A DNA stretch of 64,000 nt from Planctomycetota bacterium. Its GTDB lineage: Bacteria > Planctomycetota > Phycisphaerae > WQYP01. Of the stretch, positions 1 through 64,000 are shown piece after piece. The notes beneath the pieces are model-generated. The model was given only the letters and a program-made list of their open reading frames with translations, had not been told where the DNA came from and did no database searches. The translations under genes and the position numbers were made by a program. Numbering within the stretch: position 1 is the first letter of the stretch; each line of letters starts with the position of its first letter. The stretch covers positions 5,786 through 69,785 of the forward strand of contig JAJZDN010000006.1 in NCBI GenBank assembly GCA_021805985.1, written 5' to 3'.

Positions 1-299
1 CTGGTATCAACCTTGGCCGCCGGATCACCCGGGAAAACCGCTTTGGGGTCCAGCACCGGGGTGTGGGGATCGCTTTTTCCATCGGCCAGCAGGTCCAGGC
101 GCAGAATGTGCGGCGACAGTGACTGCACCCGCAGCACATCGTTACCAATGGCAAGCTTAAGGCCGCCAGCGTCGGCGGTCGCACTGGAAACAGCGCCCAG
201 CGAAGCGGGTGTCGAATTAGCGGCCTGGGCTTTGGCGGAAACTGCTGTGGTAAGTGCCGCAACAGCCGAAATTTTGAGAAAATTACGCCGATCCTGCAT
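1..299 (-). CDS. 5' end of a twin-arginine (Tat) signal secreted protein; the gene runs off the window start
   Basis: Minus-strand ATG at 297-299 is preceded by GGAG. The translation reads MQDRRNFLKISAVAALTTAVSAKAQA..., with an RRNFLK Tat motif and a hydrophobic h-region. The frame is open to position 1. The overlapping plus-strand ORF 13..414 looks like an antisense artefact. Confidence 0.45.
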   Translation of the reverse strand, partial: MQDRRNFLKISAVAALTTAVSAKAQAANSTPASLGAVSSATADAGGLKLAIGNDVLRVQSLSPHILRLDLLADGKSDPHTPVLDPKAVFPGDPAAKVDT

Positions 300-467
300 G
301 GATAAAACTCCAAATAAATTTTTATGTAGGCGGCAAAACGTAGTTTTACCGGTAGACAGGGATTTGTCAAATAAGCCGTGCCGGATTTTGGGAATTTTTT
401 GCAGCTGCACTTGACGCGCGGCGGAAGCGTGGGGGACAATCCATTTTTCAATCGCGGGAGTTTGGCT

Positions 468-2117
468 ATGGCGTGGCGACATGTGTTCTGCATTGCAGTC
501 GTACTGATATTATGTCGTTGTCCGACAGTCCCCGCTGCGGTTCCCTCGCCGAGTTTGTCGTTCCGAAACCGCCCGCAGCTTTGGCTTTATTACTCTACGA
601 ATCTCCTGGTACCGCGAAATGTTGCCCGTTTGGAACGTACCTGGCGGCGGGCGGCAAAATACGGTTATACCCACGTTATCTTATCCGACAGCAAGCTGGC
701 GCGGATGAACGACCTGGGGGATATTCGCAAGACGTATATGGCACATCTGAAGGCGGTCGAAACTTTGGCCAGACAGCTTAAGATGCAGATTGTTCCGGGG
801 GTTTTTCAAATCGGGTATTCCAACGATCTGTTGTTTGAAAATCCGTCTTTGGCGGCGGGTTTACCCGTTCGTAACGTGAAATTTGTAGTCCACAATAACG
901 TGGCTACGCCCGTGCGGGAATGGCTGGTGCGCCCGACGTCCGCCCCTTCGTGGAAAGACAACGACCTGCAATTAAAAGGTGCCACCGCCACGATACACAA
1001 TAATACCGGTAACAGCCGGCTGGTATTTTCAATCGCGGTTAAGCCGTTCCATGCTTATCACATACGGGTCTGGATTCGCACCGCTGCTTATAATGGATCA
1101 CCGCACATTCGCGTGCTGACTAAAAAAGATCAGGAATTGCAGTTTGAACGTGTGCGCGTGCAGGCCAGGCAGCCGTGGCGGCGTTATGACGTGGTCTTTG
1201 ATTCATTGCAACATCGGCACGTCGCGATTTACTTTGGTGTGTGGGGCAAGGCGCGAGGCAAATTACAATGGCGGCGCTGGAGTGTGAGTACCGCGGGCCT
1301 GGTCAACGTGCTAAGCCGCCCGGGTGCGCCCACTACCGTGGCGGGGTATCGCAGCGGTACCGACTACACTCCAATTCGGGATCCGCTTCTGGGCAATCAG
1401 CCCTATGCAGGCGAATATAAGCCGTGGCATAAAGCACCGGTCATACACTTTCTACATCCGGTACCCAATGGCACAATCATTGCCGTGTCCTGGTTTTATC
1501 CGCCGATATTTTACACCGGTCAGGTCAGCATCAGCTTAAAATCCCGCCAAACCCGCCAGTTGCTGCGGCAACAAATCATGGCGATTCGCGCCGCGCTACA
1601 TCCCCAGGCGTATATGATGGACTTTGATGAGATTCGTATAATGGACTGGGGCAATTCTGGGCCGCCTGGCCTGGCACCCGGCCAAGAACTGGCCGCGTGC
1701 GCTCACTTTTGCACCGGGCTGCTGGGCCATGCCCGCGCCTACGTCTGGAGTGATATGTTTGATCCTTATCACAATGCCCATGCGCATTACTTCCTGGTGC
1801 ATGGAAGCCTGACAGGGTCGTGGAAGGGCCTGGACAAACGCGTGGTTATTGTCAACTGGAATTTCCAGCATCGGCAAAAATCGCTGCACTTTTTCTCCGC
1901 GCGTGGTTACCAGCAGATCATCGCGGGGTATTACGATGCGCCGCTGAAGAATTTGCAACTCTGGATGACGGCGGCGCGCAAAGTTCAGGGCGTGCGCGGC
2001 TACATGTACACGACCTGGCGCGGCGATTATAAAAAGCTCAAACGTTTTGCATACCTCGTGGATTCATATCATGAGCAGTCTGCGAAATCAGCGAAACCCA
2101 AACCCTTAAGCCACTGA
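468..2117 (+). CDS. hypothetical secreted protein (no recognisable family by eye)
   Basis: Long ORF. The internal Met at codon 31 begins a signal-peptide-like segment (MAWRHVFCIAVVLILCRC...). Product unknown. Confidence 0.45.
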   Translation: MAWRHVFCIAVVLILCRCPTVPAAVPSPSLSFRNRPQLWLYYSTNLLVPRNVARLERTWRRAAKYGYTHVILSDSKLARMNDLGDIRKTYMAHLKAVETLARQLKMQIVPGVFQIGYSNDLLFENPSLAAGLPVRNVKFVVHNNVATPVREWLVRPTSAPSWKDNDLQLKGATATIHNNTGNSRLVFSIAVKPFHAYHIRVWIRTAAYNGSPHIRVLTKKDQELQFERVRVQARQPWRRYDVVFDSLQHRHVAIYFGVWGKARGKLQWRRWSVSTAGLVNVLSRPGAPTTVAGYRSGTDYTPIRDPLLGNQPYAGEYKPWHKAPVIHFLHPVPNGTIIAVSWFYPPIFYTGQVSISLKSRQTRQLLRQQIMAIRAALHPQAYMMDFDEIRIMDWGNSGPPGLAPGQELAACAHFCTGLLGHARAYVWSDMFDPYHNAHAHYFLVHGSLTGSWKGLDKRVVIVNWNFQHRQKSLHFFSARGYQQIIAGYYDAPLKNLQLWMTAARKVQGVRGYMYTTWRGDYKKLKRFAYLVDSYHEQSAKSAKPKPLSH

Positions 2118-2131
2118 TGGCCGTTTTGTCT

Positions 2132-3073
2132 TCACTCCGCGCTGTTTGCGTTGCGGGCAATCCATGGTGCTACATAGCGGCGAATATACTCTGGGCACGC
2201 AGAAAAGCCATGTGTTCCCCAATGATTGCAATCATCCACCAGGGCGGGCGTCCAGATATCCTGATGTACTTTTGCATAAAGATTCTCCGTGTCACAAAGG
2301 TTCGCAGGCCGTTTGAAGCCGACAAAACCGCAGGATACCTGTGGCTTACGGTCGCTGGTGCCAAATAAACATGTTCCAATTCCCAGAACGATCCAGTCAC
2401 GATGGGAATAAAAATTATAAATCCCTTTCCGTAATCGCCGCAGGGCCGGACGTAAATCATAGGTGCTTGAAACAGCCCCACTGAGAAACACCAATCCATC
2501 GATGCTGCGATCCGGCGGCAGCATTTCGACCGCAAAAATCGCCGGCCCGGCACCGCCGCTGTTAGCCACCACATGCACCGGGCGGCCGGGATATTGATCC
2601 TGATAGTTTTGAATGATTTGCACCAGCTCGGCGGCCCTGGCGCGGTTTCGTCGCAGCCATATTAAATTCGGAAAGTACCCTTCAGGAAATGCGATGCCCC
2701 AGTAAAATATCCGCACTGCACCAGGAACCGCGCCGAACAGACCATCGACCATGGCCTGTGCATACGGGCCTGCGGCCTCAATACCCGGAAGAACGAGAGT
2801 AAGCCCATGCTCTAAATCAGCGGTGCTAACAGCGGATTGCCGAAAGAAAGGCCGGCCATAAAAGCGCTCCACCACCAGCCGAAAAAACTCGTCGCGGCCT
2901 CGCCGGATGTGGGCCGCTTTCCGGCGCAGTTGAGTTGAGCGTTTTTCCCGGTCGGCGGCGCGGCTGATAATCGTTTGGCGGTTGGCGTTCGGCATTGGAT
3001 ATCCTCTTGTGTTGATTGGTTGCCACGGCCGCAGCGCGCTGTGTCGGCAGCCCCGTGCGATATGGTAGGTCAC
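2132..3073 (-). CDS. alpha/beta-hydrolase-fold protein (GxSxG lipase/esterase-like)
   Basis: HVVANSGGAG nucleophile-elbow motif in ORF 2132..3073. Co-directional and immediately downstream of the radical SAM gene. The true start is probably an internal Met. Confidence 0.5.
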   Translation of the reverse strand: MTYHIARGCRHSALRPWQPINTRGYPMPNANRQTIISRAADREKRSTQLRRKAAHIRRGRDEFFRLVVERFYGRPFFRQSAVSTADLEHGLTLVLPGIEAAGPYAQAMVDGLFGAVPGAVRIFYWGIAFPEGYFPNLIWLRRNRARAAELVQIIQNYQDQYPGRPVHVVANSGGAGPAIFAVEMLPPDRSIDGLVFLSGAVSSTYDLRPALRRLRKGIYNFYSHRDWIVLGIGTCLFGTSDRKPQVSCGFVGFKRPANLCDTENLYAKVHQDIWTPALVDDCNHWGTHGFSACPEYIRRYVAPWIARNANSAE

Positions 3074-3103
3074 GGCCCAGCGGAAATCGATTACGGCGGT
3101 TCA

Positions 3104-4434
3104 TCACATTCCCAGCGCGGGTGCCGCCGCACGCCGCCGGCCGTGAAAAAATGCCCGTCGGCGTATTTCTGTGCATTCCGCGCTGTACAACCGTTCGCCC
3201 AGCCAATACAGCCCTTCTCGCAGCTGCGCTGGCGACATAAGTTGTGGCTGGAAGTTCACATCAAATAATGTACATAAATCCCATCGTCCGGGCTGCAAGA
3301 TTCGCTGCTGTTGGACCAGCCGATGGTACAACGGGGTGCCGGGAAAGGCCGTCAGGACTGTAATCTGGACTTCAAACAATGGCACATCCATGGCGAAATC
3401 CAGCACCTGCTGGAATATTTCCGGTGTGTGGGAATCCAAGCCCAGGATAAAACAGCCATTGACGGTAATACCGTGTCCCTGAATGGTGCGCAGGGCTTCT
3501 TTGTATTTTTCCGCCCAGCGCGCCTTGATATTGCGCCGCATCTCAATTCCGCCAAGTTCAGCCGATGCGGGGCTTTCCAGTCCTACCAAAATCTGCCGAC
3601 AGCCCGCGCGTCGCATGGCATCCAGCAGCACGCCGTCCTGAGCTACGGAAATGTCCGTTTCCGTAAACCATTTAAACCTTAAGGGTGCCAGGGCGCGGCA
3701 TAAATCCCGTGACCATGCTTTGTCCACAAATGTATTATCATCCGCAAATTCGATGAAGGCATGTTCCTTTACGCGTTGAATAGCGCGAATATCCCGTACC
3801 ACCGTTTCTATCGGACGCTTGCGATAGCGCTGGGAAAGCATCACGGTAGAGGCACAAAAATCACAACGCCAGGGACACCCACGTGAGGTCTGTACTGTGA
3901 AGCGGTTATAGGTGCGGGCATCGAGCAAATCGTACCGGGGGATAGGCAATGCTTCCAGGAGTACCGGCGGAAAATCGGCCGCCCGGAAAATGCGGGGCCT
4001 GTGGTGCGCCTCTGCTGCCGCAACAACCGCAGGCCATACCGATTCGCCTTCGCCAACCACGACATAATCCGCATGTTCCGCGGCCTCATCCGGGCAAACA
4101 CTCACATGCAACCCTCCCATCGCTACCTTAACGCCCGCCGCGCGCAGACGATCAGCGATGTTGTAGGCTTCAAATACCTGCGCAGAAAACGTGCTGATCG
4201 CCACAAGATCGCAGCAGTAAAGCTCGGGCCGCTCAGAGTGATCCGATTCGGCTTCAAAATATCGCAAGTCATGGCCTGCCGGCGTGCAGGCCGCCAACAA
4301 AAGTAATCCGAGGCTCGGTAGAGATGCCACAACCTTGCTGCGTTGCACAAACCCAGGCAACGTCAGGCCAAGTTCCAGAAGCTTCGGATCGTGCGCACGC
4401 ACACCGCTCATGGCCAAAAATCCGATTTTCATAA
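3104..4434 (-). CDS. B12-binding domain-containing radical SAM protein
   Basis: CPWRCDFC (CxxxCxxC) radical SAM cluster motif preceded by SRGC. The N-terminal region has a cobalamin-binding Rossmann-like pattern (VAMGGLHVS...). Start trimmed to MKIGFLAMSG with GGAG RBS. Confidence 0.8.
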
Positions 4435-4803
4435 CGAACTCCAAAACGCCAATACGCATGTCAACGCCAATGCCAGCACCGGAAAGACAAATAAGAACGC
4501 CCATTTGCCGCGGCATGCTGCCAGCAGGCACACCAAGGGCATGGTTACAGAGCTAAAAATTAACGCTGCCGAGATTATGGAACCTATTGCCATTGCCGGA
4601 TGTGGGCCGACAGCGTAAATAAGATTCAACATGCCAAGGGCCATAAATGCGATGTGTCCAAGCCGCACCAGTCGCCGGGGCCACGCGTCGTAGCCTCCGA
4701 GAAAATCTTTCCGATGGAAAAACAGACCCATCAACGCACCGCTGATAATTCCCAGCAGTATCAGCACCCAGCCGACTGTCCAATTGCAATTTACAAGCAT
4801 CAT
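4429..4803 (-). CDS. small polytopic membrane protein; start overlaps the radical SAM gene (operon)
   Basis: 124 aa with about 4 hydrophobic helices. Its stop overlaps the start of the radical SAM gene by a few nt. Confidence 0.5.
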   Translation of the reverse strand: MMLVNCNWTVGWVLILLGIISGALMGLFFHRKDFLGGYDAWPRRLVRLGHIAFMALGMLNLIYAVGPHPAMAIGSIISAALIFSSVTMPLVCLLAACRGKWAFLFVFPVLALALTCVLAFWSSL

Positions 4804-5031
4804 GCGTCATACTCCTGCGGCCCAGGCTAACTATTCCGGGTGAAGCCGCAGAAGGAGTAATTCAAATGTCATGCCAGCTTGTGAGGATATGACGTAAGTA
4901 GTTTTATATAAGCAAGTTATGGTAAAAACGGTGCGACATGCCCTTTGACATTATCACCCCCGTATAGGCATTTTATGTTCGATTGATGTACACTGGATGT
5001 ATAGTGCCAATGGAATCTGGAGACCCCTCTC

Positions 5032-6552
5032 ATGGCCTTATTGAATTCCGATGAACTCCCGCTGGCTCAGGCCATCGCGCAACTGACGTTCTGCAATCCC
5101 TTTGTGCCGGAGCGAAGAGAATTGGAGCGCGCGGTCCTGGGTGATGAATATGTTGCCGCGGATACGTCCTGGAACTTCCCCGCCACCGGGCAGATGGAAC
5201 GCCCGAACGAAACGCGCACACGGGAAAAAGTTGCGGCATTTGTTGCCACGCTCCGCCGCCGGATGACGGGCAAGGCCGCGCCGAGTTTACACGAATGGCG
5301 GCTCTATCAGGATGCCGTGGTGCATTATCTATTTTATGCTCTGGAAGGTGATTTTTATCGCACAGCAACGGACCGAAAAAGTAACGCGACTTATGCTGAT
5401 CTGTACGCCCGTTACCTGGAGATATTCCATGACCTTCTGGAAAAGCCGGCAGCGGGGCGCGCGTGTCACTATCGGGCGGAACATTTATTTGCCTGCTGCT
5501 ATCAAGTCACGCGCGCGTTTCAGGGAATTTACCGTTCCATTATCGGGTTTTCGCCTTGTATGATTGATCTGCGGGCCAAGGTTTGGGAGTCCATTTTCAC
5601 CCATAACATGCGCCTTTACCAACTGGAGCTGTACGACAAAATGGGCGACATCGCCACGCTGATCATCGGACCTTCCGGCACCGGCAAAGAACGCGTGGCG
5701 CAGGCCATTGCACAGGCCCGCTATCTGCCCTTTAATACCGCCACAAAACGTTTTGCCGATGTGCCGGAGAAGTTATTTTCCACCACCGTTCTCTCCGCTT
5801 TATCACCCCATCTCATTGAGTCGGAACTTTTCGGCCACGCCCGCGGGTCATTTACCGGAGCACTGGCCGACCGCAAGGGACGCTTGGAATCATGCCCGCC
5901 GCACGGGTCATTATTTCTTGATGAAATCGGCGACGCCGATGAGCAGATTCAGGTAAAGCTGCTGCGCGTGCTGCAATACCGCGTCTTTGAGCGCGTGGGC
6001 GATAGTGTGCCTCGCACTTTCCGTGGCAAAATTATCGCGGCCACCAACCATGATCTGGCCCACGACATGCATAGCGGCAAATTCCGCCAGGACTTTTATT
6101 TTCGCCTCTGTTCCGATGTCATCGCCACGCCGTCTCTGCGACAGCAATTTACCCAGGCCCCGGAAGATGTGGACAATCTGATCAACTTTATAACGCAGCA
6201 ATTTATCCCCGGCGAACACGACCGCCGGAAGCTCAACGCCGACGTCAAATTATGGATCACCGATCATCCCGGTTATGCGTGGCCGGGAAATTTCCGGGAG
6301 CTTGAACAGTGCGTAAAAAACATTCTAGTGCGGCGCAACTATCAGCCGCCGGAATTATCGCCTGGCGATGACCAATCTCCCGATTTAACCCGGATTCGCA
6401 ACGGCGTAATGACAGAGCAGGAACTGTTGAACTTTTACACCAGACTGGTATACCAAAAAGCCGGCACCTACGAATCCGCCGCGCGGAGCCTCGGCATCGA
6501 CCGCCGAACCGTAAAATCCCGCGTCAGCGGCCTGGGGATTTTCACGAGGTGA
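5032..6552 (+). CDS. sigma-54-dependent transcriptional activator (AAA+ sigma-54 interaction domain plus C-terminal HTH)
   Basis: Walker A GPSGTGKE. ESELFGHARGSFTGA motif (GAFTGA variant GSFTGA). C-terminal Fis-like HTH (SAARSLGIDRRTVKSRV). N-terminal ~200 aa sensory domain not recognisable. RBS GGAG before ATG. Confidence 0.8.
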   Translation: MALLNSDELPLAQAIAQLTFCNPFVPERRELERAVLGDEYVAADTSWNFPATGQMERPNETRTREKVAAFVATLRRRMTGKAAPSLHEWRLYQDAVVHYLFYALEGDFYRTATDRKSNATYADLYARYLEIFHDLLEKPAAGRACHYRAEHLFACCYQVTRAFQGIYRSIIGFSPCMIDLRAKVWESIFTHNMRLYQLELYDKMGDIATLIIGPSGTGKERVAQAIAQARYLPFNTATKRFADVPEKLFSTTVLSALSPHLIESELFGHARGSFTGALADRKGRLESCPPHGSLFLDEIGDADEQIQVKLLRVLQYRVFERVGDSVPRTFRGKIIAATNHDLAHDMHSGKFRQDFYFRLCSDVIATPSLRQQFTQAPEDVDNLINFITQQFIPGEHDRRKLNADVKLWITDHPGYAWPGNFRELEQCVKNILVRRNYQPPELSPGDDQSPDLTRIRNGVMTEQELLNFYTRLVYQKAGTYESAARSLGIDRRTVKSRVSGLGIFTR

Positions 6553-6747
6553 CCGGGAATCAGCTGGATATTGAGGCGCAGATCCACCTTGGTATAGCCA
6601 AAGTACTGGCGGTGGAAGTTGCGGGACATCGCCGGATCAGCGAAGGTTCCCAAACCGTCGTGACAATCGCACCGGGTCGCGTGTATAATAGGTAGTGAAC
6701 ATACGGTTGCGAGACCAGCCGGACACGATGCAGGCGGAGGCCGAGTT

Positions 6748-7005
6748 ATGTCATTTAAAAAGAACGTTGCATACGCCGCGGGGATCGGGCAGATATTCGG
6801 GCTTTATCGCTCGACCTTCCGCAGCCGCACCGGTCAGGTATTGGCGCAGCTCTTTGAGCAAAATAACGGCTGGCTCATTGCGTACGTTTCGTTCTCCGAG
6901 GGGCTGAAGCCGGAAAAGGTAAAAGATAGCTACGTGGGGGATCTGAATCAGTACGCGAATCAGCACGGCTTTACCGGAAAGTTGAAACTGATCTATTGCG
7001 AATAA
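6748..7005 (+). CDS. hypothetical small protein (85 aa), possible partner of the downstream HEPN-motif gene
   Basis: Strong GGAGG RBS about 7 nt upstream. Ends 10 nt before the next gene. An equally long antisense ORF exists, so the strand call is tentative. Confidence 0.3.
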   Translation: MSFKKNVAYAAGIGQIFGLYRSTFRSRTGQVLAQLFEQNNGWLIAYVSFSEGLKPEKVKDSYVGDLNQYANQHGFTGKLKLIYCE

Positions 7006-7015
7006 CGGAATCGCC

Positions 7016-7888
7016 ATGCCAACGACTATCCGCGTCTCGATCCGTCTGCCCTATTTGCTGGCCTTGCCGGGGGGCAACTATAAAACGCCAAGCGTCGGTG
7101 GATCGGTGCGTTTGACCAAACGATCTATCACCAACACGGATGGCACCCCGGAGGCTCGGACTGAAGCCTCGACGACATTCAACGCGTTGCCAGGCGGCAC
7201 CGCTTCGGACCAGGAACGCCGGCGCCACACCGAAGCGGAAAAACTACTTCGCCGCATCAATCACCTGCTGCGATGGTATCGGGTCAAGACGGGGCAAGCG
7301 ACGATCATCGAACTGACGAAAGCGCAGGCCGGCGCGTTCCATTTTCGTAGCACGCGATCCGCCGTGGGCCTTGTTGGCGACTCGGAACTGACATACCAAG
7401 CTGCGGCCTTTCCCGTGTTGGCCAGTGGCAGCCTCGCCAAAATGGGTGCCGCGCTACGGACCGAACTAAGCCGTAAATCCGAGCCTGACGCAGCCGAGCT
7501 CAACATTCTGGACGCCCGGTACGCACTGAGCGTCGGGCGGTTTCGTGAATCAGTTTTGCTGTGCTGGGCTGCAATTGATTCCACGTTTGTTCGCAAATTC
7601 AAGGGCCTTGTGAACGCCCGCCTGAAAGACCATTGGTCGGACGGGCGCGATTTCCTCAACGGACCCGATTTCGGCCTGCGCCACAAGATGACCACCGGGT
7701 TGCTTCTGCTGAACTGTAAGTCATTGCACTCCCAACCGGATAACTTCTGGGACGAGCTTTCAGAAAGCTATAAGCTGCGCAACAAAATTATCCACGAAGG
7801 GCAGGTCGCCCAAGAGAGTGAGGCTGAGCGGGCCATCAAAGTAGCGCAGGGGATTGTACGAATCGTGGCAGCTCTGCCTGACAACTGA
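7016..7888 (+). CDS. hypothetical protein with C-terminal HEPN-like Rx4H motif
   Basis: ...YKLRNKIIHEGQ... matches the Rx4-6H HEPN signature in a predicted helical C-terminal region. Arg-rich N-terminus. No other recognisable domain. Confidence 0.45.
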   Translation: MPTTIRVSIRLPYLLALPGGNYKTPSVGGSVRLTKRSITNTDGTPEARTEASTTFNALPGGTASDQERRRHTEAEKLLRRINHLLRWYRVKTGQATIIELTKAQAGAFHFRSTRSAVGLVGDSELTYQAAAFPVLASGSLAKMGAALRTELSRKSEPDAAELNILDARYALSVGRFRESVLLCWAAIDSTFVRKFKGLVNARLKDHWSDGRDFLNGPDFGLRHKMTTGLLLLNCKSLHSQPDNFWDELSESYKLRNKIIHEGQVAQESEAERAIKVAQGIVRIVAALPDN

Positions 7889-8068
7889 AGTATAAATTTC
7901 CCGCCACTCAGTAATTAACATTCGACAGAACAGCGATGTTGCCGGTCAACTCAATCATGCGCCGAGCCTGCCGGCGCGAGGGGAAATCACTTGAACAGTA
8001 TCCGGGGATAATTCTGGTGCGCCGCGGGTGCGCTTTCGCGCCGGCACTTTGGCGTATAGAATTTTGCC

Positions 8069-8920
8069 ATGCTTGCCCGTGTGACATTGCCGAACGGTGT
8101 TGTGGTTTACCAATCGCGGCTGCTAATTGCCGTGGGAGTGGCACATGCCTTTTCCACGCGCATCGGTGGCATTTCTTCGGGGCCGTTTGATTCGTTGAAT
8201 CTGGGCAATCCGCAAGGTGCCGTGCAGGATTCGGTGGATAACCTGAACCATAATTTTGCGCTTCTGCTTTCCGGCTTGGGCCTGGCCGGGGTACCGATGG
8301 CAACGGTGCAGCAGGTGCATGGATGCGAAGTGGCATTGCTTAGAGCGGAAGGGGACGGGGAATACAGCGAATCCGTTGCGGCTGAACTACGGGATCGCTT
8401 TCAAGGCCAGACCCGGGCGGATGCCATCGTTTCCGATGTTGCGTCCGCGGCGTTGGCAATCCGAATTGCCGATTGCGCCCCCGTTCTGCTGGCTTCGGAC
8501 GACGGCCGAATTATTGCGGCAATTCATGCCGGCTGGCGCGGGGTGGTTGGTGGCGTTGTCGCACGCAGTGTAGCGCAAATAAACACGATGGGGATTACTT
8601 CCAACAGGATCATTGCGGCCATCGGTCCGGCGATCGGCGTAAAATATTTCGAAGTGGGATCGGAAGTGGCCCAGGAATTTCACACCGCCGGCCTTGCTGC
8701 GGCCATCCATACTATTGGCTATGCCAAGCCGCACATTGATCTCGTCGCCGCTATCAAACTGCAATTGCGGCAATGCGGCATTACCCGCATAGATGGCGGA
8801 AGCCTGTGCACCTACACCGATGCCACAGATTTTTACTCCCATCGCCGAGACCACGGAATCACCGGCCGCATGATCGCCATGATTCGCCCGGCAAACGCGC
8901 CGCCCGTGACCAGCTCTTAA
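8069..8920 (+). CDS. pgeF: peptidoglycan editing factor PgeF / YfiH (DUF152, laccase-domain purine nucleoside phosphorylase family)
   Basis: FSTRIGGIS...FDSLNLG and HAGWRG motifs are characteristic of YfiH/PgeF. Confidence 0.8.
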   Translation: MLARVTLPNGVVVYQSRLLIAVGVAHAFSTRIGGISSGPFDSLNLGNPQGAVQDSVDNLNHNFALLLSGLGLAGVPMATVQQVHGCEVALLRAEGDGEYSESVAAELRDRFQGQTRADAIVSDVASAALAIRIADCAPVLLASDDGRIIAAIHAGWRGVVGGVVARSVAQINTMGITSNRIIAAIGPAIGVKYFEVGSEVAQEFHTAGLAAAIHTIGYAKPHIDLVAAIKLQLRQCGITRIDGGSLCTYTDATDFYSHRRDHGITGRMIAMIRPANAPPVTSS

Positions 8921-9394
8921 CGGATTTATTTGCGCCCAGGAGCCTGTCCGAGTAATCGCCGGGTCGCGACGGCGTGATTTTTGGCTTGTCGGGACATCGT
9001 CGCGTCAGAGCACCGTGGTGATAACCCGGTGGTTGGCTGGCGACACTGGATCAACCACCGGATTAACCATCCGGTGCTCCACAAGCGGCGGCGACGATGG
9101 CGTACCTGGCATGGATGGTACGCCGAGGAGCCGCGCCGCAGTAGGCCAAAAAGCACGCCGCCCTGCGGGTGGGCCTGAAATGCCCCGTCTGCTTTGTTGT
9201 CGGATCTCGCAGACTCATTATTAAGAGTCGGCTCGATCCTCCGCCGCGCATACGGGACATTTCAGACCCATCGCAATCCCGGCCATTACTCGGACAGGCT
9301 CCTAGCCCGGCTCGTGGAATTTTTTCTTGGTATTAGGCGCAAAGCTGCTACAATATAACAGAGCGGAAGATAGATGCTTAACGAGGTATCAGCC

Positions 9395-10090
9395 ATGCGT
9401 AATTCTCGCGGATTTACCCTTATTGAAATGCTGGTAGTGGTGCTGATCATCATTATCCTTATTGGTATTGGCCTGGCGGTGGGCGAACAGGTGCAGGCAA
9501 GCTCTGAATTGGCCCTGACCAAGTCCGAACTCAAGGGGTTGCAGGGGGCGCTTGCCTGGTACGAACATAAAACGGCCGGTCAGGTGCCCACGGATATGCT
9601 GGCATTTTTGGAAGGTTATCAGCGGCTGCATGCATACAAGATCACTGCGGGCCCGAATGCGGGAACTTGGGCCCAGCATAATGACTTTTTGACCAATCTA
9701 CCCGCAACCGCCGTAGTAACCGGAACGTTCCCCGGCCCAGGCGGTGCAACTGACATGACCGGTGTAATCGAAATCCTCGATGGCCTGGGCCACCCAATAC
9801 AATACGTGCCCGCGACGGACCCGATAGCCAACACCGATACAGGAAAGGACACATACCCTTATCCCGTGGTTGCGGGAGGGGCCTACTCACCTGCTATCAC
9901 GAAAATCAACGGAAACCTGACGTACTGCCTAACATTCACCACGGTTACCAGCACGACCGCCGATGCGGCATCCATGCCTTTACCCAGCCAAGTCCACTCC
10001 CCCTGCTTTTTCAGTTTCGGAACAGCGTACAACGTCACCAATCCATCAGCCATGACCTACGAATCCTACACTTACAGCTACAATCCATAG
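9395..10090 (+). CDS. prepilin-type N-terminal cleavage/methylation domain protein (type IV pilin-like/pseudopilin)
   Basis: MRNSRGFTLIEMLVVVLIIIILIGI: a classic G/FTLIE prepilin peptidase site followed by a hydrophobic helix. Confidence 0.75.
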   Translation: MRNSRGFTLIEMLVVVLIIIILIGIGLAVGEQVQASSELALTKSELKGLQGALAWYEHKTAGQVPTDMLAFLEGYQRLHAYKITAGPNAGTWAQHNDFLTNLPATAVVTGTFPGPGGATDMTGVIEILDGLGHPIQYVPATDPIANTDTGKDTYPYPVVAGGAYSPAITKINGNLTYCLTFTTVTSTTADAASMPLPSQVHSPCFFSFGTAYNVTNPSAMTYESYTYSYNP

Positions 10091-10562
10091 TGCGCCGCCC
10101 GTTAGCCCCCGAAAAGCTCAAGCTAGCCCGACGCGGAAGCGTCACGGTTGGATGCGGAACAGCGGCACAGAAATGGCCGCGCTGCAACGCGACACGTAAT
10201 ACCCAATCCACCTCTGGTCCATTCTGACGCGCAGTGCCGATCTCGCCGGCGGCTGCAATGTTGTGTGGTTGTGTCATATTCCGCTTCAAAACTCACCGCT
10301 ACCGCATTGAGCTAACCCAAGCTTCGCACTTCGGCACTAAAAAAGGCTCTGGCGCTCAACCAGGGGCAAAAGTCTGTACCATAGCCTCATGCGAAACCCA
10401 GGGGTTTGGTACCTCGCTGGACGATGCCAAGGCCGCGATCCTGGCTTTTTTTAGGCTTGATTAGCAACTCATTAATCTCCAGCCATCAGAGCGGAGTAGA
10501 CCAATGGGGCCAAAAAGGCATTCTTGGCGATAAACACATGGCCGCCGGGCCGCAGGGGGGAA

Positions 10563-11357
10563 TTAATCAGGGCTTCCCTGTGCGGCGAGGGTGCCGGCGG
10601 TGGTGGGTTTGCCTTTGAGTATCCACTCAAATCCTACAGCGATCATTGCGCCGATGAGTGGGCCGAGGATGTAGATCCAGCAGGTGCTCAAGTCACCGCG
10701 TATCAGATCGGGTGCAAAAGTCCGGACTGGATTCATTGAAGCGCCACTGATGGGTGCCGCCCAAAGACCGGCCAAGGCGATGTAACCGCCGACGGCCAGT
10801 GCTGCATTGGAGCCGACATTTCTTGCTCCAGACGCGGTGCCGAGGATTGTGCTGACCAGGCCGGTCGTTAATAATATTTCCATGGCCAGCGCCTGGAAAT
10901 CACTGATCCCTTTTCCAGGAACGGTGGCACCCAACAGGCCGACCGTACCGAACATCGCCCTTAAGAAAATCGCTGCGGCTATGCCTCCGACGAACTGCGA
11001 AAGGATATACCCAGGAACCCGCTTCCATGGGAAATTGCGGCGAACCGCAAAGGCCAGCGTGACGGCCGGATTCAGGTGCGCCCCGCCGACATCGCCCATG
11101 AAATAGATGACGGCCATAACCATCAACCCGGGTGCGACGACAATCATGCTTAATGTCACAGCACCATGGCTCCGGGCACCCACAACGACAGCACCGGCCG
11201 CAACAACCACAAGAAGAAATGTACCCCAGGCTTCCGAGAAAAGACGCCGCCATTCGTGCGATGATTCCAGGAAGTCAGGCGGTGGGGAGGCGTGCAGCAT
11301 GTGCCTTTGGGTTGAGGACATATCGTGTTGATGGGGCTTATTTGTCATGGGTTCCAC
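10563..11357 (-). CDS. aquaporin / MIP family channel
   Basis: HLNPAVT first NPA box and SMNPVRT second box (NPV variant). Six predicted TM helices. Confidence 0.85.
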   Translation of the reverse strand: MEPMTNKPHQHDMSSTQRHMLHASPPPDFLESSHEWRRLFSEAWGTFLLVVVAAGAVVVGARSHGAVTLSMIVVAPGLMVMAVIYFMGDVGGAHLNPAVTLAFAVRRNFPWKRVPGYILSQFVGGIAAAIFLRAMFGTVGLLGATVPGKGISDFQALAMEILLTTGLVSTILGTASGARNVGSNAALAVGGYIALAGLWAAPISGASMNPVRTFAPDLIRGDLSTCWIYILGPLIGAMIAVGFEWILKGKPTTAGTLAAQGSPD

Positions 11358-11402
11358 CTCACGCTGTCAAGCCCGCAAAAGAGGATTGACAGAGTACTAC
11401 GC

Positions 11403-11762
11403 TTAAACAATTTTACAGGGAATCATGGCATCTTCGTCCAATTTATAAACGGCACAGAGCCGGTGATAACCATCGGCGATGATTAGTTTGCCGTTAGCTT
11501 GGTCTCTGCAAAGCAACAGCGGCGACAATTTTCCGCCGCCGGTAATCGCGTCCACATCCTTCTCAACATGACTGTTGCTGACTCCCAGCAAAGACAGCTC
11601 GGAGGATCGGAAAATGTCTTTTGCCGCAAATTCAGTCATATCGGCCCGTTTCAATTTGCTTGCAATAGCATCGGCTTTGCGTTGACTCATCGTCAAGCTC
11701 AAATAGCGGGCGGCAGCGCGATAATCATGCTTTTGCGGCTTGTCCAACCATTTAATTTTCAT
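11403..11762 (-). CDS. small ParB/Srx-like (ParBc nuclease-domain) protein
   Basis: IIADGYHRLCAVYKLDEDAMIPCKIV resembles the ParBc core lidGhhRl.A...ipv.v. 119 aa, no DNA-binding HTH. Confidence 0.4.
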   Translation of the reverse strand: MKIKWLDKPQKHDYRAAARYLSLTMSQRKADAIASKLKRADMTEFAAKDIFRSSELSLLGVSNSHVEKDVDAITGGGKLSPLLLCRDQANGKLIIADGYHRLCAVYKLDEDAMIPCKIV

Positions 11763-11925
11763 AGATCGTCCTTAATACTGTGGCCATAAACCGACTTCAG
11801 TCTGCGTTACAACCGGCTGAAAGTTCGCCGACGAGCGCGATATTATTTAAGCTCCAATAATCTGTTGCCCGCTATTCATTATATCCATCATATACCATGA
11901 AAATCCGGTGGTTAATACCGGATTC

Positions 11926-13962
11926 TCATCGTGAACCAGACGCGATGCGCTTCAAAAATTCTTCTTCATCTATCACTTCCACGCCGAGTTTGCGGGCTTT
12001 TTCCAGCTTACTGCCCGCATCTTCCCCCGCGACTACAAGTGTTGTATTTTTGCTCACGCTTTCGCCGGCTTTTCCGCCCAGGGATTCAATAAGGGCCTTG
12101 ATTTCATGCCGGGCGTAATGCTGGAGTTTACCGGTTACCACCACCGTTTTTCCGCTCAGCGGACCGCTGGCCTGTCGCACGCGGGCCGGCGTGGCCTTTA
12201 CGCCTACCGATTCCAGCTCGCGCAGTAACTCCAGTCCACCAAGTTCATGGAGGAAGCGGTGCAAACTTTGCGCGACCACTTCTCCCACGCCTTCTACAGC
12301 CTGGAAATCAGCGACCGACGCTTTGGCTAAGCAATCCACAGAAGGGAAATTTTCCGCAATATCTTCCGCCGTGCGCACGCCCACATGCAAAATTCCCAAT
12401 CCCCCCAGCAGGCGTTCCAGCCCGCGGCTTTTGCTTTCGGCGATCGCCGCAATAAGAGTGGCCGCCGATTTTTCACCCATGCGGTCCAAACCCGCAACAT
12501 CCTGCAGAGTCACACGGTATAAGTCCGGCAGATTCTTTACCAAGCCCCTGGCTAAAAGCTGCTGCACCACCGCCGGTCCCAGATTTTCAATATCCATCTG
12601 GTCCCGGGCGCCAAAAAACAGCAACCGCTCTTCGCGTTGCGCGGGGCAGGCCAGATTCGGGCAGCGAACAAATCCCCCATCACGCACCGCTGAGGATCCA
12701 CAGGAGGGGCAAAGTGTCGGCGGGGCAATGACCTGCGCATCGGCGGGGCGTTTGGCGGCAACTACTCCGACCACATAAGGAATTACTTCGCCGGCTTTCT
12801 GCACAATCACGCGGTCATGCAGGTGGATATCCTTACGGACAATTTCATCAAAATTATGCAAACTGGCGCGGTAGACTTGCGTACCGCTGATAAACACCGG
12901 CGGCTCAAATTCCGCCACCGGGGTGATTGTCCCAGTTTTGCCCACCTGGAACACTACGCGCGCTAATTGCGTTTCCGCTTGCTCCGGCTGATATTTAAAA
13001 GCAATGCACCAGCGCGGGGCACGGGATGTGGTGCCTAGCTGCTGGCGCTGTGCCAACACATTCACTTTTACAACCACACCGTCCGTGTCATAGGGGAGAT
13101 CTTTCCGTTGGTCATTAAAGCGATGAATAAATTGGAGAGCCGCGTCAATATCCTCCGCGGGGGCAATATGCTCCGATATTGGAAAGCCCAGCAATTTCAG
13201 ATAGGTCAGCCATTGTTGATACGTGGAAAATTCAAAGCCTTCCACGACGCCCTGCCCGTGGGGCAGGAAACGCAGCTTTCGTGCCGCTACCGTGCGCGGG
13301 TCCAAAAGCTTCAGCGTGCCGGCGGCGGTATTTCGCGGATTGGCATAGGCTTCTTCCCCCATGGCCTCCTGTCGCTGGTTGATGGTTAAGAATTGCATGC
13401 GGGTTAAATAAGTTTCACCCCGGACTTCCAGCACGGGTGGAATGTGTTTTGGAAAATCCCCGCCCGGCGGATTTTTCGGATCAGAAAGCCGGAGGGGAAT
13501 ATCATAAATGGTCCGGGCATTTTGCGTGACATCATCGCCATTTTCACCATCGCCGCGGGTGGCGGCCTGCGTGAGAAAGCCCTTTTCATAACGCAAGGAA
13601 AGCGATACGCCATCAATCTTTGGCTCACAGATATAACTAAACGCCTGTCCCTCCAGCAGTTTCCGCACACGCTGATCAAATTCGCGGACTTCGCCTTCGC
13701 TGTACGTATTATCAATGGAAATCATGGGTATACCATGATGAACCGCAGCGAAAGCCCGCAGGGGGCTGCCGCCCACACGCTGCGTCGGGGAATCAGGTGT
13801 TATAAGGTCCGGATGCGCCTGTTCCAGATCGTTAAGCTTGTGCATCAGCGCATCATAGGCCTGATCGGAAATCTCCGGCTTGGCGTGCTGATAATAAAGT
13901 TCATCATGCCGCCGAATCTCATCCCGCAGCAAATCCAGTTCATGTTCCACACTTTTGCCCAT
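11926..13962 (-). CDS. ligA: NAD-dependent DNA ligase LigA
   Basis: KIDGVSLSL adenylation motif (KxDG), OB fold, Zn-finger cysteines (CPSCGS...CPNLAC), HhH region and C-terminal BRCT. Start trimmed to MGKSVEHELD. Confidence 0.9.
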   Translation of the reverse strand: MGKSVEHELDLLRDEIRRHDELYYQHAKPEISDQAYDALMHKLNDLEQAHPDLITPDSPTQRVGGSPLRAFAAVHHGIPMISIDNTYSEGEVREFDQRVRKLLEGQAFSYICEPKIDGVSLSLRYEKGFLTQAATRGDGENGDDVTQNARTIYDIPLRLSDPKNPPGGDFPKHIPPVLEVRGETYLTRMQFLTINQRQEAMGEEAYANPRNTAAGTLKLLDPRTVAARKLRFLPHGQGVVEGFEFSTYQQWLTYLKLLGFPISEHIAPAEDIDAALQFIHRFNDQRKDLPYDTDGVVVKVNVLAQRQQLGTTSRAPRWCIAFKYQPEQAETQLARVVFQVGKTGTITPVAEFEPPVFISGTQVYRASLHNFDEIVRKDIHLHDRVIVQKAGEVIPYVVGVVAAKRPADAQVIAPPTLCPSCGSSAVRDGGFVRCPNLACPAQREERLLFFGARDQMDIENLGPAVVQQLLARGLVKNLPDLYRVTLQDVAGLDRMGEKSAATLIAAIAESKSRGLERLLGGLGILHVGVRTAEDIAENFPSVDCLAKASVADFQAVEGVGEVVAQSLHRFLHELGGLELLRELESVGVKATPARVRQASGPLSGKTVVVTGKLQHYARHEIKALIESLGGKAGESVSKNTTLVVAGEDAGSKLEKARKLGVEVIDEEEFLKRIASGSR

Positions 13963-13985
13963 GCTGAAAGTTATACCTCGGAAAA

Positions 13986-14942
13986 CTAATGCGGATTCTT
14001 GAATGTCGGAAGATGTTCTCCAATATGGCCAATGAGGATTTTCTCGTCGCCATCGCACCATTCAAAATATATTCGGCCAGCACCGGGGGTGAATCTCACG
14101 TGCCAACTGAAACACCGGGTCATCCCGTCTGGACACATAAAGGTATGCTCGTCACGATAGCGGGTCAGCGTCACTTGGCTCTCTGGGGTTATCTTAGAGG
14201 GGGGCTGTTGCAGCCAGAGGTCCCGTTGTCGCCCGGAAAACTCTTCGCACCATGAATTGAGATCCTCGAGCCGCTTAATGATCTGCCTGATTTCATCCCC
14301 ATTCCATGAGAACTGGGATAACATCTCCCGCACACGCTCGCAAAATAGAAGTCGAGGAAATTTCCGCTGGCGGTTTGTCCAAAGTTCATCGTGGTCGGCA
14401 AAAGTTTCCTTTGTCTTGGCTTTAATCCACTTCTTATGCTCGGCGGCATGCTCAAGTTTAGACACGTGTTTAAGGCGCTCTTGACTCTGCAATAAAGCCG
14501 CGTCCTCGCCAAGTTCGCTTACATCCACGCAGAGGGACGAGCAATCCCACTCCGGGGCGGATAGGAAACTGACGACGATCCCGTCGTTAAGATACGCTTC
14601 CAGCATCCCCAAGGCAGGTCTTGAGCAGTGAAGTACCTCGCATCCAAGCGCCCGGTCTCCATGTAAACCATCACCGAGGAATGGTACTTTCGTGGTAAGC
14701 GACCTAAATAATTGCTTTAACTCTCGGTCAACACTCAGATTCTCGCACCAGTGGCCTACCCGGAAGTTTGGCGAAATTTCGACATTAAAGAATCCGGTGG
14801 GAATATGTAGCGCCACTGGGCTGGCAGCCTTTTGTATGCCGACCATCGCCCTTGCGAAGGTTTCCAATCGTTCCCGCGCGAGGCCATGGCTTGGTGCCAT
14901 CGACTGTAGCGAGAGTTCGTTAAAGAAGCACTCCAGGCTCAC
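13986..14942 (-). CDS. hypothetical protein, third gene of the DUF262-ATPase operon; C-terminus resembles a RelE/HigB (Gp49)-type toxin motif
   Basis: Start overlaps the stop of the ATPase gene (14939-14942). C-terminal ...GAGRIYFEWCDGDEKILIGHIGEHLP resembles the conserved C-terminal strand-loop of RelE/ParE/HigB-superfamily toxins. No other family recognised. Confidence 0.5.
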   Translation of the reverse strand: MSLECFFNELSLQSMAPSHGLARERLETFARAMVGIQKAASPVALHIPTGFFNVEISPNFRVGHWCENLSVDRELKQLFRSLTTKVPFLGDGLHGDRALGCEVLHCSRPALGMLEAYLNDGIVVSFLSAPEWDCSSLCVDVSELGEDAALLQSQERLKHVSKLEHAAEHKKWIKAKTKETFADHDELWTNRQRKFPRLLFCERVREMLSQFSWNGDEIRQIIKRLEDLNSWCEEFSGRQRDLWLQQPPSKITPESQVTLTRYRDEHTFMCPDGMTRCFSWHVRFTPGAGRIYFEWCDGDEKILIGHIGEHLPTFKNPH

Positions 14943-16078
14943 GGCTCGTTCTCCCGCGGGAGAATCAGTTCTCCAAGGGCCTTGTCAAGCTCATCAAAGA
15001 AGCCTGCGGGCCAGTTGTCAATCCGACCGTCCGCGCTGATTTTCGGGGAAATTATAGAGGTTTGGGCCTCCGTCCCCTCCGCGTGACTGCCGAAGTAATG
15101 GATTGCGACATCTTGGGGTGCCAGTATCTCGTTTCGTACAGCCAAACGAACTGCGTTCAAGACATGATCACTGTGGCTTTCCATAAGTATTTGTAAGCCG
15201 GAGGCGGCCGCTCTGCATATTAATTCCGCTATTTTTGACTGCCCGCGCGGGTGAAGGTGGGCCTCGGGGTTCTCCACCAATAAAAGCCCGCCGCGCCTGG
15301 AGCTTAAAAGCGCCACCACAATCGGCAGGGTATACGTGATTCCGAATCCGACATTGGTGGTCCGGTAGGGGCGGCTGACGTCCCCCATGCGAGCGAAGGA
15401 GTATTTCAGCGAAACGGTATCAGTGGCCTCCTGGGCGACGCATGAAATCCGGAGGCCCGGTGCAACCTCCTGCATCCAAGCCTCCACTTGTTCCTTCAGG
15501 GTTGTTGCGTCTCCCTGGGTACTGCGTGGATGCCACATTTTGGGGACGCCCTGCAGTTTCTCTGATCCGAACTTCATAAGAAAATCGGAAGCGTAGCGCC
15601 CATCATTTCCCAGTTGGCGTTTCAGGTGCACCAAGTGCTCGGATGTGTCATAGGCCGTTCGTGGGCCTACCCGTTCCGCCTGGAGATAACAAAAGTCACT
15701 GCCAAAAATATTGGCGTTTTGAATCGACGCCCAGTTCGGACCCGCAGCAAGCTGCATCACATCCTCGTTGCGATTGTATGCAAACCTCCATCTCGCAATG
15801 CCCCCTAGTGACTGGGTGATTTCAATTTCAACAAAATCCTCATCCGCATTTTCATACAGTACGTCAATACCCCGCCCCGCCCGTAACAATTCGCCATCCA
15901 GCAACAGGCCCCCGCCGCGCAGCAGTCCTTGGTCGTACGACTGTCTAAGCAGCAGCAACGATTGAATCACTGAGCTTTTTCCCGTGCCATTTGCGCCGGT
16001 GAGTAACGTCAGGGGCGCAAGTCGCAGGGAAGCCTCCCTGAAGCATTTAAAATTATGCAGCCTCAATTTTTCGAGCAT
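14939..16078 (-). CDS. AAA_21/ABC-type ATPase with DUF3696-like C-terminal region (OLD/AbiL/Septu-like ATPase class)
   Basis: Walker A LLTGANGTGKSS near the N-terminus. Walker B/D-loop LLLVENPEAHLHP and a downstream H-loop. About 380 aa. Overlaps the upstream DUF262 gene by 16 nt. Confidence 0.8.
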   Translation of the reverse strand: MLEKLRLHNFKCFREASLRLAPLTLLTGANGTGKSSVIQSLLLLRQSYDQGLLRGGGLLLDGELLRAGRGIDVLYENADEDFVEIEITQSLGGIARWRFAYNRNEDVMQLAAGPNWASIQNANIFGSDFCYLQAERVGPRTAYDTSEHLVHLKRQLGNDGRYASDFLMKFGSEKLQGVPKMWHPRSTQGDATTLKEQVEAWMQEVAPGLRISCVAQEATDTVSLKYSFARMGDVSRPYRTTNVGFGITYTLPIVVALLSSRRGGLLLVENPEAHLHPRGQSKIAELICRAAASGLQILMESHSDHVLNAVRLAVRNEILAPQDVAIHYFGSHAEGTEAQTSIISPKISADGRIDNWPAGFFDELDKALGELILPRENEP

Positions 16079-17340
16079 TGCAATACACTTTCCACAAGTT
16101 CTTGAACAGCTGAAAATCGTAGTCTTACTTTTCCAACATCTCCCGTGCCTTGAGAAATTGCATTCAGAAAAGCTTGGCTCCTCAGCAATTCTTCCACCTT
16201 GCCCAGCAGCAATTCCTTCCGGGACTTCAACGCGTCGATTTGTTCATCGCTAAGCCGATCGAGATTCACTGACCACGTTTCGAATAGGGCCTTGTTTATG
16301 GGCATAAGCCGATTCTCTTTGCCAGCCTTACGAAAGGCCTTCTTCCCCAACAAATCACTACAAGCTTTCATAGCTCGTTTGAACCGCAAAGAGAGCTCGC
16401 TTAGTTGATGGTCACCCATCTTGTTTAATTCTTGCATTTTCTGGTTAAGAAAGGCATCAAAATCTCTGCTCTCATAATCGGTGTAAGGGGTTGTCGCAAA
16501 CGCGATAAACCGCAGCACAAACTCGCGGTCCGCCATGCGCGCTCCCGGCACCGCCTCGGACGTAGCCACTTTGAACTCCTGGGCTTGGGCCAGGTCCTTC
16601 AGAAGAGTGGTACTTTTTCCCTGGTTAAGAGCGTGGCGTATTTCCTGCGCGGAAAGCGGAAGCCCACCCGTATTGATACGTTTGAATATATTGAACTTAA
16701 CCTCGGGCGGAGTGCCCTTCTCGATCAAATATGCAGTCACCTGAGTTTCAAGAATGCGCCTTTGTAAATGGCGGGGCAAACTGTCAAAACCCTTTGACTC
16801 CTGCTCCCCCAGGAACTCCATGCCACTTAGCTTGAGGGTTTTTTCCAAAACAAACCTCTTGAGGGAGGTGAGCCGCTGCAATCCGTCCACGACAAGCCAC
16901 TTGTCCTCGTCAGTGGCGTCCATGTAGAAAGCGGGCAGGGGAATGCGTATCAGTAATGATTCTATCAGCCTGCTTTGCGCCTTCTCGCTCCATAGTCCTC
17001 CTTGCCGCTGAAAATCCGGGGCTAAATCAATTTCCTTGTGCTTAATGCGGTTCAAAAGCAGGTCAATGGTGATCGGTTTTGTCTCGACGCGTATTACAGT
17101 TGGATCAAACGGATTATTAATGACGTCCGATCCCGTGGTGTCTTCTAGCTCCACGCCTGCTTCGGTGCCCTCTTCAACTTCCGTGATAGTCTCTGTCTGC
17201 AAAGCCATAGATAGCTCGCTCCAATTAAAGTTCCCGGTACAGCATAACACAAAATTTGCCGGGGTGGATATCAGGTCAACAACCCGGTGTTGGCGGTCCT
17301 TGTCTGTAGGAGTCTTTTCTGATTCACTGGTAAAGCCCAC
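16063..17340 (-). CDS. DUF262 (GmrSD N-terminal, ParB-like DGQQR) domain protein
   Basis: PDFQR...W...LIESLLIRIPLP followed by VVDGLQRLTSL (DGQQR-type motif) are DUF262 hallmarks. No C-terminal DUF1524/HNH recognisable. Confidence 0.8.
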   Translation of the reverse strand: MGFTSESEKTPTDKDRQHRVVDLISTPANFVLCCTGNFNWSELSMALQTETITEVEEGTEAGVELEDTTGSDVINNPFDPTVIRVETKPITIDLLLNRIKHKEIDLAPDFQRQGGLWSEKAQSRLIESLLIRIPLPAFYMDATDEDKWLVVDGLQRLTSLKRFVLEKTLKLSGMEFLGEQESKGFDSLPRHLQRRILETQVTAYLIEKGTPPEVKFNIFKRINTGGLPLSAQEIRHALNQGKSTTLLKDLAQAQEFKVATSEAVPGARMADREFVLRFIAFATTPYTDYESRDFDAFLNQKMQELNKMGDHQLSELSLRFKRAMKACSDLLGKKAFRKAGKENRLMPINKALFETWSVNLDRLSDEQIDALKSRKELLLGKVEELLRSQAFLNAISQGTGDVGKVRLRFSAVQELVESVLQCSKN

Positions 17341-17360
17341 CTCGAACTGATGAAGCTATT

Positions 17361-18635
17361 TTAGTTCCGGACGCCGCCAGGTATGGCTACGGGGGCAACT
17401 CCCGGAAACGGGCCGCGAACGGGTGGCCGTACTGCGGGTGCAGCGGCACCGGCTTGAATTGGCGGTGTCGGAATCACACCGCGTTGTTTCCAGAATTTTA
17501 ACATCGCCTTGATGGTTGTTTCTTCCTGCACCTGTGTGTTAAACAGCCAACTACCGCCATACAGGGCGGATTTGAAAAGATGATAATGCTGCGGCTTATG
17601 GCCGGAGAGCAGCACCAGCAGATACAGTGGAATGGTGCGATTATCCCAATGTACACTTTGGCCATTAAATACAAAATTGATCTGATTGGCCTGGGGGCGG
17701 CAAATTAAATTAAGCAGGTAGGGTGCCGCCAGCAGGGGTTTATATTGTGCAAACAGTTTAATAAAATTGCGGCCCTGTAACATGCTGGGATTCTGAAGAA
17801 TATCATTGGCTCCGGATTGCCGCGCCATTTTTTCTGTATAGTTCACCAACATGGATTTCAAGTGACGGGGGTGCCAGTGCTGCAATAATTGGGCCGCATA
17901 TTGCCCATCCTGTGCCTGCTGCCAGTAATTGACAAAGTGCATAATGTAAATCTTCTGGCCATTAAACCGCACGACCTGCCGCGTGGTGGCACCACTGTAC
18001 ATGGTCGTATTGCCCACGGATCGGTGGAAGACAATCTGCACCATTTTCTCGGATGGCTTGCGGTTCCACAGAGCGGCCATGGTTGAAAGATACACCACAC
18101 GCCGGCGGTCACGCAGCAGACGATCCAATATCCAGTCGCTGCTGCTGCCCGGAATTTTTACCAAACCCTGGGCCGATGACGCACGGATGTCCGCGCGCCG
18201 CGCAAAGGCTGCTCCCACCAGCGGCAGCACACCAGGTTTAATGCCCCAGTCAAACATGGCCATGCGTTTTTCCTGGGGCAATTTGATCACCGCCATGGTC
18301 CAGCGGTCCAGATTAATGTTAAAATTCAGCAGTTTAATCAATCGTGTTGCCTGTTCCGGGCCACCCGCATTGATGATGGCGTGCAACTGCAGGCCCAGAG
18401 CGGTTTGAATAATTTTGTTGGCATGTTGGCGCACGCTGTACCGTTCAGAGGATAAATCTTTTAACCCCTGGGCCAACATGGCGGAAACTTTGTCAGATAT
18501 TGCCGGAGAAGCTGCCGGGTCGGGGCTCTTGGCGTGCAGGCAGGAGGAACCACCCAATGGAATTATCACAGCGGTTACCATCACGGCAACTGCGGCTAAA
18601 TTCTTAAACAGAGATTGTTGGTTCGTGAGGGTCAT
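17361..18635 (-). CDS. hypothetical lipoprotein/secreted protein with proline-rich C-terminus
   Basis: N-terminal signal/lipobox-like segment (AVIIPLGGSSC). C-terminal PPV/GAP-rich tail. Confidence 0.45.
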   Translation of the reverse strand: MTLTNQQSLFKNLAAVAVMVTAVIIPLGGSSCLHAKSPDPAASPAISDKVSAMLAQGLKDLSSERYSVRQHANKIIQTALGLQLHAIINAGGPEQATRLIKLLNFNINLDRWTMAVIKLPQEKRMAMFDWGIKPGVLPLVGAAFARRADIRASSAQGLVKIPGSSSDWILDRLLRDRRRVVYLSTMAALWNRKPSEKMVQIVFHRSVGNTTMYSGATTRQVVRFNGQKIYIMHFVNYWQQAQDGQYAAQLLQHWHPRHLKSMLVNYTEKMARQSGANDILQNPSMLQGRNFIKLFAQYKPLLAAPYLLNLICRPQANQINFVFNGQSVHWDNRTIPLYLLVLLSGHKPQHYHLFKSALYGGSWLFNTQVQEETTIKAMLKFWKQRGVIPTPPIQAGAAAPAVRPPVRGPFPGVAPVAIPGGVRN

Positions 18636-18762
18636 GTAGTCAAATTACCCTGAAAAAACAGTCATCTACAGGCTTTTTATCGCCCGTAGCGGGAAATTTC
18701 ATTACATTATTTATACCCATTTATCCCCTTGGAAAGAAATCCAAAGGGGGTCCGAGAATCGT

Positions 18763-20067
18763 TTAGGCCTGCAAGCGTGACCCAAGGGCATCAAGCACGC
18801 TCATATAATTCATGTATGCGTCATAAGGCGATTCATACATGCTGAAGCTCGGCGTATTTAAGTCGCCGAAAAATCGGGTGTTCATATACAGGAAGTGATC
18901 GCTGGAACCCAATTTTCGCCACGTGTTTAATAACGCCGCATCCGCAGAGTCTTTAACTGGCTGTTCCAGACGATACAACTCCTGCAGCGCGTTGGCCTGC
19001 ATGGCGTTGCCCAACCAAGGAGATAAATCCCGCTGGGCATCGGTCCAGCAGATATTCCGCGGCACGCTTAATTCCGCCACTGGCTCGTATTGCTTAATAA
19101 CTTCCGAAGGCGTACTGAAGCGGTCCCCATTTTCCAGTACGAATCGGGGTAGTGCCCGCAGGAATTCAAATATGCCGCTGGCCGCAGAATGCCGTTCGCC
19201 AAAGGTTTCGTAGTCCATTCCCAGCAGGCAGTATTCCCCCTCCGCGCCTGTGCCATGAAGCCAGCGGGCGTATTTATCCGCCATCAGTGGCCAGTTAATC
19301 CAATCGTGGGCGGAAAAGCGCAGCGATAAATCATCACTTAGCCGATAATGCCGCAGTAAGACTTTCAGTTGCTCACGCGCCGCTTTATACACATGTCCCG
19401 CGCTGCGATTTCCCAAGGCTCCCTCCCATCCCTCAGTAATAGCCGCCTGGAAGTTTAATCCTGCTGCCAGACGCCCTACCTCATTGGAGTAAATCAAATT
19501 GGTATTCCGGAATATGGTGGGCTTTTGTCCAAAATAGTGTTCGATCGTTCGGCTGTGCAAATTGACTTGGGAGGCGAATTCATCCGGGGAATAAAGACAC
19601 GCCAAGCTATGGTGCGATGTTTCCCCGAGAAATTCCACGCAACCGGTTTTAGCAAGCTCCTTCAATAACGCCACCACCTCCGGCGCGTCGTCCGCAAATT
19701 GTTCCAGAGCCGTATTAGTTACGCCCAGTGCCACGCGGAAAGCCGATCCGTATTGCCGCGCCAAATCCAGTAACACATGGGTGGCGGGAATATAACTGTG
19801 GCGGGCAATTTCCCGCGTGTAGCGCCGATTGGCCTGGGTGTCAAAATAATCCGAATCGGAATCAAAAATACTGTAGCGCCGCAGGCGGAAGGGCTGATGA
19901 ATCTGAAAATATAAAACCACAGCAACCATCGGGCGTGTCCTGTTCTGACGCACTTCTGCGTCATGATTATAACCATACGGGGCGAAATACGGCAGGAGGT
20001 CCCGTCCTGTCTGTGCCGTCCTGTCCATGCTGTAAGGCGTTAAACGGCGCGGAGTCCCATTTACCAA
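18763..20067 (-). CDS. glycoside hydrolase family 57 protein (alpha-glucan-active)
   Basis: N-terminal ...VVLYFQIHQPFRL... (GH57 HQP motif) and overall GH57-like composition. The true start is probably a downstream Met (MVAVV...). Confidence 0.65.
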   Translation of the reverse strand: MVNGTPRRLTPYSMDRTAQTGRDLLPYFAPYGYNHDAEVRQNRTRPMVAVVLYFQIHQPFRLRRYSIFDSDSDYFDTQANRRYTREIARHSYIPATHVLLDLARQYGSAFRVALGVTNTALEQFADDAPEVVALLKELAKTGCVEFLGETSHHSLACLYSPDEFASQVNLHSRTIEHYFGQKPTIFRNTNLIYSNEVGRLAAGLNFQAAITEGWEGALGNRSAGHVYKAAREQLKVLLRHYRLSDDLSLRFSAHDWINWPLMADKYARWLHGTGAEGEYCLLGMDYETFGERHSAASGIFEFLRALPRFVLENGDRFSTPSEVIKQYEPVAELSVPRNICWTDAQRDLSPWLGNAMQANALQELYRLEQPVKDSADAALLNTWRKLGSSDHFLYMNTRFFGDLNTPSFSMYESPYDAYMNYMSVLDALGSRLQA

Positions 20068-23009
20068 TCCAGCGTTTTACGCCATGCTTGCCGGAAATGC
20101 TCAACCGGTGCGTTGATGATTGTTTTGCCATTGATGGATTGCACCAGCAGGTCCGGTTTCTGCGTCACCCGGCCCAGAATACCAAAGGCCAGTGTTCGTA
20201 ACCGCCGCAACACGTCATCAAGATGTTCGGGTTTAACCTCCAGCACGTAGCGCGTGGGAGATTCGGAAAATAAGAGAATATCATCGCGATCCACTTCCGG
20301 ATCATGCGGAACGCCGGTCAGATCAATCTCGGCACCTAATCGGCCGGCAAAAAGCATCTCCGCCAAAGCCACGGCCAATCCTCCTTCCGACGGATCATGC
20401 GCACTGGCAACCAGTCCCTCAGAGATTAATTTGGCAACTCGTTGATGCACCCCGGGTGCGGTCGCCAGATCCACCGCCGGAATGCTGCGGCCGTTCTGCT
20501 GATGCAGCGCGTAATACCATGATCCCCCCATGTGCCGATGGGTCTGACCTACCAGCAGTAAATAATTTCCTGCCGCCTTGGCATCCATGGTTATGCAGCG
20601 CGAAACGTCAGGCACAATGCTGATGGCGCTGATCAGCAAGGTGTAAGGGATGCAAATACGTTTGCCTTCATCGGTGATAAATTCATTGGACAGAGAATCT
20701 TTGCCGGAAATAAAGGGCGTGCCGAACGCCATCGCCCCGTCATAACACGCCTGACACGCCCGCACCAGAGCACCTAAGTGCATGCGGTCGGAACATTTCG
20801 GCCAGCAGAAATTATCCAGTAATGCTGTGGTTTCCGGATCGCCGCCAACGCAGACAATATTGCGGATCGCTTCATCCATGCCGCTTAAGGTCATCTGATA
20901 CGGATCCAGATCACCGAGTCGTGGTTGACACCCATTGGCCAAGGCCACACCACGGTTGCTTTCGGGAACGGGAGCCAGCACCGCCGCATCTCCGGGGCCG
21001 TCCCCACCGGGGCCGATCAGCGGTTTAATGATGGTTGATCCCTGCACTTCATGATCGTATTGCCGGATAATCCAGTGTTTGCTGGCCAGTGTAGGCATGG
21101 CCAGGAGTTGGCATAATGTTTGGGCATAATCTGCAGGCTCCGCTACGGTGGCCTTGGGCAACACCGGCTCCTGCCATACTGCCTGGCGAATCGGGCAGGG
21201 CAGGCCGTCATGGATAAATTCCATGTCCATGGAGCCGACACTTTGCCCCTGATACCGCAGCGTCAGTTTGCCTGATCCATCAAATACGCCAATGTCCGTG
21301 GCTTCCACATCCTCCGCGGCTGCCAATTCCAGAAGCCGGGCAACATTTTCCGGCGCGACGGATACGACAATTCTTTCCTGAGCCTCGCTGATCCAGATTT
21401 CCGCATAGTTCAAACCGGCGTATTTCAGCGGCACTTTGTCCAATTCCACCGTGGCACCGGTATGGGATCCCATCTCCCCGATGGCACTGGATAACCCGCC
21501 GGCACCGCAGTCGGTAATGGCGTTATACAGCGGCCCGCAATCCCGCGCCTGGAGAATCACATCCATCATCTTTTTTTCAGTAATGGCATTGCCGATCTGT
21601 ACGGCGTGGCTGAATTCATCGCCATGTTTGTCGGTTATTACGTCGCTGGAAAATGTGGCGCCATGGATGCCGTCACGCCCGGTGCGGCCGCCGATGAGAA
21701 TAATCCGATCCCCTGCCTGGGCGTCCCTTTTTTCCGCCAGATGCCGCGGCAATAATCCCACCGACCCGCAGAACACCAGTGGATTGCCGATGTACCGCTG
21801 ATCAAAATAAACCGCGCCATTAACCGTCGGTATGCCCATGCGGTTGCCGTAATCCCGTACCCCGGCTACCACTCTTTGAGCGATGCGCCGCGGGTGCAGA
21901 ACGCCCACCGGCACCTGTTGCGCCGGCGTGGAGGGATCCGCAAAGCAAAATATATCGGTGCTGGCAATCGGTTTGGCTCCGCCGCCGGTGGCAATGACAT
22001 CGCGTATGCACCCGCCGATGCCGGTAGCGGCCCCGCCGTAGGGTTCAATAGCGGACGGGCGGTTGTGCGTTTCGACTTTCATGCACAAAGCCCATTTGTC
22101 ATCCAGCGCAATAACCCCGGCATTGTCCTTAAATACGCTTAACGTCCAGGGCTTATTAAGTTCCTTGGTAGCCCGGAAAATCGTGGACTTCACGAGATTA
22201 TCAATGGTCTGCATCTGATCGCCGGCGGTGTGATGTTCATGGACATCATCTTCATTTAACCCTGCAGGGTGATGAGAAAAATGGATTTTGGCTTTCAGGG
22301 TTTTATGAACGCAATGTTCGCTCCAGGTTTGCGCCAGCGTTTCAAGCTCCGCATCGGTTGGTTCGCGGTCCAGATGGCGGAAGTGTTCCTGAATGGCTTT
22401 CATTTCCGCCAGGTCCAGAAACAGATGGCCACGTCTGGACAACTGCTGAAGCTGGTCATCGGTCAGGTGGCGAATAGGCACTTCCAGCCGCTTGAATTCA
22501 TAGGCCTTGCCGCGCGGAAATTCGCTGGGCGTAAAAGCCGTTTCGTGAACTTGCTCTATGGAATCATTGGCCAGAAGTCGCCGGGCGATTTGGCTGGAAG
22601 TTTCCGCCGTCAGATGGCCCGAAAGCACATACCGCCGCCCTGTGCGCACCTGAATGGCCGATGGTTGCCGAGGCAGATTCAGCAAATCCGCGATGGCCAT
22701 TTCCGTGCTGCCGGCGACCGGATCCATGACTCCGGGCTTCAAGTGTACTTCCACCAGCCGACCCGCGCCGACGGTTTCATGCCCCACCACGACGCGCTCA
22801 GTCACCGGGTCGGCTAATAATTCTGTGGCTATTTTATGGACTTGCGAATGCAGCAGAATATCCGCTGCACCCTGCAGCAAAAATACGCGCGCCGTTTGTA
22901 CACCATGGACCTCAGCAATACCGAGTTGCTGAATTTCATGGAGGACCGCAGCGCCCGCTGGATCGTCGGCGGAATTTTGAGGATGAATTTCAACGCGATA
23001 AACAGCCAT
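20061..23009 (-). CDS. purL: phosphoribosylformylglycinamidine synthase subunit PurL with two fused N-terminal PurS-like domains
   Basis: PurM-like duplicated AIRS domains and the ATP-binding Gly-rich region. N-terminal MAVYRVEIHPQNSADDPAGAAVLHEIQQLGIAEVHGVQTARVF and a second copy (RLVEVHLKPGVMDPVAGS...) match the PurS pattern. Start trimmed to MAVYR with AGGAG RBS. Confidence 0.85.
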   Translation of the reverse strand: MAVYRVEIHPQNSADDPAGAAVLHEIQQLGIAEVHGVQTARVFLLQGAADILLHSQVHKIATELLADPVTERVVVGHETVGAGRLVEVHLKPGVMDPVAGSTEMAIADLLNLPRQPSAIQVRTGRRYVLSGHLTAETSSQIARRLLANDSIEQVHETAFTPSEFPRGKAYEFKRLEVPIRHLTDDQLQQLSRRGHLFLDLAEMKAIQEHFRHLDREPTDAELETLAQTWSEHCVHKTLKAKIHFSHHPAGLNEDDVHEHHTAGDQMQTIDNLVKSTIFRATKELNKPWTLSVFKDNAGVIALDDKWALCMKVETHNRPSAIEPYGGAATGIGGCIRDVIATGGGAKPIASTDIFCFADPSTPAQQVPVGVLHPRRIAQRVVAGVRDYGNRMGIPTVNGAVYFDQRYIGNPLVFCGSVGLLPRHLAEKRDAQAGDRIILIGGRTGRDGIHGATFSSDVITDKHGDEFSHAVQIGNAITEKKMMDVILQARDCGPLYNAITDCGAGGLSSAIGEMGSHTGATVELDKVPLKYAGLNYAEIWISEAQERIVVSVAPENVARLLELAAAEDVEATDIGVFDGSGKLTLRYQGQSVGSMDMEFIHDGLPCPIRQAVWQEPVLPKATVAEPADYAQTLCQLLAMPTLASKHWIIRQYDHEVQGSTIIKPLIGPGGDGPGDAAVLAPVPESNRGVALANGCQPRLGDLDPYQMTLSGMDEAIRNIVCVGGDPETTALLDNFCWPKCSDRMHLGALVRACQACYDGAMAFGTPFISGKDSLSNEFITDEGKRICIPYTLLISAISIVPDVSRCITMDAKAAGNYLLLVGQTHRHMGGSWYYALHQQNGRSIPAVDLATAPGVHQRVAKLISEGLVASAHDPSEGGLAVALAEMLFAGRLGAEIDLTGVPHDPEVDRDDILLFSESPTRYVLEVKPEHLDDVLRRLRTLAFGILGRVTQKPDLLVQSINGKTIINAPVEHFRQAWRKTLDW

Positions 23010-23697
23010 AACGCTCCTGCAAGCGGTCACTTCCCGGCACCCGTCTGCCTTTGGGAAATACCTTGTGATATTATGCGCGAATCCCGGCATTTTCGCATCC
23101 CAGCCGAAGCGCTTGTCGAAACGCAGCCGGTCAGGACGCAAACCGGCCGGCATTGAGGCTTAGCTGATGTGGAAACGCCTTGGCTAAAGTTGACCAATAT
23201 AGAATACGCAGGCAAGATAAAAACGCGTACCCCAAATCGAAAAATAAATTCCCGTCTGCGTTCCCAAAGCGGCTTATCCCACGGGGAGAATTCCATCTTG
23301 CAGCAAAGATCGACACGCGGTTGACAGCAAGCGGCTTGGGAAGACACAATATCCCCGTTGGGTTCTACGGAAGCGTTCAAACAATCTCGGTGAATTTTGA
23401 ATGCGCCCCTTTGAGTTTGGATAGTTTCCGTTCCCTCGCTGTCCACATTTTGGCGCCTGCTTAAAACACTCAAGCGGAGCTTAGCCAGCCAGTCGGCCGC
23501 CTCGGCATTCTGACTGGTGCTCGGCCTGTCTCGGCAACTACTCTATGATCGGCAAGCCAGTGGAATTGTATTTTGAGGATCACTTTTACTGTTACCATAC
23601 ATCAGGTGTGGCAAATGATTTTTCAGTGGGTACACTTCGGTAGTACCGTGCCCGCGGTTCACCGGTACCGGGACGGGCTTACGGCACGATTCGCAGC

Positions 23698-24366
23698 ATG
23701 GTTGTAAGGGTTGGCAACGTGGATATTGCGACTAACTTTAAATTAAAAATGCCCGCTGATATAGCGGCGTTGCAGTTGCTGGAATGTTATAGTGTGCCAA
23801 TCGACCAGCATATACTCCTTACGTTGTTATTCGGCATGCCAGCAGAGGAACAGGTGCGCGCTGACACCATGCGTAGTCTGGTTTGGCTGATCGGGCCAAA
23901 TGGGGAATCTGAAATCTGGCGACCCGGTAAAGATTATTCGGGCAGCAGCATCTGGTTTGCAGAGCCTGATACCGGGATTCTGCTGGGCAATGATTTTCAT
24001 AAACCTGATGCGGTATACGCGTGCAAACTTGACGGCACCCATATCGCGTCATTCAGGCTGCCGTTGTTATGGGGTAATCCCATTCAACCGTGGCGCTTCA
24101 AGGCAACGCAGAAGGGTATTGAATATGTGGATGCCCAAGGCGAATTGCAGCACACCGCCGACCTCGCAGAACTAATTCTCCGTGCCGAAGGTGCCGGCGA
24201 TGCAACGACCTCCCGTCTGGCCGCGGACTGGCGGCCCCGGACGTTGCTTTTGCCGACAAATATGCCGGGCGGAAACGGGATTCTGTTCCGCGTGAGTCGC
24301 AATGGCGATCACCTGCGACTGGATTGCATTCGGGCAATGCATAATCTCCAACCTGACTTCCTTTAA
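23698..24366 (+). CDS. hypothetical protein; its 3' ~130 bp is duplicated (diverged) at 28213-28345
   Basis: 222-aa ORF with no recognisable family. The C-terminal 43 codons have a diverged second copy 3.8 kb downstream. Confidence 0.5.
   Translation: MVVRVGNVDIATNFKLKMPADIAALQLLECYSVPIDQHILLTLLFGMPAEEQVRADTMRSLVWLIGPNGESEIWRPGKDYSGSSIWFAEPDTGILLGNDFHKPDAVYACKLDGTHIASFRLPLLWGNPIQPWRFKATQKGIEYVDAQGELQHTADLAELILRAEGAGDATTSRLAADWRPRTLLLPTNMPGGNGILFRVSRNGDHLRLDCIRAMHNLQPDFL
24215..24345 (+). repeat. left copy of an imperfect direct repeat flanking the R-M cassette
   Basis: ccgtctggccgcggactggcggccccggacgttgcttttgccgacaaat... aligns to 28213.. (about 85% identity over the first ~55 nt, weaker after; protein RLAADWRPRTLLLPTNMPGGNGILF vs RLAEDWRPRTLLLPTNAPGAEGILF). 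Confidence 0.7.
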
Positions 24367-24500
24367 GGACCTGCCCCGGGTACCGTCGCTGCCTACTGGG
24401 CACATGGATCCCGTTTACCGATATTGCCAAGGCCCTGAAAACCATTTACGCAATCGACGTTTTACGGCTATAATTCAATTCGCTTTCAAGAGGAGTCGTA

Positions 24501-25493
24501 ATGACGTTGGCTGCACCGAAACAGGTAGAAATGGGTAAGCAAAGAGCTTCGGCCGACGGGCCTCTCCAGCGGGAAAATGTGGCCAACGCCTTGTTTGAGG
24601 GCGATTGCCTGTCATTACTGGAACGTTTCCCATCGCATTGCGTTGATTTGATCCTATGTGATTTGCCCTATGGCACAACACAGAATCCGTGGGATAGCCC
24701 TATTAGTCTCACGGATCTATGGGCGGCGTATCGACGGATTCTCAAGCCCTCCGGCACGGTTGTACTAACGGCACAAGGCCTGTTCACCGCGCGTCTGATG
24801 GTCTCAAACGAAAAGTGGTTCCGTTACAAACTGGTTTGGGAAAAATCGAAGCCGACAAATTTCCTCAACGCCAGACGCCAGCCTTTGCGAAAACATGAAG
24901 ATATATGTGTTTTCTCACCCAGGCAGGCGGCCTATTTTCCTCAGATGGGGTTGGGCGTCCCGTATGACAAAGGCGTGCGAAAGAATCAGCTCTCCGGCTC
25001 ATACGGAGATTTTCTCCCCGCGCGCGTCCGCAGCGAAGGGCAGAGATTTCCCACGGACGTAATTTACTTCAAGACCGCTGAAAGTGAGGGGCAGGTTTGG
25101 CATCCCACGCAAAAGCCCGTGGCGCTGGGACAGTATCTGGTCCGCACGTACTCGCGACCGGGAGAACTCGTGCTGGATAACGCGTTCGGCAGCGGGAGCT
25201 TTCTTGTCGCCGCCCTGTTGGACGGGCGGCGATTCTGCGGCATTGAGCAGAACGATGAGGCGCAGCTTTTTAAGAAAGCCCACATCGACTACATCACGCT
25301 GGCTGCGCAGCGCCTTGGCCAGGCGTGGAGTTGCCTAAGCGAGGCGGTTCAACTGGAAATCAGCGCGATTCAGATATACCGCAAGGGTGAAAGTCCGTGC
25401 ACGGAGAAGTTCAGTGGCCAGAGCAAAGATTACCTTAAACGAGCGATCGTGGGCGATCGAATTAATCACCGCGATCAACTCCTATTCGGCTAA
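24501..25493 (+). CDS. DNA methyltransferase, beta class (N6-adenine or N4-cytosine)
   Basis: Motif IV LILCDLPYG (DPPY-type) precedes motif I AFGSGSF. HPTQKP motif. RBS AGGAG before ATG. Confidence 0.85.
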   Translation: MTLAAPKQVEMGKQRASADGPLQRENVANALFEGDCLSLLERFPSHCVDLILCDLPYGTTQNPWDSPISLTDLWAAYRRILKPSGTVVLTAQGLFTARLMVSNEKWFRYKLVWEKSKPTNFLNARRQPLRKHEDICVFSPRQAAYFPQMGLGVPYDKGVRKNQLSGSYGDFLPARVRSEGQRFPTDVIYFKTAESEGQVWHPTQKPVALGQYLVRTYSRPGELVLDNAFGSGSFLVAALLDGRRFCGIEQNDEAQLFKKAHIDYITLAAQRLGQAWSCLSEAVQLEISAIQIYRKGESPCTEKFSGQSKDYLKRAIVGDRINHRDQLLFG

Positions 25494-28161
25494 CCATCAA
25501 CGTGCCATCTGCCGCGCCGGGGGTGAATATACACTGACAGGAGGGGAAACTTCCCTCTTTCCAGACGTTCTTCTTTTCGGTGATCAGCAGTATGGGCTGG
25601 TGTTACAGGGCTGGGAACTAAAAATGCCCGACACCCCGATTACTGATATTCAACTGATTGAAAATGCGGAGAAAAAAGCACGACAATTGGGCCTGAAAAG
25701 TTTTGTTTTATGGAACGTCCGACAAGCCGTCCTCTATAGCCGCAGTGACGCCGGTACATTTTCCCCTCAACGCAGTTGGGGACCTATCGACATCCAAACA
25801 CGCGAGGCGGTAGCGGCGGCCACACAGAAATGGCTGGGCTTATTACACCAGATACTCGACGATCTAAATGATATCTTTGAACAGCGACCGGAAACCGCCA
25901 CTGCCGTGCCAGAGGTACTAGACTGCCTGTTTGCCGACCTGATCGCTCGCCACAGCCCGTCGTATGCCGCCGCGCTTACAACGGCACGAAGGAGGCAATC
26001 TGCGTTTCGCGCCCAGATCGACCAATGGTGGATGGAAAGCAGCCACGATCATCCCGGATTAAGCGCGCCACAGGCCTTAGCTGAGGCAAACATTCTTAAC
26101 TGGCTCAACAAACTGATTTTTGCACATTGCTTAAAAAGGTTCCGCAGAGAGGCGTTTGCGGTGGACGACATTGTGCAGGGCACGACGGTGGCTCAAACGC
26201 AACAGGCTCTCATAAAAATTAGCAAAGCGTGCAATTTCATGGCCGTGTTTCAGAATATGGTTGGGCAAGAGCATGTTGACCAGGCAACATGGCAATCTTT
26301 GCTGGCCGCCAACGCTCTGCTAATCGGCACCCGGCTTGATAAGGTGCCCCCATCGCTTTTGGCACAAACGCTGGAAGGAACCGTCGAGCGCTGCCGGCGG
26401 AAGGCGTTCGGGCAATTTCTGACACCGGTTCCGTTGGCGGATTTTCTTGTGCGCGTTGCCGTCGACAACATCGAGGGAACCATCCTGGACCCGTGCTGCG
26501 GTGCCGGGACCATCGCCCGGACCGCGTATCAATGGAAAAAAAGCGAAAACATCGCTCCCAGCATCGCCCTGGGGCAGATCTGGGCTGGTGATAAATTTAC
26601 ATTTCCGCTTCAACTTGCCACAATGGCCCTTGCCGACCCGGAGGCTATTGGGACACCCTTGAACATATTTTGTCACGATGCACTTATTCTTGCCGCAGGC
26701 CAAAATATCCCCCTCACAGACCCCAAAACCGGTCAATGTTTCAACGCACTTTTACCTCCCGCTGACTGCATCGTTTCGAATCTGCCCTTTGTGCGTTTCG
26801 AGACACTTGGAAGACAACGGGGCATAAGCCGCAGCGCAGCACCGGGGCCGAGGATTCCCGTACTCGATTCCAAAAGCGATTTATTTGCACACCTTCTCAT
26901 GAATTTCCCGCGATTGCTGCGCGCAGGCTCGCGCGTTGGTGTGATTGTTGCAAATTCGTGGCTCGGAACAGGTTGGGGCCGACAGTTTCGGCAACAATTG
27001 GGAAAGCATTTTCATGTGCGCGCCGTTATCACCTCGGCAAACGGACGCTGGTTTGGTAAGGCCGCCGTTGTTACAAACATCCTGTTGCTGGAACTGCGGG
27101 ACAAACATGCCCCGGAAAACGCCCATGAAGGCACCAACTTTATTACGACTTTGGAACCTCTCGATCAGTGGAACAAAGCCGGCGGCGGGATAGCAGAACT
27201 GGCCGGGCAGGCAACCTATGCGACTGGGGCGAAATCGAACACCCGTTTGCACGTGAGTAGTCTCACAACGCGGAAAATCGTGGAAATGGAGAATTTGGGG
27301 TTGCAATGGACCGCGTTCTTTGCAAACTTGGATTTCATGGAAGCGGTCCGGTCTTCGCTTGTGCCAGCCAATAGCCTGTTCAGCATCAACCGGGGCGAAC
27401 GGCGGGGATGGGACAAATTCTTCTATCCACAATCGGAATCAGGGATAGAACCAAAATTCCTCAAACCGGTTGTGATGAATTCGAAACGGCTTTCCGGACT
27501 TATCGCCCAGCCGGATGCCCAGGCCTTCTGCTGCTCCTTAACGCCTGAGGACTTAACCGGGAAAGGCTGCCGGGGCGCACTGGCTTGGATCAACAGGTAC
27601 AAATTGCAGACAAATGGCACGGGAAAACCACTGCCGCAGGTGTTGCGCCGCCCGGGATGCCAATGGTACGAAATGAAAGCATCTACACTTGCGGATTTTG
27701 CAATCCCCATTAACCCCGACGCTCGGCTTTGCGTGTTCCGGCTAAAAGACCAGATATTTGTCAATCAGCGATTCATCCGGCTTACGCTCCGCAAGTCTCC
27801 ACGTATTGACGCGGAACTCGTACATGCGCTCTTGAATTCCACCTTGGGAATGTTCCTGATCGAAGCTGCCGGGTTCGGCCGCGGTTTAGGAGTCTTAGAC
27901 CTTAACGCAACCAAGTTATCGAAAACCTTTCATATTCTGAATCCCGATAGACCCGATGCAACGGCTGCCGCCAGAATAAAAGCATATTTCCGCCCGTTGC
28001 TTGCGCGCCCTATAAAAGAATTACCGAAAGAGATTGCCTGCCCGGACCGGCTGGATTTTGATAGCTGTATAGCTGAGGTTTATGGATTTGTGGGGCTGGA
28101 ACAAGGCATCCGAGATGCCGTGGAGTTTCTTTATAAAACCCGTAAATCCGCAAAGGATTAA
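25387..28161 (+). CDS. Type IIG/IIL restriction-modification fusion enzyme (N-terminal PD-(D/E)xK nuclease plus gamma-class N6-adenine MTase plus C-terminal specificity region)
   Basis: N-terminus FPDVLLF...GWELKMPD (PD...ExK). MTase motif I DPCCGAGT and motif IV NLPF (NPPY/F type). 924 aa, MmeI/Eco57I-like size. Non-ATG (GTG) start overlaps the upstream MTase gene by ~107 nt. Confidence 0.75.
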   Translation: MKVRARRSSVARAKITLNERSWAIELITAINSYSANHQRAICRAGGEYTLTGGETSLFPDVLLFGDQQYGLVLQGWELKMPDTPITDIQLIENAEKKARQLGLKSFVLWNVRQAVLYSRSDAGTFSPQRSWGPIDIQTREAVAAATQKWLGLLHQILDDLNDIFEQRPETATAVPEVLDCLFADLIARHSPSYAAALTTARRRQSAFRAQIDQWWMESSHDHPGLSAPQALAEANILNWLNKLIFAHCLKRFRREAFAVDDIVQGTTVAQTQQALIKISKACNFMAVFQNMVGQEHVDQATWQSLLAANALLIGTRLDKVPPSLLAQTLEGTVERCRRKAFGQFLTPVPLADFLVRVAVDNIEGTILDPCCGAGTIARTAYQWKKSENIAPSIALGQIWAGDKFTFPLQLATMALADPEAIGTPLNIFCHDALILAAGQNIPLTDPKTGQCFNALLPPADCIVSNLPFVRFETLGRQRGISRSAAPGPRIPVLDSKSDLFAHLLMNFPRLLRAGSRVGVIVANSWLGTGWGRQFRQQLGKHFHVRAVITSANGRWFGKAAVVTNILLLELRDKHAPENAHEGTNFITTLEPLDQWNKAGGGIAELAGQATYATGAKSNTRLHVSSLTTRKIVEMENLGLQWTAFFANLDFMEAVRSSLVPANSLFSINRGERRGWDKFFYPQSESGIEPKFLKPVVMNSKRLSGLIAQPDAQAFCCSLTPEDLTGKGCRGALAWINRYKLQTNGTGKPLPQVLRRPGCQWYEMKASTLADFAIPINPDARLCVFRLKDQIFVNQRFIRLTLRKSPRIDAELVHALLNSTLGMFLIEAAGFGRGLGVLDLNATKLSKTFHILNPDRPDATAAARIKAYFRPLLARPIKELPKEIACPDRLDFDSCIAEVYGFVGLEQGIRDAVEFLYKTRKSAKD

Positions 28162-28212
28162 TCGACCATCATCCGGCCCCCCGATAGCGTCTGCTTAAGG
28201 AAATACAGAAGT

Positions 28213-28345
28213 GGCCGTCTGGCCGAGGATTGGCGTCCCCGGACATTGCTTTTGCCGACAAATGCCCCCGGTGCCGAGGGAATTTTGTTTCACTTGAACC
28301 GCGAAGGTGATCACGTGCAGCTGGATTGTCTCCGATCAACGCGCT
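28213..28345 (+). repeat. right copy (diverged gene-3'-end remnant) of the direct repeat flanking the R-M cassette
   Basis: Encodes RLAEDWRPRTLLLPTNAPGAEGILFHLNREGDHVQLDCLRSTR*, homologous to the C-terminus of the 23698..24366 protein. Lies immediately 3' of the R-M gene stop. Confidence 0.7.
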
Positions 28346-28554
28346 GATCTCAATGACCCAGTTTCGGAGACCGCGTCCCGGGTCGAGGCGTTGCCCGGGA
28401 ACGGCTTCTGATCCGGTTGTCAGGCGGATCACGCAGGTAGTTGTGAACTGACGGGAGGCTATCGTTATAGATTGGTATTGCCGTTTTCGGCGGCCTGCGT
28501 ATACTTAATGCACAATAAACAAATGGTTCCACGTATTTTTAGGAAGGAGATTCG

Positions 28555-31452
28555 ATGCGAGCGTACTCATCTCGTAGGCGGTGCCGAAAAAGCCTAGTGT
28601 CGGTTGTCTCGCTGGCTGTGGTAGTGGGAGCGTCATCGGCGGCGCAAGCCACCGCCGTTACTGTTATTGGAAATAATGGCGGCCCGGGACAAAATGGTGG
28701 AGTGGCGGATGCAACGGCACGTAGTGGCAGCAGCACAGATGCAAATATTGTGGCAACCGCGCGTGGGGGCAACGGAGGCAACGGGAATCAGATCACTCCC
28801 AATGGCGGGGCGGGAGGAATAGCAAGTGCTGGTGCTTATACCGGGATCGGCGGGCCAGCCCTGATCGCATCTCCGCAAGTTACTGTGTCCGCCGCCGCAG
28901 CGGGCGGCCAAGGGGGTTATAGCGACATCGGTGCGGGAGGCATTGGTGGCAACGGCGGGTACGCTTCCCTCGGAATAGTGGAAGGGGGTTCTTCATTACT
29001 GGGAGCCGACGTTTCCATCACTGGCTCCGTGCAGGGTGGCGACGGCCGCCTTGGGCCGTCGGAAAGGCTTTCAAATGCGGTCAATGGATATTCCAATGGA
29101 GGCGCCCTGGCACTGACGCAGAATACTACCGGCGGATCATCGTTGAATCCCGGCGGCAGTGGCGGCTATGCCAGCAGTGTGCTCAATGAGAACCTCGCCG
29201 GCTTTTCTCATGCACCATCGGCCTTGACATTACATGTCAGTTCCACTGGTGGCAATGGCGGTGCTGCCAACACATTCACGAGCACCAGCGGTCAGGTTCA
29301 ACCAATTCCTGGTGGCAATGGCGGCAATACGCTGAGTTCTGCCGTCGGCAGTCTTTCGGGCAATGGTGCGGTAACCATTAACGCCACCGCCATCGGCGGC
29401 AATGGTGGCGCAGCTGATACGGCCGCACGTATTTCCGCCGGCCAAGGCGGAGCTGCTCAGCTGGGCCAGGTGGATGGCCAATCCGGCACCGGTACCGTTA
29501 GTGTTTCAGCAACCGCCATCGGCGGCGGCGGCAGCAACGGGCTGGCCGAGAATCTCAACAATGCTGTGCGCGGCCAAACGGCTGGTCCACTGAGTTTGAC
29601 GCAGAGTGCCACGGGTGGTTCGGCGTTGAACCCCGGTGGCAGTGGCGGCTATGCCAGTAGTGTGCTCAATGAGAACCTTGCCGGCTTTTCTAATGCACCA
29701 TCATCCTTGACGTTAAATGTCAGTTCCACCGGTGGCAATGGCGGTGCTGCCTTCTCCAGCGACCCTGCTGTAGGAACATCCGGCGGCAATGGCGGCAATA
29801 CGCTGAGTTCTGCCGTTGGCAGTCTTTCGGGCAATGGTGCGGTAATCATTAACGCCACCGCCATCGGCGGCAATGGTGGCGTAGCAGATACTGCCGCACG
29901 TATTTCCGCCGGCCAAGGTGGCGTTGCCCAATTGGGGCAGGTGGGTGGCCAGTCGGGTTCCGGCGCAGTTAGCGTATCGGGAACGGTCATTGCCGGTAAT
30001 GGCAGCAAGGGAGGTAGTGAGACTCTCAACAATGCTGTGCGCGGCCAAACGGCTGGTCCACTGAGCTTAACGCAGAATGCCACGGGTGGTTCGGCGTTGA
30101 ACCTCGGTGGCAGTGGCGGCTATGCCAGTAGTGTGCTCAATGAGAACCTCGCCGGCTTTTCTAATGCACCATCATCCTTGACATTAAATGTCAGTTCCAC
30201 CGGTGGCAATGGCGGTGCCGCCTTCTCCAGCGACCCTGCTGTAGGAACATCCGGCGGCAATGGCGGCAATGGCGGCAATACGCTGAGTTCTGCCGTCGGC
30301 AGTCTTTCGGGCAATGGTGCGGTAACCATTAACGCCACCGCCATCGGCGGCAATGGTGGCGCAGCTGATACGGCCGCAGGTATTTCCGCCGGCCAAGGCG
30401 GAGCTGCTCAGCTGGGCCAGGTGAGAGGCCAATCGGGTTCCGGCGCAGTTAGCGTATCGGGAACGGCGATCGGTGGTAACGGTGAATACGGAGTTAACGA
30501 GAATCTGAATAATCTGGTGACCGGAACAACCGCAGGCTCCCTGTCTTTAACGCAGACAGCGCAAGCCGGCAACGGTTTTGTCGGCGGCAATGCGGTAAGT
30601 GGCTTAACCTATTCTGCTTCCGAAAGCACCAGTCTGACCTTGGTATCCCAAGCTGTAGGGGGCATCGGGGCTTTCCCGGAAACCGGCACAGTGGCTGGTA
30701 TCCCGCCTCAGTCGGGCACCGCTCGGGCGGACGCCGGCGGTATGGCGGTCGCCGGGACCGCCACAGCCGTGGCCACCGCGCGTTCAAGCGCTGGTTATTT
30801 TATTCAATCGGTTGCCACACAAGCCAGCGCTCCGTTGTCTTCAGGTGTTAGCCAGAATGTTGAGAGCTTTGCATCAATCGGTCAATCCATGCGGCCCTCC
30901 AGTGGCGCTACCGGATTGGAGGCCGTTTCTTACGCGACTGGTTTTACCGCCCTAACAGCCCCAACCTCCGGCAGTACAGTGGAGGTGGGCAGTGCGTTGT
31001 TGCAGGCGGGAGGAGGCTCTTCGCCAACTGCGTATACCGCCAGCGCGACGTGGGCTTTCAACCCTGTAAAGTTATGGGTCCCGGGACAGAGCATGATTGT
31101 TACATTCTCAAATGTCGGCTATACCGGGTCGGGATTGGTAAGCTTTAAAATTCTTTTGGACAACGTATTGATTGGAGGCGTCGGCAACCAAGGGACACCG
31201 GTAAATTTTGCGATGGCCCAGAATTATTTTACACATTCACCGATAGATCTGGGAACGCTGAATGCTATGCCGCAGAACTCCACCTTGGAAGTATGGCTTT
31301 CTGTGGTCAGTACTGCCAATGGTGTATTTGATCCGACCGTCAATTTATACAATGGCCCATCGTCCAGCGTCCCGGAGCCCGGAGCGTTAGCGATCCTGAT
31401 CTTGGGAACTTTGTCCATGGTGGTGCGAAGAAGGCCGAAAGCTCCTCGGTAA
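28555..31452 (+). CDS. PEP-CTERM sorting-domain protein, Gly/Asn/Ser-rich with tandem repeats
   Basis: N-terminal signal peptide. Extensive GGNGG repeats. C-terminal VPEPGALAILILGTLSMVVRRRPKAPR (PEP motif, TM helix, basic tail). AGGAAGGAG RBS. Confidence 0.8.
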   Translation: MRAYSSRRRCRKSLVSVVSLAVVVGASSAAQATAVTVIGNNGGPGQNGGVADATARSGSSTDANIVATARGGNGGNGNQITPNGGAGGIASAGAYTGIGGPALIASPQVTVSAAAAGGQGGYSDIGAGGIGGNGGYASLGIVEGGSSLLGADVSITGSVQGGDGRLGPSERLSNAVNGYSNGGALALTQNTTGGSSLNPGGSGGYASSVLNENLAGFSHAPSALTLHVSSTGGNGGAANTFTSTSGQVQPIPGGNGGNTLSSAVGSLSGNGAVTINATAIGGNGGAADTAARISAGQGGAAQLGQVDGQSGTGTVSVSATAIGGGGSNGLAENLNNAVRGQTAGPLSLTQSATGGSALNPGGSGGYASSVLNENLAGFSNAPSSLTLNVSSTGGNGGAAFSSDPAVGTSGGNGGNTLSSAVGSLSGNGAVIINATAIGGNGGVADTAARISAGQGGVAQLGQVGGQSGSGAVSVSGTVIAGNGSKGGSETLNNAVRGQTAGPLSLTQNATGGSALNLGGSGGYASSVLNENLAGFSNAPSSLTLNVSSTGGNGGAAFSSDPAVGTSGGNGGNGGNTLSSAVGSLSGNGAVTINATAIGGNGGAADTAAGISAGQGGAAQLGQVRGQSGSGAVSVSGTAIGGNGEYGVNENLNNLVTGTTAGSLSLTQTAQAGNGFVGGNAVSGLTYSASESTSLTLVSQAVGGIGAFPETGTVAGIPPQSGTARADAGGMAVAGTATAVATARSSAGYFIQSVATQASAPLSSGVSQNVESFASIGQSMRPSSGATGLEAVSYATGFTALTAPTSGSTVEVGSALLQAGGGSSPTAYTASATWAFNPVKLWVPGQSMIVTFSNVGYTGSGLVSFKILLDNVLIGGVGNQGTPVNFAMAQNYFTHSPIDLGTLNAMPQNSTLEVWLSVVSTANGVFDPTVNLYNGPSSSVPEPGALAILILGTLSMVVRRRPKAPR
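29080..30530 (+). repeat. three tandem ~480-bp (160-aa) near-identical repeat units inside the PEP-CTERM gene
   Basis: The block ...AVRGQTAGPLSLTQ.ATGGSALNPGGSGGYASSVLNENLAGFSNAPSSLTLNVSSTGGNGGAA...TINATAIGGNGG.ADTAARISAGQGG.AQLGQV... recurs three times. Copies 2 and 3 are nearly identical at DNA level. Confidence 0.8.
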
Positions 31453-31616
31453 ATGAACCCTTGGCCTGGGCCGCCTCCGCCGTTTTTCTCAACAGCAACC
31501 TTTCGCCCGATGGGCGGACCGTGGAAGCAACCCCGCGGCTACGCCGCCATCTCCTGAATTTCGGAGACACTGCGGTTAGAATGCCGTCCGGTGTTTGGCT
31601 GAGGTAGTCTTAGATC

Positions 31617-33428
31617 ATGCTGCGTGAACTGCATATTTCTAATTTGGCCGTGATTGCGGATGCGGCGGTTGAATTTGACGCGGGCTTGAACTGCTTTACG
31701 GGACAGACCGGAGCGGGAAAGTCGTTGGTGCTGGGGGCGTTGGAACTGCTGCTGGCGTTGCGGTCGGGGCAGAATATGCTGCGGGCTGGGGCCAGCGAGG
31801 CGCGTATTACCGGTGTATTTGTTATTCAAAACGCTGCCCTGCGCCGCCGCCTGGCGGAGATTACCGATCTGCCTCTGGCGGACGAACCGGAAATTATTCT
31901 CGTGCGGCGGATTCATGAATCAGGCCGCACCACGGCCTCACTTAACGGCCAGCCGCTCACGGGATCCATGCTCAAAAACATTGCCGAGACGCTGGTGGAT
32001 ATTCACGGCCAGCATGACGCCCAATACCTGCTTAAGCCCGCCAACCAACTGGCCCTGCTTGATGATGCCGGGCATCTTAGTGCGCTGGCTGAAGAATTCC
32101 GCACGCTGCATCAGCAGCGGCGGGAACTGATGATCCAATCGCGGGAACTTAGTGCATCCCAAACCCTGCGCAAGCAACAGATGGAGCTTTATGAATTTCA
32201 AGCGAGGGAAATGGAGGATGCTGCCCCGCAACCGGGGGAATTAGAGATACTGGAGTCGCGGCATCGGCTGTTAAGCAATATCGAAAAAATTAAACGCCTC
32301 GGTGGCAGCGCGTATGAAGCACTGTATGAGGATGACGCCGCCATCATCGGCCGACTGAAAACCGTTACCGCCGTTCTGCTGGAAGCGGCGGAATTAAATC
32401 CGGATTTTATTGCCGCAGCCGGGCAGGTAAAAGATTCCACCATCGCCCTGGATGATGCGGCATTTACTTTACGCCGCACGCTGGATCACTTGGAGTTGGA
32501 CCCCGAAGAACTCGCAAGCGTATCCGATCGGCTTAATACGCTTAATCGGCTGATCAGCAAATATTGCGGTCACGGCGGCGGCCTGGATCAGTTACTGGAG
32601 TATCAGGAAAGTATCAAAGCGCAGTTGACGCAATTGAAATCCGCCGATCAAAACTCCGCCGATTGCGATGCCCGCATTGCAGAGCTGGAGAAGCAATTAT
32701 CAGCGGTTGGTGCCAAACTTTCCCAAGGGCGGAGAAAAGCTGCGGAAGTTGTTACACCGGGAGTGCATCAGCAATTGGCTGATTTGGGAATGAAGGAAGC
32801 CCGGTTTCACATCGAATTTTTGCCCATGGGGGCCGCAGGCGAAATACCGGGCCATCCGGATGATCTCTTTACTTCGCCCAGCGGAATGGAGACGGTGGAA
32901 TTTATGCTGGCCCCCAATCCCGGGCAGCCGGCGCGGCCCTTGCGCAAAATTGCCAGTGGCGGGGAACTATCCCGCGTGATGCTGGCAGTGAAGTCTATTT
33001 TGGCCGCGTCAGACCGGGTCAGCGTACTGGTGTTTGATGAAATTGACGCCAATGTCGGCGGAAGGATGGGGACGATCATTGGGGAAAAATTACGCGATAT
33101 CGCCGGGCGGCACCAGGTGCTGTGCATCACGCATTTGCCGCAGATAGCGGCGTATGCGGATCGGCATATTAGCATTCATAAGGTTGTGCGCGATGGCGAA
33201 AGTTTTACCTCCGTGAGTGCTCTGACCGGTCAGGTGCGCCTGGAGGAACTGGCGGAAATGATTACCGGGAAAAATATTACTCCCACATCGCTGGCCCAGG
33301 CGCAGGAACTTCTGGCATTGGCGGTTAGGAAAACAGGGGAGGCAGCTCCTGCGGCACGGAAAACAGGGTCCAATCGCGACAAGGCGAAAAAGCCGGCCGC
33401 CTTACCCAAAAGCCTGACGGAGAAATAA
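31617..33428 (+). CDS. recN: DNA repair protein RecN with lysine-rich C-terminal extension
   Basis: MLRELHISNLAVIADAAVEFDAGLNCFTGQTGAGKS (Walker A). SMC-like coiled coil. C-terminal signature/Walker B LSGGELSRVMLA...VLVFDEID. About 50 extra K-rich residues at the end. Confidence 0.9.
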   Translation: MLRELHISNLAVIADAAVEFDAGLNCFTGQTGAGKSLVLGALELLLALRSGQNMLRAGASEARITGVFVIQNAALRRRLAEITDLPLADEPEIILVRRIHESGRTTASLNGQPLTGSMLKNIAETLVDIHGQHDAQYLLKPANQLALLDDAGHLSALAEEFRTLHQQRRELMIQSRELSASQTLRKQQMELYEFQAREMEDAAPQPGELEILESRHRLLSNIEKIKRLGGSAYEALYEDDAAIIGRLKTVTAVLLEAAELNPDFIAAAGQVKDSTIALDDAAFTLRRTLDHLELDPEELASVSDRLNTLNRLISKYCGHGGGLDQLLEYQESIKAQLTQLKSADQNSADCDARIAELEKQLSAVGAKLSQGRRKAAEVVTPGVHQQLADLGMKEARFHIEFLPMGAAGEIPGHPDDLFTSPSGMETVEFMLAPNPGQPARPLRKIASGGELSRVMLAVKSILAASDRVSVLVFDEIDANVGGRMGTIIGEKLRDIAGRHQVLCITHLPQIAAYADRHISIHKVVRDGESFTSVSALTGQVRLEELAEMITGKNITPTSLAQAQELLALAVRKTGEAAPAARKTGSNRDKAKKPAALPKSLTEK

Positions 33429-33480
33429 ACTGAAATCCACCACTGATTATCCGGAATGGGAAGAATCCGAAGCAGCCAGT

Positions 33481-34920
33481 ATGGCCCCACAGAATCTCCA
33501 GCCGATGGCGAGCAAAACACGCAGCCTACGCATGGATTTTGTTAACCGCCAGCCCACGGCGGCGCTGGTCTTAAAGCTGGCAAGCCCTGCGATTATCGAG
33601 CAGATACTGGCGGCGGTTATTGGTCTGACAGATACGGTCGTTGCCGGACATTTGCCGGGGACCGCCAACACAATTGCAGCGGCCTCGGCGGCTGTGGGCA
33701 TTATGACCTATCTGCAATGGTTTGGGGGATTGATGACTGCGGCACTGGGCGTGGGGGCAACCGCCATTGTGGCTCGGGCTTTTGGATCACGCCGCTCCCG
33801 CATGGCTCAGAGAGTTGCCGGCACTTCTGTGAGTTCGGCATTTATTGCCAGTAGCGCGCTGGCCGTGCTGCTGTATGTTTTTGCCCGGCCAATTTCCTAT
33901 GGTTGCGGTCTTAGCGGCCTGTCGGCCCATTTTGCCCGGCAATATCTGCAAATTATGGTCATTACCATCAGCCTGCAAACCACCGGGCAAATCGGCATGG
34001 CGTGCATTCGCGGTGCTGGAGATACCGTCCGGCCCATGGCCATTATGTTTATGGTCATGGTGGTGAACCTTGTGGCCTCCACGGCTTTTGCTTATGGGTA
34101 CTTTGGGCTGCCGGCGTGGGGAATTCGCGGTGATGCGTTTGGCACCCTGCTGGCTTATCTTACGGGCGGCATCTGTGCTGCAGTAGTTTTGTTTACTGGA
34201 TTAAGCCCCATTAACTTACGCCTGCGACATTTAAGAATTATCCCCCATATTTTGACCCGCATACTGAAAATCGGCATTCCCAGCTGGGTAGAGGGCATCT
34301 TGCTGTGGGGTGGGCAGTTCATAATTGTAATTTTTGTGATCAATTCCAAAAACGATCCCAACGGTTATCTGCTGGCAGCGCATAATGCCGTTTTGCGCAT
34401 TGAATCGATTTCATTTCTACCGGGCTTCGGTTTTGGTATTGCCGCATCCACCCTCGTGGGGCAATATCTCGGAGCGGGTAAGCCGGAGGCGGCAAAGCAG
34501 GCGGGCAAAATCGCCAATACTTTGGCGCTGCTTACCATGACGATTCTGGCGCTGCCGATGATATTCTGCCCGGGATTTATGCTCTCGTTAATTGTTAATT
34601 CACCTCCGGTAATTAAGGCCGGCTTCTGGCCCTTGGTCCTGGCGGGCCTGGCACAACCGGGATTTGCCCTGGCGATTGTATTTTCCGGCGCGCTGAAAGG
34701 AGCAGGCGAAACCGTGCTGCCGATGATTTGCACAGTTTCCGGCATTCTGGTGGTGCGCTGGGCAGTGCTGGCCTTGGGGCTTTATTGGCTGGCGACGCAT
34801 GGAATCCACGGGGAAAATCTGACGGCCGTATGGGTGGCAATATGGATTGATCTGAATTACCGAGGAATATTCAACGCGGTTATCTACGCCCGTGGGCGGT
34901 GGCAGAGTAAAAAAATCTGA
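33481..34920 (+). CDS. MATE family efflux transporter
   Basis: 12-TM topology with MATE-like N-terminal ...ILKLASPAIIEQILAAVIGLTDTVVAGHL. Confidence 0.8.
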   Translation: MAPQNLQPMASKTRSLRMDFVNRQPTAALVLKLASPAIIEQILAAVIGLTDTVVAGHLPGTANTIAAASAAVGIMTYLQWFGGLMTAALGVGATAIVARAFGSRRSRMAQRVAGTSVSSAFIASSALAVLLYVFARPISYGCGLSGLSAHFARQYLQIMVITISLQTTGQIGMACIRGAGDTVRPMAIMFMVMVVNLVASTAFAYGYFGLPAWGIRGDAFGTLLAYLTGGICAAVVLFTGLSPINLRLRHLRIIPHILTRILKIGIPSWVEGILLWGGQFIIVIFVINSKNDPNGYLLAAHNAVLRIESISFLPGFGFGIAASTLVGQYLGAGKPEAAKQAGKIANTLALLTMTILALPMIFCPGFMLSLIVNSPPVIKAGFWPLVLAGLAQPGFALAIVFSGALKGAGETVLPMICTVSGILVVRWAVLALGLYWLATHGIHGENLTAVWVAIWIDLNYRGIFNAVIYARGRWQSKKI

Positions 34921-34951
34921 AGATCCGGCACTACGGCGCTGTCGCGTGGGG

Positions 34952-35308
34952 CTAGTGCAGCGGCAGGACACGTCTGGGGACCGCAATTTTCATGTGATCA
35001 CTGATTTGCGCGGGGTCTAATTGCGTAGCGTCTAAATTCGGGCTGCCCCGCCCGGACCAGAGCCAGATATTGTCCTTATCCAAGGATGATATCCAGAAAC
35101 TGAAATGACCCTTGGTATTAACAATATAATAATGTCGCGTAAAGGTGCTGGCGGGAGGCCCAATAGATAATTCTGCCCCCGCCGCCGGTAAAGTCGTACC
35201 TTGCCATGTGGCCATTCCCGCCACGTGGGTACAGCAAGGCAACACGGCGCATAGGGCTAAAAATGCCAGCAGGCTAAAGATACGCGGTGTTGATCTGAGT
35301 TTCATCAC
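34952..35308 (-). CDS. small secreted hypothetical protein
   Basis: Signal peptide MMKLRSTPRIFSLLAFLALCAVLPCCTHVAG. Confidence 0.35.
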   Translation of the reverse strand: MMKLRSTPRIFSLLAFLALCAVLPCCTHVAGMATWQGTTLPAAGAELSIGPPASTFTRHYYIVNTKGHFSFWISSLDKDNIWLWSGRGSPNLDATQLDPAQISDHMKIAVPRRVLPLH

Positions 35309-35436
35309 AAACTCCCGAAGTGTTTGAGCTGGGCCTAGGCAATTGGCTTGCCAGGTAGATCAACCCATTATCAGCGCAGCAACTAATGAGGTGCTAACCG
35401 CGGTGTTGAAAAGGATTAAACAGTACCGATGGCTTT

Positions 35437-35706
35437 TTAATTGACGGCCGCGGTGGCAGCCTGTTCAATGGGTTCCACCGAAACTTTTAAGTTGGAAGCA
35501 AAGTGTACCCGGCCTGGAGCTAAAGCAAAAAGGCTGTCGTCGCGTGCCAGACCGACATTCTTGCCTGCGCGATACTTCGTTCCGCGTTGCCGAATAATAA
35601 TGGAACCGGTGGTTACCACTTCCCCGGCATAGGCTTTTACGCCGAGGTATTTCGGATTACTGTCCCGCCCGTTCTGGGTGGAACCTTGACCTTTTTTATG
35701 CGCCAT
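35437..35706 (-). CDS. rpmA: 50S ribosomal protein L27
   Basis: [24 protein letters not shown]... is canonical bL27. No rplU upstream. Confidence 0.9.
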
Positions 35707-35918
35707 GACACATCTCCAGGATAATCAAGGGCGAACCAGTTGTTCGCCTGCGAATTTCGCAAGCCGTTAAGTATACGCACTGCGGCTTTGATTGCAAGTA
35801 TCCTGTCGGACGATATTTCTGCCTGTTGACGGTCGCCCAACAAGCCGATAATTTAGTTAAGGTTTCTTGCCGCAGCAAAACCGCTGATACAGGCTAAGAC
35901 TGCTAGGAGTATAGATAA

Positions 35919-36224
35919 GTGATCATCACCCTCACGTGCCGTCATCTTGAAGTGACCCCGGCGATTCGCGAACATGCGGAAGCAAAGGCCAATAAGATGT
36001 TGAAGTATTATGACCTCATCAAGGAGATTGAAATAATTCTTGACGGCAGCGAAGCCAAACATAAGCGGGTGGAATTTCTTGTCAGCACCGAACATCGCAA
36101 TATGTTTGTCGGAAAACAGGAAGGCGATGACCTGTATGCCTGCATCGATCAGGCGGCCCACAAGATTGAACGTCAGCTTACAGAACACAAAGATCGATTC
36201 CGAAATCGTAAACATCCGGGATAG
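35919..36224 (+). CDS. hpf: ribosome hibernation-promoting factor (HPF/RaiA, sigma-54 modulation protein family)
   Basis: MIITLTCRHLEVTPAIREHAEAKANKM... is a typical short HPF. Confidence 0.85.
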   Translation: MIITLTCRHLEVTPAIREHAEAKANKMLKYYDLIKEIEIILDGSEAKHKRVEFLVSTEHRNMFVGKQEGDDLYACIDQAAHKIERQLTEHKDRFRNRKHPG

Positions 36225-36315
36225 CCCAGGCAAAATCGGCGGATATAATACCCTGCGGGCAATGTGTGAATTAAGCTGGGATTGTCGCCGATTGTATTTG
36301 TGAGATAACCAACGC

Positions 36316-36792
36316 ATGAAACTCGGTGATTTTATCGTGAAGGACTCTATCGTCCTGGATCTCAAGGCAACGAGCCGTGACGGGGTCATTAGAGAACTTG
36401 TAGAAGCTTTGGCCGCCGCAGGAGCACTTGACGTTGCAGACGTGGACACAATTTGTAAAGCCATCTTAGACCGTGAGCGGCACGGCAGCACGGGCTTTGG
36501 CAAAGGCGTTGCGGTGCCGCACGGCAAACTCGCGTGTGTAAAAAGGCGTATCGGCACCATTGGTCGCAGCGCCGTCGGGATTGATTTTTCCGCGTTGGAT
36601 CAAGCTCCCGTATTCAGTGTGGTGTTGTTGCTTTCCCCCCCGGATAATCCGGACGGTCATCTGCATGCAATGGAAAATATTTTCCGCAATCTCCAGCAGG
36701 ACAACTTCCGCCGCTTTCTGCGACAGGCGTCTTCGCGTGAGGAAATCATTGAATTAATGGAAGAGGCGGATCAAGCCGGTATGGCTCGCTAA
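36316..36792 (+). CDS. ptsN: PTS EIIA(Ntr)-type nitrogen regulatory protein
   Basis: PTS EIIA type-2 fold with active-site His context GKGVAVPHG. Sits in the canonical hpf-ptsN-npr context. Confidence 0.8.
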   Translation: MKLGDFIVKDSIVLDLKATSRDGVIRELVEALAAAGALDVADVDTICKAILDRERHGSTGFGKGVAVPHGKLACVKRRIGTIGRSAVGIDFSALDQAPVFSVVLLLSPPDNPDGHLHAMENIFRNLQQDNFRRFLRQASSREEIIELMEEADQAGMAR

Positions 36793-36860
36793 CGCGATTT
36801 TATTCCTTGGAGCCCTACTACTGTTACTGGACTCGCTCAATAGGTCGGTGCCCCCGAATC

Positions 36861-37124
36861 ATGGACAGACAAGTAAAAATTTCGAACCGACTCGGCCTGC
36901 ATGCCCGCCCGGCTATGCAGTTTGTGGATGTTGCTAATCAATTCAGGAGTAATATCCGGGTCTGGAAGGGGGATCAATGCGTGGATGGTAAAAGCATCAT
37001 GCACATGATGATGCTCGCCGCCACCGAGGGCACCGGTCTGAAGCTTGAAGCCGACGGAGAAGATGCGGGTAAAGCTCTGGACGCCCTGGAAAGTCTCATC
37101 AACGGCCGCTTCGGCGAAGAGTAG
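36861..37124 (+). CDS. ptsH: HPr-family phosphocarrier protein (NPr/HPr)
   Basis: MDRQVKISNRLGLHARPA... (active His15 context GLHARPA). Start trimmed from the ORF-track extension. Confidence 0.8.
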   Translation: MDRQVKISNRLGLHARPAMQFVDVANQFRSNIRVWKGDQCVDGKSIMHMMMLAATEGTGLKLEADGEDAGKALDALESLINGRFGEE

Positions 37125-37217
37125 GGACTCTCAAGGTTCATTATTTCCCGCAGGTTCACGACGCCCAAGCCAATCTTGGAACTCGCGCATGAGGGCTTGG
37201 ACCGGAATATTAAACCA

Positions 37218-38567
37218 TTACCCTGCGGATACCACGCCCATGGAGCCGGGTTTGCCGGCGCCGGGCATTAATTCTGGACGACCGATGGCGCGATAAATCA
37301 ATCCTGCGGCCAGGACCTTGGTGCTGCCGAGGCAATTTCGCCCGTCAAAGACATATTTGCCACGCATCAGGGATGCGATGTGCGGCCAATCCTGGGTGAT
37401 AAATACCGACCAGTCGGTAACCACAGCCACGGCATCAGCGCCGCGGGTGCATTCATCCACGCTATTGGCCCATGTAACTTTATCACCGAGGGTGCGGCGG
37501 GCGTTTTCCATGGCCTGCGGATCATACACCCGAACTTTTATCCCGGCGGCAAGCAGCGCGTGAATAACTTCAATGCTGGGGGCTTCACGCATATCATCGG
37601 TATCGGCCTTAAAGGCCAGCCCCCATATAGCTACCTGCGGCTCCGTTACGCCGGCTAGAGCTTTGATAATGCGCGTGGCAAAGGCTTTTTTCTGTCGGGT
37701 GTTGGCTTTTTCAACACCGCTTAACAAATGCGGTTCCAAGCCGAATTCCTGCATCTGGTGCACCAGTGCCGCGACATCTTTAGGAAAGCATGATCCGCCG
37801 TAACCCACGCCCGCTTTTAAAAAGGATGGCCCGATGCGTTTGTCCGTGCCGATGCCCACGCGCACCGATTCAATATCCGCGCCGATGGCCAGCGCCAACT
37901 GGGAAAGCTCATTAATAAAGCTGATGCGGACCGCCAGCATGGCGTTGGAGGCGAATTTGGTGAGTTCCGCGCTTTGCCGACTCATGGAGAAAATGGCATA
38001 GCCGCGGTCAATTAGCGGTTGATAAATTTCCCGCAGAACTTCCATACCGGCGTTGGAATTGGCACCGAAAACAATGCGGTCCGGCTGCATAAAGTCCTGG
38101 ATCGCGGTGCCTTCGCGCAAAAATTCCGGGTTGTTGACCACTTCAATGCGGTGCGGACTTTTGGCTACCTGCTGGGCGACAAGCTCTCCGGTGCCCGGTG
38201 GAACCGTGCTTTTAATGACCAGCGTCTTTGGTCCGTTGGCGTGCTTGAGAACATCTTCCACGGCGGCAAATAACATACTTAGATCCGCGCCGCCTTTGGG
38301 CGAGGGCGGCGTGCCTACGGCGATGAACACGCCCTGCGATTCTTTAATCGCCGCTGCGATATCCGTGGTAAAGCTTAGCCGGCCGGAGGAAGCTTCAGCC
38401 AGGATTAATTCCGATAAGCCCGGTTCATAAATGGGAACATTGCCCTGAGACAGCCCGGCGACGCGCTTGGTGTCCACATCGACACCGATGATCTTATGGC
38501 CCAGCGCCGCCAAACATGTGCCGCTGACTAAGCCGACATAACCACATCCGATAACCGCAATTTTCAT
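37218..38567 (-). CDS. ugd: UDP-glucose 6-dehydrogenase
   Basis: MKIAVIGCGYVGLVSG (NAD-binding GxGxxG) and a catalytic Cys region GGSCFPKD. Start trimmed, GGAG RBS. Confidence 0.85.
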   Translation of the reverse strand: MKIAVIGCGYVGLVSGTCLAALGHKIIGVDVDTKRVAGLSQGNVPIYEPGLSELILAEASSGRLSFTTDIAAAIKESQGVFIAVGTPPSPKGGADLSMLFAAVEDVLKHANGPKTLVIKSTVPPGTGELVAQQVAKSPHRIEVVNNPEFLREGTAIQDFMQPDRIVFGANSNAGMEVLREIYQPLIDRGYAIFSMSRQSAELTKFASNAMLAVRISFINELSQLALAIGADIESVRVGIGTDKRIGPSFLKAGVGYGGSCFPKDVAALVHQMQEFGLEPHLLSGVEKANTRQKKAFATRIIKALAGVTEPQVAIWGLAFKADTDDMREAPSIEVIHALLAAGIKVRVYDPQAMENARRTLGDKVTWANSVDECTRGADAVAVVTDWSVFITQDWPHIASLMRGKYVFDGRNCLGSTKVLAAGLIYRAIGRPELMPGAGKPGSMGVVSAG

Positions 38568-38874
38568 AAAAGCTCCAAATTCAGGCAGCCCCGAGGTGCT
38601 TAAATTACACCCAAGCCCCACCGCGCCGGAACTGCTGCACGTGAACAAAACCACAAGTAGACTGTTCAACGCCCCGGGCTTCACCGGCCGCCCGGAGATT
38701 ATCGGCAATTTTCGTCATTGTTGTGAATTTGTCCAATGAAATGCAAAATCCGTTAAAATGAGGGCATCATGCGTGCGGTTCGCGCAAGGGCGATATTTTA
38801 TGGCCCACGGACCAGCGCTTAAAGCGACCGGCTTTAATATCCGGATTAAAAAAAGGATCCCGACTGGTAGCGGG

Positions 38875-40080
38875 ATGGTGCTGAAGATGTTTATTGACGA
38901 AGCAGAAATTGAAGTATTTGCGGGCAAAGGGGGCAACGGGTGCGTTTCCATGCGCCGGGAGAAATATATTCCCCTGGGTGGGCCAGATGGTGGTGATGGC
39001 GGCAGAGGGGGTAGCGTCTATCTGGAAGCGACAGAGGGCGTGGATACTCTGCTGGATATGGTTGGGCGGCATCATTGGCGGGCGGGCAGCGGCGAAAACG
39101 GTCAGGGCAAGAAAAAGGCCGGCAGCGATGGCAACGATCTGGTGATTCGTCTACCGGCGGGAACAATGGTCTATGACGCGCTTACCGGCTTACTGTTGGT
39201 GGATTTGCTGCCGGTGGGAAAACGGGCGATGGTGGCCCGGGGTGGAAAAGGCGGACGGGGCAATTTGCAATTTACATCGTCGGTGCGGCAGGCACCGGAT
39301 TTTGCCGAACCGGGGGAACCGGGGCAGAATCGAAAATTAAAATTCCAACTCAAGCTCATTGCGGATGTCGGCTTGATCGGCAAGCCTAATGCTGGTAAAT
39401 CGACCCTGCTGTCACGGTTATCCGCGGCGCGGCCGAAAATTGCAGATTATCCTTTTACAACCCTTAAGCCTCAGCTAGGCATTGCGGAACTCGATATGGA
39501 ACGCCGCCTGGTGCTGGCCGATATTCCAGGTTTGATTGAAGGTGCGTCGGAAGGGGCGGGATTGGGATTGGATTTTCTGCGGCATATTGAACGCACGCGT
39601 GTGCTGGTGCATTTGTTAGATATGGTTCCCATGGATGAAACGGCCCCCATTGACAGCTACCATGCCATACGCGCAGAACTTGCCGCCTACAGCCCTAAAC
39701 TGGCGGCCAAACCCGAAATTCTCGTCGCCAATAAAATGGACCTCACTGGGGCATCGGAAGCACTGGCGGATTTGCGCACCGCGTTACCCGGAAAACAGAT
39801 TCTGGCGGTTAGTGCCGCCACCGGCACGGGCTTGCGGCCATTGCTGGAAGATTTGTGGCAGCTTATTATTGCCACTCCGGCGGGCGAAGCGTTTGAGGAA
39901 GCGCCGCCGATGATCGCGGTGAACCTGGATCGTGTGCGGGAAGCTTCCGCCAAACTGGCCGATGCGCAGTTGGCGGCGGAAGTGGAAGCGATCAAAGCGG
40001 ATGATGTTCGCAAGGGCAAGTACTATCGGCGTACCAAAGCGGATCGAACCAGAGACCGCAATAAGAAGAGACTTTCATAA
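38875..40080 (+). CDS. obg: GTPase Obg/CgtA
   Basis: Obg fold Gly-rich N-domain FAGKGGNGCVSMRREKYIPLGGPDGGDGGRGGSVYL. G-domain GLIGKPNAGKST, DIPGLIEGA and NKMD motifs. Lys/Arg-rich tail. Confidence 0.9.
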   Translation: MVLKMFIDEAEIEVFAGKGGNGCVSMRREKYIPLGGPDGGDGGRGGSVYLEATEGVDTLLDMVGRHHWRAGSGENGQGKKKAGSDGNDLVIRLPAGTMVYDALTGLLLVDLLPVGKRAMVARGGKGGRGNLQFTSSVRQAPDFAEPGEPGQNRKLKFQLKLIADVGLIGKPNAGKSTLLSRLSAARPKIADYPFTTLKPQLGIAELDMERRLVLADIPGLIEGASEGAGLGLDFLRHIERTRVLVHLLDMVPMDETAPIDSYHAIRAELAAYSPKLAAKPEILVANKMDLTGASEALADLRTALPGKQILAVSAATGTGLRPLLEDLWQLIIATPAGEAFEEAPPMIAVNLDRVREASAKLADAQLAAEVEAIKADDVRKGKYYRRTKADRTRDRNKKRLS

Positions 40081-40098
40081 CAGCTATGGAGCGCATTT

Positions 40099-40881
40099 GT
40101 GAGTGTGATTGCCATTGACATAGGAAACACGCGCATTGGCGTGGGATTATTTACGGCCGGGAAAAACGCCGACCCGGCCCTGCGTTTCAATCATTCAGAT
40201 ATTCAATCCGAGATGCTGGCGTATCTTGAAAAGCTTTGCAGCGGCATAACCGATGGCGGACGGCGGCCAGATGGGGTGGTATTGGCCAGTGTCGCACCCG
40301 AATGGACCGACCGCGTCGCAGAACTCATCAGCAATCACTGCTCAATGACGCCGGAAATTGTGGGCACGGATTTGAAAATTCCTGTGCAAACCAATCTGAC
40401 CGATGACTCTACAGTAGGTGTGGACCGTCTGCTTGGAGCACTGTGCGCGTATGTGAATACCGAGCAGGCGTGCGTCATTATCAGTGCGGGGACTGCCTTG
40501 GTGGTGGATTGTATTGATGATGCGGGGACTTTTCTTGGCGGAGCTATTGCGCCGGGCCTGGCAATGGCGGCCAAGGCCATGCATACGGGCACAGCGCAAC
40601 TTCCCATGGCGAATCTGGATTTGCCGCAGGAACCCTTTGGCCGCGACACGATGGAAGCATTGAATCTCGGGGCGTATGCGGCCATCCGCGGCGCGGCAGC
40701 ATATCTTCTGGAACGCTACGCGGAAAAGCTTGGTCATTGGCCCCATGTGGTAGGCACCGGCGGGGATGCGATGCGCGCGTTTGGCAACAGCGGCATGGTG
40801 GATTCGTTTATTCCCGATCTGGTCCTGCAAGGTGCCGCCCTGGTCTGGGAACATCATCACGGGGAAGACCACACAAGTTGA
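40099..40881 (+). CDS. coaX: type III pantothenate kinase
   Basis: (M/V)SVIAIDIGNTRIGVGLF is the CoaX N-terminal ASKHA motif. GTG start. Confidence 0.85.
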   Translation: MSVIAIDIGNTRIGVGLFTAGKNADPALRFNHSDIQSEMLAYLEKLCSGITDGGRRPDGVVLASVAPEWTDRVAELISNHCSMTPEIVGTDLKIPVQTNLTDDSTVGVDRLLGALCAYVNTEQACVIISAGTALVVDCIDDAGTFLGGAIAPGLAMAAKAMHTGTAQLPMANLDLPQEPFGRDTMEALNLGAYAAIRGAAAYLLERYAEKLGHWPHVVGTGGDAMRAFGNSGMVDSFIPDLVLQGAALVWEHHHGEDHTS

Positions 40882-41127
40882 GCAGCCCGTACGCGCCCGC
40901 CCAGAACGGCTCCCATGGCGGAAAACGCAACGTATAGAAAGTGCAAACGCAAGCAAGATAAGGCCGTCGATTTCACATTCGCGCTGTCATCACGGCCCCG
41001 GCGCCGGGAAATCAAAAAATAAATCTTAAAATCAACGGGGCGGTATTTACTACCCGGTAAATATGCGGTACGATTCAAAGTCTCAAATCATGGTTCGCCT
41101 CGGTGCGGACGATGCAGGAGTGACGCG

Positions 41128-43440
41128 ATGAGCCGATGGGCGGCAATATTGTTATTGGTTGTATTTTTCGCGGCGCCTTCACGCGCGTCGGCGGGTACGG
41201 TGAAGTTGCAAACGGTATCCGCGGCGACGCTGGCGGCGCGGGGCAACCGCTGGAATGCCGCCATTGCGGGATTCACCAATGCAACCTATCAGGCAGTGCA
41301 TGCGGATTTATTTGTCCGACTGGATCGGATGTCCAATGTGGAATTTGTAGAGCCGATCTGGCTGCCGGCCCGCAGTGATGAAACCATTTCCCTGCCCGTA
41401 TTTTGCCCCTTTCCGCGCCCGGGGAAAAAAGTCCTCAACTACACCGCGTGGCTGGCCACCGGGGCATCGGGTCATATTATCGCGCGAAATACTGGAAGCA
41501 TGTTTACTCCCGCGGCGCGCTACCCCACCATGGCCGTGACGAATGGCGATGATCAATCCACGGCTGATCTTGCCGTGCAGATTCGCAAACAGGAAGGGCT
41601 TTCATCGGTCATTGCCTATACCAACGCGTCACACATGCCGTATATGCCCTCGGAATATGACGGTGTTTACGCGGTTTTCGCCGCCCGGCGGCACATGGAA
41701 CTCACCGGCCCGCAACGCAACGCGCTACGCCGCTGGCTAGTGTCCGGAGGGCGGCTATGGATTCAGGCGCAAAGAGTCAGGAACCGTTTTGGTCAAGCGC
41801 TGTTAGGACCAGCCTGGACGATTGTAAAAGTCGGACAGACCCATACGGCCACACTGCATTTTTCCGGGCGGGGAATGCAAAATTCCGTGCTGCATCTGAA
41901 AAAAGCGATCCACATGGTATATCTGCTGGCATCCGGATATACCACACTGGCAAAAGTCAATGGCTGGCCAGCCGTGATGGTGCGGCGTGTCGGGCTGGGA
42001 CGCGTATATATTTGCGCGGTCAACGGGCGGGGAATGCTCAACAAAATGAAAAAGGGCGGTGCGGTCCTTTGGCCGGTCGTCCGGAATTTTTATTCTGCTG
42101 GCGGCATCCATGTCCCTGCGGCTATTGTCAAGCATAACGCCACGTCACAAATTGGATATCGCATTTCCGGTCGCATGATTATCGGTGTCGTGCTGGTGGG
42201 TTTGACGGTTGTACTGCTCCTGGCGGCTTTTGTGCTGGGGCGCAAGGATAAGTTGGAGCGGCTGGCACCGGCAGCCATTGCGTTGGCAGTGGTGGCGGGC
42301 ATTATTCTTATCATCAATGGCAAGCTCAATCGCGGGCGGGTGAAGTTGACGCTTTCATCGTACCAGATCGCCTGTGCCGCACCCCAGGAGCATTTGCTGT
42401 CGATCAGCGGTTTTGCCTCCATTTTTTCGCCAAAGGCGCAGGCGGCAGAACTCACGACGTCCTCGGGGTTTCAACTGAATCCCAAGACCAGTTTCGCCAA
42501 GCAGTCCAGCGTGCGGGTAGCGGCACAAAATAATCAGAAACTCCAGTGGCAAAATTTACAGTTGCCTTCTGGCGCAGCAATTAATATTCCGTATATCAGC
42601 ACCCGCGCCGACCGCCTGCTTCAACCGGTTGTTGGACGGTTCGGGCCGGGGGGCTTGGAGATTTCCGGGCAGGAATCCTTATTAGCAAATTTACGGGATA
42701 TGGCCATTGCAGCACCGCGCGGAGCGCTGGCCCTGGTGCGTACCGGGAGTGGAAAACGCCTGGCTGGTGCAGCGCAAATTCTGCCCGCCGGTCAATTTAT
42801 CCAGTCTTCCTTTTTAACCCGCAGTCAGCAAAACCATAACGCCATTGAAGCACGTTTGTATAAAGCCGGTGGTCCCGTTGAGCCAGCTTTGCTGGGCTGG
42901 CCGAATTCTGCCATGCCGCTACTGCATCTGACGCATGACCCCGTGGCCATGAATCAAACATTGCTGGTTATGCCTCTGGAAATGAGGGCCACGGCAGCGG
43001 GGACGCACGTGGAATTGCCCTGGCCGTATCTGCCGTACCGATTGGTTCCGGGTTCCGGGCAACATGCTCCGGCTCCGGTATATAACACGCGCAAGCACCG
43101 CTGGCTGAAAAATCTGTCATCTCCGGCGAATATATTTTTGCGTTTTCAATTGCCCCGGCAGGTGCTGCCGGTGAAATTAACCAGCGGCGTATTAACGATT
43201 AAACTCAGTGCTCCGGGACGCCCGGTTTCCGTTCTGGCTTCGGAACAAGGCAAATGGGTGATCATCAGCAGTTCAAGCCATGGCAGCACGATGGTTCTTC
43301 ATCTTACCCCTGCGGCATTGTCCACGATCGGCCCGGCAGGAGGATGGAAGTGTGAGATTATTGTCGGGGGAACTATTGACCCCAACAGCACGTGGCATGT
43401 GACAACGGTCCGTTTAACGGCAGCGGGTACGGTACAATAA
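41128..43440 (+). CDS. large hypothetical membrane-anchored exported protein, first gene of an ABC-2 exporter operon
   Basis: Signal peptide MSRWAAILLLVVFFAAPSRASA. Two internal TM segments around residues 345-400. Co-directional, 38-nt gap before the ABC ATPase gene. Confidence 0.5.
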   Translation: MSRWAAILLLVVFFAAPSRASAGTVKLQTVSAATLAARGNRWNAAIAGFTNATYQAVHADLFVRLDRMSNVEFVEPIWLPARSDETISLPVFCPFPRPGKKVLNYTAWLATGASGHIIARNTGSMFTPAARYPTMAVTNGDDQSTADLAVQIRKQEGLSSVIAYTNASHMPYMPSEYDGVYAVFAARRHMELTGPQRNALRRWLVSGGRLWIQAQRVRNRFGQALLGPAWTIVKVGQTHTATLHFSGRGMQNSVLHLKKAIHMVYLLASGYTTLAKVNGWPAVMVRRVGLGRVYICAVNGRGMLNKMKKGGAVLWPVVRNFYSAGGIHVPAAIVKHNATSQIGYRISGRMIIGVVLVGLTVVLLLAAFVLGRKDKLERLAPAAIALAVVAGIILIINGKLNRGRVKLTLSSYQIACAAPQEHLLSISGFASIFSPKAQAAELTTSSGFQLNPKTSFAKQSSVRVAAQNNQKLQWQNLQLPSGAAINIPYISTRADRLLQPVVGRFGPGGLEISGQESLLANLRDMAIAAPRGALALVRTGSGKRLAGAAQILPAGQFIQSSFLTRSQQNHNAIEARLYKAGGPVEPALLGWPNSAMPLLHLTHDPVAMNQTLLVMPLEMRATAAGTHVELPWPYLPYRLVPGSGQHAPAPVYNTRKHRWLKNLSSPANIFLRFQLPRQVLPVKLTSGVLTIKLSAPGRPVSVLASEQGKWVIISSSSHGSTMVLHLTPAALSTIGPAGGWKCEIIVGGTIDPNSTWHVTTVRLTAAGTVQ

Positions 43441-43478
43441 GCCCCATGGCGGAATTGTAAGTTCCCAATCATACAGGA

Positions 43479-44468
43479 TTGTTTATGAGCGAAGCACCGG
43501 TTGTAGAAACAGTGGAATTGACCAAGGTCTATGGTGAATTCACCGCGCTTGATCATTTAAGCATTCGCCTGGAAAAAGGGCAGATACTGGGTTTCATCGG
43601 GCCTAACGGGGCCGGCAAAACGACCACGATTAAAATTCTCGTCGGATTGATCCGCCCCACCAGCGGGAAAGCGTCCATCGGAGGAGTGGACTGCACTTCC
43701 GATGCGCGCAAAATCAAGCATCTTGTCGGATATATGCCTGATACCTTCGGGTCCTATGACAACATGCGCGTGCGGGAATATCTGGATTTCTTCGGGGCCG
43801 CATTCAAAATTCCCCGCAAACAACGGCAAGATCGTATCAATGCGTCACTGGCTGTTACCGGTGCATCGCACATGGCGGATTTATATGTTGAAAGCCTTTC
43901 CCATGGTATGAAACAGCGCGTGGCCATCGCCCGGACTCTTCTGCATGACCCCCCGGTGCTGATTCTCGATGAGCCGGCCAACGGCCTGGACCCCGCAGCG
44001 CGTGTGGAGATGCGGGAAATTCTCCTGAATCTGGCGCAAAGAGGCAAAACGCTTATTGTCACCAGCCATATTCTGCCGGAGCTGGCGCGGATATGTAATA
44101 TGGTGGCGATTATGACGAATGGAAAGCTCCGGGCGTTTGGCACTCTGGATCAGATTATGCAAAACGTCCGGCATCAGCGCATGATCGAAATACAATTACT
44201 TTCAGAGGATGACGTTACTGCGGCGACGGAAATTTTACGCGAAAATCTCGGCGAGGCGGCGAATGTTACAGCGGCACCCTCTGAAATGATGGTCCGATTT
44301 AACACTGCGGGTAATGAACAGAGTCTGGCTGTAGCGCTGCAACGGTTGGTCTCGGCGCAGGTGCGCGTGAGCCAATTCCGTGAAATGCAGCAGGACCTCG
44401 AAGACGCATTCCTTTCTGTCACACAACAGGACAAGGCGCAAATAGCCGCCGGGGAGACACAGGCGTGA
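43479..44468 (+). CDS. ABC transporter ATP-binding protein (ABC-2 exporter type)
   Basis: Walker A GPNGAGKTT. Signature LSHGMKQRV. Walker B LILDEPANGLD. Confidence 0.85.
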   Translation: MFMSEAPVVETVELTKVYGEFTALDHLSIRLEKGQILGFIGPNGAGKTTTIKILVGLIRPTSGKASIGGVDCTSDARKIKHLVGYMPDTFGSYDNMRVREYLDFFGAAFKIPRKQRQDRINASLAVTGASHMADLYVESLSHGMKQRVAIARTLLHDPPVLILDEPANGLDPAARVEMREILLNLAQRGKTLIVTSHILPELARICNMVAIMTNGKLRAFGTLDQIMQNVRHQRMIEIQLLSEDDVTAATEILRENLGEAANVTAAPSEMMVRFNTAGNEQSLAVALQRLVSAQVRVSQFREMQQDLEDAFLSVTQQDKAQIAAGETQA

Positions 44469-46135
44469 ACAACCCGATTGTACGTCGTGAACTTATCGGT
44501 GCCTTGCGGAAGCCCAACGTGGCCGCACTGGAAGTGGTGTGGTTAGCGGTGCTGGCTGCCGTGATTGTGCTGCGCTGGCCGGCAGGCGGCCGGGTGGATT
44601 TGGCCGGCACGCAGGCGCAACAGGTTTTAAGTCTGCTTTCCTGGACGATTTTAGTAGGCATGATGCTGGTGGCACCGGCGTTTCCCGCGGCATCTGTGGT
44701 TGCGGAAAAGCGCAGCGGTACGCTGGCACTCTTATTGAATTCGCCGCTTTCTCCCGCAGCGATTTATCTGGGCAAACTCATTGGTGCCCTGGGATTGCCC
44801 ATCATTCTTATGTTGCTGACGATTCCCGGCATGACCGCCTGCTTTGCCATGGGTGGGGTGAGTCTGGTGCATCAGGTGTTGCCGCTGTATTTGATCTTTA
44901 TTCTTGTGGCCCTGGAATCCGCCGCCGTGGGGCTGTACGTGAGCATCCGCGTCAATGACGTGGATTCCGGCATACGCCTGACTTACGCCGTGCTATTTGT
45001 CCTGGATTTACTGCTGCTGATCCCCTATCGGTTGGTGGCGGACACGCAAAATCCGACATTTCTACTCATTGGCCGCTGGCTGGCGTCGTTTTCACCGCTT
45101 CCGGCGATGTTGCATGTATTAGGCGCTAATTCCATTCATGCGGGCAATTCTGTAAATGGCGGCACATCCGTTATCACACGCTTTGTGATCTGTTCGCTGG
45201 TGCTTAGCGGCGTGTTGGGGCTGTTGAGCACTCAGCGGCTGGGCCAGTGGCTGTTTGATCGTCCGCGGGCCAGCGGCAAAATCACCGATGACCGCTCAAG
45301 CAAAGTGCAGGCGTATCGCCGGATCATGTACTTATGGTTTTTTGATCCGCAACGCCGCAGCGGCCTGATCGGACCATTCAGCAATCCGGTGATGGTCAAG
45401 GAATTCCGCACCAGCCGCTTTGGTCGCTCGCATTGGATGATGCGCCTGGTGGGAATCTGCCTGATGGTGTCGCTGGGGTTGATGCTGGCGGCGGCGTATG
45501 GTTCCATGAGCTTTCAGCCCCAGACCCTGGGCGAACTGATGGTGATGTTCCAGGTGACGCTGATTGTGCTTATTACACCAAGCTTGTCGGCGGGGCTTAT
45601 AAGTTCCGAATTGCAGAATAAATCCTGGCAGTTGCTGCGGGTCACACCGTTAAGTCCCGCGAGCATTGTTCTGGGGAAACTGTTAAGTGTTTGCCGGACC
45701 CTGCTGCTTTTGCTTTTTGCCACGCTGCCGGGGTATGCCGTCATGCTGGTAATTGATAAAGGCCAGGCGGATAGAGTAGTCACGGTGCTGATTACCCTGG
45801 GATTAATTGCGCTATTTTGCTTAATGGTCAGCAGCGCCATCAGCAGTTGGTTTCGGAAAACCGCGCAAGCCACAGCACTTTCCTACGCAATTTTGCTGGC
45901 GCTGTTCGGGGGCACACTGGTATTCTGGGCGGGGCGTGGAACGCTTTTCTCTTTAAGCCTTGTGGCGGGAATTCTTAAATATAATCCGCTGGCGGCGGCA
46001 TTGGCCACCATTCATGCGCCGGGCTTCAGTGATTATAACTTTGTGCTGACCAACTGGTGGTTCATGCTGACGGTCATGGGTGTTGCCGCGGTTATTCTGG
46101 TATTCCGGACCTGGCAATTAACCCGGCCCGATTAG
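44465..46135 (+). CDS. ABC-2 family transporter permease
   Basis: Polytopic (about 12 TM). GTG start overlaps the ATPase stop (GTGA). Confidence 0.7.
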   Translation: MNNPIVRRELIGALRKPNVAALEVVWLAVLAAVIVLRWPAGGRVDLAGTQAQQVLSLLSWTILVGMMLVAPAFPAASVVAEKRSGTLALLLNSPLSPAAIYLGKLIGALGLPIILMLLTIPGMTACFAMGGVSLVHQVLPLYLIFILVALESAAVGLYVSIRVNDVDSGIRLTYAVLFVLDLLLLIPYRLVADTQNPTFLLIGRWLASFSPLPAMLHVLGANSIHAGNSVNGGTSVITRFVICSLVLSGVLGLLSTQRLGQWLFDRPRASGKITDDRSSKVQAYRRIMYLWFFDPQRRSGLIGPFSNPVMVKEFRTSRFGRSHWMMRLVGICLMVSLGLMLAAAYGSMSFQPQTLGELMVMFQVTLIVLITPSLSAGLISSELQNKSWQLLRVTPLSPASIVLGKLLSVCRTLLLLLFATLPGYAVMLVIDKGQADRVVTVLITLGLIALFCLMVSSAISSWFRKTAQATALSYAILLALFGGTLVFWAGRGTLFSLSLVAGILKYNPLAAALATIHAPGFSDYNFVLTNWWFMLTVMGVAAVILVFRTWQLTRPD

Positions 46136-46142
46136 TTGATGC

Positions 46143-47987
46143 GTGATGTCGATCCGTATGGGTGATATATTCATGAAACAGGCTTTGACTGCCTTGGCGA
46201 AATGTTCCTGCCGCGGAATTCCCCGCGCTACGGCGGTGGTTCTTCTGGGATGCTGCAGTGTTGGCGCACAAGCCGCCGCTACCACCAACGGCATTGGCAA
46301 TCCGATGCTGGATTTACCCCAGTTGCCGCGACTGCAGGCACAAAAGACTTTTAATCCACAATTGACCCATCTCTGGCATGTGGCCTTGCAGCAGAACATT
46401 CCCGAAGTTATCACCAGCACCTGTGTCGCCATTGACGCAGGGATAAAAAATAAGGTGCCGGACCTCCACGCGCTGCTGCCATCCTTGGAACATCTGGCAG
46501 TTTCCAAGACCCTCCCGTTGACCGTCAGAATGTCGGTGGTCAGGGCGCTCGTTGAAATTTCTGATCAACATACGCAAGCGATTCTGGTACATCTGGATTC
46601 CGCACAGCCATCGGCCTTTGCACAGATTGTGGATCCACTGCTGGCGAAATGGCACACGGTGTCCATGCGCAACATTTGGATAGCACGGGTGAAAAACCCG
46701 TCTGCGGAATTGCAGGTAAAGGTCTCGGCCGCCAAAGCCTTGGGGGCAGCCGGTGATCATCAGGCCAATGCGGTGTTGAAAAACGTGGTTCAAAACGCCG
46801 GAGAGCCACTAGTTTTGCGTTTTGCCGCGGCCCAATCTCTGGCGAAATTGCGGGCCAGCGGTGTTGCCGCATTAAGCAAAAGCATGTTGAAAACCCAGGG
46901 CCACAGTGTGCCGCAGCGGTTGCTCATTTGCAGCATGCTCGCAGGCTCAAAGACGGCTTTACAACGAAAAATGCTTCTGGGTTTTGCGGGGGATTCCAAC
47001 TCGGCCGTAGCGGCGATTGCCTGGCGGGCATTAATCAAAACGGATGTCCATGCGTTGCAGGCTTTGGCATCGCACATGAGCGGTAATGCGGATCCCACGA
47101 TTCGGCTGCTGGTGGCGAAAGCCTGGCGACGCATCGGAGGAAATAAATCCATTGATGGCCTGGGCACCACGCTTAATGACCAGCGGCGGCCGGTACGCTG
47201 GTATGCGCGTGATGCGCTGATTTTTCTTGGATCGCACGGGCAGAGCCGCATGAAGGTCATTGATACGTGCCGTGTGATTATTCACGGCAGTGATCCGCGG
47301 GCAATTCGCCAGGCCTGCCTGGTGCTGGGCAAGTTGGACGACAAAGCCTCGGCCAATGATTTTGTTTCGCTGTTATCCAATAAAAGCCCGGCGGTTCGGT
47401 TAGGCGCTGTGGTAGCGCTGCGGCGCGTGTCGATTGCCCGCACGCTGCCGGCGGTGTTGAAGTTTGCCCAAAGCACAGCAAAAAATTCCCAGTTTGCGTC
47501 GGCTAATTTGAACAAGCCAGGCTATGCGGTGCAGTTGAATGAGGATAATCTGCAGCTTTCGCAGGCGTTTGAGTTTTTTGGCCTGACGCACTATGCGCCG
47601 GCGTTGTCGGTGATGATTCCCTGCATCCCGAAACATGCCCCCTATGGCATTGAAGCGCGGCAGGCGGCAATCTGGGCCATTGGTATGATTGATAATGGAC
47701 AAAACCATCCGAAGCTGGCAAGAGAGTTGGCGGGGCGTCTGGATGATATGGAAATGCCCATTCCGGAATTTGAACAGGTGCGTGAAATGTCCGCAATTAC
47801 ACTGGGACGGATCCATGCCAAAGCTCGCCTTACTGATCTTAACGCTTCCTATACCGCTGGGGATATTGGTCCACTTTCGCTGGCGTGCCGCTGGGCCATC
47901 GGAAAAATCACGGGCAAATTGCCGCCCTTACCTCATGCAACGACCCTGTTTCAAGCCGGATTCCTCGTGCCGTTGTCGCAGCATTGA
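46143..47987 (+). CDS. HEAT/PBS-lyase repeat protein, secreted
   Basis: Signal peptide. Repeated ~30-aa units with ...VR..A..ALG.IG... patterns (VRLGAVVALRRV, IRLLVAKAWRRIG, LRFAAAQSLAKL). Confidence 0.55.
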   Translation: MMSIRMGDIFMKQALTALAKCSCRGIPRATAVVLLGCCSVGAQAAATTNGIGNPMLDLPQLPRLQAQKTFNPQLTHLWHVALQQNIPEVITSTCVAIDAGIKNKVPDLHALLPSLEHLAVSKTLPLTVRMSVVRALVEISDQHTQAILVHLDSAQPSAFAQIVDPLLAKWHTVSMRNIWIARVKNPSAELQVKVSAAKALGAAGDHQANAVLKNVVQNAGEPLVLRFAAAQSLAKLRASGVAALSKSMLKTQGHSVPQRLLICSMLAGSKTALQRKMLLGFAGDSNSAVAAIAWRALIKTDVHALQALASHMSGNADPTIRLLVAKAWRRIGGNKSIDGLGTTLNDQRRPVRWYARDALIFLGSHGQSRMKVIDTCRVIIHGSDPRAIRQACLVLGKLDDKASANDFVSLLSNKSPAVRLGAVVALRRVSIARTLPAVLKFAQSTAKNSQFASANLNKPGYAVQLNEDNLQLSQAFEFFGLTHYAPALSVMIPCIPKHAPYGIEARQAAIWAIGMIDNGQNHPKLARELAGRLDDMEMPIPEFEQVREMSAITLGRIHAKARLTDLNASYTAGDIGPLSLACRWAIGKITGKLPPLPHATTLFQAGFLVPLSQH

Positions 47988-48024
47988 TGCGGCATCAGGA
48001 ACAAGGTTTGGGGCACCGCGGAAC

Positions 48025-48915
48025 ATGCGATTAAATATCTTCCGGGTATTGCTGTTGATTTCTGTGCCCCTGGCTTTGGCGGGTTGTGCTAAAACTACTG
48101 TCATCAAGCATCGCACCGGTCCGCGAATTGTCAGCACGGATCCATCGGCCACGCAGATATTACTGCAAATTGGTGCCGGCAAAACGATCGTCGGGGTTTC
48201 TCCATGGGACAAACCCCTGTTGCCAAAATCCATGGGAGATTTGCCCGTTGTAGGCGGGTACCTGCATCTCGATGAAGAATTGGTGGTGCGACTGGCACCC
48301 ACTGCATTGATTCTTCAGCAGGCTCCAGAGCGTGTGGAGCCGGGGGTTCTCGCCATGGCGCGGCAAAATGGAATTCGCATTGTGAACATCAAAATTAACA
48401 CGTTTCATCAACTTTTTGCCGTCGTGCGAACGCTGGGCGGAATCAGCGGCTGCCAAAAACCGGCGGCGGCGGCGATTCATACGCTGCAATCAGAGTTAAA
48501 AATTCTGGCCACGCATCGCCCTAAAAATCCGCCGCGTGTGGTATATATAATCTCCACCAGACCGATCCGGGTGGTGGGAGCGGATAACTTTATGGATCAG
48601 GAAATAACCTTAGCGGGCGGAAATAATGTGGCCCAACGTTGCGGCGACGGATTTCCCGCCATCACGCGCGGCACACTGGTGCGTTTGAATCCGCAGATTC
48701 TCCTGATCTCCAAGCCCGGCCAGCCGGCGGCATCCGGGCCAGAGGATCCGCGGTTAAAGCCATGGCTGACATTACCCCTTGCCGCTGCCCGAGCCAAACG
48801 TGTGGATTTAATAACCTGGCCGCAGGCCCAGATGCTCACGCTGCATGTTGGCCGCATGATTGATCGTCTCCGGAAATTAATCTACGCGCCGGCCAGCGCA
48901 GGGGGCGTGCAATGA
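48025..48915 (+). CDS. ABC transporter periplasmic substrate-binding protein (BtuF/FhuD-like, cluster A-II)
   Basis: Lipoprotein signal MRLNIFRVLLLISVPLALAGC. BtuF-like pattern TIVGVSPWDKP and later an RLNPQILLIS-type motif. Start trimmed from the ORF-track extension that overlapped the previous gene. Confidence 0.7.
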   Translation: MRLNIFRVLLLISVPLALAGCAKTTVIKHRTGPRIVSTDPSATQILLQIGAGKTIVGVSPWDKPLLPKSMGDLPVVGGYLHLDEELVVRLAPTALILQQAPERVEPGVLAMARQNGIRIVNIKINTFHQLFAVVRTLGGISGCQKPAAAAIHTLQSELKILATHRPKNPPRVVYIISTRPIRVVGADNFMDQEITLAGGNNVAQRCGDGFPAITRGTLVRLNPQILLISKPGQPAASGPEDPRLKPWLTLPLAAARAKRVDLITWPQAQMLTLHVGRMIDRLRKLIYAPASAGGVQ

Positions 48916-49943
48916 AAGATTCTAAACCGTTAAGCTTGAAGTTTTTGGCTCTGGGTGCGGTCGCCATGACACTTTTGATATTCGCGTGTTGCCTGGCGAT
49001 CGGCCCCGGCGATCCTGGGCAACGGAGTGTTTCCATTGGATTTCCCGGATGGGCCATTCTGCAACTGCGCCTCACGCGCGTAGCGGCCGCGGCGATTGCG
49101 GGAGGGGCTTTGGGGCTTGCCGGAGTATTGCTGCAGGGCTTGTTGCGTAATCCGCTGGCTGACCCCTTTGTTCTGGGCATTTCCAGCGGGTCCACGGTCG
49201 GGGTGATGATCTGGATTGTTTTCGGAGAGGTCCTTGTACAATCCTTTGCCGGACATCCGTGGCTGGTGAACTTTTTTTCCGATGGCCAGAGTATTCCAGC
49301 TCTCGCCGGGGCGATTGCGGCGACGTTGCTGGTTTTTCTCCTGGGGCGGCGCAATGGAATACTCCAGCCTATGACGCTGATACTTTCCGGCGTGGTAATT
49401 AGCACCATCGGCGGTGCCTTGGTGATGTTATTAAATAATATGGTGCCCTACGGAGCCAGAGCGGATATTTTAAGTTACATGTTCGGTTATATCAGTGAAG
49501 GTACTTCCCATACGCTGCTTGTGACCGCTGGGATAGCTTTGGCCATCGCGTGGGCCAGCGCATTGACGCTGGGCGGTGCGATGAATATAGCTTCGTTTTC
49601 CGATGCCGAAGCCCACAGCCTGGGAATAAACTTATCTTCCCTGCGATTAACCGCGTTTGCCTTAGCCGCACTGGCCACCGCGGCTTCCATTACCGTGGCC
49701 GGCCCGATCGGTTTTGTCGGGTTAATCTGTCCGCATGTGTGCCGGGGAATTTTTGGGCCGGATCAGCGGCAGTTGTTGATCACCAGTCCTCTGCTGGCGG
49801 CCATATTTCTGATGCTTGCCGATACATTTGTCCGAAGCACCGGTGCCTGGTTCCACGGTGAATTGCCCGTGGGGGTAATCACTGCTTTGTGCGGTGGTCC
49901 ATTTTTCCTGTATCTGCTGCAGCGCCGGCGGATATGGATGTAA
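48912..49943 (+). CDS. FecCD-family ABC permease (BtuC/FhuB-like)
   Basis: Polytopic. Typical FecCD composition and glycine-rich TM core. Overlaps the substrate-binding gene stop by 4 nt. Confidence 0.8.
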   Translation: MKDSKPLSLKFLALGAVAMTLLIFACCLAIGPGDPGQRSVSIGFPGWAILQLRLTRVAAAAIAGGALGLAGVLLQGLLRNPLADPFVLGISSGSTVGVMIWIVFGEVLVQSFAGHPWLVNFFSDGQSIPALAGAIAATLLVFLLGRRNGILQPMTLILSGVVISTIGGALVMLLNNMVPYGARADILSYMFGYISEGTSHTLLVTAGIALAIAWASALTLGGAMNIASFSDAEAHSLGINLSSLRLTAFALAALATAASITVAGPIGFVGLICPHVCRGIFGPDQRQLLITSPLLAAIFLMLADTFVRSTGAWFHGELPVGVITALCGGPFFLYLLQRRRIWM

Positions 49944-50803
49944 TAAGTCCTGGCAGTATGAATATGTTCATAGATCGCAACCATCCTGTCCTTGTACCCG
50001 AAGCCTCGGCCGCCGATGCGGTCCTGACTGCAACGGACGTGTATTTTCAGTACGCTTCCAGCCAACCCGCGGTCGATGGCGTGACTGTCCCTTTTTATGC
50101 CGGCGAGGTGAGTATGATTGTCGGACCCAATGGCTCCGGAAAATCCACGCTGCTGCAACTGTTGTCGGGCCATCTTACGCCGTCAGAGGGGACTGTCACA
50201 GCACAAGGTGAAAATATTACACACCTGCATCCCCTCAAGCGTGCCAGCCTCATATCTTATGTTCCGCAAGCACCTCAGGTAAGCTTTGCCTATCGGGTGC
50301 AGGACATTGTTGCCATGGGTTCCTGGGCGCAGCAGCGGCGCTGGGGTGCCGAGGAAAAAGTACCCGAAGATAAACCGGGCGTGGATCGGGTAGTTCAGGC
50401 CATGTGGGATCTGGATATTCACGCCCTGGCCCAGCGCACCTACGACGAGCTTTCAGCCGGGGAACGCCAGCGCGTGGCCATCGCCCGGGCCTTGGTTCAG
50501 GATTCACCGATTATGCTGCTGGATGAACCCACGGCGGCACTGGATATCTGGCATCAGTTGGAACTGCTGCATCACCTCAAATCGCTGGTGCAAGTCCGGC
50601 GTAAAGCGGTTATTTGGGTCACGCATGATTTAAACCACGCCCGCGCTCATGCCGATCGCGTCTTAATTATGGATGCGGGGAAATTAGCCGCCCATGGCCA
50701 AGCCGATCAGGTGCTGACCCCGAAAATACTTGAGCCAATTTATCGCGTGCATGTCACGGTGCGAGATGGAAATCTTGTGTTTTCGCGCTCTGCGGCTCCT
50801 TGA
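49934..50803 (+). CDS. ABC transporter ATP-binding protein (BtuD/FecE-like)
   Basis: Walker A GPNGSGKST. Signature LSAGERQRV. Walker B LLDEPTAALD. Start overlaps the permease stop. Confidence 0.85.
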   Translation: MDVISPGSMNMFIDRNHPVLVPEASAADAVLTATDVYFQYASSQPAVDGVTVPFYAGEVSMIVGPNGSGKSTLLQLLSGHLTPSEGTVTAQGENITHLHPLKRASLISYVPQAPQVSFAYRVQDIVAMGSWAQQRRWGAEEKVPEDKPGVDRVVQAMWDLDIHALAQRTYDELSAGERQRVAIARALVQDSPIMLLDEPTAALDIWHQLELLHHLKSLVQVRRKAVIWVTHDLNHARAHADRVLIMDAGKLAAHGQADQVLTPKILEPIYRVHVTVRDGNLVFSRSAAP

Positions 50804-50932
50804 ATATATTTATCTGGCCTTTTCCCTGGCTTTTTCTCAACTTGAGGAGTCATTTAAGCCGTTGTAGATACTATGAATGTGTCGATACGGGACTGTGCCC
50901 GATAATCGGCGCTCCGAGGTGTTGATCTGAAA

Positions 50933-52291
50933 ATGGCTGTTATTGTTGATCAAAATCAAAAATTGCTCACGGCGTGCGGAACATTCGCCAATGTGTCTCG
51001 GGCGCGCTGGATTAAGGCGATAAGCGGGGCGTTGGATCTGGCGGAGGGCCTGCCGCCCGGCCATAGCCGCAGGGCCTGCTGGATTGCCATGCAAATTGCC
51101 GACCGCATGGCGCTTGGATCCGCAGACTTAGCCAATGTGTACTACGCCATGCTGCTTAAAGACATCGGCTGCACCAGCAATGCGGCACGGTTGTTTGAAA
51201 TTTACGGCGCTGATGATTTACAACTCAAATCTGATTTCCGCCGGGTCGATACACAAGATGTCCTGCAGCTTTTTCGTTATGTTGCCAGTCATGTCACACC
51301 CTTCGCGCCGGTACGGCGACGGCTGGCCCGGTTGATCTGGATTGTCCGCCATGGCAGAGCTTTGCAGCGAGAATTAATTGTTGGCCGCTGTGAACGCGGG
51401 GCGGAACTTGTGCGGCGTATGGGTTTGCCAGCCGCCGTCGCACAGGCTATTAGCTCGCTGGATGAGCATTGGAACGGTCGCGGCTACCCCAACCACCTCG
51501 CCGCGGCCCAGATTCCCATATTAAGCCGCATTGCCTTGGCGGCGCAGATTGCGGAGGTGTTTTACGCCTCTGGAGGACCCGCGCTGGCCACGCGGCAATT
51601 GTGCAATCGCAGCGGTAAAACGCTGGATCCCATTGTGGTGCGCGCATTCGTGTCCGTATCGGCGGACCGAGAATTCTGGAGTAACCTGGCAAATCCCCAT
51701 TTGCCGGAATTGCTGGACGACTTATTTCCGGCCGGGCATGATCTCCCGATGACGAAGACCGAAGTCAACAATTCCATCGAAGTGTTGGCCGATGTTGTGG
51801 ACGCGAAAAGCCCGTCCTTGGAGGGCCACAGCCGCCGCGTGGCCCAGATGGCGCAGGTTATGGCTCAACACCTTAATGTGCCCGCGCTTAGCAGCCTTGA
51901 AATCTATCACGCCGCGCTACTACATGATATTGGCAAACTTGGCGTCAGCAATGCTGTTTTGGACAAACCGCAGCCATGGAGTGCGTCAGATAGTGCCGCC
52001 TATCACCGCCATGTCGCATTATCGGTGGAAATTATCGCCTCCTTCCCCACGCTGGAAGCACTTGTGCCCATCGTAGCCATGCATCATGAACGCCTTGATG
52101 GCACAGGCTTTCCTCACCGGCCTGCGGCCAGCGATATACCTCTTGGCTCCAGAATCATCGCAGTGGCCGATGCTTTTGATCATCTTTGCCGCCGTCATCC
52201 GCAGACATCGGGTTCACAAATCGCCGCGCTACTGGCAAAAGACGCCGGGGTAGATCAAGCGGTAGTCTCGGCGCTGGCCAATGCGTCATAA
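50933..52291 (+). CDS. tandem HD-GYP domain protein (cyclic-di-GMP phosphodiesterase-like)
   Basis: Two HD modules: MLLKDIGC ... DEHWNGRGYP, and ALLHDIGK ... HHERLDGTGFP (GYP to GFP variant). Confidence 0.65.
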   Translation: MAVIVDQNQKLLTACGTFANVSRARWIKAISGALDLAEGLPPGHSRRACWIAMQIADRMALGSADLANVYYAMLLKDIGCTSNAARLFEIYGADDLQLKSDFRRVDTQDVLQLFRYVASHVTPFAPVRRRLARLIWIVRHGRALQRELIVGRCERGAELVRRMGLPAAVAQAISSLDEHWNGRGYPNHLAAAQIPILSRIALAAQIAEVFYASGGPALATRQLCNRSGKTLDPIVVRAFVSVSADREFWSNLANPHLPELLDDLFPAGHDLPMTKTEVNNSIEVLADVVDAKSPSLEGHSRRVAQMAQVMAQHLNVPALSSLEIYHAALLHDIGKLGVSNAVLDKPQPWSASDSAAYHRHVALSVEIIASFPTLEALVPIVAMHHERLDGTGFPHRPAASDIPLGSRIIAVADAFDHLCRRHPQTSGSQIAALLAKDAGVDQAVVSALANAS

Positions 52292-52394
52292 TCCACTGAC
52301 CCAATCGGTTTAATTACCTGTTATCGCTGTCATAGCGCCCCCCTGCGTCTCACCTCACATTTAGCCGATACAATAGATAGAGGACAGGCCTGAT

Positions 52395-53804
52395 ATGGGC
52401 TGGAGGTTGGTTATGGCCACATTAATTGCGGATGAGCTGGCATCGGATCCACGGGTGCTTCAGGCCAGGGAACTTTTGACGGCCGCCCTGCGCGATCATC
52501 AGAGTAAGCTTACCGGTATACGGGGGCCTGATCCGGCACGCGCGGCTGAATATGCCAAAATCATTGCCGATTTTTCCCAGGCCCGCGCCGGAGGACTTTA
52601 TTTCCCGTATCTGGGCAGCGGCCTGGGGAACGGGGCACTGGTGGAACTGGCGGACGGAAGCGTTAAGTATGATTTCATCAGCGGCATCGGCGTGCATTAT
52701 CTGGGCCACAGCCATCCACTGCTGTTAAACAGCGGCATTTCCGCGGCACTTTCCGATACCGTCATGCAGGGCAACCTCCAGCAGAACCGTAACTCCACGC
52801 CCATTGTCGCGCTGCTATTGCAGATGGTCAAAACCGCCGGGGCAAGGCTGGAACATTGTTTTCTTACCACCAGCGGGGCGATGGCCAATGAGAACGCGCT
52901 GAAGCTCATGTTTCAGCGCAAGCCCGGTGCCGCACGCATGTTGGCCTTTGAGCACGGCTTTTGCGGCCGCACGCTGGCGTTGTCCCAGATTACCGATAAG
53001 CCTCAGTATCGCGCCGGCCTGCCCTCCATCTTGCCGGTTGATTATATCCCCTTTTTCGACGCCTCCGATCCAAAAGGCAGCACCGAAAAAGCGGTTTTGG
53101 CGTTGCGCACTTATTTGCATCGATATCCGGGGCAACATGCGGGAATGTGTATTGAGTTGATCTTAGGGGAAGGTGGATATTGGCTGGGCGATCATGATTT
53201 TTTTCGCCTGATATTAACTGAACTCAAAGCCCACCAGATCGCCGTCTGGTTCGATGAAATTCAGACGTTCGGGCGGACCAGTCGGCCGTTCGCCTTTGAA
53301 CATTATGATCTTGCCCAATGGGCTGATGTGGTCACCGTGGGAAAACTCACACAGCTTTGCGCCACGCTGCTTACGCCGGAATTTAAGCCGCAGCCCGGCC
53401 TGTTGAGCCAAACTTTCACCGCCTCAGCATCCGCCATTGCTGCCGCTGAAGTCATCTTGAAAATGATGATTCAAGGCGATCTCTTCGGCCCCGGCGGACG
53501 CAACATGCAGGTGCATGCAATGATAACACAACGTCTGGAAGCAATTGCGGCTCGCCATCCATACCTGCTGCGTGGGCCTTATGGCTTGGGCGGCATGATC
53601 GCCTTTACGCCGCTGGACGGCTCAGAAGCAAAGGTGAAAATTCTGCTCAAGGCGCTGTTTGATGCGGGGGTCATCGCCTTTTATGCCGGTAGCAATCCCG
53701 CACGCATCCGGATGTTGCCGCCGGTGCCAGTTGTGACACAACGGGATATTGACATCGTTTGCGACATTGTGGAATCAACGCTCGTGGCATGTGCCGACAT
53801 CTAA
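52395..53804 (+). CDS. class III (ornithine/succinylornithine-type) aminotransferase
   Basis: TTSGAMANENALKL, FDEIQTFGRT and VVTVGK (PLP lysine) are class-III motifs. Sits next to astA/astD-like genes. Confidence 0.65.
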   Translation: MGWRLVMATLIADELASDPRVLQARELLTAALRDHQSKLTGIRGPDPARAAEYAKIIADFSQARAGGLYFPYLGSGLGNGALVELADGSVKYDFISGIGVHYLGHSHPLLLNSGISAALSDTVMQGNLQQNRNSTPIVALLLQMVKTAGARLEHCFLTTSGAMANENALKLMFQRKPGAARMLAFEHGFCGRTLALSQITDKPQYRAGLPSILPVDYIPFFDASDPKGSTEKAVLALRTYLHRYPGQHAGMCIELILGEGGYWLGDHDFFRLILTELKAHQIAVWFDEIQTFGRTSRPFAFEHYDLAQWADVVTVGKLTQLCATLLTPEFKPQPGLLSQTFTASASAIAAAEVILKMMIQGDLFGPGGRNMQVHAMITQRLEAIAARHPYLLRGPYGLGGMIAFTPLDGSEAKVKILLKALFDAGVIAFYAGSNPARIRMLPPVPVVTQRDIDIVCDIVESTLVACADI

Positions 53805-53816
53805 TGGAGTCTGCTT

Positions 53817-54845
53817 ATGGTTTTTATCCGTCCGATTTGTGCCGCTGATCTGGATGCCCTTTTTGATTTAGCGGGCCAGACTGGTTATGGCATGACCACC
53901 CTTCCACCGGACCGTGCGGTGCTCCAGCGTCGCATTGAGGAAAGCGAACTGGCCTTCAGCCTGAAATCGGAAAAACCTCGCGGCGAAACGTATTTGTTTG
54001 TGCTGGAAGACACGGCAACCGGCAAAGCGGTGGGCGTGTGCGGCATTGTTTCCAAGGTGGGTGGATTTGATCCATTTTACAGTTACCGTATCCGGGAACA
54101 ACGCCATTACAGCACCATGCTCAAGGTGGACAAAAATATCCCGCTTCTGGAATTAACAGTCAGCTATGACGGCCCGGCAATTGTCGGCAGTCTTTTTCTC
54201 CTGCCGCAATTTCGGAAAAACGGCAACGGCCGATTATTATCCCTGGTGCGTTTTGTTTTCATGGCTCAGTTTCCGCGACGCTTCGACTCCCACGTCATTG
54301 CGGAAATGCGCGGCATTATTGATGCTCAGGGCCGATCCGCGTTTTGGGATGCTGTGGGCCGGCACTTTTTTGACCTCGATTTCCCCCAGGCGGATTATCT
54401 GACGATGGCGGATAAGGAATTTATCGCCAATTTAATGCCCAAGTATCCGTTATATATTCCGTTGCTGCCGGTCGCCGCCCAGCAGGTCATTGGCAAGGTG
54501 CATCCGGATACGCAGCCGGCGTTGAAGATTCTGACAGATGAGGGCTTCACCTTTGAAAAACTTGTCGATATTTTTGAAGCCGGTGCGGTATATGGATGCG
54601 ACGTAATAAATGTTCGGGCCGTGCGCGAAAGCCGACAGGCGATATACGTCGGCCCGGCTTCCTTGGCGCAGGCACCGGAGGATTATCTGATATCCAATGA
54701 CCGCATGGCGTTTCGGGCGTGCAAAGCGGCGGTTCAACGCGTGGATGACCAAGCCATTAATTTGGATGCCGATGTGGCAAAACAATTAGACATTGCGCCT
54801 GGGGACACGGTGCGCTATGTAGCCATGCGGGCGGGTGCGAAATGA
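53817..54845 (+). CDS. astA: arginine N-succinyltransferase
   Basis: N-terminal (M/V)FIRPI..DLDAL..LA..TG.GMT.LP... is typical AstA. About 340 aa. Confidence 0.75.
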   Translation: MVFIRPICAADLDALFDLAGQTGYGMTTLPPDRAVLQRRIEESELAFSLKSEKPRGETYLFVLEDTATGKAVGVCGIVSKVGGFDPFYSYRIREQRHYSTMLKVDKNIPLLELTVSYDGPAIVGSLFLLPQFRKNGNGRLLSLVRFVFMAQFPRRFDSHVIAEMRGIIDAQGRSAFWDAVGRHFFDLDFPQADYLTMADKEFIANLMPKYPLYIPLLPVAAQQVIGKVHPDTQPALKILTDEGFTFEKLVDIFEAGAVYGCDVINVRAVRESRQAIYVGPASLAQAPEDYLISNDRMAFRACKAAVQRVDDQAINLDADVAKQLDIAPGDTVRYVAMRAGAK

Positions 54846-56308
54846 ATATACCTGTTCATCACGGCAAGTTACTGATCGGTTCACAGACCCCGACCGGCGA
54901 TGGCGCAGCGATGGCGTCGCACTGCCCCTGGGATAATACGCCGCTGTGGCAAGGAGCGGCAGCTTCCGTTGAACAAGTGAATCAGGCTGTGGCGGCGGCC
55001 CGCGCGGCGCTGCCGCAATGGCTCTATGCCGATAGAGTAAAATGTGCGGAGGCTTTTGTAGCACTGTTGAAAAACCAGGCTCAAGACTTCGCGCGCGTCA
55101 TGGCATTAGAAACGGGCCGCCCCTTATGGGAAACGCGCACCGAGGTTGCCGCCATGGTCGCCAAACTGGATCACAGCCTGGCCGCGCAGGCGGCGCGGCG
55201 GGCGGAAACCCACGTGCCCACGGGCGATGCGATGGCGATCACGCACTTTAAGCCGCACGGCGTGGCGGCGGTTTTCGGGCCTTTTAATATGCCAGGCCAT
55301 TTGCCCAACGGACATATTATTCCCGCCCTGCTGGCGGGCAATACCATTGTCTTCAAGCCCAGCGAGAAAACGCCGTATTCTGGCGAATTCATGTGTCAGC
55401 TTTGGCGGCAATCCGGATTACCGGTTGGCGTACTTAACCTGGTGCAAGGGCCGGCCGCAGTGGGCGAGGCGCTGGCCAGCAACCCTGATCTGGATGCCAT
55501 TTTCTTCACGGGTTCTGTAACCGCCGGGCAAGCCCTGCAGCGCCTGCAACTGCAATATCCGCACCGCATGTTGGCTTTGGAAATGGGCGGTAATAATCCG
55601 CTGGTGATTTTCAACTGCGCGGATTATCGGGGGGCCGCATATACTGCTCTGACTTCCGCCTTTCTTACCGCCGGCCAGCGCTGCACTTGTGCCCGCCGCC
55701 TGATTGTCGGCCCGTCAGATCAGTCGGTGATTGCAGAGCTTGTCACCATGATTCAGTCCATGCGCATCGCCGGTCCGTTAGATACGCCCGAACCGTTTAT
55801 GGGGGCGCTGATCTCTTCGGATGCCGCCGCCGCAGTGCTCGCAGCACAAGACCAACTGCTGGCCATGGGCGGAAAAATAGTTTTGCCGGCTTCACCTGTT
55901 GCCGGCCATCAGGCGGCTATTACACCCGGCGTTATTGATATGACCGGTGTCCCCAACCCACCTGATGCAGAAATCTTCGGCCCTTTGCTGCAAGTGATTC
56001 GCGTGCGGGATTTTGATGCGGCGATTAAAGAAGCCAACAAAACCCGCTTCGGTCTGTCGGCTGCGTTATTAAGTGATCAAAGAGAATTGTTTCAGCAGTT
56101 TTATCACCACGTCCGCGCGGGCGTCATCAACTGGAACCGCCCCACCAACGGGGCCAGCAGTTCCCTGCCATTTGGCGGCATAGGCCTAAGCGGCAACCAC
56201 CGCCCCAGCGGTGCCTGGGCCGCTGATTACTGTTCCTACCCCGTCGCCACCATGGAAACCGAAAAACTCACACCACCCCAAAAGCCCCCACCCGGTTTGT
56301 CGCTTTAG
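54842..56308 (+). CDS. astD: succinylglutamate-semialdehyde dehydrogenase (aldehyde dehydrogenase family)
   Basis: ALDH fold with LEMGGNNP (catalytic Glu region) and a GQRCTC-type catalytic Cys motif. Overlaps the astA stop by 4 nt. Confidence 0.75.
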   Translation: MNIPVHHGKLLIGSQTPTGDGAAMASHCPWDNTPLWQGAAASVEQVNQAVAAARAALPQWLYADRVKCAEAFVALLKNQAQDFARVMALETGRPLWETRTEVAAMVAKLDHSLAAQAARRAETHVPTGDAMAITHFKPHGVAAVFGPFNMPGHLPNGHIIPALLAGNTIVFKPSEKTPYSGEFMCQLWRQSGLPVGVLNLVQGPAAVGEALASNPDLDAIFFTGSVTAGQALQRLQLQYPHRMLALEMGGNNPLVIFNCADYRGAAYTALTSAFLTAGQRCTCARRLIVGPSDQSVIAELVTMIQSMRIAGPLDTPEPFMGALISSDAAAAVLAAQDQLLAMGGKIVLPASPVAGHQAAITPGVIDMTGVPNPPDAEIFGPLLQVIRVRDFDAAIKEANKTRFGLSAALLSDQRELFQQFYHHVRAGVINWNRPTNGASSSLPFGGIGLSGNHRPSGAWAADYCSYPVATMETEKLTPPQKPPPGLSL

Positions 56309-56467
56309 CCCATTGCGACAACGCTACCAGCTAAGCACCTCTGTCAGCGCTTGGTCCGGAATGGCTTGTGGTAGTTTTTTGCGCGTCGTGCGCGGCCTAT
56401 CCAATGGGCGGGAAATTCGTGGCCTGTAATCTGCGTTGCGATCCCAGTATACTTACGGGTTACGCCG

Positions 56468-57412
56468 ATGGGTGGAATAGGGCGGCGGTGCCCGACACTG
56501 CGGGTAATGCGGCATTTTTGGTTCTGGGAAATGGTTATGTCAGCTCCGGTACATCCGTATGGTGATTATGGCGTGGCTTTACGCACGCTGCGATCGGGAC
56601 GCAATTTTCTCGGTTATGTCCTTTTTTTTAGTGTGATGCTGCAGGTGGTGGGATTTATCCTCATGCGATTTACTACGCAGCCGTACCGGGCGGGCAATCC
56701 GGTAATTGTGGTGCACCATGCCTCATCAAATCACCGCGCAGCTTTGTTCCAATGGCACCGGCAACCGGTCATGCGGGCCGGCTTACCGGAAAGCCTCGAA
56801 AGTTTTCCCACAGCCCAGGCGGGTGGACAAAGCATTGAAAATTATCAATCCGACCGTATGGTTCTGGGAGAAAAGGCCGGCCGGCGGTTGAATCTGCGGC
56901 GGCAGTGGCGTGAAAGTTATTATCTTATTGCGCCGATTGCCCAGTTGCTGGGTTTATTAGCGTCCGGGTCGCAGGCCATTATTATTTTTGTCACGCTCCT
57001 GGTCATTCTGGTAGCGCAGGCCCCAGGCGTGGCAAATATGACACGAAGTTTGATCTGGTCGGTTATTTTACTGTTTATGGTTTTTCCCTGGCAATATGTG
57101 TTGCCGGGCTTCCCGATTCCCGGCGTGCTCTATGGCTGGCATGAATTACACAGCACGCTGGCCCTGGCATTTTTGCCGCCGCCGGGACATGGTATTTCGT
57201 TTGATCAGCGCATTTTAATTGTCGGCAGATATGTGTTGTGGCCGGTACTGGCGCTGGTGGTGATGCTGGTAACCGCGGAGCGGTTTCGCGCCGGCGTCCG
57301 GCTGGCCATCGGCCACCCGTTGCAAAGCATGATGCTGGCAGACAATCGGGGCACCGCGGGTTCGCCCCCGCGATCGCCGGCGGGACCCGGCGTGCCGGGC
57401 ACCAAGAGCTGA
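56468..57412 (+). CDS. hypothetical membrane protein
   Basis: Several hydrophobic helices. The start is probably the internal Met (MSAPVHPY...). Confidence 0.4.
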   Translation: MGGIGRRCPTLRVMRHFWFWEMVMSAPVHPYGDYGVALRTLRSGRNFLGYVLFFSVMLQVVGFILMRFTTQPYRAGNPVIVVHHASSNHRAALFQWHRQPVMRAGLPESLESFPTAQAGGQSIENYQSDRMVLGEKAGRRLNLRRQWRESYYLIAPIAQLLGLLASGSQAIIIFVTLLVILVAQAPGVANMTRSLIWSVILLFMVFPWQYVLPGFPIPGVLYGWHELHSTLALAFLPPPGHGISFDQRILIVGRYVLWPVLALVVMLVTAERFRAGVRLAIGHPLQSMMLADNRGTAGSPPRSPAGPGVPGTKS

Positions 57413-57463
57413 CCGGCTCGGAAATCGTGCAACCAACCGCGCTTTGCCCTATACTTTTCGCCC

Positions 57464-58489
57464 ATGAGATGGTTGATGAAACATCGCCTGTATACGCCCC
57501 TGCTGATCCAACGGAGGACCGTTGCGCTTGCGGTGCTGCTGTTATTGCTTCCGGCCCTCGGCCAGCGGTGCCGTGCCGTAGTGATTCTGCCCCGGCCGAC
57601 TGCTTCCTGGCTGTTGCAGAACGGGGTATGGGTGCCGCTGGTAGCGCCAGATCCCAAGACTCCGCCGGGGCAGGTGGCGGAAATGATTCACGAATTAAAT
57701 TCCGGGCACCCCCAACGAATTCCCAAGCTGGCCCGGCGGTGGATCAAAGCCAACAAAAGCAATCCGCTGGCTCCGGAAGTTTTGCTGCTGCGGGGCGATG
57801 CGTACAACGCCATGGGAGCTAAATACACCGCCCTGTTTGCGTATGAAGATTTGCTGGATAACTATCCCACCAGCCCGCTTTTCGGCCCATGCCTGCGGCG
57901 GGAATATAATATCGCCTGCGCGTTTCTTCGCGGATACAAACGGAAATTTCTGGGCATGCGTATTCTCCCGGTTACTGGGGACGCTTTGGAACTTTTACGC
58001 CGCATACAAGATCGGCAGCGCGGCTCCCCACTGGCAGAGCTTGCGGGTATTCGTGTTGCCGATTATTACTACAGCGATTCACGTTTTAACAGAGCGTTTC
58101 AATCCTATCAGGATTTCCTGCGACGGTATCCGTACAGCCAGTTCGTGGTCAAAGCGACCTTGATGGAAGTGCAGTGTCTGCTGGCCACTTTTCGGGGCGT
58201 AAGATTTGACCTCACGCCTCTGCGAAATGCCGATGCGCAGCTTGAAACACTCACGCAGGAATACCCGCACTTTGCACAATTGCTGCAAGTGAAGGCTTTG
58301 GAAGAACGCATTTATCAGGTTGAAGGCCATAAGGAACTGGAAATTGCCCGGTTTTATATTCGCTTCAGCAAGCCGGCGGCCGCCCGATATTATTACAATC
58401 GGGTTATAAATGATTGGCCGGATACGCAATGGGCAAAAATTGCCAAAAAGGAACTCGTGGAGCATTTTGGGGCGGAGGCGATCAAGTGA
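57464..58489 (+). CDS. TPR-like lipoprotein, BamD/YfiO-like
   Basis: Signal peptide. TPR-like helical repeats with Tyr-rich helices (YYYSDSRFNRAFQSYQDFLRRYP..., ARYYYNRVINDWPDT). Confidence 0.45.
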   Translation: MRWLMKHRLYTPLLIQRRTVALAVLLLLLPALGQRCRAVVILPRPTASWLLQNGVWVPLVAPDPKTPPGQVAEMIHELNSGHPQRIPKLARRWIKANKSNPLAPEVLLLRGDAYNAMGAKYTALFAYEDLLDNYPTSPLFGPCLRREYNIACAFLRGYKRKFLGMRILPVTGDALELLRRIQDRQRGSPLAELAGIRVADYYYSDSRFNRAFQSYQDFLRRYPYSQFVVKATLMEVQCLLATFRGVRFDLTPLRNADAQLETLTQEYPHFAQLLQVKALEERIYQVEGHKELEIARFYIRFSKPAAARYYYNRVINDWPDTQWAKIAKKELVEHFGAEAIK

Positions 58490-59013
58490 CTATCGCGCGG
58501 AATATTTTGCGAAACGGGCGAGGCATTGGGGGCGTGCTGGTGTTACTGCTTATGCTGGTGCTGCCGGCGGGGTGTGGATATACCATGAAGTCCATTTATC
58601 CGGCGGGCATTCATACCATTGCGGTGCCAATTTGGAAAAACAACACATTTCGCCGGGGCTTGGAATTCAACCTGACGGAAGCGATTGATAAAAATATTGA
58701 ATCCCGCACGCCCTATCGGTTGGCACCGATAAATCAGGCGGATACGGAATTAACCGGCACCATCGTGAGCGTGAGTGAAGGCGTGTTAAGCAACAGCTTT
58801 CAAACCAATTTGCCGCAGGAAACACAAATTACTCTGGTGGTAGATTTTACTTGGCGGAATCTGCATAGTGGAACCGTGCTATCACGGCGGGTTAATTTCG
58901 CCGCTTCCAGCACAGAGATTCCGCAAATCGGCCAGCAACTGCCGGACGCTGAACAGATGGCAGTCGAACGCATGGCCAAGGCGGTCGTCAATCAAATGCA
59001 GAAATCGTGGTAA
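58486..59013 (+). CDS. lipoprotein, LptE-like
   Basis: GTG start overlapping the previous stop. Lipobox LPAGC. About 175 aa. Immediately downstream of the BamD-like gene. Confidence 0.4.
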   Translation: MTIARNILRNGRGIGGVLVLLLMLVLPAGCGYTMKSIYPAGIHTIAVPIWKNNTFRRGLEFNLTEAIDKNIESRTPYRLAPINQADTELTGTIVSVSEGVLSNSFQTNLPQETQITLVVDFTWRNLHSGTVLSRRVNFAASSTEIPQIGQQLPDAEQMAVERMAKAVVNQMQKSW

Positions 59014-59083
59014 AATTAGCGGGTGTAACCCGGCCTCGGCGGTAATTTATACTGTGCAGTGATATCCAAGCGCGAGCCGCATA

Positions 59084-59113
59084 GAAAATAAAAAAGGCCC
59101 GTTTTACCGGGCC
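59084..59113 (-). terminator. rho-independent terminator (minus strand)
   Basis: Minus-strand GGCCCGGTAAAACGGGCC followed by TTTTTTATTTTC. Confidence 0.6.
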
Positions 59114-59170
59114 TGAGAGATTGGGGAAGTCTTAAGAGAAATTAGCAAAGCCGGGCGAAACGCCGCAGGC

Positions 59171-59239
59171 TTACTTTTTCTTCTTGTCCTTCTTGGGTTT
59201 TTTGACTTCCTTCTTCTGACTGTTGTTGCCCTTGGCCAT
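59171..59239 (-). CDS. 22-codon lysine-rich micro-ORF (MAKGNNSQKKEVKKPKKDKKKK)
   Basis: ATG preceded by AGGAG at optimal 8-nt spacing. A minus-strand terminator lies ~60 nt downstream. Same frame as the ORF-track 73-aa ORF, but that upstream extension lacks an RBS. Confidence 0.3.
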   Translation of the reverse strand: MAKGNNSQKKEVKKPKKDKKKK

Positions 59240-59561
59240 AACATGACTCCTAATAAGGGACTGAAAAAACAAATACATCGCCACGCGACGATGTATATAT
59301 GCGACACCGAAGAGTAAACCAGAAATAATAGTAACGTATCGGCGGATAAACGCCAGCGAAAAATAATTGAAAAATTGCGGCGTACCGGTCACGCACAGCG
59401 TGAACTGGCAAATCTGGCGGGTTGCATTAAAAGCATAAAACCGGCATAATAAGTATCTCGGTGAATGGAGACCTGTTGGAATTCATACGCCGAGGCACGC
59501 AACCAACCACGAGAAATCGGGTTGGCAGCGGTGCGAAAATAAAATGCGATTAGAAATTGAT

Positions 59562-59635
<74 letters not shown>

Positions 59636-59643
59636 ATAAAAAA

Positions 59644-59668
59644 AGCCGGCTAAACGCCGGCTTTTTTT
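59644..59668 (+). terminator. rho-independent terminator after the tRNA
   Basis: AGCCGGC-TAAAC-GCCGGCT hairpin followed by TTTTTTT. A-run upstream. Confidence 0.65.
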
Positions 59669-59790
59669 ATTAGCAGATCAGGCGAATTTAGAGAGGTGAG
59701 CAGTAGAGCCAATAAGGATGGAGCCTAAGAGGGACTATCGCCCAAGCCATTGCCGCTCCTGTGGCCTTCTTTACCATCCACCCTTGTAAG

Positions 59791-61392
59791 TTACGGCTTA
59801 CGTGCCTGGAAGGGGAGCGCCGGAAGAGATTCCTTATTCATCAGGTTCGGTACGGCAATGTCGCTGAAAGCAAATCGCACTCCGGTGGGAGTGCTGATTT
59901 TCGGGGATTGCACCACCACGGTTTTTCCGATGATTCGCGCACTGGCATTAACGAAAGCGCCGTTGCGGCCGGAGAGCTGGAACCAATTCAACGGTTTTCC
60001 ATCGCGCGAAAGCAGACCGCCCCCAACGTGTGTAAAGTGAATGACCACATGATTCCCACTAAACTCCGCCGATTTAAACACCGGTCCCGAATAGGGTTTC
60101 CCGCTATGAAATATCTTCGCCAAAGCGATGGCGGCCAATCGCCTGCCGACAGCTCGCTTATTAGCGGGATGGATATTATGAATATTACCGATATCCATGG
60201 TTGAAGCGATACCGCAATCTGGAATTCGCCGGGCCGCTTTTTCTTCCGCCTGCCAGATCAGCGGCTCCATCGGACCATCGTTGCCATAATTAAACGGAGC
60301 GATCTGCACGATATAAAACGGGAAATTTCCCTGCCTCCACAATTTTCGCCAGGAACCAATCAGTGCCTTGAGATGATAGTAATAGAGGTGATCATGGGAA
60401 GATACATTATTTTCTCCCTGATACCAGATCACGCCGCGAATGGCATAGGGAATCAGCGGATGAATCATGCCGTTAAAAAGTGTGGTTGGATTTTGACGCG
60501 GGTCCGGCTGCCAGTCACCGTGCGGAATGTGGTAATTATACGCGTAGGGGCTGCTGATGGCATTTTCCGGTGTGACAGGCTGCTTGGGCAACGGCTTTCC
60601 GTTCGCCAAGGCCTGTTTGGCATCGCGCAACCAGGTGGTCATGGCGGCAAGATACTGGGAGTTCAACTTTTTCTGTCGCTTCGCCATCGCCCGCAGCCAT
60701 GCCCGATTAGTTTTCAATTGCGGCACCGCGAAAAAGCCCTGTTGGGGGATCCACGGTTCAATATTTGTGCCGCCCCAATCCGCTTCAAGCAGACCAATGG
60801 GAACATGAAGTGCGCGGTGCATCGTCAGGCCGAAGAAATAACCCACGGCACTGAAGCCCGCGAGATTCTTGGGCGTACAGCGATGCCAACTAGCCGCCGC
60901 CTGTTTTTTTGGGGTGCCGGAAAAATTAGATTCGATCATCGGCACATGATAAAGCCGGATATTCTGATGGGTTCCCTTCGCCAGTGCCGCTGCGAGATTC
61001 GTGCGGCCAAACCAACCTCCCATGGGATATTGCATATTGGATTGCCCGGAGCAAAGCCACACATCCCCCACGAGAACATCGTGAACAACCATGGTTTGAG
61101 AGCCGGAAGTTATGGTTAAATTGCGCGACACCGTGTTATGACGCATCGGCGGAAGTTTAGCCATCCATCGGCCCTGCGCGTCGGCAGTTGCGGTAACCGT
61201 ATGGCCCGCAAAGCTGACCGTAATTTTTTGCTCCGGCTTCGCCCAGCCCCATACCGGATCCTTCATACCGCGTTGCAGCACCAGATGATTGGTGAAGAGT
61301 TTGGAAACGGTAAAAGGCGTTGACGCATGTACCGCCGGCAAACCGCCCAGGATCGCTGCGAGACTGATAAGCATCGACGCCATGAATCGCAT
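59791..61392 (-). CDS. sialate O-acetylesterase-like (SASA/DUF303, SGNH hydrolase) secreted protein
   Basis: GVIWYQGENN motif typical of the SASA domain. Signal peptide MRFMASMLISLAAILGGLPAVHA. Start trimmed. Confidence 0.7.
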   Translation of the reverse strand: MRFMASMLISLAAILGGLPAVHASTPFTVSKLFTNHLVLQRGMKDPVWGWAKPEQKITVSFAGHTVTATADAQGRWMAKLPPMRHNTVSRNLTITSGSQTMVVHDVLVGDVWLCSGQSNMQYPMGGWFGRTNLAAALAKGTHQNIRLYHVPMIESNFSGTPKKQAAASWHRCTPKNLAGFSAVGYFFGLTMHRALHVPIGLLEADWGGTNIEPWIPQQGFFAVPQLKTNRAWLRAMAKRQKKLNSQYLAAMTTWLRDAKQALANGKPLPKQPVTPENAISSPYAYNYHIPHGDWQPDPRQNPTTLFNGMIHPLIPYAIRGVIWYQGENNVSSHDHLYYYHLKALIGSWRKLWRQGNFPFYIVQIAPFNYGNDGPMEPLIWQAEEKAARRIPDCGIASTMDIGNIHNIHPANKRAVGRRLAAIALAKIFHSGKPYSGPVFKSAEFSGNHVVIHFTHVGGGLLSRDGKPLNWFQLSGRNGAFVNASARIIGKTVVVQSPKISTPTGVRFAFSDIAVPNLMNKESLPALPFQARKP

Positions 61393-61578
61393 AACCACAT
61401 CTCCGTTTACTGAACATGAAAACGCCAGTGCGTTGCACTTAGCTTGGAATATATCGGCAGCAGGAAAATTAGCAACTTCCGCTGACGCAAAATGTGTACA
61501 GGGCGTATGGTTTGCCAAGTTCCTGCTTGCAGGGCATTATATTGGGCTTGGTTTTGGTTTGGCTTTGGAGTTTACTCG

Positions 61579-62796
61579 ATGATTGAAACGGCAAAAAAAA
61601 TTGTACTGGCTTATTCTGGCGGCCTGGATACGTCCGTGATTCTTCCGTGGCTTAAAGACAATTACCCGGGCTGCGAAGTGATCGCATTTGCCGCGGAACT
61701 TGGGCAGGGTGACGAGCTTGATGGAATAAAGAAAAAAGCCTTGGCCAGCGGGGCGGATAAGTGCATTGTTGCTGATCTGCGGGAAGAATTTGCCCGTGAT
61801 TACTGCTTTCCCATGCTGCGGGCTGGGGCGGTTTATGAACACAATTATCTGCTGGGAACATCCATCGCCCGCCCGCTGATCGCCAAACATCAGGTGCGTG
61901 TGGCGCATGAACTCGGTGCCGATGCTGTGGCGCATGGTGCTACCGGCAAGGGCAATGATCAGGTGCGCTTTGAACTTACGTACATGGCCCTTGGGCCGGA
62001 ACTGCAGATTATTGCCCCGTGGAAAGATGATCGCTTTGAACTGCGCAGCCGCGAGGCGGCCATTAAATATGCCAGGGAGAAAGGTGTGCCAATAAGCCAG
62101 ACGGTGAAAAAGATTTATTCACGGGATCGCAATCTCTGGCACATTTCCCATGAAGGCGCGGATCTGGAAAACCCGGCCAATGAGCCGCTGGATAATTTGT
62201 GGGTCATGAGCGTTCCGGTCAGCAAAGCGCCGGGCAAAGCAGAATTTGTTACGGTTGGCTTTGAGGCCGGCACACCGGTCAGCGTCAATGGTCGCAAGTT
62301 GGCAGCGCATAAAATCATCGAAACACTCAATACCATCGCCGGACGCCACGGCGTGGGTCAGGTGGATCTGGTGGAAAATCGCCTGGTAGGCATGAAGAGC
62401 CGGGGTGCGTATGAAACACCCGGCGGCACGGTGCTTCTGACCGCAATTCGCGCTTTGGAATCCCTGTGCATGGAACGAGATTTGGCCCACTACAAGCAGC
62501 AAATTGCGCTGAAATATGCCGATCTGGTTTATTACGGCCAATGGTTTCACCCGCTGCGGGAAGCGTTGGATGCTTTTGTGACCGCTGCAACACGCCATGT
62601 TACCGGGACAGTAAAAATCCGTCTTTTCAAAGGGCGGGCCACCGTGGCAGCGGTTACGTCGGCGGGGAGTTTGTATCGGCCTGATCTGGCAAGCTTTACC
62701 ATGGGAACGGAATACGACGGGAAAGATGCGATTGGCTTTATCAAGCTTTTCGGCCTGCCCATGAAGGTCAATGCCATGCGAGACAGCCGAGATTGA
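61579..62796 (+). CDS. argG: argininosuccinate synthase
   Basis: VLAYSGGLDTS PP-loop. Canonical ArgG length and motifs. Confidence 0.9.
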   Translation: MIETAKKIVLAYSGGLDTSVILPWLKDNYPGCEVIAFAAELGQGDELDGIKKKALASGADKCIVADLREEFARDYCFPMLRAGAVYEHNYLLGTSIARPLIAKHQVRVAHELGADAVAHGATGKGNDQVRFELTYMALGPELQIIAPWKDDRFELRSREAAIKYAREKGVPISQTVKKIYSRDRNLWHISHEGADLENPANEPLDNLWVMSVPVSKAPGKAEFVTVGFEAGTPVSVNGRKLAAHKIIETLNTIAGRHGVGQVDLVENRLVGMKSRGAYETPGGTVLLTAIRALESLCMERDLAHYKQQIALKYADLVYYGQWFHPLREALDAFVTAATRHVTGTVKIRLFKGRATVAAVTSAGSLYRPDLASFTMGTEYDGKDAIGFIKLFGLPMKVNAMRDSRD

Positions 62797-62886
62797 ACTT
62801 ATGGCCTACAATAAGCCGATAAATAGGGAAGTATTTCCGGGCGCTGTGCCCCACGATAAACAGGACCGGCGCAAGGAGCACGCTTC

Positions 62887-63978
62887 ATGACGCAAACAGA
62901 TAATCATAACGCGCCAATTCTGGTGACGGGTGGGGCTGGCTTCATCGGCTCAAATTTTGTCACATCCTGGATCAGCAACGTCGGCACGCCGGTGGTGAAT
63001 CTCGATAAGCTAACCTATGCTGGCAACCTGGAAAATCTGGCGCAGTTGCAGGGCAACCCCCACCATATTTTTGTGCAGGGAGATATTAATGACCGAAAGG
63101 TTATTGATCAGTTGCTGGCAGCGCATCAGCCGCGGGCCATTGTTCATTTTGCTGCGGAAAGCCATGTAGATAGGTCAATTCATGGGCCGGAAGATTTTGT
63201 CGTCACCAACGTCAACGGAACATTTCATCTTCTGGAGGCTGCGCGGGCGCACTGGTCCAAACTCCCCGAACCCCAAAAGACCGATTTCCGGTTTCTCCAT
63301 GTTTCCACTGATGAGGTATATGGGTCGTTAAGCGCTACGGACCCGGCCTTTACCGAAACGACGCCCTACGCTCCTAATAGTCCGTACTCCGCTTCCAAAG
63401 CGGCTTCGGATCATCTGGTGCGGGCTTATTTTCACACGTACCACATGCCGGTGCTGACCACCAATTGCTCCAATAATTACGGTCCGTTCCAGTTCCCGGA
63501 AAAGCTTATTCCACTGATCATTCTCAATGCGTTAGCCGGAAAACCGCTGCCGGTTTACGGTGACGGCCTGAATGTTCGTGATTGGCTTTTTGTGCTGGAT
63601 CACTGCGATGCCATTCGTGAAGTGTTAAAGGCCGGACGACCCGGGGAAACCTACAACATCGGCGGCAACAGTGAAATGAAAAATATTGATGTTGTCAAAG
63701 CCATCTGTTCGATTCTGGATGAATTGCGCTCCAATTCGCCCCACCGCCCGCACGCATCATTGATTCAGTATGTAAAAGACCGCCCCGGTCATGATCGGCG
63801 GTATGCCATGGATATTACTAAAATAAATCGTGAACTGTCCTGGAGTCCCAAATGCTCATTTACCGATGGCATTCGAGCCACGGTGCAATGGTATTTGGAT
63901 CACAGCACCTGGATTGCCCACGTGGCCAGCGGGGAATATCGCAATTGGGTGGAAGCTAATTACGCCAAACGCGGTTAA
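62887..63978 (+). CDS. rfbB: dTDP-glucose 4,6-dehydratase
   Basis: [18 protein letters not shown]-binding motif and YSASKAASD catalytic YxxxK. About 360 aa. Confidence 0.9.
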
Positions 63979-64000
63979 CATTTCGGCTGGGGAAAAACGC

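What the first reader, a model, noticed from the sequence alone, without database searches (positions are those of the whole stretch)
13986..17340. Three-gene coupled operon: DUF262 (DGQQR) + AAA_21/DUF3696 ATPase + 318-aa partner, a candidate uncharacterised anti-phage system
Three minus-strand genes have overlapping stops and starts (16063-16078 and 14939-14942), implying a single translationally coupled unit. Gene 1 is a DUF262-only protein (ParB-like NTP-binding module known from GmrSD/BrxU/SspE modified-DNA sensors) with no HNH/DUF1524 effector domain. Gene 2 is a ~380-aa ABC-type ATPase of the class used by OLD, AbiL, PARIS AriA, Septu PtuA and Gabija GajA (Walker A near the N-terminus, ENPEAHLHP). 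Gene 3 has no recognisable nuclease fold and ends in a RelE/HigB-like motif. This DUF262 + DUF3696-ATPase + third-protein combination does not match any named system I know, whose ATPase partners are HNH, Toprim or DUF4435. The operon sits in a run of defence-flavoured genes (HEPN-motif protein, ParB-like gene, R-M cassette within 10 kb).
Basis: partly seen in the sequence, partly recalled or inferred. Interest (0 to 1): 0.8.

Follow-up and report, generated by a model that had tools for sequence, protein, structure and literature searches.

The report
Menshen (NsnABC) anti-phage operon
The three coupled genes are real, but they are an ordinary copy of the already named Menshen (NsnA-NsnB-NsnC) anti-phage system, sitting in a planctomycete genome at a spot just upstream of the DNA ligase gene where relatives carry other defence cassettes.

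Summary
Three overlapping minus-strand genes encode a DUF262-only protein, an ABC ATPase with a DUF3696 tail, and a 318-aa protein with a RelE-like C-terminus. One correction: gene 1 most likely starts at ATG 17208 (381 aa), not GTG 17340.

The claim that the trio matches no named system does not hold. All three proteins match the PADLOC profiles NsnA, NsnB and NsnC over their full length (E 1.9e-141, 1.7e-112, 1.3e-78). These define Menshen, found by Millman et al. 2022 and dissected in Li et al. 2025 (PMC12065111).

The system is not housekeeping. The 3.4-kb cassette is absent from relatives on both flanks. The same site upstream of ligA holds DarT-DarG in one relative and a PIN-domain gene in a more distant one.

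Mechanism (inferred): NsnA senses phage DNA, NsnB transduces the signal through ATP, and NsnC cleaves RNA.

Novelty: already known. Interest: low.

The parts
16063..17208 (-). nsnA: 381-aa ParB-DUF262 plus C-terminal helical (ParBDB-like) domain protein, the predicted sensor. The longest ORF extends to GTG 17340, but ATG 17208 is the likely start.
   Evidence: PADLOC NsnA 1.9e-141, covering profile positions 14-384 of 385. Pfam GmrSD_N 1e-22 is the only domain. Motifs QRQGGLW (67), DGLQR (108) and FKRIN (175) are invariant in 37 homologues. AF2 model pLDDT 85.6; the only significant Foldseek PDB hit is BrxU/GmrSD (7p9k, E 4e-4). Gene calls of 381 aa on other contigs.
14939..16078 (-). nsnB: 379-aa ABC-type ATPase with a C-terminal DUF3696 helix, the predicted transducer. 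Its ATG overlaps the end of nsnA by 16 nt.
   Evidence: PADLOC NsnB 1.7e-112, full length. Pfam AAA_15 6e-22, AAA_21 3.5e-20 and DUF3696 1e-14. Walker A GANGTGKS (28), Walker B with E-N instead of D-E (LLLVEN, 265), GFG (244) and SHS (301), matching the NsnB peculiarities listed in PMC12065111.
13986..14942 (-). nsnC: 318-aa effector with an N-terminal Rossmann/PIN-like domain, a helical linker and a C-terminal BECR (RelE/YoeB-like) domain. Its GTG start overlaps the nsnB stop (GTGA).
17209..17360 (-). 152-nt non-coding leader between the stop of the upstream 424-aa gene and the nsnA ATG. It presumably holds the operon promoter and the RBS (GGAG).
   Evidence: Sequence. The GGAGC-N9/10-ATG is conserved in four Menshen loci (alignment A3). 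No consensus promoter was called here.
13978..17372 (.). Extent of the lineage-specific 3.4-kb cassette (GC 0.52, against 0.547 for the whole window).
   Evidence: Nucleotide homology to relatives stops at window 13977 on the ligA side (L024, L026). It stops at 17373-17403 on the side of the 424-aa gene (L006-L008). GC values.
11926..13962 (-). Flank: ligA (NAD-dependent DNA ligase, 678 aa). Its ATG lies 23 nt after the nsnC stop. A conserved GGTATAAC element lies between them.
   Evidence: Pfam domains on the identical gene in L001. Alignment A2.
17361..18635 (-). Flank: 424-aa lineage-specific protein of unknown function, followed by GH57 and purL. This block is conserved in relatives that lack the cassette.

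Best explanation
The locus is a complete Type I Menshen anti-phage system (nsnA-nsnB-nsnC) in an uncultured Phycisphaerae (Planctomycetota) genome. It was acquired as a 3.4-kb cassette at a variable site immediately upstream of ligA.

Likely mechanism, inferred from the published domain analysis and from related systems:
1. NsnA uses its ParB-type DUF262 NTPase domain and its helical DNA-binding domain to recognise phage DNA, possibly modified DNA.
2. NsnB, an ABC ATPase expected to form a tetramer, holds NsnC through its DUF3696 tails and couples the NsnA signal to ATP binding or hydrolysis.
3. NsnC is then activated or released, and its RelE/YoeB-like BECR domain cleaves RNA. This stops phage replication, probably at the cost of host translation (abortive infection).

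Shown here: the identity of the three families, their folds and motifs, the gene coupling, the conserved triad in distant bacteria, and the patchy hotspot distribution. Inferred: the order of signalling, the trigger, the RNA target and the abortive outcome.
For: - All three proteins give full-length, very strong matches to PADLOC NsnA, NsnB and NsnC.
- The Pfam architecture is DUF262-only plus AAA_15/AAA_21/DUF3696 plus an unannotated third protein. This is exactly how Li et al. 2025 define Menshen.
- NsnB has the Menshen-specific motif variants (E-N Walker B, GxG signature).
- The NsnA model's best PDB match is BrxU/GmrSD, followed by ParB-fold proteins and SspE.
- NsnC homologues at 28-46% identity, from loci with unrelated flanks (one from Kitasatospora), always follow DUF262 and DUF3696-ATPase genes. 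NsnA homologues are on 60 plasmids and 4 Vibrio phages.
- Among the closest homologous loci, NsnC diverges fastest: NsnA, NsnB and NsnC are 74, 72 and 46% identical to L015. This is the reported polymorphism pattern.
- The cassette is absent from relatives on both flanks. DarT-DarG occupies the same site in L024.
- Anti-phage activity of a Menshen system, and its loss on DUF262 mutation, are reported in the literature.
Against: - No experiment exists on this locus or on any planctomycete Menshen.
- The mechanism of Menshen has not been solved in the papers I could search. The NsnB-NsnC complex and the sensor-transducer-effector order are AlphaFold-based proposals.
- AlphaFold 3 did not predict any NsnA contact with NsnB or NsnC.
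- The catalytic residues of the BECR domain are inferred from conservation only. Profile-sequence comparison with E. coli YoeB, RelE and YafQ was not significant.
- I could not assign the inPIN or PB-BECR subfamily number, because the paper's supplement is not held.
Confidence: 0.9

Rival explanations
1. It is a split GmrSD/BrxU-like type IV restriction system. NsnA recognises modified phage DNA, and the partners supply a DNA-cutting activity in place of the missing DUF1524 domain. Defence would then be by direct degradation of phage DNA rather than by RNA cleavage.
For: NsnA's only Pfam domain is GmrSD_N. Its best structural match is BrxU. The validated Menshen protects against T2, T4 and T6, which carry glucosyl-hydroxymethylcytosine. 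Other Menshen NsnC variants carry Toprim or PLD nuclease domains.
Against: This NsnC has a RelE/YoeB/YafQ-type fold. The experimentally studied relatives of that fold named in the Menshen paper (Gp49, YoeB, Ntox21) are RNases. No DUF1524, HNH, Toprim or PD-(D/E)xK domain is found in any of the three proteins.
Confidence: 0.12
2. It is a member of another DUF262- or ABC-ATPase-based defence family (PD-T4-2, HEC-03, PDC-M55, PARIS, Septu or Gabija) rather than Menshen.
For: Secondary PADLOC hits: PD-T4-2_A 7.5e-40 for NsnA; HEC-03B 9e-37, PDC-M55A 1e-27 and AriA 1.6e-24 for NsnB. PDB sequence hits for NsnB are to the OLD and PtuA ATPases.
Against: The Nsn profiles score 70-100 orders of magnitude better and cover the full length of all three proteins. 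The third protein matches only NsnC profiles, apart from two marginal HEC-07 hits (E about 0.005). No Toprim (AriB, GajA, OLD) or HNH (PtuB) partner is present.
Confidence: 0.03
3. It is a non-defence module: a chromosomal ParB/SMC-like DNA-handling operon, or a selfish toxin-antitoxin-like addiction cassette with no role against phage. It would be retained because it sits in front of essential ligA.
For: The immediate neighbours are housekeeping genes (ligA, GH57, purL). Only 23 nt and no terminator-like hairpin separate nsnC from ligA. The NsnC C-domain has a TA-toxin fold.
Against: The distribution is patchy. The cassette is absent from all 9 relatives found through the 424-aa gene and from all 80 loci found through ligA. 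It is replaced by DarTG at the same site. Homologues occur on plasmids and phages. The family has experimentally shown anti-phage activity.
Confidence: 0.04

Closest known systems
Menshen (NsnA-NsnB-NsnC), Type I; reference system from Solibacillus silvestris StLB046 (Millman et al. 2022; Li et al. 2025, PMC12065111)
   Same: Same three families in the same order, with overlapping genes. NsnA is ParB-DUF262 plus a helical C-domain, with only a disordered N-terminal tail and no extra sensor domain, which makes it Type I. NsnB is an ABC ATPase with an E-N Walker B, a GxG signature and a DUF3696 tail. NsnC is a PIN-like N-domain plus a BECR RNase-like C-domain.
   Different: The host phylum is Planctomycetota, which is listed but rare in the published survey. 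The NsnC subfamily could not be matched to the paper's inPIN and PB-BECR numbering. The only invariant histidine in the C-domain is H281, flanked by R283 and R290, whereas the reference is described as having an H-R-H triad. No experimental data exist for this copy.
GmrSD / BrxU / SspE (DUF262-DUF1524 single-chain enzymes)
   Same: The DUF262 NTPase with QR..W, DGxQR and FxxxN motifs, and the following helical domain. BrxU is the best PDB match of the NsnA model.
   Different: There is no DUF1524/HNH nuclease domain. The effector is a separate protein with an RNase-type fold and is linked through an ABC ATPase.
PARIS (AriA-AriB), Septu (PtuA-PtuB), Gabija (GajA) and OLD: ABC-ATPase-controlled nucleases
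   Same: NsnB belongs to the same AAA_15/AAA_21 ABC ATPase class. The published models predict the same logic of an ATPase oligomer holding one effector per dimer.
   Different: The partner is not Toprim or HNH. A third, DUF262 sensor protein is present. The DUF3696 tail is the predicted docking element.
RelE/YoeB/YafQ/HigB type II toxins (BECR fold)
   Different: No sequence similarity is detectable. The domain is fused behind a 245-residue N-terminal region. There is no small antitoxin gene. Control is presumably by NsnB rather than by an antitoxin.
PD-T4-2 and Dazbog (other DUF262 systems without DUF1524)
   Same: They contain a DUF262 protein without a fused nuclease. PD-T4-2_A matches NsnA at 7.5e-40.
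   Different: The score is much weaker than for NsnA. They have different partner genes and no DUF3696 ATPase plus NsnC pair.

Membership tests
Menshen | NsnA: a ParB-DUF262 domain with motifs I (QRxxxW), II (DGxQR) and III (FxxxN) | tested here: met
   Pfam GmrSD_N 1e-22. QRQGGLW (one residue longer than the published pattern), DGLQR and FKRIN are all invariant in 37 homologues.
Menshen | NsnA: a C-terminal helical ParBDB domain and no DUF1524/HNH domain | tested here: met
   The PADLOC NsnA profile is matched over positions 14-384 of 385. The AF2 model is all-helical over residues 187-377. Foldseek gives BrxU at E 4e-4 and SspE only as a non-significant rank-4 match (E 0.49). There is no other Pfam domain. 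Foldseek TM-scores are low, so the domain-level match is qualitative.
Menshen | NsnB: an ABC ATPase (AAA_15/OLD-ABC type) with a C-terminal DUF3696 helix, an E-N Walker B and a GxG signature | tested here: met
   Pfam AAA_15, AAA_21 and DUF3696. PADLOC NsnB 1.7e-112. Motifs at residues 28, 244, 265 and 301, compared with the description.
Menshen | NsnC: a C-terminal nuclease/toxin effector domain (BECR in most systems) | tested here: met
Menshen | NsnC: an N-terminal inactive PIN-like (inPIN) domain | tested here: inconclusive
Menshen | Gene order nsnA-nsnB-nsnC, adjacent on one strand | tested here: met
   Overlaps of 16 nt and 4 nt. The same order is seen wherever the upstream genes could be read: L015, L017, L019, L020, L104 and L105.
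Menshen | Protects against phage; protection needs the DUF262 gene | not testable with these tools
   Reported for the Solibacillus system only.
Menshen | NsnB tetramer binding NsnC through DUF3696 (predicted NsnB4-NsnC2) | not testable with these tools
   Only monomer prediction is available here. The published AF3 models are described.
GmrSD/BrxU type IV restriction enzymes | DUF262 fused to a DUF1524 HNH-type nuclease in one chain | tested here: not met
   No DUF1524 in NsnA or elsewhere in the operon.
PARIS / Septu / Gabija / OLD | An ABC ATPase paired or fused with a Toprim (AriB, GajA, OLD) or HNH (PtuB) nuclease | tested here: not met
   No Toprim or HNH hit in any of the three proteins. 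The only matches are ATPase-domain hits (AriA 1.6e-24; PtuA and GajA weaker).
Type II RelE/YoeB toxin-antitoxin | A small stand-alone toxin with an adjacent small antitoxin gene | tested here: not met
   The BECR domain is the C-terminal ~70 residues of a 318-aa protein. There is no small ORF partner in the cassette.

The most novel reading that the evidence does not exclude
The few bases just 5' of the conserved GGTATAAC leader of ligA may be a lineage-specific defence hotspot in Phycisphaerae. Unrelated cassettes sit at this site: Menshen in this genome and in L015, DarT-DarG in L024, and a PIN-domain (toxin-like) gene in L025. No recognisable recombinase, tRNA or flanking repeat accompanies them.

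The Menshen operon has no terminator before ligA. It may therefore be co-transcribed with this essential gene, which would tie ligase expression to the defence operon or stabilise the cassette.
Probability: 0.25. Interest if true: 0.3.

Novelty: already known. Interest (0 to 1): 0.12.

Why it matters
As a discovery it matters little. Standard defence-finder pipelines would label this locus Menshen, and the NsnC family is large.

It has modest value as a clean, apparently intact Menshen copy from Planctomycetota, a phylum that is rare in the published survey. It also illustrates a defence hotspot where cargo is swapped next to an essential gene.

The molecular mechanism of Menshen is still unsolved experimentally. 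Any well-behaved orthologue could therefore help biochemical work, but nothing here singles this copy out.

Tried and rejected
- NCBIfam gave no hit for NsnA or NsnC, and only generic sub-threshold ATPase hits for NsnB.
- PDB sequence searches found nothing for NsnA and only chance-level apolipoprotein hits for the NsnC profile. For NsnB they found only short P-loop and signature stretches of the OLD and PtuA ATPases. No Menshen structure appears to be deposited.
- hhalign of the NsnC C-domain profile against E. coli YoeB, RelE and YafQ was not significant.
- I looked for marks of mobility around the cassette. There is no tRNA nearby, no bounding direct or inverted repeats above chance and no integrase.
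- Promoter and terminator consensus scans were uninformative. The 9 promoter-like sites match chance. Terminator-like sites (19, against 8.9 ± 3.4 in shuffles) were somewhat above chance, but none lies in the nsnA leader or between nsnC and ligA.
- GC content of the cassette (0.52) is only slightly below the window mean (0.547).
- My first NsnA query was one base out of frame. I corrected it, and the conclusions are unchanged. The tblastx scan also covers this point.
- The Millman bioRxiv preprint contains neither 'Menshen' nor 'DUF262'. The experimental claims are therefore cited through PMC12065111 and PMC10952713.
- The supplement of Li et al. is not held, so I could not assign inPIN or PB-BECR subfamily numbers.
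- One 2026 BECR preprint that mentions Menshen could not be opened.
- I looked for strains of the same species that lack the cassette, using exact-protein look-ups. Every contig that extends past the 424-aa gene also carries Menshen.
Full report
**1. Observation**

Three minus-strand ORFs lie at 16063-17340, 14939-16078 and 13986-14942. Reading the minus strand gives these details:
- The nsnB ATG lies 16 nt inside the end of the first gene.
- The third gene starts with a GTG that overlaps the nsnB stop (GTGA).
- The third gene ends at a TAG (13986-13988), only 23 nt before the ATG of ligA (13962).

The first gene most likely starts at ATG 17208, giving 381 aa. Three lines support this. GGAG lies 10 nt upstream of that ATG. 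The family profile starts matching at residue 54 of the long ORF, at profile position 14. Independent gene calls on metagenome contigs with identical DNA give 381 aa. The residues up to about position 30 of the 381-aa protein are predicted to be disordered.

**2. Identity**

Pfam results:
- Protein 1 hits only GmrSD_N/DUF262.
- Protein 2 hits AAA_15, AAA_21 and DUF3696.
- Protein 3 hits nothing.

Against PADLOC-DB, all three match the NsnA, NsnB and NsnC models over their full length, at E 1.9e-141, 1.7e-112 and 1.3e-78. The next-best families are PD-T4-2_A, HEC-03B, PDC-M55A and AriA. They score 70-100 orders of magnitude worse.

NsnABC is the Menshen system. It was named by Millman et al. 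2022 and shown to protect against T2, T4, T6 and phage Fado. Protection is lost when the DUF262 gene is mutated. Li et al. 2025 (PMC12065111) analysed 1,997 loci and defined its parts:
- NsnA is ParB-DUF262 plus a helical 'ParBDB' domain. Type I systems have no extra N-terminal sensor domain.
- NsnB is an ABC ATPase plus a DUF3696 helix. Its Walker B reads E-N instead of D-E, and its signature motif is GxG.
- NsnC is an inactive PIN-like N-domain plus a polymorphic C-terminal effector, most often a BECR RNase domain.

**3. Tests of those features here**

*NsnA.* QRQGGLW (67), DGLQR (108) and FKRIN (175) are invariant across 37 homologues. The AlphaFold model (pLDDT 85.6) has an α/β N-domain followed by an all-helical C-domain. 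Its only significant PDB match is BrxU/GmrSD. ParB-fold proteins and SspE follow at non-significant E-values.

*NsnB.* The motifs are GANGTGKS (28), GFG (244), LLLVEN (265) and SHS (301), with DUF3696 at residues 320-371.

The conclusion that there is 'no recognisable nuclease fold' was not.

**4. Family size and neighbourhood**

NsnA-like proteins are very abundant. At least 7,479 have E below 1e-10, and hundreds are about 60% identical. A word-indexed search with NsnC found only 33 relatives, the closest outside its own cluster at 47% identity. An exhaustive profile search, however, found 2,635 cluster representatives, 952 of them below 1e-30, nearly all about 310 aa long. This NsnC type is therefore common.

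I looked up six NsnC homologues at 28-47% identity, including one from Kitasatospora. Each is the third gene after a DUF262 gene and a DUF3696-ATPase gene, and the flanks are unrelated between loci.

Among the closest homologous loci, identity to L015 is 74% for NsnA, 72% for NsnB and 46% for NsnC. Within NsnC the C-domain is the most conserved part. This fits the published polymorphism. NsnA homologues also occur on 60 plasmids, 32 of them conjugative, and on 4 Vibrio phages.

**5. Genomic context**

The organism is an uncultured Phycisphaerae/Planctomycetota lineage. The immediate flanks are housekeeping or lineage-core genes: ligA downstream, and a 424-aa protein, GH57 and purL upstream.

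Nine relatives share purL-GH57-424aa at 41-91% identity to the 424-aa protein (73-91% in the eight closest). None has nsnABC or ligA after it. Eighty loci found through ligA, including L024 at 85% LigA identity, also lack Nsn genes. Nucleotide homology to relatives ends at window 13977 on one side and at 17373-17403 on the other. This delimits a 3.4-kb cassette.

A more distant Menshen copy (L015) also sits directly upstream of ligA. In L024 the interval between the same upstream gene (a RAMA/GIY-YIG protein) and ligA holds DarT-DarG instead, at PADLOC E 3e-60 and 5e-135, with Pfam DarT and Macro domains. L025 has a PIN-domain gene there.

All ligA leaders share GGTATAAC about 12 nt before the ATG. 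In both Menshen loci the cassette ends 8-10 nt upstream of this element.

The site therefore behaves as a defence/TA hotspot. I found no tRNA, integrase or bounding repeat.

A type II methyltransferase and a type IIG restriction-modification enzyme lie 7-11 kb away, beyond purL. A strain variant of the same species (L001) carries a CBASS operon a few kb on the other side.

**6. Mechanism**

The following is inferred from PMC12065111 and from related systems; none of it was shown for this locus.
- NsnA senses phage DNA through its DUF262 NTPase and helical DNA-binding domain.
- An NsnB tetramer clamps the NsnC N-domain between pairs of DUF3696 tails, as PARIS and Septu ATPases hold their nucleases.
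- It converts the signal into ATP-dependent activation or release of NsnC.
- The BECR domain of NsnC then cleaves RNA.

How NsnA communicates with NsnB is unknown, because AlphaFold 3 did not predict a contact. A 2025 preprint reports higher-order Menshen complexes by mass photometry, without a stoichiometry. I found no solved Menshen structure in the PDB searches.

**7. Verdict**

The finding is a correct observation of an already named system. It is a Type I Menshen operon, apparently intact, in a planctomycete. Every contig recovered through an exact NsnC look-up also carries an identical NsnB. Novelty: already known. Interest is low. The only mildly new aspect is the hotspot upstream of ligA and the possible read-through into ligA.

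Noticed in passing
L024:5890-7609 (metagenome contig Ga0209012_1000494): In a close relative (LigA 85% identical), the exact site occupied by Menshen holds a DarT-DarG pair instead. The site lies between a RAMA/GIY-YIG gene and ligA. PADLOC gives DarT 3e-60 and DarG 5e-135, and Pfam finds DarT and Macro domains. L015 has Menshen at this same site.
   Followed up: yes
window 13963-13985; alignment A2: A GGTATAAC element about 12 nt upstream of the ligA ATG is invariant in five lineages, with or without an inserted cassette. The nsnC stop lies 8-10 nt upstream of it. It could be the ligA -10 box, or part of the target of the hotspot.
   Followed up: partly
window 24501-28161: A type II N4/N6 DNA methyltransferase (330 aa, PADLOC MTase_II 4.7e-55) overlaps the start of a 924-aa type IIG restriction-methyltransferase (8.6e-231). 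This is an R-M cassette on the far side of purL.
   Followed up: partly
L001:14759-17970 (ENA ERZ27237200 k141_397688): A strain variant with identical Menshen, ligA and MIP genes carries a CBASS-type operon just beyond the MIP gene, where the window has unrelated genes. The operon comprises SMODS cyclase, bacterial HORMA, an AAA ATPase and a DUF6602 protein. The break corresponds to roughly window 10100-10560, so this is a second variable junction.
   Followed up: no
window 10124-10157; L006:11428-11461; L007:11230-11263: A 34-nt sequence (AGCTAGCCCGACGCGGAAGCGTCACGGTTGGATG) occurs once in the window, near the variable junction by the MIP gene. It recurs at 88-91% identity right after the 424-aa gene in two relatives that lack Menshen. 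It may be a junction or recombination footprint; this is unexplained.
   Followed up: partly
It has no Pfam or PADLOC match, so the HEPN assignment is unsupported.
   Followed up: partly
L025:7126-7545: A more distant relative (LigA 66%) has a PIN-domain (VapC-like) gene directly upstream of ligA. This is a third kind of toxin or defence cargo at this position.
   Followed up: partly
window 5032-6552: A sigma-54 activator-type AAA protein matches the PADLOC RtcR_PspF2 model (1.8e-57) only over the shared AAA domain. This is probably a generic enhancer-binding protein rather than a defence regulator.
   Followed up: no
window 28555-31452: A 965-aa secreted protein is built of long, near-identical Gly/Asn/Ser-rich repeats. 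It has a C-terminal hydrophobic segment plus RRR, resembling a PEP-CTERM-like sorting signal. This is read from the translation only.
   Followed up: no
L008:10646-12043 and L011:15238-16203, 19417-20499: In relatives, the region after the 424-aa gene differs completely from the window. By eye it includes a possible phage capsid-like ORF (L008), and an ImmA/IrrE-like peptidase and an AAA ATPase (L011). These were not checked with profiles. This suggests that this side is also a variable region.
   Followed up: no

Follow-up and report, generated by a model that had tools for sequence, protein, structure and literature searches.

NsnC of a planctomycete nsnABC operon: a predicted Menshen effector with a RelE/YoeB-like C-terminal domain

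Why would a sequence resembling the end of a RelE-type toxin terminate a 318-residue protein encoded next to an ABC ATPase? Toxins of this type are stand-alone proteins of about 90 residues that are accompanied by an antitoxin, whereas the domain considered here lies behind a domain of 195 residues and has the ATPase as its partner. The open reading frame is as given in the preliminary description: it encodes a long fusion protein, is coupled to the gene of an ABC ATPase, and had been read as a possible ribosome-dependent RNase effector domain on a larger scaffold. [quoted passage not shown] Positions refer to the window, the whole stretch of 64,000 nucleotides that was analysed (Table 1).

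Table 1. Positions of the nsnABC genes and of the domains and motifs of NsnC in the window.
Feature	Positions	Strand	Basis
nsnA, DUF262/ParB-like (GmrSD_N) putative sensor protein, 381 aa from ATG at 17208	16063..17208	-	Pfam, PADLOC
nsnB, ABC-type ATPase with C-terminal DUF3696 helix, 379 aa	14939..16078	-	Pfam, PADLOC, motifs
nsnC, putative two-domain effector, 318 aa + stop	13986..14942	-	PADLOC, AF2 full-length model
NsnC N-terminal α/β domain, residues 1-195, published as inPIN docking on NsnB	14358..14942	-	AF2, Li et al.
NsnC C-terminal RelE/YoeB-like (BECR) domain (predicted), residues 196-318	13989..14357	-	AF2, Foldseek, hhalign
K-[IV]-T-P-E-S motif, residues 250-255, in the α2-β2 insertion	14178..14195	-	Conservation
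Core motif H281-V-R283-F-T-P-G-A-G-R290, β2-turn-β3 hairpin, candidate catalytic residues	14073..14102	-	Conservation, hhalign
Peptide GAGRIYFEWCDGDEKILIGHIGEHLPTF, residues 287-314, strands β3 and β4	14001..14084	-	ORF translation, AF2 model

The nsnABC operon

Searches with the PADLOC models matched all three proteins over almost their entire length. NsnC matched the NsnC model PDLC03879 (E-value 1.3e-78), with residues 1-312 corresponding to model positions 1-304 of 305, and NsnA matched PDLC03877 (E-value 1.9e-141) over model positions 14-384 of 385, the C-terminal ParBDB region included. NsnB matched PDLC03878 (E-value 1.7e-112), and the PADLOC models for AriA, PtuA and GajA also match this protein. 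In Pfam, NsnB is covered by AAA_15 (6e-22), AAA_21 (3.5e-20) and DUF3696 (1e-14), and it carries a Walker A motif (GxNxxGKS), a Walker B motif (hhhhENPEAHLHP) and an ExHSDH loop, all of which are invariant across 74-76 homologues. NsnA matches PF03235 (GmrSD_N; E-value 1e-22), and the HNH/DUF1524 nuclease domain of GmrSD was absent from it in the Pfam search. Since this DUF262/ParB protein has no extra N-terminal sensor domain, the system is assigned to Menshen type I. The mechanically derived nsnA reading frame reaches further, to a GTG at 17340, and the 381-residue form used here is identical to the gene call in public collections. NCBIfam holds no family for NsnC, and the closest database NsnC is only 47% identical to the protein described here.

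The genes are adjacent and co-oriented in the Menshen order, with an overlap of 16 nt between the nsnA stop and the nsnB start. As the last gene of the three-gene operon, nsnC is translationally coupled, its GTG start codon sharing a 4-nt overlap (GTGA) with the TGA stop codon of nsnB. The same arrangement, with nsnA and nsnB directly upstream on the same strand, is found in 74 of the 80 genomes that contain the core motif of NsnC, and likewise at the related loci L001-L003. A scan for promoters and terminators gave nothing above shuffled sequences except for one σ70-like match within the 3′ end of nsnC. Judged by its sequence and gene context, the reading frame is NsnC, the third component of the operon.

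The anti-phage system NsnABC was described by Millman et al. (2022), and its domains were analysed by Li, Tan, Basu, Corbett and Zhang (NAR, 2025; PMC12065111), who assigned to NsnC an N-terminal inactive-PIN-like (inPIN) domain and a C-terminal BECR RNase effector domain. The present operon resembles the published system in its three genes and their order, in an NsnB that combines an ABC ATPase with DUF3696, and in an NsnC of about 310 residues with an α/β domain followed by a BECR-type domain; it differs in its host, here a Phycisphaerae-like planctomycete. A profile search showed a large family (1390 clusters at 50% identity), the matching proteins being about 300-320 residues long. This size is consistent with the prevalent PB-BECR1 family of Li et al. 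(2025), a sub-family to which the present NsnC is likely to belong. Short proteins also came up in a profile search for free-standing copies of the domain; closer examination showed them to be remnants of nsnC, truncated or decayed, rather than independent toxins.

The operon sits immediately upstream of ligA, which encodes a DNA ligase, among housekeeping neighbours (ligA, GH57 and purL). On a sister contig, a type III CBASS lies within a few kilobases of the corresponding neighbourhood, which is therefore able to take defence cargo.

Predicted fold of the C-terminal domain

AlphaFold2 modelled residues 196-318 (123 residues) with a pLDDT of 91.3 and a pTM of 0.86, and the full-length protein with a pLDDT of 89.6 and a pTM of 0.81. 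By DSSP, the elements of the domain model follow the order β1, α1, α2, an insertion of about 45 residues, β2, β3 and β4. Apart from the insertion, this is the predicted β1-α1-α2-β2-β3-β4 arrangement that likens the domain to the type II toxins RelE, YoeB, HigB and YafQ (4FXE, 4V7J, 2KHE and HP0892). A Foldseek search of the domain model against the PDB returned as its best matches almost exclusively RelE, YoeB/ParE, HigB2 and HP0892 toxins, the top four with a probability of 0.99; target-normalised TM-scores were 0.54-0.67. These included RelE from Thermus thermophilus (2khe) and Escherichia coli (2kc8 and 4fxe), RelE1 and RelE2 from Mycobacterium tuberculosis and the ribosome-bound structures 4v7k and 4v7j, with further matches to YoeB/ParE from Agrobacterium tumefaciens (6n90; target TM-score 0.67), YoeB from Staphylococcus aureus, HigB2 and HP0892 from Helicobacter pylori. 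The full-length model gave identical top matches. The Foldseek E-values all lie above 1e-3 (best 6.6e-3), with r.m.s.d. values of 4-6 Å; a search of a viral-structure library, taken as an informal negative control, returned only noise, at probabilities of at most 0.35. The models thus support a RelE/YoeB-type fold for the C-terminal domain, and the RelE-like microbial RNase fold on which the preliminary description depended is predicted for residues 196-318.

The likeness of the tail to the C-terminus of RelE, ParE and HigB, from which that description had started, holds at the level of the fold and in a weak profile alignment, but not as a family detectable with HMMER. HMMER searches against Pfam at E-values of up to 10 found no RelE, ParE (PF05016), HigB, YoeB, YafQ or Gp49 family in NsnC or in about 30 homologues, and HMMER profiles run against PDB sequences gave no RelE-type match, only spurious ones to apolipoprotein A-I. 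Alignment of the 226-sequence domain profile with the E. coli RelE family using hhalign (local mode, relaxed mact) produced a weak, local match (score 21.6, P-value 0.0033, probability 9.8%) of 86 collinear columns covering RelE residues 3-88. The reversed template scored 8.9 and 30 column-permuted templates scored 7.9-14.0, placing the real score about 6-7 SD above the permuted ones. This test is under-powered because the RelE alignment is shallow: its members share 68% identity or more with the E. coli protein, and the ORFs in 86 sequences contributed one more homologue.

In the hhalign match GAGRIYF is paired with SGYRLVY and KILIGHIG with VVFVISVG, in line with the resemblance proposed in the preliminary description, and R283, R290 and position 310 fall opposite RelE K54, R61 and R81, which are catalytic residues of the E. 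coli toxin. On this alignment, the basic residue or histidine on β2, the arginine that opens β3 and the G-[KH] pair after β4 would be the counterparts of K54, R61 and R81, respectively. In addition, the C-terminus of one PADLOC model for HEC-07 matches NsnC residues 290-313 (E-value 0.0048). A regular expression for the hairpin found only NsnC in the window, but this pattern had been tailored after the fact and misses E. coli RelE itself, so that it is given no weight here.

Conserved residues in the two domains of NsnC

The tail motif, whose conservation among homologues had been in question, did not arise by chance and proves to belong to the most conserved region of the family. In 226 homologous C-terminal domains from many phyla, H281 and R290 are present in 100% and R283, T285 and P286 in 98% of the sequences, followed by E254 (96%), F278 and G308 (both 94%) and F293 (92%). 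Across species-representative genomes totalling 596 Gb, the signature HxR[FY]TPGAGR turns up only 125 times, and 100 of these sites encode NsnC relatives. In the full-length model the strands flanking the final turn span residues 290-296 and 301-308.

A second conserved motif, KITPES, lies in the insertion of about 45 residues that distinguishes NsnC from RelE-type toxins and is without a counterpart in the RelE alignment. Besides E254, it shows T252 in 76% (serine in a further 21%), P253 in 78% and S255 in 70% of the sequences.

For PB-BECR1, the prevalent family of NsnC C-terminal domains, Li et al. (2025) described an H-R-H triad whose positions resemble those of H-D-H in YafQ. The present NsnC has H281, R283/R290 and H306/H310; in the family examined here, however, the second histidine of this triad varies (Y/H or K/H), with tyrosine in 58% and histidine in 33% of the 226 sequences at position 306, and lysine in 76% and histidine in 18% at position 310. 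Among the polar residues, only H281, R283 and R290 in the β2-β3 hairpin and E254 in the insertion are invariant, so the domain could be a mechanistically distinct RelE-fold RNase. That the published triad is not the true catalytic set, and that such an RNase has a non-ribosomal target, is conceivable although rather unlikely. The insertion and the PIN-like domain might jointly choose a non-ribosomal RNA such as tRNA or phage transcripts.

In the model of the N-terminal domain strands and helices alternate. Foldseek found only low-probability Rossmann-like matches for it, and the published PIN-like fold was not reproduced. Its conserved residues include N8, S11, G112, S125, W132 and W188, and N8, S11, S125, W132, H159 and H165 might do more than dock the protein on NsnB. 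According to Li et al. (2025), NsnB binds NsnC through its DUF3696 tail in a predicted NsnB4-NsnC2 complex, and inPIN is proposed to be an RNA-binding targeting module.

Mode of action and alternative readings

The gene identities, the structure of the operon, the conservation and the predicted fold are results of this analysis; from them we infer an RNase activity, its target and a control of NsnC by NsnB along the following lines. NsnA, through its ParB/DUF262 domain, would sense phage DNA, while the ATPase NsnB would keep hold of NsnC via the DUF3696 tail. Binding or hydrolysis of ATP by NsnB may then release NsnC or activate it allosterically, upon which the RelE-like domain would cut RNA through acid-base catalysis that requires no metal; translation would stop, and with it phage replication. 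A literature search found no experiment on RNase activity, substrate or NsnB control of any NsnC.

It is quite possible, if not the expected outcome, that NsnC is an RNase independent of the ribosome, cutting free tRNA, rRNA or phage transcripts in the manner of colicin D/E5 or Ntox-type BECR toxins, with the PIN-like domain or the insertion recognizing the substrate; this departs from the preliminary, ribosome-dependent reading in the target alone. With 16 K/R versus 18 D/E, the C-terminal domain lacks the basic charge expected of RelE toxins that bind the ribosome. The ribosomal A site may have no room for a two-domain protein of 318 residues held on a tetrameric ATPase, and the large insertion with its conserved E254 is missing in RelE. 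The BECR superfamily contains enzymes of both kinds (Li et al., 2025), and the targeting role proposed for inPIN points in the same direction. However, the close structural neighbours (RelE, YoeB, HigB2 and the HP0892/YafQ-like toxins) are all ribosome-dependent mRNA interferases, and the hhalign pairing lands on the residues with which RelE acts in the A site.

It is improbable that the RelE-like domain is inert or ParE-like, binding a target as a gyrase poison or serving as a protein-interaction module while the nuclease resides elsewhere, for example in NsnA. ParE toxins share the fold and lack RNase activity; one of the best structural matches, 6n90, is annotated as YoeB/ParE, and the published triad varies at its third residue. 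Conservation of the polar residues H281, R283 and R290 at 98-100% and of E254 at 96% across phyla is nevertheless typical of an active site, and the HNH/DUF1524 nuclease domain of GmrSD is missing from NsnA. Other Menshen systems have Toprim, PLD or Ntox domains at the effector position of NsnC (Li et al., 2025), and this exchange of nucleolytic domains argues that the position holds an enzymatic effector.

A toxin-antitoxin-like addiction module, in which NsnB or the N-terminal domain would be the antitoxin of a RelE-type toxin, is very improbable. RelE-fold toxins are classically components of such modules, the genes are translationally coupled, and the housekeeping surroundings show no obvious defence island. 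Against this, the ORF list of the window contains no antitoxin-sized gene adjoining nsnC, synteny with the DUF262 sensor gene is kept in the great majority of the genomes compared, and the sister contig has a CBASS nearby. The archetypal Menshen of S. silvestris, the sole system reported as tested, protects against phages T2, T4, T6 and Fado. Least probable of all is that the resemblance is a coincidence between a generic β-hairpin of alternating hydrophobic residues and an unrelated fold: the blindness of HMMER to RelE, its spurious apolipoprotein matches and the low hhalign probability would allow this, but the Foldseek matches are overwhelmingly toxins of the RelE superfamily, the collinear alignment stands well above its permuted nulls, and HEC-07, a defence protein of the RelE family, matches the same residues of NsnC.

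Partly similar architectures are known from other defence systems. HEC-07, an Hma-embedded defence candidate, has a C-terminal domain of the RelE family (HP0892-like) with a functionally implicated histidine (Payne et al., bioRxiv 2024, 10.1101/2024.01.29.577857). It is like NsnC in being a defence protein that ends in such a domain, but it is the product of a single gene of about 553 residues with AdoMetDC-like and thioredoxin-like N-terminal domains and has neither an ABC ATPase nor a DUF262 partner. In Septu (PtuAB), PARIS (AriAB) and Gabija (GajAB), as proposed for Menshen, a toxic nuclease effector is kept in place or controlled by an oligomer of an ABC ATPase, and the predicted NsnB4-NsnC2 assembly is architecturally similar to their complexes (Li et al., 2025). 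Their effectors are HNH or Toprim DNases, whereas the Menshen system described here would use an RNase-type BECR domain and has a third component, the DUF262 sensor.

A RelE-like tail beside an ABC ATPase is therefore the standard Menshen effector, which PADLOC already recognizes. The suggestion of an RNase effector domain on a larger scaffold is supported by the predicted fold, but is not new, since Li et al. (2025) independently reached the same reading; with the architecture of NsnC published for Menshen in that year, the present case is correct but ordinary. What it adds is an intact Menshen operon of type I from a Phycisphaerae-like planctomycete, located directly upstream of ligA, independent support from structure prediction and profile alignment for a RelE/YoeB-like fold of the NsnC family, and a residue-level conservation map in which H281, R283, R290 and E254 stand out as targets for mutagenesis.

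Operon layout and assignment to Menshen

The 318-residue ORF of the preliminary description was recovered exactly as described and is preceded on the same strand by two further genes (see table). The GTG start of nsnC and the TGA stop of nsnB share a GTGA, the nsnA stop overlaps the nsnB start by 16 nt and all three genes share a strand, which indicates that nsnA-nsnB-nsnC form a tightly coupled operon. The mechanical ORF of nsnA is longer than the 381-residue form, and the ATG at 17208 is preferred as its start because of public gene calls and profile coverage.

Pfam identifies GmrSD_N (DUF262) in NsnA and AAA_15, AAA_21 and DUF3696 in NsnB and assigns no family to NsnC. The PADLOC models for NsnA (E = 1.9e-141), NsnB (E = 1.7e-112) and NsnC (E = 1.3e-78; residues 1–312 on positions 1–304 of 305) each match the corresponding protein, and on these profile identifications the operon is assigned to the Menshen system. 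NsnB carries the family-invariant motifs, namely Walker A GxNxxGKS, Walker B ENPEAHLHP and an ExHSDH loop. Its Walker B region (residues 265–277) reads hhhhE-N-P-E-A-H-L-H-P, where hhhhD-E is usual; across all 75 homologues examined E-N-P-E-A-H-(L/V)-H-P is essentially unchanged, and it is thus a clade signature rather than a defect.

Millman et al. (2022; summarised in Li et al., 2025, PMC12065111) reported Menshen as a defence against phages, and protection against T2, T4, T6 and Fado is conferred by the Solibacillus silvestris operon (PMC12065111). NsnC is described there as an N-terminal inactive-PIN-like domain followed by a polymorphic C-terminal effector, and an AlphaFold3 prediction has the DUF3696 helices of an NsnB tetramer binding two NsnC molecules, an arrangement likened to Septu, PARIS and Gabija (Li et al., 2025, PMC12065111). 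The majority of Menshen loci carry PB-BECR1, the prevalent C-terminal family, and are of type I, with an NsnA that has no additional sensor domain at its N-terminus (PMC12065111). The present operon fits type I, and its NsnC C-terminal domain (NsnC-C, residues 196–318) probably belongs to PB-BECR1, since the NsnC-C family is large.

Features of the Menshen operon and its surroundings, in window coordinates and protein residues
Feature	Position	Strand	Residues	Remarks
424-aa ORF	17361..18635	minus		immediately upstream of nsnA
nsnA	16063..17208	minus		DUF262 protein, 381 aa from ATG at 17208
nsnA, mechanical ORF	16063..17340			
nsnB	14939..16078	minus		ATPase, 379 aa
nsnC	13986..14942	minus		318 aa, GTG start
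NsnC N-terminal domain	14358..14942		1–195	
NsnC-C, first half			beta 198–200, alpha 203–208, alpha 216–234	model
NsnC-C, insertion			235–279	short helices and strands; model
NsnC-C, last half			beta 280–283, beta 290–296, beta 301–308	model
RelE-like peptide	14001..14084		287–314	motif of the preliminary description
HEC-07 match	14001..14075		290–313	
Sigma-70-like match	14093 to 14066			inside nsnC 3' end
ligA	11926..13962			
119-aa ORF	11403..11762	minus		directly downstream of ligA

The RelE-like C-terminal domain

AlphaFold2 modelling of full-length NsnC with a 30-sequence alignment gave a confident two-domain structure (pLDDT 89.6, pTM 0.81), and the isolated NsnC-C was predicted with similar scores (pLDDT 91.3, pTM 0.86). 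In the model, NsnC-C has the RelE arrangement beta1-alpha1-alpha2-beta2-beta3-beta4 plus an insertion of about 45 residues. A Foldseek search of the PDB with this model placed RelE-superfamily toxins in nearly all of the top positions: Thermus thermophilus RelE (2khe; E = 6.6e-3, probability 0.99), Escherichia coli RelE (2kc8 and 4fxe; target TM 0.53–0.62), Agrobacterium tumefaciens YoeB/ParE (6n90; target TM 0.67), Helicobacter pylori HP0892 (target TM 0.66), Mycobacterium tuberculosis RelE1 and RelE2, Staphylococcus aureus YoeB, ribosome-bound RelE (4v7k and 4v7j) and HigB2. The RelE-like fold proposed for the NsnC C-terminus is therefore borne out by prediction, and the proposal of a toxin-like domain ending a larger scaffold coincides with the published account of Menshen NsnC.

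At the sequence level the likeness to RelE is partly recovered. HMMER detected no RelE-type family in NsnC. An hhalign comparison of a 226-sequence NsnC-C alignment with a shallow alignment of E. coli RelE and its relatives (the query having matched the PDB entries 4v7k and 4fxe of RelE over its full length) yielded 86 collinear columns spanning RelE residues 3–88 with a local score of 21.6 (P = 0.0033, probability 9.8%), against 8.9 for a reversed template and 7.9–14.0 for 30 column-permuted templates. This alignment sets NsnC FSWHVRFTPGAGRIYF against RelE CYKIKLRSSGYRLVY and KILIGHIGEH against VVFVISVGKR, pairing R283 with K54, R290 with R61, G308 with G79 and position 310 with R81, with H281 beside K52. 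K52, K54, R61, R81 and Y87 serve as catalytic residues in E. coli RelE; the correspondence of NsnC residues to these positions is tentative.

A PADLOC model of HEC-07, which is an unrelated defence protein of about 553 residues encoded by a single gene, matches the NsnC hairpin through its extreme C-terminus (positions 527–550 of 553, E = 0.0048), and this match lends independent support to the resemblance between NsnC-C and RelE; a second HEC-07 model matches elsewhere (NsnC residues 158–238). The HEC-07 C-terminal domain is described by its authors as a RelE-family RNase resembling HP0892, with His543 singled out as key (Payne et al., bioRxiv 2024, 10.1101/2024.01.29.577857); by offset, this histidine would correspond to NsnC position 306.

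Among 226 aligned C-terminal domains, H281 and R290 are conserved in 100%, R283, T285 and P286 in 98%, E254 in 96%, F278 and G308 in 94% and F293 in 92%, so that the motif is retained among homologues. Position 306 is Tyr in 58% and His in 33%, position 310 is Lys in 76% and His in 18%, and both histidines of the 'IGHIGEH' originally highlighted vary across the family. Judged from this alignment, only H281, R283, R290 and E254 are invariant in this family, in place of the H-R-H triad published by Li et al., a small departure from the literature. Median identity to the present protein is 26% for the N-terminal domain, 39% for the C-terminal domain and 50% for the core (residues 276–311).

The N-terminal domain gave only low-probability Rossmann-like Foldseek matches, with no PIN fold recovered. 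Despite its published 'inactive' label it retains strongly conserved residues across 143 homologues (Asn8 97%, Ser11 93%, Gly112 90%, Ser125 97%, Trp132 96%, His159 86%, His165 88% and Trp188 90%), and these residues may mark an NsnB-docking surface or a ligand- or RNA-binding site.

Distribution and genomic setting

The exact NsnC protein occurs in public assemblies, the next-nearest sequence being 47% identical. A 123-residue NsnC-C profile matched 1390 clusters at 50% identity (E up to 1e-3; 1.84 billion representatives), and almost all of the best 150 are proteins of about 300–320 residues with the domain at the C-terminus. The pattern HxR[FY]TPGAGR, scanned in one genome per species, gave 125 matches in 185 579 species, 100 of which encode NsnC relatives. 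Their hosts include Phycisphaerales, Acidobacteriota, Desulfobacterales, Nitrospirota, Bacteroidota, Myxococcota, Alpha- and Gammaproteobacteria and many Actinomycetota, and the closest relative in the genome collection belongs to a Phycisphaerales MAG. For LigA, too, a member of its 90%-identity cluster carries the label of a Phycisphaerae bacterium MAG. By tblastn, nsnA and nsnB lie directly upstream on the same strand in 74 of 80 retrieved loci, and three related loci (L001–L003) show the same synteny; of the other six, two have nsnB but yielded no nsnA, and the remaining four have the nsnC match alone, with contig ends truncating some.

Short NsnC-C matches were considered as stand-alone toxins and rejected on inspection of two such loci, which hold decayed nsnC genes; no free-standing toxin form was found among the short profile matches. 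One (L005, 5001–5354) is a 117-residue C-terminal fragment lying 580 nt beyond an intact nsnA–nsnB pair, the other (L004, 5001–5285; Micromonospora sp. DT233) a solitary 94-residue fragment with nsnAB lost, and both share downstream neighbours (a 112-residue ORF, HTH_31/DUF5753 and DUF397). This suggests that actinomycetes repeatedly lost Menshen, with the RelE-like tail remaining.

In the window the operon lies between the 424-residue ORF and ligA, near the housekeeping genes GH57, purL and MIP, and the GC content falls to 0.50 across 16–18 kb versus about 0.55 elsewhere. The same Menshen–ligA arrangement is found on three contigs with identical LigA, and a relative with LigA at least 90% identical has no Menshen upstream of ligA. 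On one sister contig (L087, k141_397688), where the order Menshen–ligA–MIP is kept, a type III CBASS-like cluster (11779–14990; SMODS cyclase, bacHORMA_1, AAA ATPase and, as a candidate effector, a DUF6602 protein) follows directly after MIP, a few kilobases from Menshen. Its position corresponds to about 10500 and below in the window, which, like two other contigs, has a pseudopilin gene and others instead, so that the ligA neighbourhood looks like a strain-variable defence hotspot.

The nsnC stop lies 23 nt ahead of the ligA start, no terminator-like site was found between them and the sole sigma-70-like match in the operon region lies within nsnC; thus, ligA may be read through from nsnC or have its promoter embedded in this defence gene. 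The 119-residue ORF is conserved and occurs in all three sister contigs; its end reads ...IIADGYHRLCAVY..., which recalls the DG(H/Q)HR motif of ParB/sulfiredoxin-fold proteins, and it has no Pfam match, its sole match being a weak one to NCBIfam serine kinase SerK (E = 0.068). The 424-residue ORF, also without a Pfam match, accompanies the operon on the sister contigs L087 and L088 and seems by eye to start with a hydrophobic signal-like stretch.

Proposed mechanism

The literature searched contained no demonstration of RNase activity, substrate or control for any NsnC. By analogy with GmrSD, SspE and DndB, NsnA (ParB/DUF262) would sense phage DNA. NsnB, the ABC ATPase, is predicted by Li et al. 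to hold NsnC, with ATP binding or hydrolysis coupled to NsnC release or activation. The fold and the invariant His and Arg residues suggest that translation is arrested through RNA cleavage by the RelE-like domain. Cleavage independent of the ribosome is the less probable alternative to the ribosome-dependent action suggested in the preliminary description, though a serious one: NsnC-C contains a sizeable conserved insertion, follows a 195-residue domain in the same polypeptide and is not basic (16 Lys/Arg versus 18 Asp/Glu), whereas its structural neighbours are ribosome-dependent toxins. The locus is an unremarkable further Menshen system whose NsnC architecture has already been published.

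What the first reader, a model, noticed from the sequence alone, without database searches (positions are those of the whole stretch)
24215..28345. Restriction-modification cassette bounded by diverged direct repeats of the host gene 3' end, an insertion signature
The last ~43 codons of the 23698..24366 gene recur 3.85 kb downstream (28213-28345), with ~85% nt identity at the start and clear protein-level colinearity to its own stop codon. The two R-M genes lie exactly between the copies. This is the pattern left by site-specific integration into the 3' end of a protein-coding gene, where the element supplies a replacement 3' end and the displaced original persists distally. No integrase or recombinase lies inside the bounded segment, so the cassette may be a decayed or minimal mobile unit, or mobilised in trans. 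The divergence between copies suggests the element came from a different lineage or the event is old.
Basis: seen in the sequence. Interest (0 to 1): 0.65.

Follow-up and report, generated by a model that had tools for sequence, protein, structure and literature searches.

The report
R-M cassette flanked by duplicated gene end
A two-gene restriction-modification cassette sits in a variable slot next to recN in an uncultivated Phycisphaerae bacterium, between the working 3' end of a neighbouring gene and a displaced copy of that end from a different allele; this is a known way for such cassettes to enter genomes, so the case is clear but ordinary.

Summary
The last ~43 codons of the 222-aa gene ("gene X", 24213-24349) recur at 28215-28356: 96/128 nt identical, an exact 18-mer present only twice in the window, tblastn E 1e-18. 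Between the copies lie only a type II methyltransferase and a full-length type IIG restriction-methylase.

- L007/L008 run gene X straight into the PEP-CTERM gene, colinear with window 28215-30076.
- L004, L006 and L018-L025 run gene X straight into recN.

The distal copy is the orthologue of the L007 gene end (88%). It is less like the window's own proximal copy (75%).

A second lineage (L009/L010) carries the same cassette and the identical right junction, but its remnant comes from a different allele. The switch points differ: 24255-24263 in the window, 24225-24240 in L009. No recombinase occurs in any version.

The gene X-recN slot also holds another R-M pair, a cellulase gene, an IS66 element and the PEP-CTERM gene.

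Best reading: an "insertion with long target duplication" (Kobayashi class), made once and then moved and reshuffled among strains by homologous recombination. Integrase-mediated integration is not supported. It is a new member of a known kind, of modest interest.

The parts
23698..24366 (+). Gene X. The longest ORF is 222 aa; gene callers use the start at 23719, giving 215 aa. Conserved, all-beta (propeller-like) protein of unknown function, always next to recN. Its 3' end is the insertion target.
   Evidence: ORF; 14 homologues, no Pfam, NCBIfam or PADLOC family; AlphaFold model pLDDT 80, all-beta, only weak propeller-type PDB matches; synteny with recN in all loci
24213..24349 (+). Proximal repeat copy: the functional 3' end of gene X, of the cassette-linked allele type (PGGxG...RA). 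The ancestral stop is mutated TAA->CAA at 24345-24347, so the ORF runs on to 24366.
24244..24261 (+). Exact 18-nt stretch TTGCTTTTGCCGACAAAT shared with 28246-28263. In this lineage the switch from cassette-linked to host-type sequence lies just to its right.
24350..28214 (+). Cargo of the insertion (about 3.87 kb): CTGACTTCC...GAAGTGG. It holds the intergenic leader, both R-M genes and a 53-nt spacer.
   Evidence: Junction comparison between the in-gene copies and the L009 remnant
24501..25493 (+). Type II N6/N4 DNA methyltransferase, 330 aa. A promoter-like site lies at 24445-24474 and an AGGAG ribosome-binding site lies upstream.
   Evidence: Pfam PF01555 E 4e-24; PADLOC MTase_II E 5e-55; promoter scan
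25387..28161 (+). Type IIG restriction endonuclease-methyltransferase fusion, about 915-924 aa. The start codon is uncertain, within 25387-25435. It overlaps the end of the methyltransferase gene.
   Evidence: PADLOC PDLC03606 E 8.6e-231, full length; Pfam N6_Mtase; homologues are 897-932 aa, several with a PF07669 hit, which I recall as the Eco57I family
28162..28214 (+). Spacer between the IIG stop and the remnant. It is 52/53 identical in L009/L010 and defines the shared right junction ...GAAGTGG|CCGTCTGG.
28215..28356 (+). Distal copy: the displaced, non-functional 3' end of gene X. It has no start codon and a premature TGA at 28345. The first ~48 nt are of the cassette-linked type; the rest is of L007 type (71/80).
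28362..31568 (+). Second insert in the same slot: a PEP-CTERM glycine-rich repeat protein gene (28555-31452), bounded by a 10-nt direct repeat TTTCGGAGAC (28362-28371 and 31559-31568). It is present in L007/L008 and absent in L002, L005, L009 and L018.
31573..33428 (+). Right border of the variable slot: the conserved recN-upstream block GGTTAGAATrCCG... and recN itself (31617-33428).
   Evidence: blastn boundaries at 31570-31574 in all loci; alignment

Best explanation
The segment is a two-gene type II R-M cassette (a methyltransferase plus a type IIG restriction-methylase). It lies in a variable slot between gene X and recN and is flanked by a ~135-nt duplication of the target, the 3' end of gene X through its stop codon. 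This is the geometry of the recombinase-free 'insertion with long target duplication' described for R-M gene complexes.

Inferred history:
1. One founding insertion, in an ancestor whose gene X abutted recN, produced [gene X - cargo - copy of the gene X end]. The enzymology of that step is unknown. Illegitimate or one-ended homology-facilitated recombination is the most likely candidate.
2. Afterwards the unit moved and was reshuffled among related strains by ordinary homologous recombination. The left arm was the gene X body. The right arm was the remnant paired with the recipient's own gene X end, or recN.
3. In the window's lineage the right crossover fell next to the 18-nt core. The remnant's distal 80-90 nt and the downstream PEP-CTERM gene are therefore of the L007-like host allele. 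The functional gene end travels with the cassette.

Shown: the repeat, the R-M identity, the empty sites, the heteroallelic origin of the two copies, the shared junction in a second lineage with a different breakpoint, and the absence of recombinases.

Inferred: the single founding event, the role of homologous recombination, and the direction of transfer.
For: The repeat is real and non-random. The cargo is R-M only.

Empty sites:
- L007/L008 are colinear with window 23608-24324 and then 28215-30076.
- L004, L006 and L018-L025 have gene X followed directly by recN.

Origin of the two copies:
- Remnant 88% to the L007 gene end versus 75% to its own proximal copy.
- pN/pS 0.37 between the copies.

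Second lineage (L009/L010, two MAGs):
- Same cassette with a 2.3-kb internal deletion.
- Window vs L009 identity is 93.5% in the IIG 3' part, 52/53 in the spacer and 25/27 in the first 27 nt of the remnant. It then drops abruptly to 61-64%.
- Its remnant is 88% like the L001 gene end and abuts the recN-upstream block as an empty site would.
- Informative sites place the switch at 24255-24263 in the window and 24225-24240 in L009. The two intervals do not overlap.

Gene X is a mosaic. The window is nearest to L001 in the 5' part and to L009 in the 3' part, and linkage to the cassette decays with distance.

No recombinase occurs in any version. The criteria of Furuta, Abe and Kobayashi 2010 (PMC2853133) are all met.
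Against: In published cases the two repeats are nearly identical (44/46, 417/423). Here they are 75% identical, so the simple picture needs the added recombination step.

Only two lineages with a remnant could be compared. The breakpoint difference rests on three informative sites (24240, 24250, 24255). Intragenomic gene conversion between the copies could also have made the 18-nt identity.

L002, L003 and L031 carry the same cassette but no remnant. A decayed unrelated gene follows the cassette there, so the founding structure may have been larger than what is seen now.

The founding mechanism is not observable from sequence.
Confidence: 0.6

Rival explanations
1. Site-specific integration. 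An integrative element whose attP mimics the last ~135 nt of gene X is inserted by a tyrosine or serine recombinase, now lost or acting in trans. The element supplies the new gene end and the host's original end is displaced.
For: The cassette-linked 3' end type occurs only with this cassette. The right junction is identical in two host backgrounds. An exact 18-nt stretch is shared by both copies in the window. A fixed core inside the first 27 nt (24213-24239) cannot be strictly excluded.
Against: No recombinase lies in or next to the cassette in any of about 10 locus versions. The 18-mer is absent from the L009 remnant and the switch points differ. Homologous MTase+IIG pairs at other chromosomal sites carry no gene X fragment. 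Other cargo in the same slot has no comparable repeat. Gene X itself is an all-beta protein, not a recombinase.
Confidence: 0.15
2. A direct one-step import in the window's own lineage by homology-facilitated illegitimate recombination. Donor DNA [gene X - R-M] was anchored by homology in gene X or purL. Its far end joined illegitimately inside the recipient's gene X end, creating the junction here.
For: The two copies are from different alleles. The left part of gene X is a recombination mosaic. Other inserts in the slot have ~10-nt direct repeats at their borders, which is typical of illegitimate joins.
Against: Exactly the same junction, including a 52/53-identical spacer, is found in L009/L010 with a different remnant allele. 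The junction was therefore formed once, before these lineages separated or exchanged it, and not de novo in the window lineage.
Confidence: 0.12
3. An old in situ duplication. The gene X end was duplicated in place, with or without the insertion, and the two copies simply drifted apart to 75% within one lineage, with no foreign allele involved.
For: A remnant free of selection would diverge over time. L009's two copies are closer to each other (84%) than the window's.
Against: The window remnant is much closer to a functional orthologue in another genome (L007, 88%; 71/80 in the distal part) than to its own partner (52/80), and it is colinear with that genome's downstream gene. Divergence between the copies is mostly synonymous (pN/pS 0.37). 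Identity changes stepwise rather than evenly. No genome shows two copies without cargo.
Confidence: 0.06
4. Assembly artefact. A chimeric metagenome contig joined two strains' versions of the locus.
For: All the data are MAG or metagenome contigs. Several contigs break right after gene X (L001, L004), which shows that the region is polymorphic.
Against: The same two-copy structure is found in independent assemblies (L027 and L028 for the window type; L009 and L010 for the second type).
Confidence: 0.02

Closest known systems
R-M gene complexes inserted with a long target duplication. I recall the founding report as Nobusato et al. 2000, cited as reference 37 in Furuta, Abe and Kobayashi 2010, NAR 38:2428 (PMC2853133).
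   Same: The insert contains R and M genes and no mobility gene. It is under 20 kb. It is flanked by direct repeats over 30 bp long that correspond to a single-copy sequence at the empty site of a related genome. The target overlaps the 3' end of a gene, as in the H. influenzae examples.
   Different: Published repeats are near-identical to each other (44/46, 417/423, 388/397). Here they are 75% identical, and each is closer to a different allele in other genomes. The structure has therefore been passed between strains or partly replaced by homologous recombination. The host is an uncultivated Phycisphaerae lineage.
Integrase-encoding genomic islands and prophages that integrate into the 3' end of a tRNA, tmRNA or protein-coding gene and restore it
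   Same: An intact gene with a replaced 3' end sits on one side, and a displaced partial 3' end sits on the other side of the insert.
   Different: There is no integrase in or beside the insert in any version. No fixed identical core is shared by the two lineages. The cargo is only two genes.
Allelic or variable defence slots between conserved core genes. From my own knowledge, not checked here: the E. coli hsd 'immigration control region' and core defence hotspots in Pseudomonas. Furuta et al. 2010 describe allelic substitution of R-M systems.
   Same: The gene X-recN interval holds alternative cargo in related genomes. Examples are this IIG system, a D12 MTase with a weakly SacI-like gene (L005), a D12 MTase with an unknown 424-aa gene (L026), or nothing.
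   Different: Non-defence cargo also occurs: a PEP-CTERM protein, a GH5 cellulase and an IS66 element. Only the IIG cassette carries the long repeat.
Eco57I-like type IIG R-M systems with a separate companion methyltransferase
   Same: A ~920-aa fusion protein with an N6_Mtase domain gives a full-length match to PADLOC REase_MTase_IIG. A separate N6_N4 methyltransferase gene lies directly upstream and overlaps it.
   Different: Recognition sequence and cleavage are untested. The nuclease motif was seen only by eye (PDVLLF...ELK near the N-terminus).

Membership tests
R-M insertion with long target duplication (criteria of Furuta et al. 2010) | The insert contains both R and M gene homologues | tested here: met
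   MTase_II plus full-length REase_MTase_IIG
R-M insertion with long target duplication (criteria of Furuta et al. 2010) | The insert is shorter than 20 kb and holds no other mobile-element genes | tested here: met
   Cargo is about 3.87 kb (24350-28214). It holds only the two R-M genes; Pfam, NCBIfam and PADLOC show no integrase or transposase
R-M insertion with long target duplication (criteria of Furuta et al. 2010) | Direct repeats longer than 30 bp flank the insert | tested here: met
   128-137 nt, 75% identity, ungapped
R-M insertion with long target duplication (criteria of Furuta et al. 2010) | The repeat aligns to a single copy at an uninterrupted site in a related genome | tested here: met
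   L007/L008 (gene X then PEP-CTERM) and L004, L006, L018-L025 (gene X then recN) have one copy and no R-M
R-M insertion with long target duplication (criteria of Furuta et al. 2010) | The two repeats are near-identical, as copies of one target. This is typical of published cases but is not a formal criterion. | tested here: not met
   96/128 identical. Each copy is closer to a different allele elsewhere. Explained here by later homologous recombination.
Integrase-mediated integrative element at a gene 3' end | A tyrosine or serine recombinase gene inside or adjacent to the element | tested here: not met
   None in the window segment or in L002, L003, L009, L010, L027, L031 or L037. Supply in trans cannot be excluded.
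Integrase-mediated integrative element at a gene 3' end | The same short identical core at attL and attR in every integration | tested here: inconclusive
   The window has an 18-nt identity. The L009 remnant lacks it and switches allele type 15-35 nt further left. A core within 24213-24239 is not excluded.
Integrase-mediated integrative element at a gene 3' end | An excised circular form or an attP-bearing free element exists | not testable with these tools
   This needs raw reads from the source metagenomes
Type IIG restriction-modification enzyme | A single polypeptide with an N-terminal nuclease, a gamma-class N6-adenine MTase domain and a C-terminal specificity region | tested here: met
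   Full-length PADLOC PDLC03606 match, E 8.6e-231. Pfam N6_Mtase at residues 338-574. The nuclease motif was seen only by eye. Activity is untested.

The most novel reading that the evidence does not exclude
The 3' end of gene X and the recN leader form a dedicated cassette-capture site. An unlinked recombinase acting in trans would serve it, much as an integron platform does. This would explain why R-M pairs, a PEP-CTERM gene, a cellulase gene and small inserts all land within a few bases of the gene X stop codon. Several of them have direct repeats at their borders: ~135 nt here, 10 nt around the PEP-CTERM gene, and ~10 nt around a 138-nt insert in L020, L021 and L004.
Probability: 0.07. Interest if true: 0.65.

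Novelty: new member of a known kind. Interest (0 to 1): 0.3.

Why it matters
The case adds a clear example from Planctomycetota (Phycisphaerae) to the recombinase-free mode of R-M gene movement. That mode is so far documented mostly in naturally competent Proteobacteria.

The heteroallelic repeats show something the near-identical repeats of published cases cannot. Once made, the duplication gives the cassette a portable homology arm. The cassette can then enter any strain that has only the target gene, and it can be lost again by recombination between the copies.

The case also marks the gene X-recN interval as a local hotspot of gene flux, with elevated allelic divergence of the flanking gene. 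This is useful for population-genomic study of these uncultivated bacteria. It does not reveal a new kind of element.

Tried and rejected
1. Base composition. There is no GC or skew anomaly over 24.2-28.3 kb, so composition gives no evidence on foreign origin.
2. A second gene X-end copy behind the other cargo types (L005, L026, L002, L003, L031). None was found by tblastn or the repeat finder.
3. Gene X fragments next to homologous MTase+IIG pairs at other loci (L032-L036). None were found. A 21-nt direct repeat flanking the L033 cassette (86%) was judged to be probable chance.
4. Metagenome scan with the gene X profile. It returned only one extra locus (L026), so the breakpoint comparison stayed limited to two lineages.
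5. Identifying gene X as a possible recombinase or defence gene. There was no family hit. The structure model is all-beta and propeller-like, with only weak PDB matches (TM 0.2-0.4). The AFDB50 fold library was unavailable.
6. My first impression that the decayed gene after the cassette in L002 and L003 is an AlbA_2/HATPase_c_4-type gene. Pfam did not confirm it; there was only a sub-threshold Fic-like_C match, so I dropped the label.
7. The promoter and terminator scan of 23.1-28.7 kb gave counts no higher than in shuffled sequence.
Full report
**1. The observation**

The 222-aa ORF at 23698-24366 (gene X; gene callers start it at 23719, giving 215 aa) ends with ...SRLAADWRPRTLLLPTNMPGGNGILFRVSRNGDHLRLDCIRAMHNLQPDFL*. 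A second, ORF-less copy of the last ~43 codons lies at 28215-28356 (...GRLAEDWRPRTLLLPTNAPGAEGILFHLNREGDHVQLDCLRSTR*).

- The repeat is ungapped. It is 128 nt at 75% identity with 4002-nt spacing (D4).
- It scores tblastn E about 1e-18.
- It contains an exact 18-mer found only at 24244-24261 and 28246-28263, with none expected by chance.
- Identity is stepwise: 24/27, then 20/21, then 52/80.

Between the copies lie an N6_N4 methyltransferase (24501-25493) and a ~920-aa protein that matches the PADLOC type IIG REase-MTase model over its full length (E 8.6e-231). Nothing else is encoded there, and base composition is unremarkable. The structure is present in two independent assemblies of the same strain (L027, L028).

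**2. Context and organism**

Upstream is purL (20061-23153, minus strand). Downstream are a 965-aa PEP-CTERM glycine-rich repeat protein (28555-31452) and recN (31617-33428). Related contigs are labelled Phycisphaerae, Phycisphaerales or Planctomycetota MAGs.

Gene X has 14 homologue clusters and no family assignment. An AlphaFold model (pLDDT 80) is all-beta with only weak propeller-type matches. It is not a recombinase. Gene X is always followed, sooner or later, by recN and a MatE gene.

**3. Comparative evidence**

I fetched 37 loci. The interval between gene X and a sharply conserved recN-upstream block (GGTTAGAATrCCG, window 31573) is a variable slot.

| Content of the slot | Loci |
|---|---|
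| Nothing | L004, L006, L018-L025 |
| PEP-CTERM gene only | L007/L008 |
| This MTase+IIG cassette | window/L027-30, L002, L003, L031, L001/L037 (contigs end early), L009-L014 |
| A D12-class MTase plus a weakly SacI-like gene | L005 |
| A D12 MTase plus an unknown 424-aa gene | L026 |
| An IS66 transposase | L011 |
| A GH5 cellulase | L015 |

No genome has two gene X ends without cargo between them.

**4. Which copy is which**

L007/L008 match the window over purL (92.5%), over gene X (23608-24324, 80%), and then over 28215-30076 (82.6%) without interruption. The L007 gene end and its downstream PEP-CTERM gene therefore correspond to the window's remnant and PEP-CTERM gene.

- Over the 128-nt repeat, the remnant is 88% identical to the L007 gene end (71/80 in the distal part). 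It is 75% identical to the window's own proximal copy (52/80 in the distal part).
- The proximal copy is 91% identical to the L009 in-gene end. It belongs to an allele type (PGGxG...RA, with AACCTGACTT after the stop) seen only in cassette-bearing haplotypes.
- Divergence between the two window copies is mainly synonymous (pS 0.48, pN 0.18, ratio 0.37), as expected for two functional alleles.

So the distal copy is the displaced host end, and the functional end travels with the cassette.

**5. The second lineage and the breakpoints**

L009/L010 are two separate MAGs. They carry the cassette with a 2.3-kb deletion that removes the end of the MTase gene and most of the IIG gene. They also carry a remnant. 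Window vs L009 identity is:

| Segment | Identity |
|---|---|
| IIG 3' part | 93.5% |
| Spacer | 52/53 |
| First 27 nt of the remnant | 25/27 |
| Next 22 nt of the remnant | 14/22 |
| Rest of the remnant | 51/84 |

The L009 remnant (RLAADWRPRAPLLPANIPGGGGTLFRLTRNEDHLRLDCVRAAHIL*) is 88% like the L001 in-gene end. Nine bases after its stop it runs into the recN-upstream block, exactly like an empty site.

This gives the geometry:
- target duplication = CCGTCTGG...CTC-TAA-C, about 137 nt through the stop codon;
- cargo = CTGACTT...GAAGTGG, window 24350-28214.

Informative-site analysis gives the following.
- In the window remnant, sites up to 24255 are mostly of the cassette-linked type (4 against 2). 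From 24263 onward they are almost all of L007 type (about 38 against 5).
- In the L009 remnant, sites up to 24225 are of the cassette-linked type (3 against 0). From 24240 onward they are of L001 type.
- At sites 24240, 24250 and 24255 the two remnants disagree, so the two switch intervals do not overlap.
- The 18-mer is absent from the L009 remnant and from L007.

One junction with different crossover points is what homologous recombination within the remnant predicts. A fixed-core site-specific recombinase would not predict it. The evidence is limited to two lineages and three sites.

**6. Further support for recombination**

Gene X is a mosaic. The window is nearest to L001 in the 5' third (85-87%, against about 60% for the others) and nearest to L009 in the 3' third (92-97%). 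Gene X as a whole is far more diverged among these genomes (72-88% nt) than purL and recN (88-93%). Linkage to the cassette is complete for the adjacent 3' end and decays further left.

**7. Mechanism**

The most likely history has three steps.
1. One founding insertion produced a ~137-nt target duplication in a genome where gene X abutted recN. Its enzymology is unknown. Illegitimate or one-ended homology-facilitated recombination is plausible, since other inserts in the slot have ~10-nt repeats at their borders.
2. The cassette then spread and reshuffled by homologous recombination, using the gene X body and the remnant or recN as arms.
3. Local decay followed: an internal deletion in L009/L010, loss of the remnant in L002, L003 and L031, and a premature stop in the window remnant.

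The repeats would also allow loss or amplification of the cassette, as proposed for this class. That was not tested here.

**8. Comparison with known systems**

Furuta, Abe and Kobayashi (2010, PMC2853133) define 'insertion with long target duplication' by four features:
- R and M genes in the insert;
- an insert shorter than 20 kb with no other mobile element;
- repeats longer than 30 bp;
- a single copy of the repeat at the empty site.

All four are met here. The difference is the low identity between the repeats, 75% against at least 93% in their tables. I attribute this to inter-strain recombination.

The integrase model fails on the recombinase criterion and is inconclusive on the core criterion. 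The slot as a whole resembles allelic R-M or defence loci between conserved genes.

**9. Verdict**

This is a new member of a known kind, with modest interest (0.3). The residual novel reading is a trans-served cassette-capture site at the gene X stop codon. It is unlikely, at about 7%.

Noticed in passing
window 28362-28371 and 31559-31568: The PEP-CTERM gene insert (about 3.2 kb; absent in L002, L005, L009 and L018) is bounded by an exact 10-nt direct repeat, TTTCGGAGAC. One copy lies just after the remnant's ancestral stop and the other just before the recN-upstream block. About 0.04 such matches are expected by chance between the two flanks.
   Followed up: partly
L020 1583-1898, L021 1087-1401, L004 10565-10898, compared with L018 6746-6923: Some 'empty' sites carry an extra ~138-nt non-coding insert right at the gene X stop codon. 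It is flanked by a ~10-nt direct repeat (AAACCAGTGA / AAACCATTGA). This is another small insertion at the same spot.
   Followed up: no
window 23437-23516 (intergenic, purL to gene X): An 80-nt vestige matches (86-92%) a piece of a three-gene cluster. The genes are 240, 348 and 219-236 aa, on the minus strand, with no Pfam or PADLOC family. The cluster lies between purL and gene X in L009, L010, L012 and L015 (partly in L016, L017 and L037). It is absent from the window, L002, L003, L005 and L007. The left side of gene X is therefore also a variable slot.
   Followed up: partly
window 28159-28347: The remnant is in the same reading frame as the type IIG ORF. Only the TAA at 28159-28161 separates them, so readthrough would add about 61 residues. 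The same holds in L009. This is probably coincidence.
   Followed up: no
window 29065-30556 (inside the PEP-CTERM gene): There are three tandem units of about 471-483 nt (83-97% identical). The same gene is 808 aa instead of 965 aa in an independent assembly of the same strain (L028), which indicates repeat-number variation.
   Followed up: no
window about 13986-17208, minus strand (from L027 gene calls, offset 13718): A second probable defence cluster lies between the DNA ligase gene and the purL region. It holds a GmrSD_N (DUF262) protein, an AAA_15/AAA_21/DUF3696 ATPase and a 318-aa unknown. Relatives such as L005 have different genes there.
   Followed up: no
L009 5789-5833 and L010 (equivalent to window 25381-27666): Two MAGs carry the cassette with a 2.3-kb deletion. 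It removes the last ~30 codons of the methyltransferase and about 760 codons of the IIG enzyme. L014, which has the identical gene X protein, is undeleted at that point. Intact and decayed cassettes therefore coexist.
   Followed up: partly
L002 10693-11168, L003 14478-15102, L031 2940-3317: In these relatives the cassette is followed not by a remnant but by a decayed fragment of an unrelated gene. That fragment has only a sub-threshold Fic-like_C match. Homology with the window ends 15 nt after the IIG stop (28176). The ancestral island may have been larger.
   Followed up: partly
window 23698-24366 compared with purL and recN: Gene X is much more diverged among these closely related genomes (72-88% nt) than its flanking housekeeping genes (88-93%). 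It is also visibly mosaic, as expected next to a long-lived polymorphic slot.
   Followed up: partly
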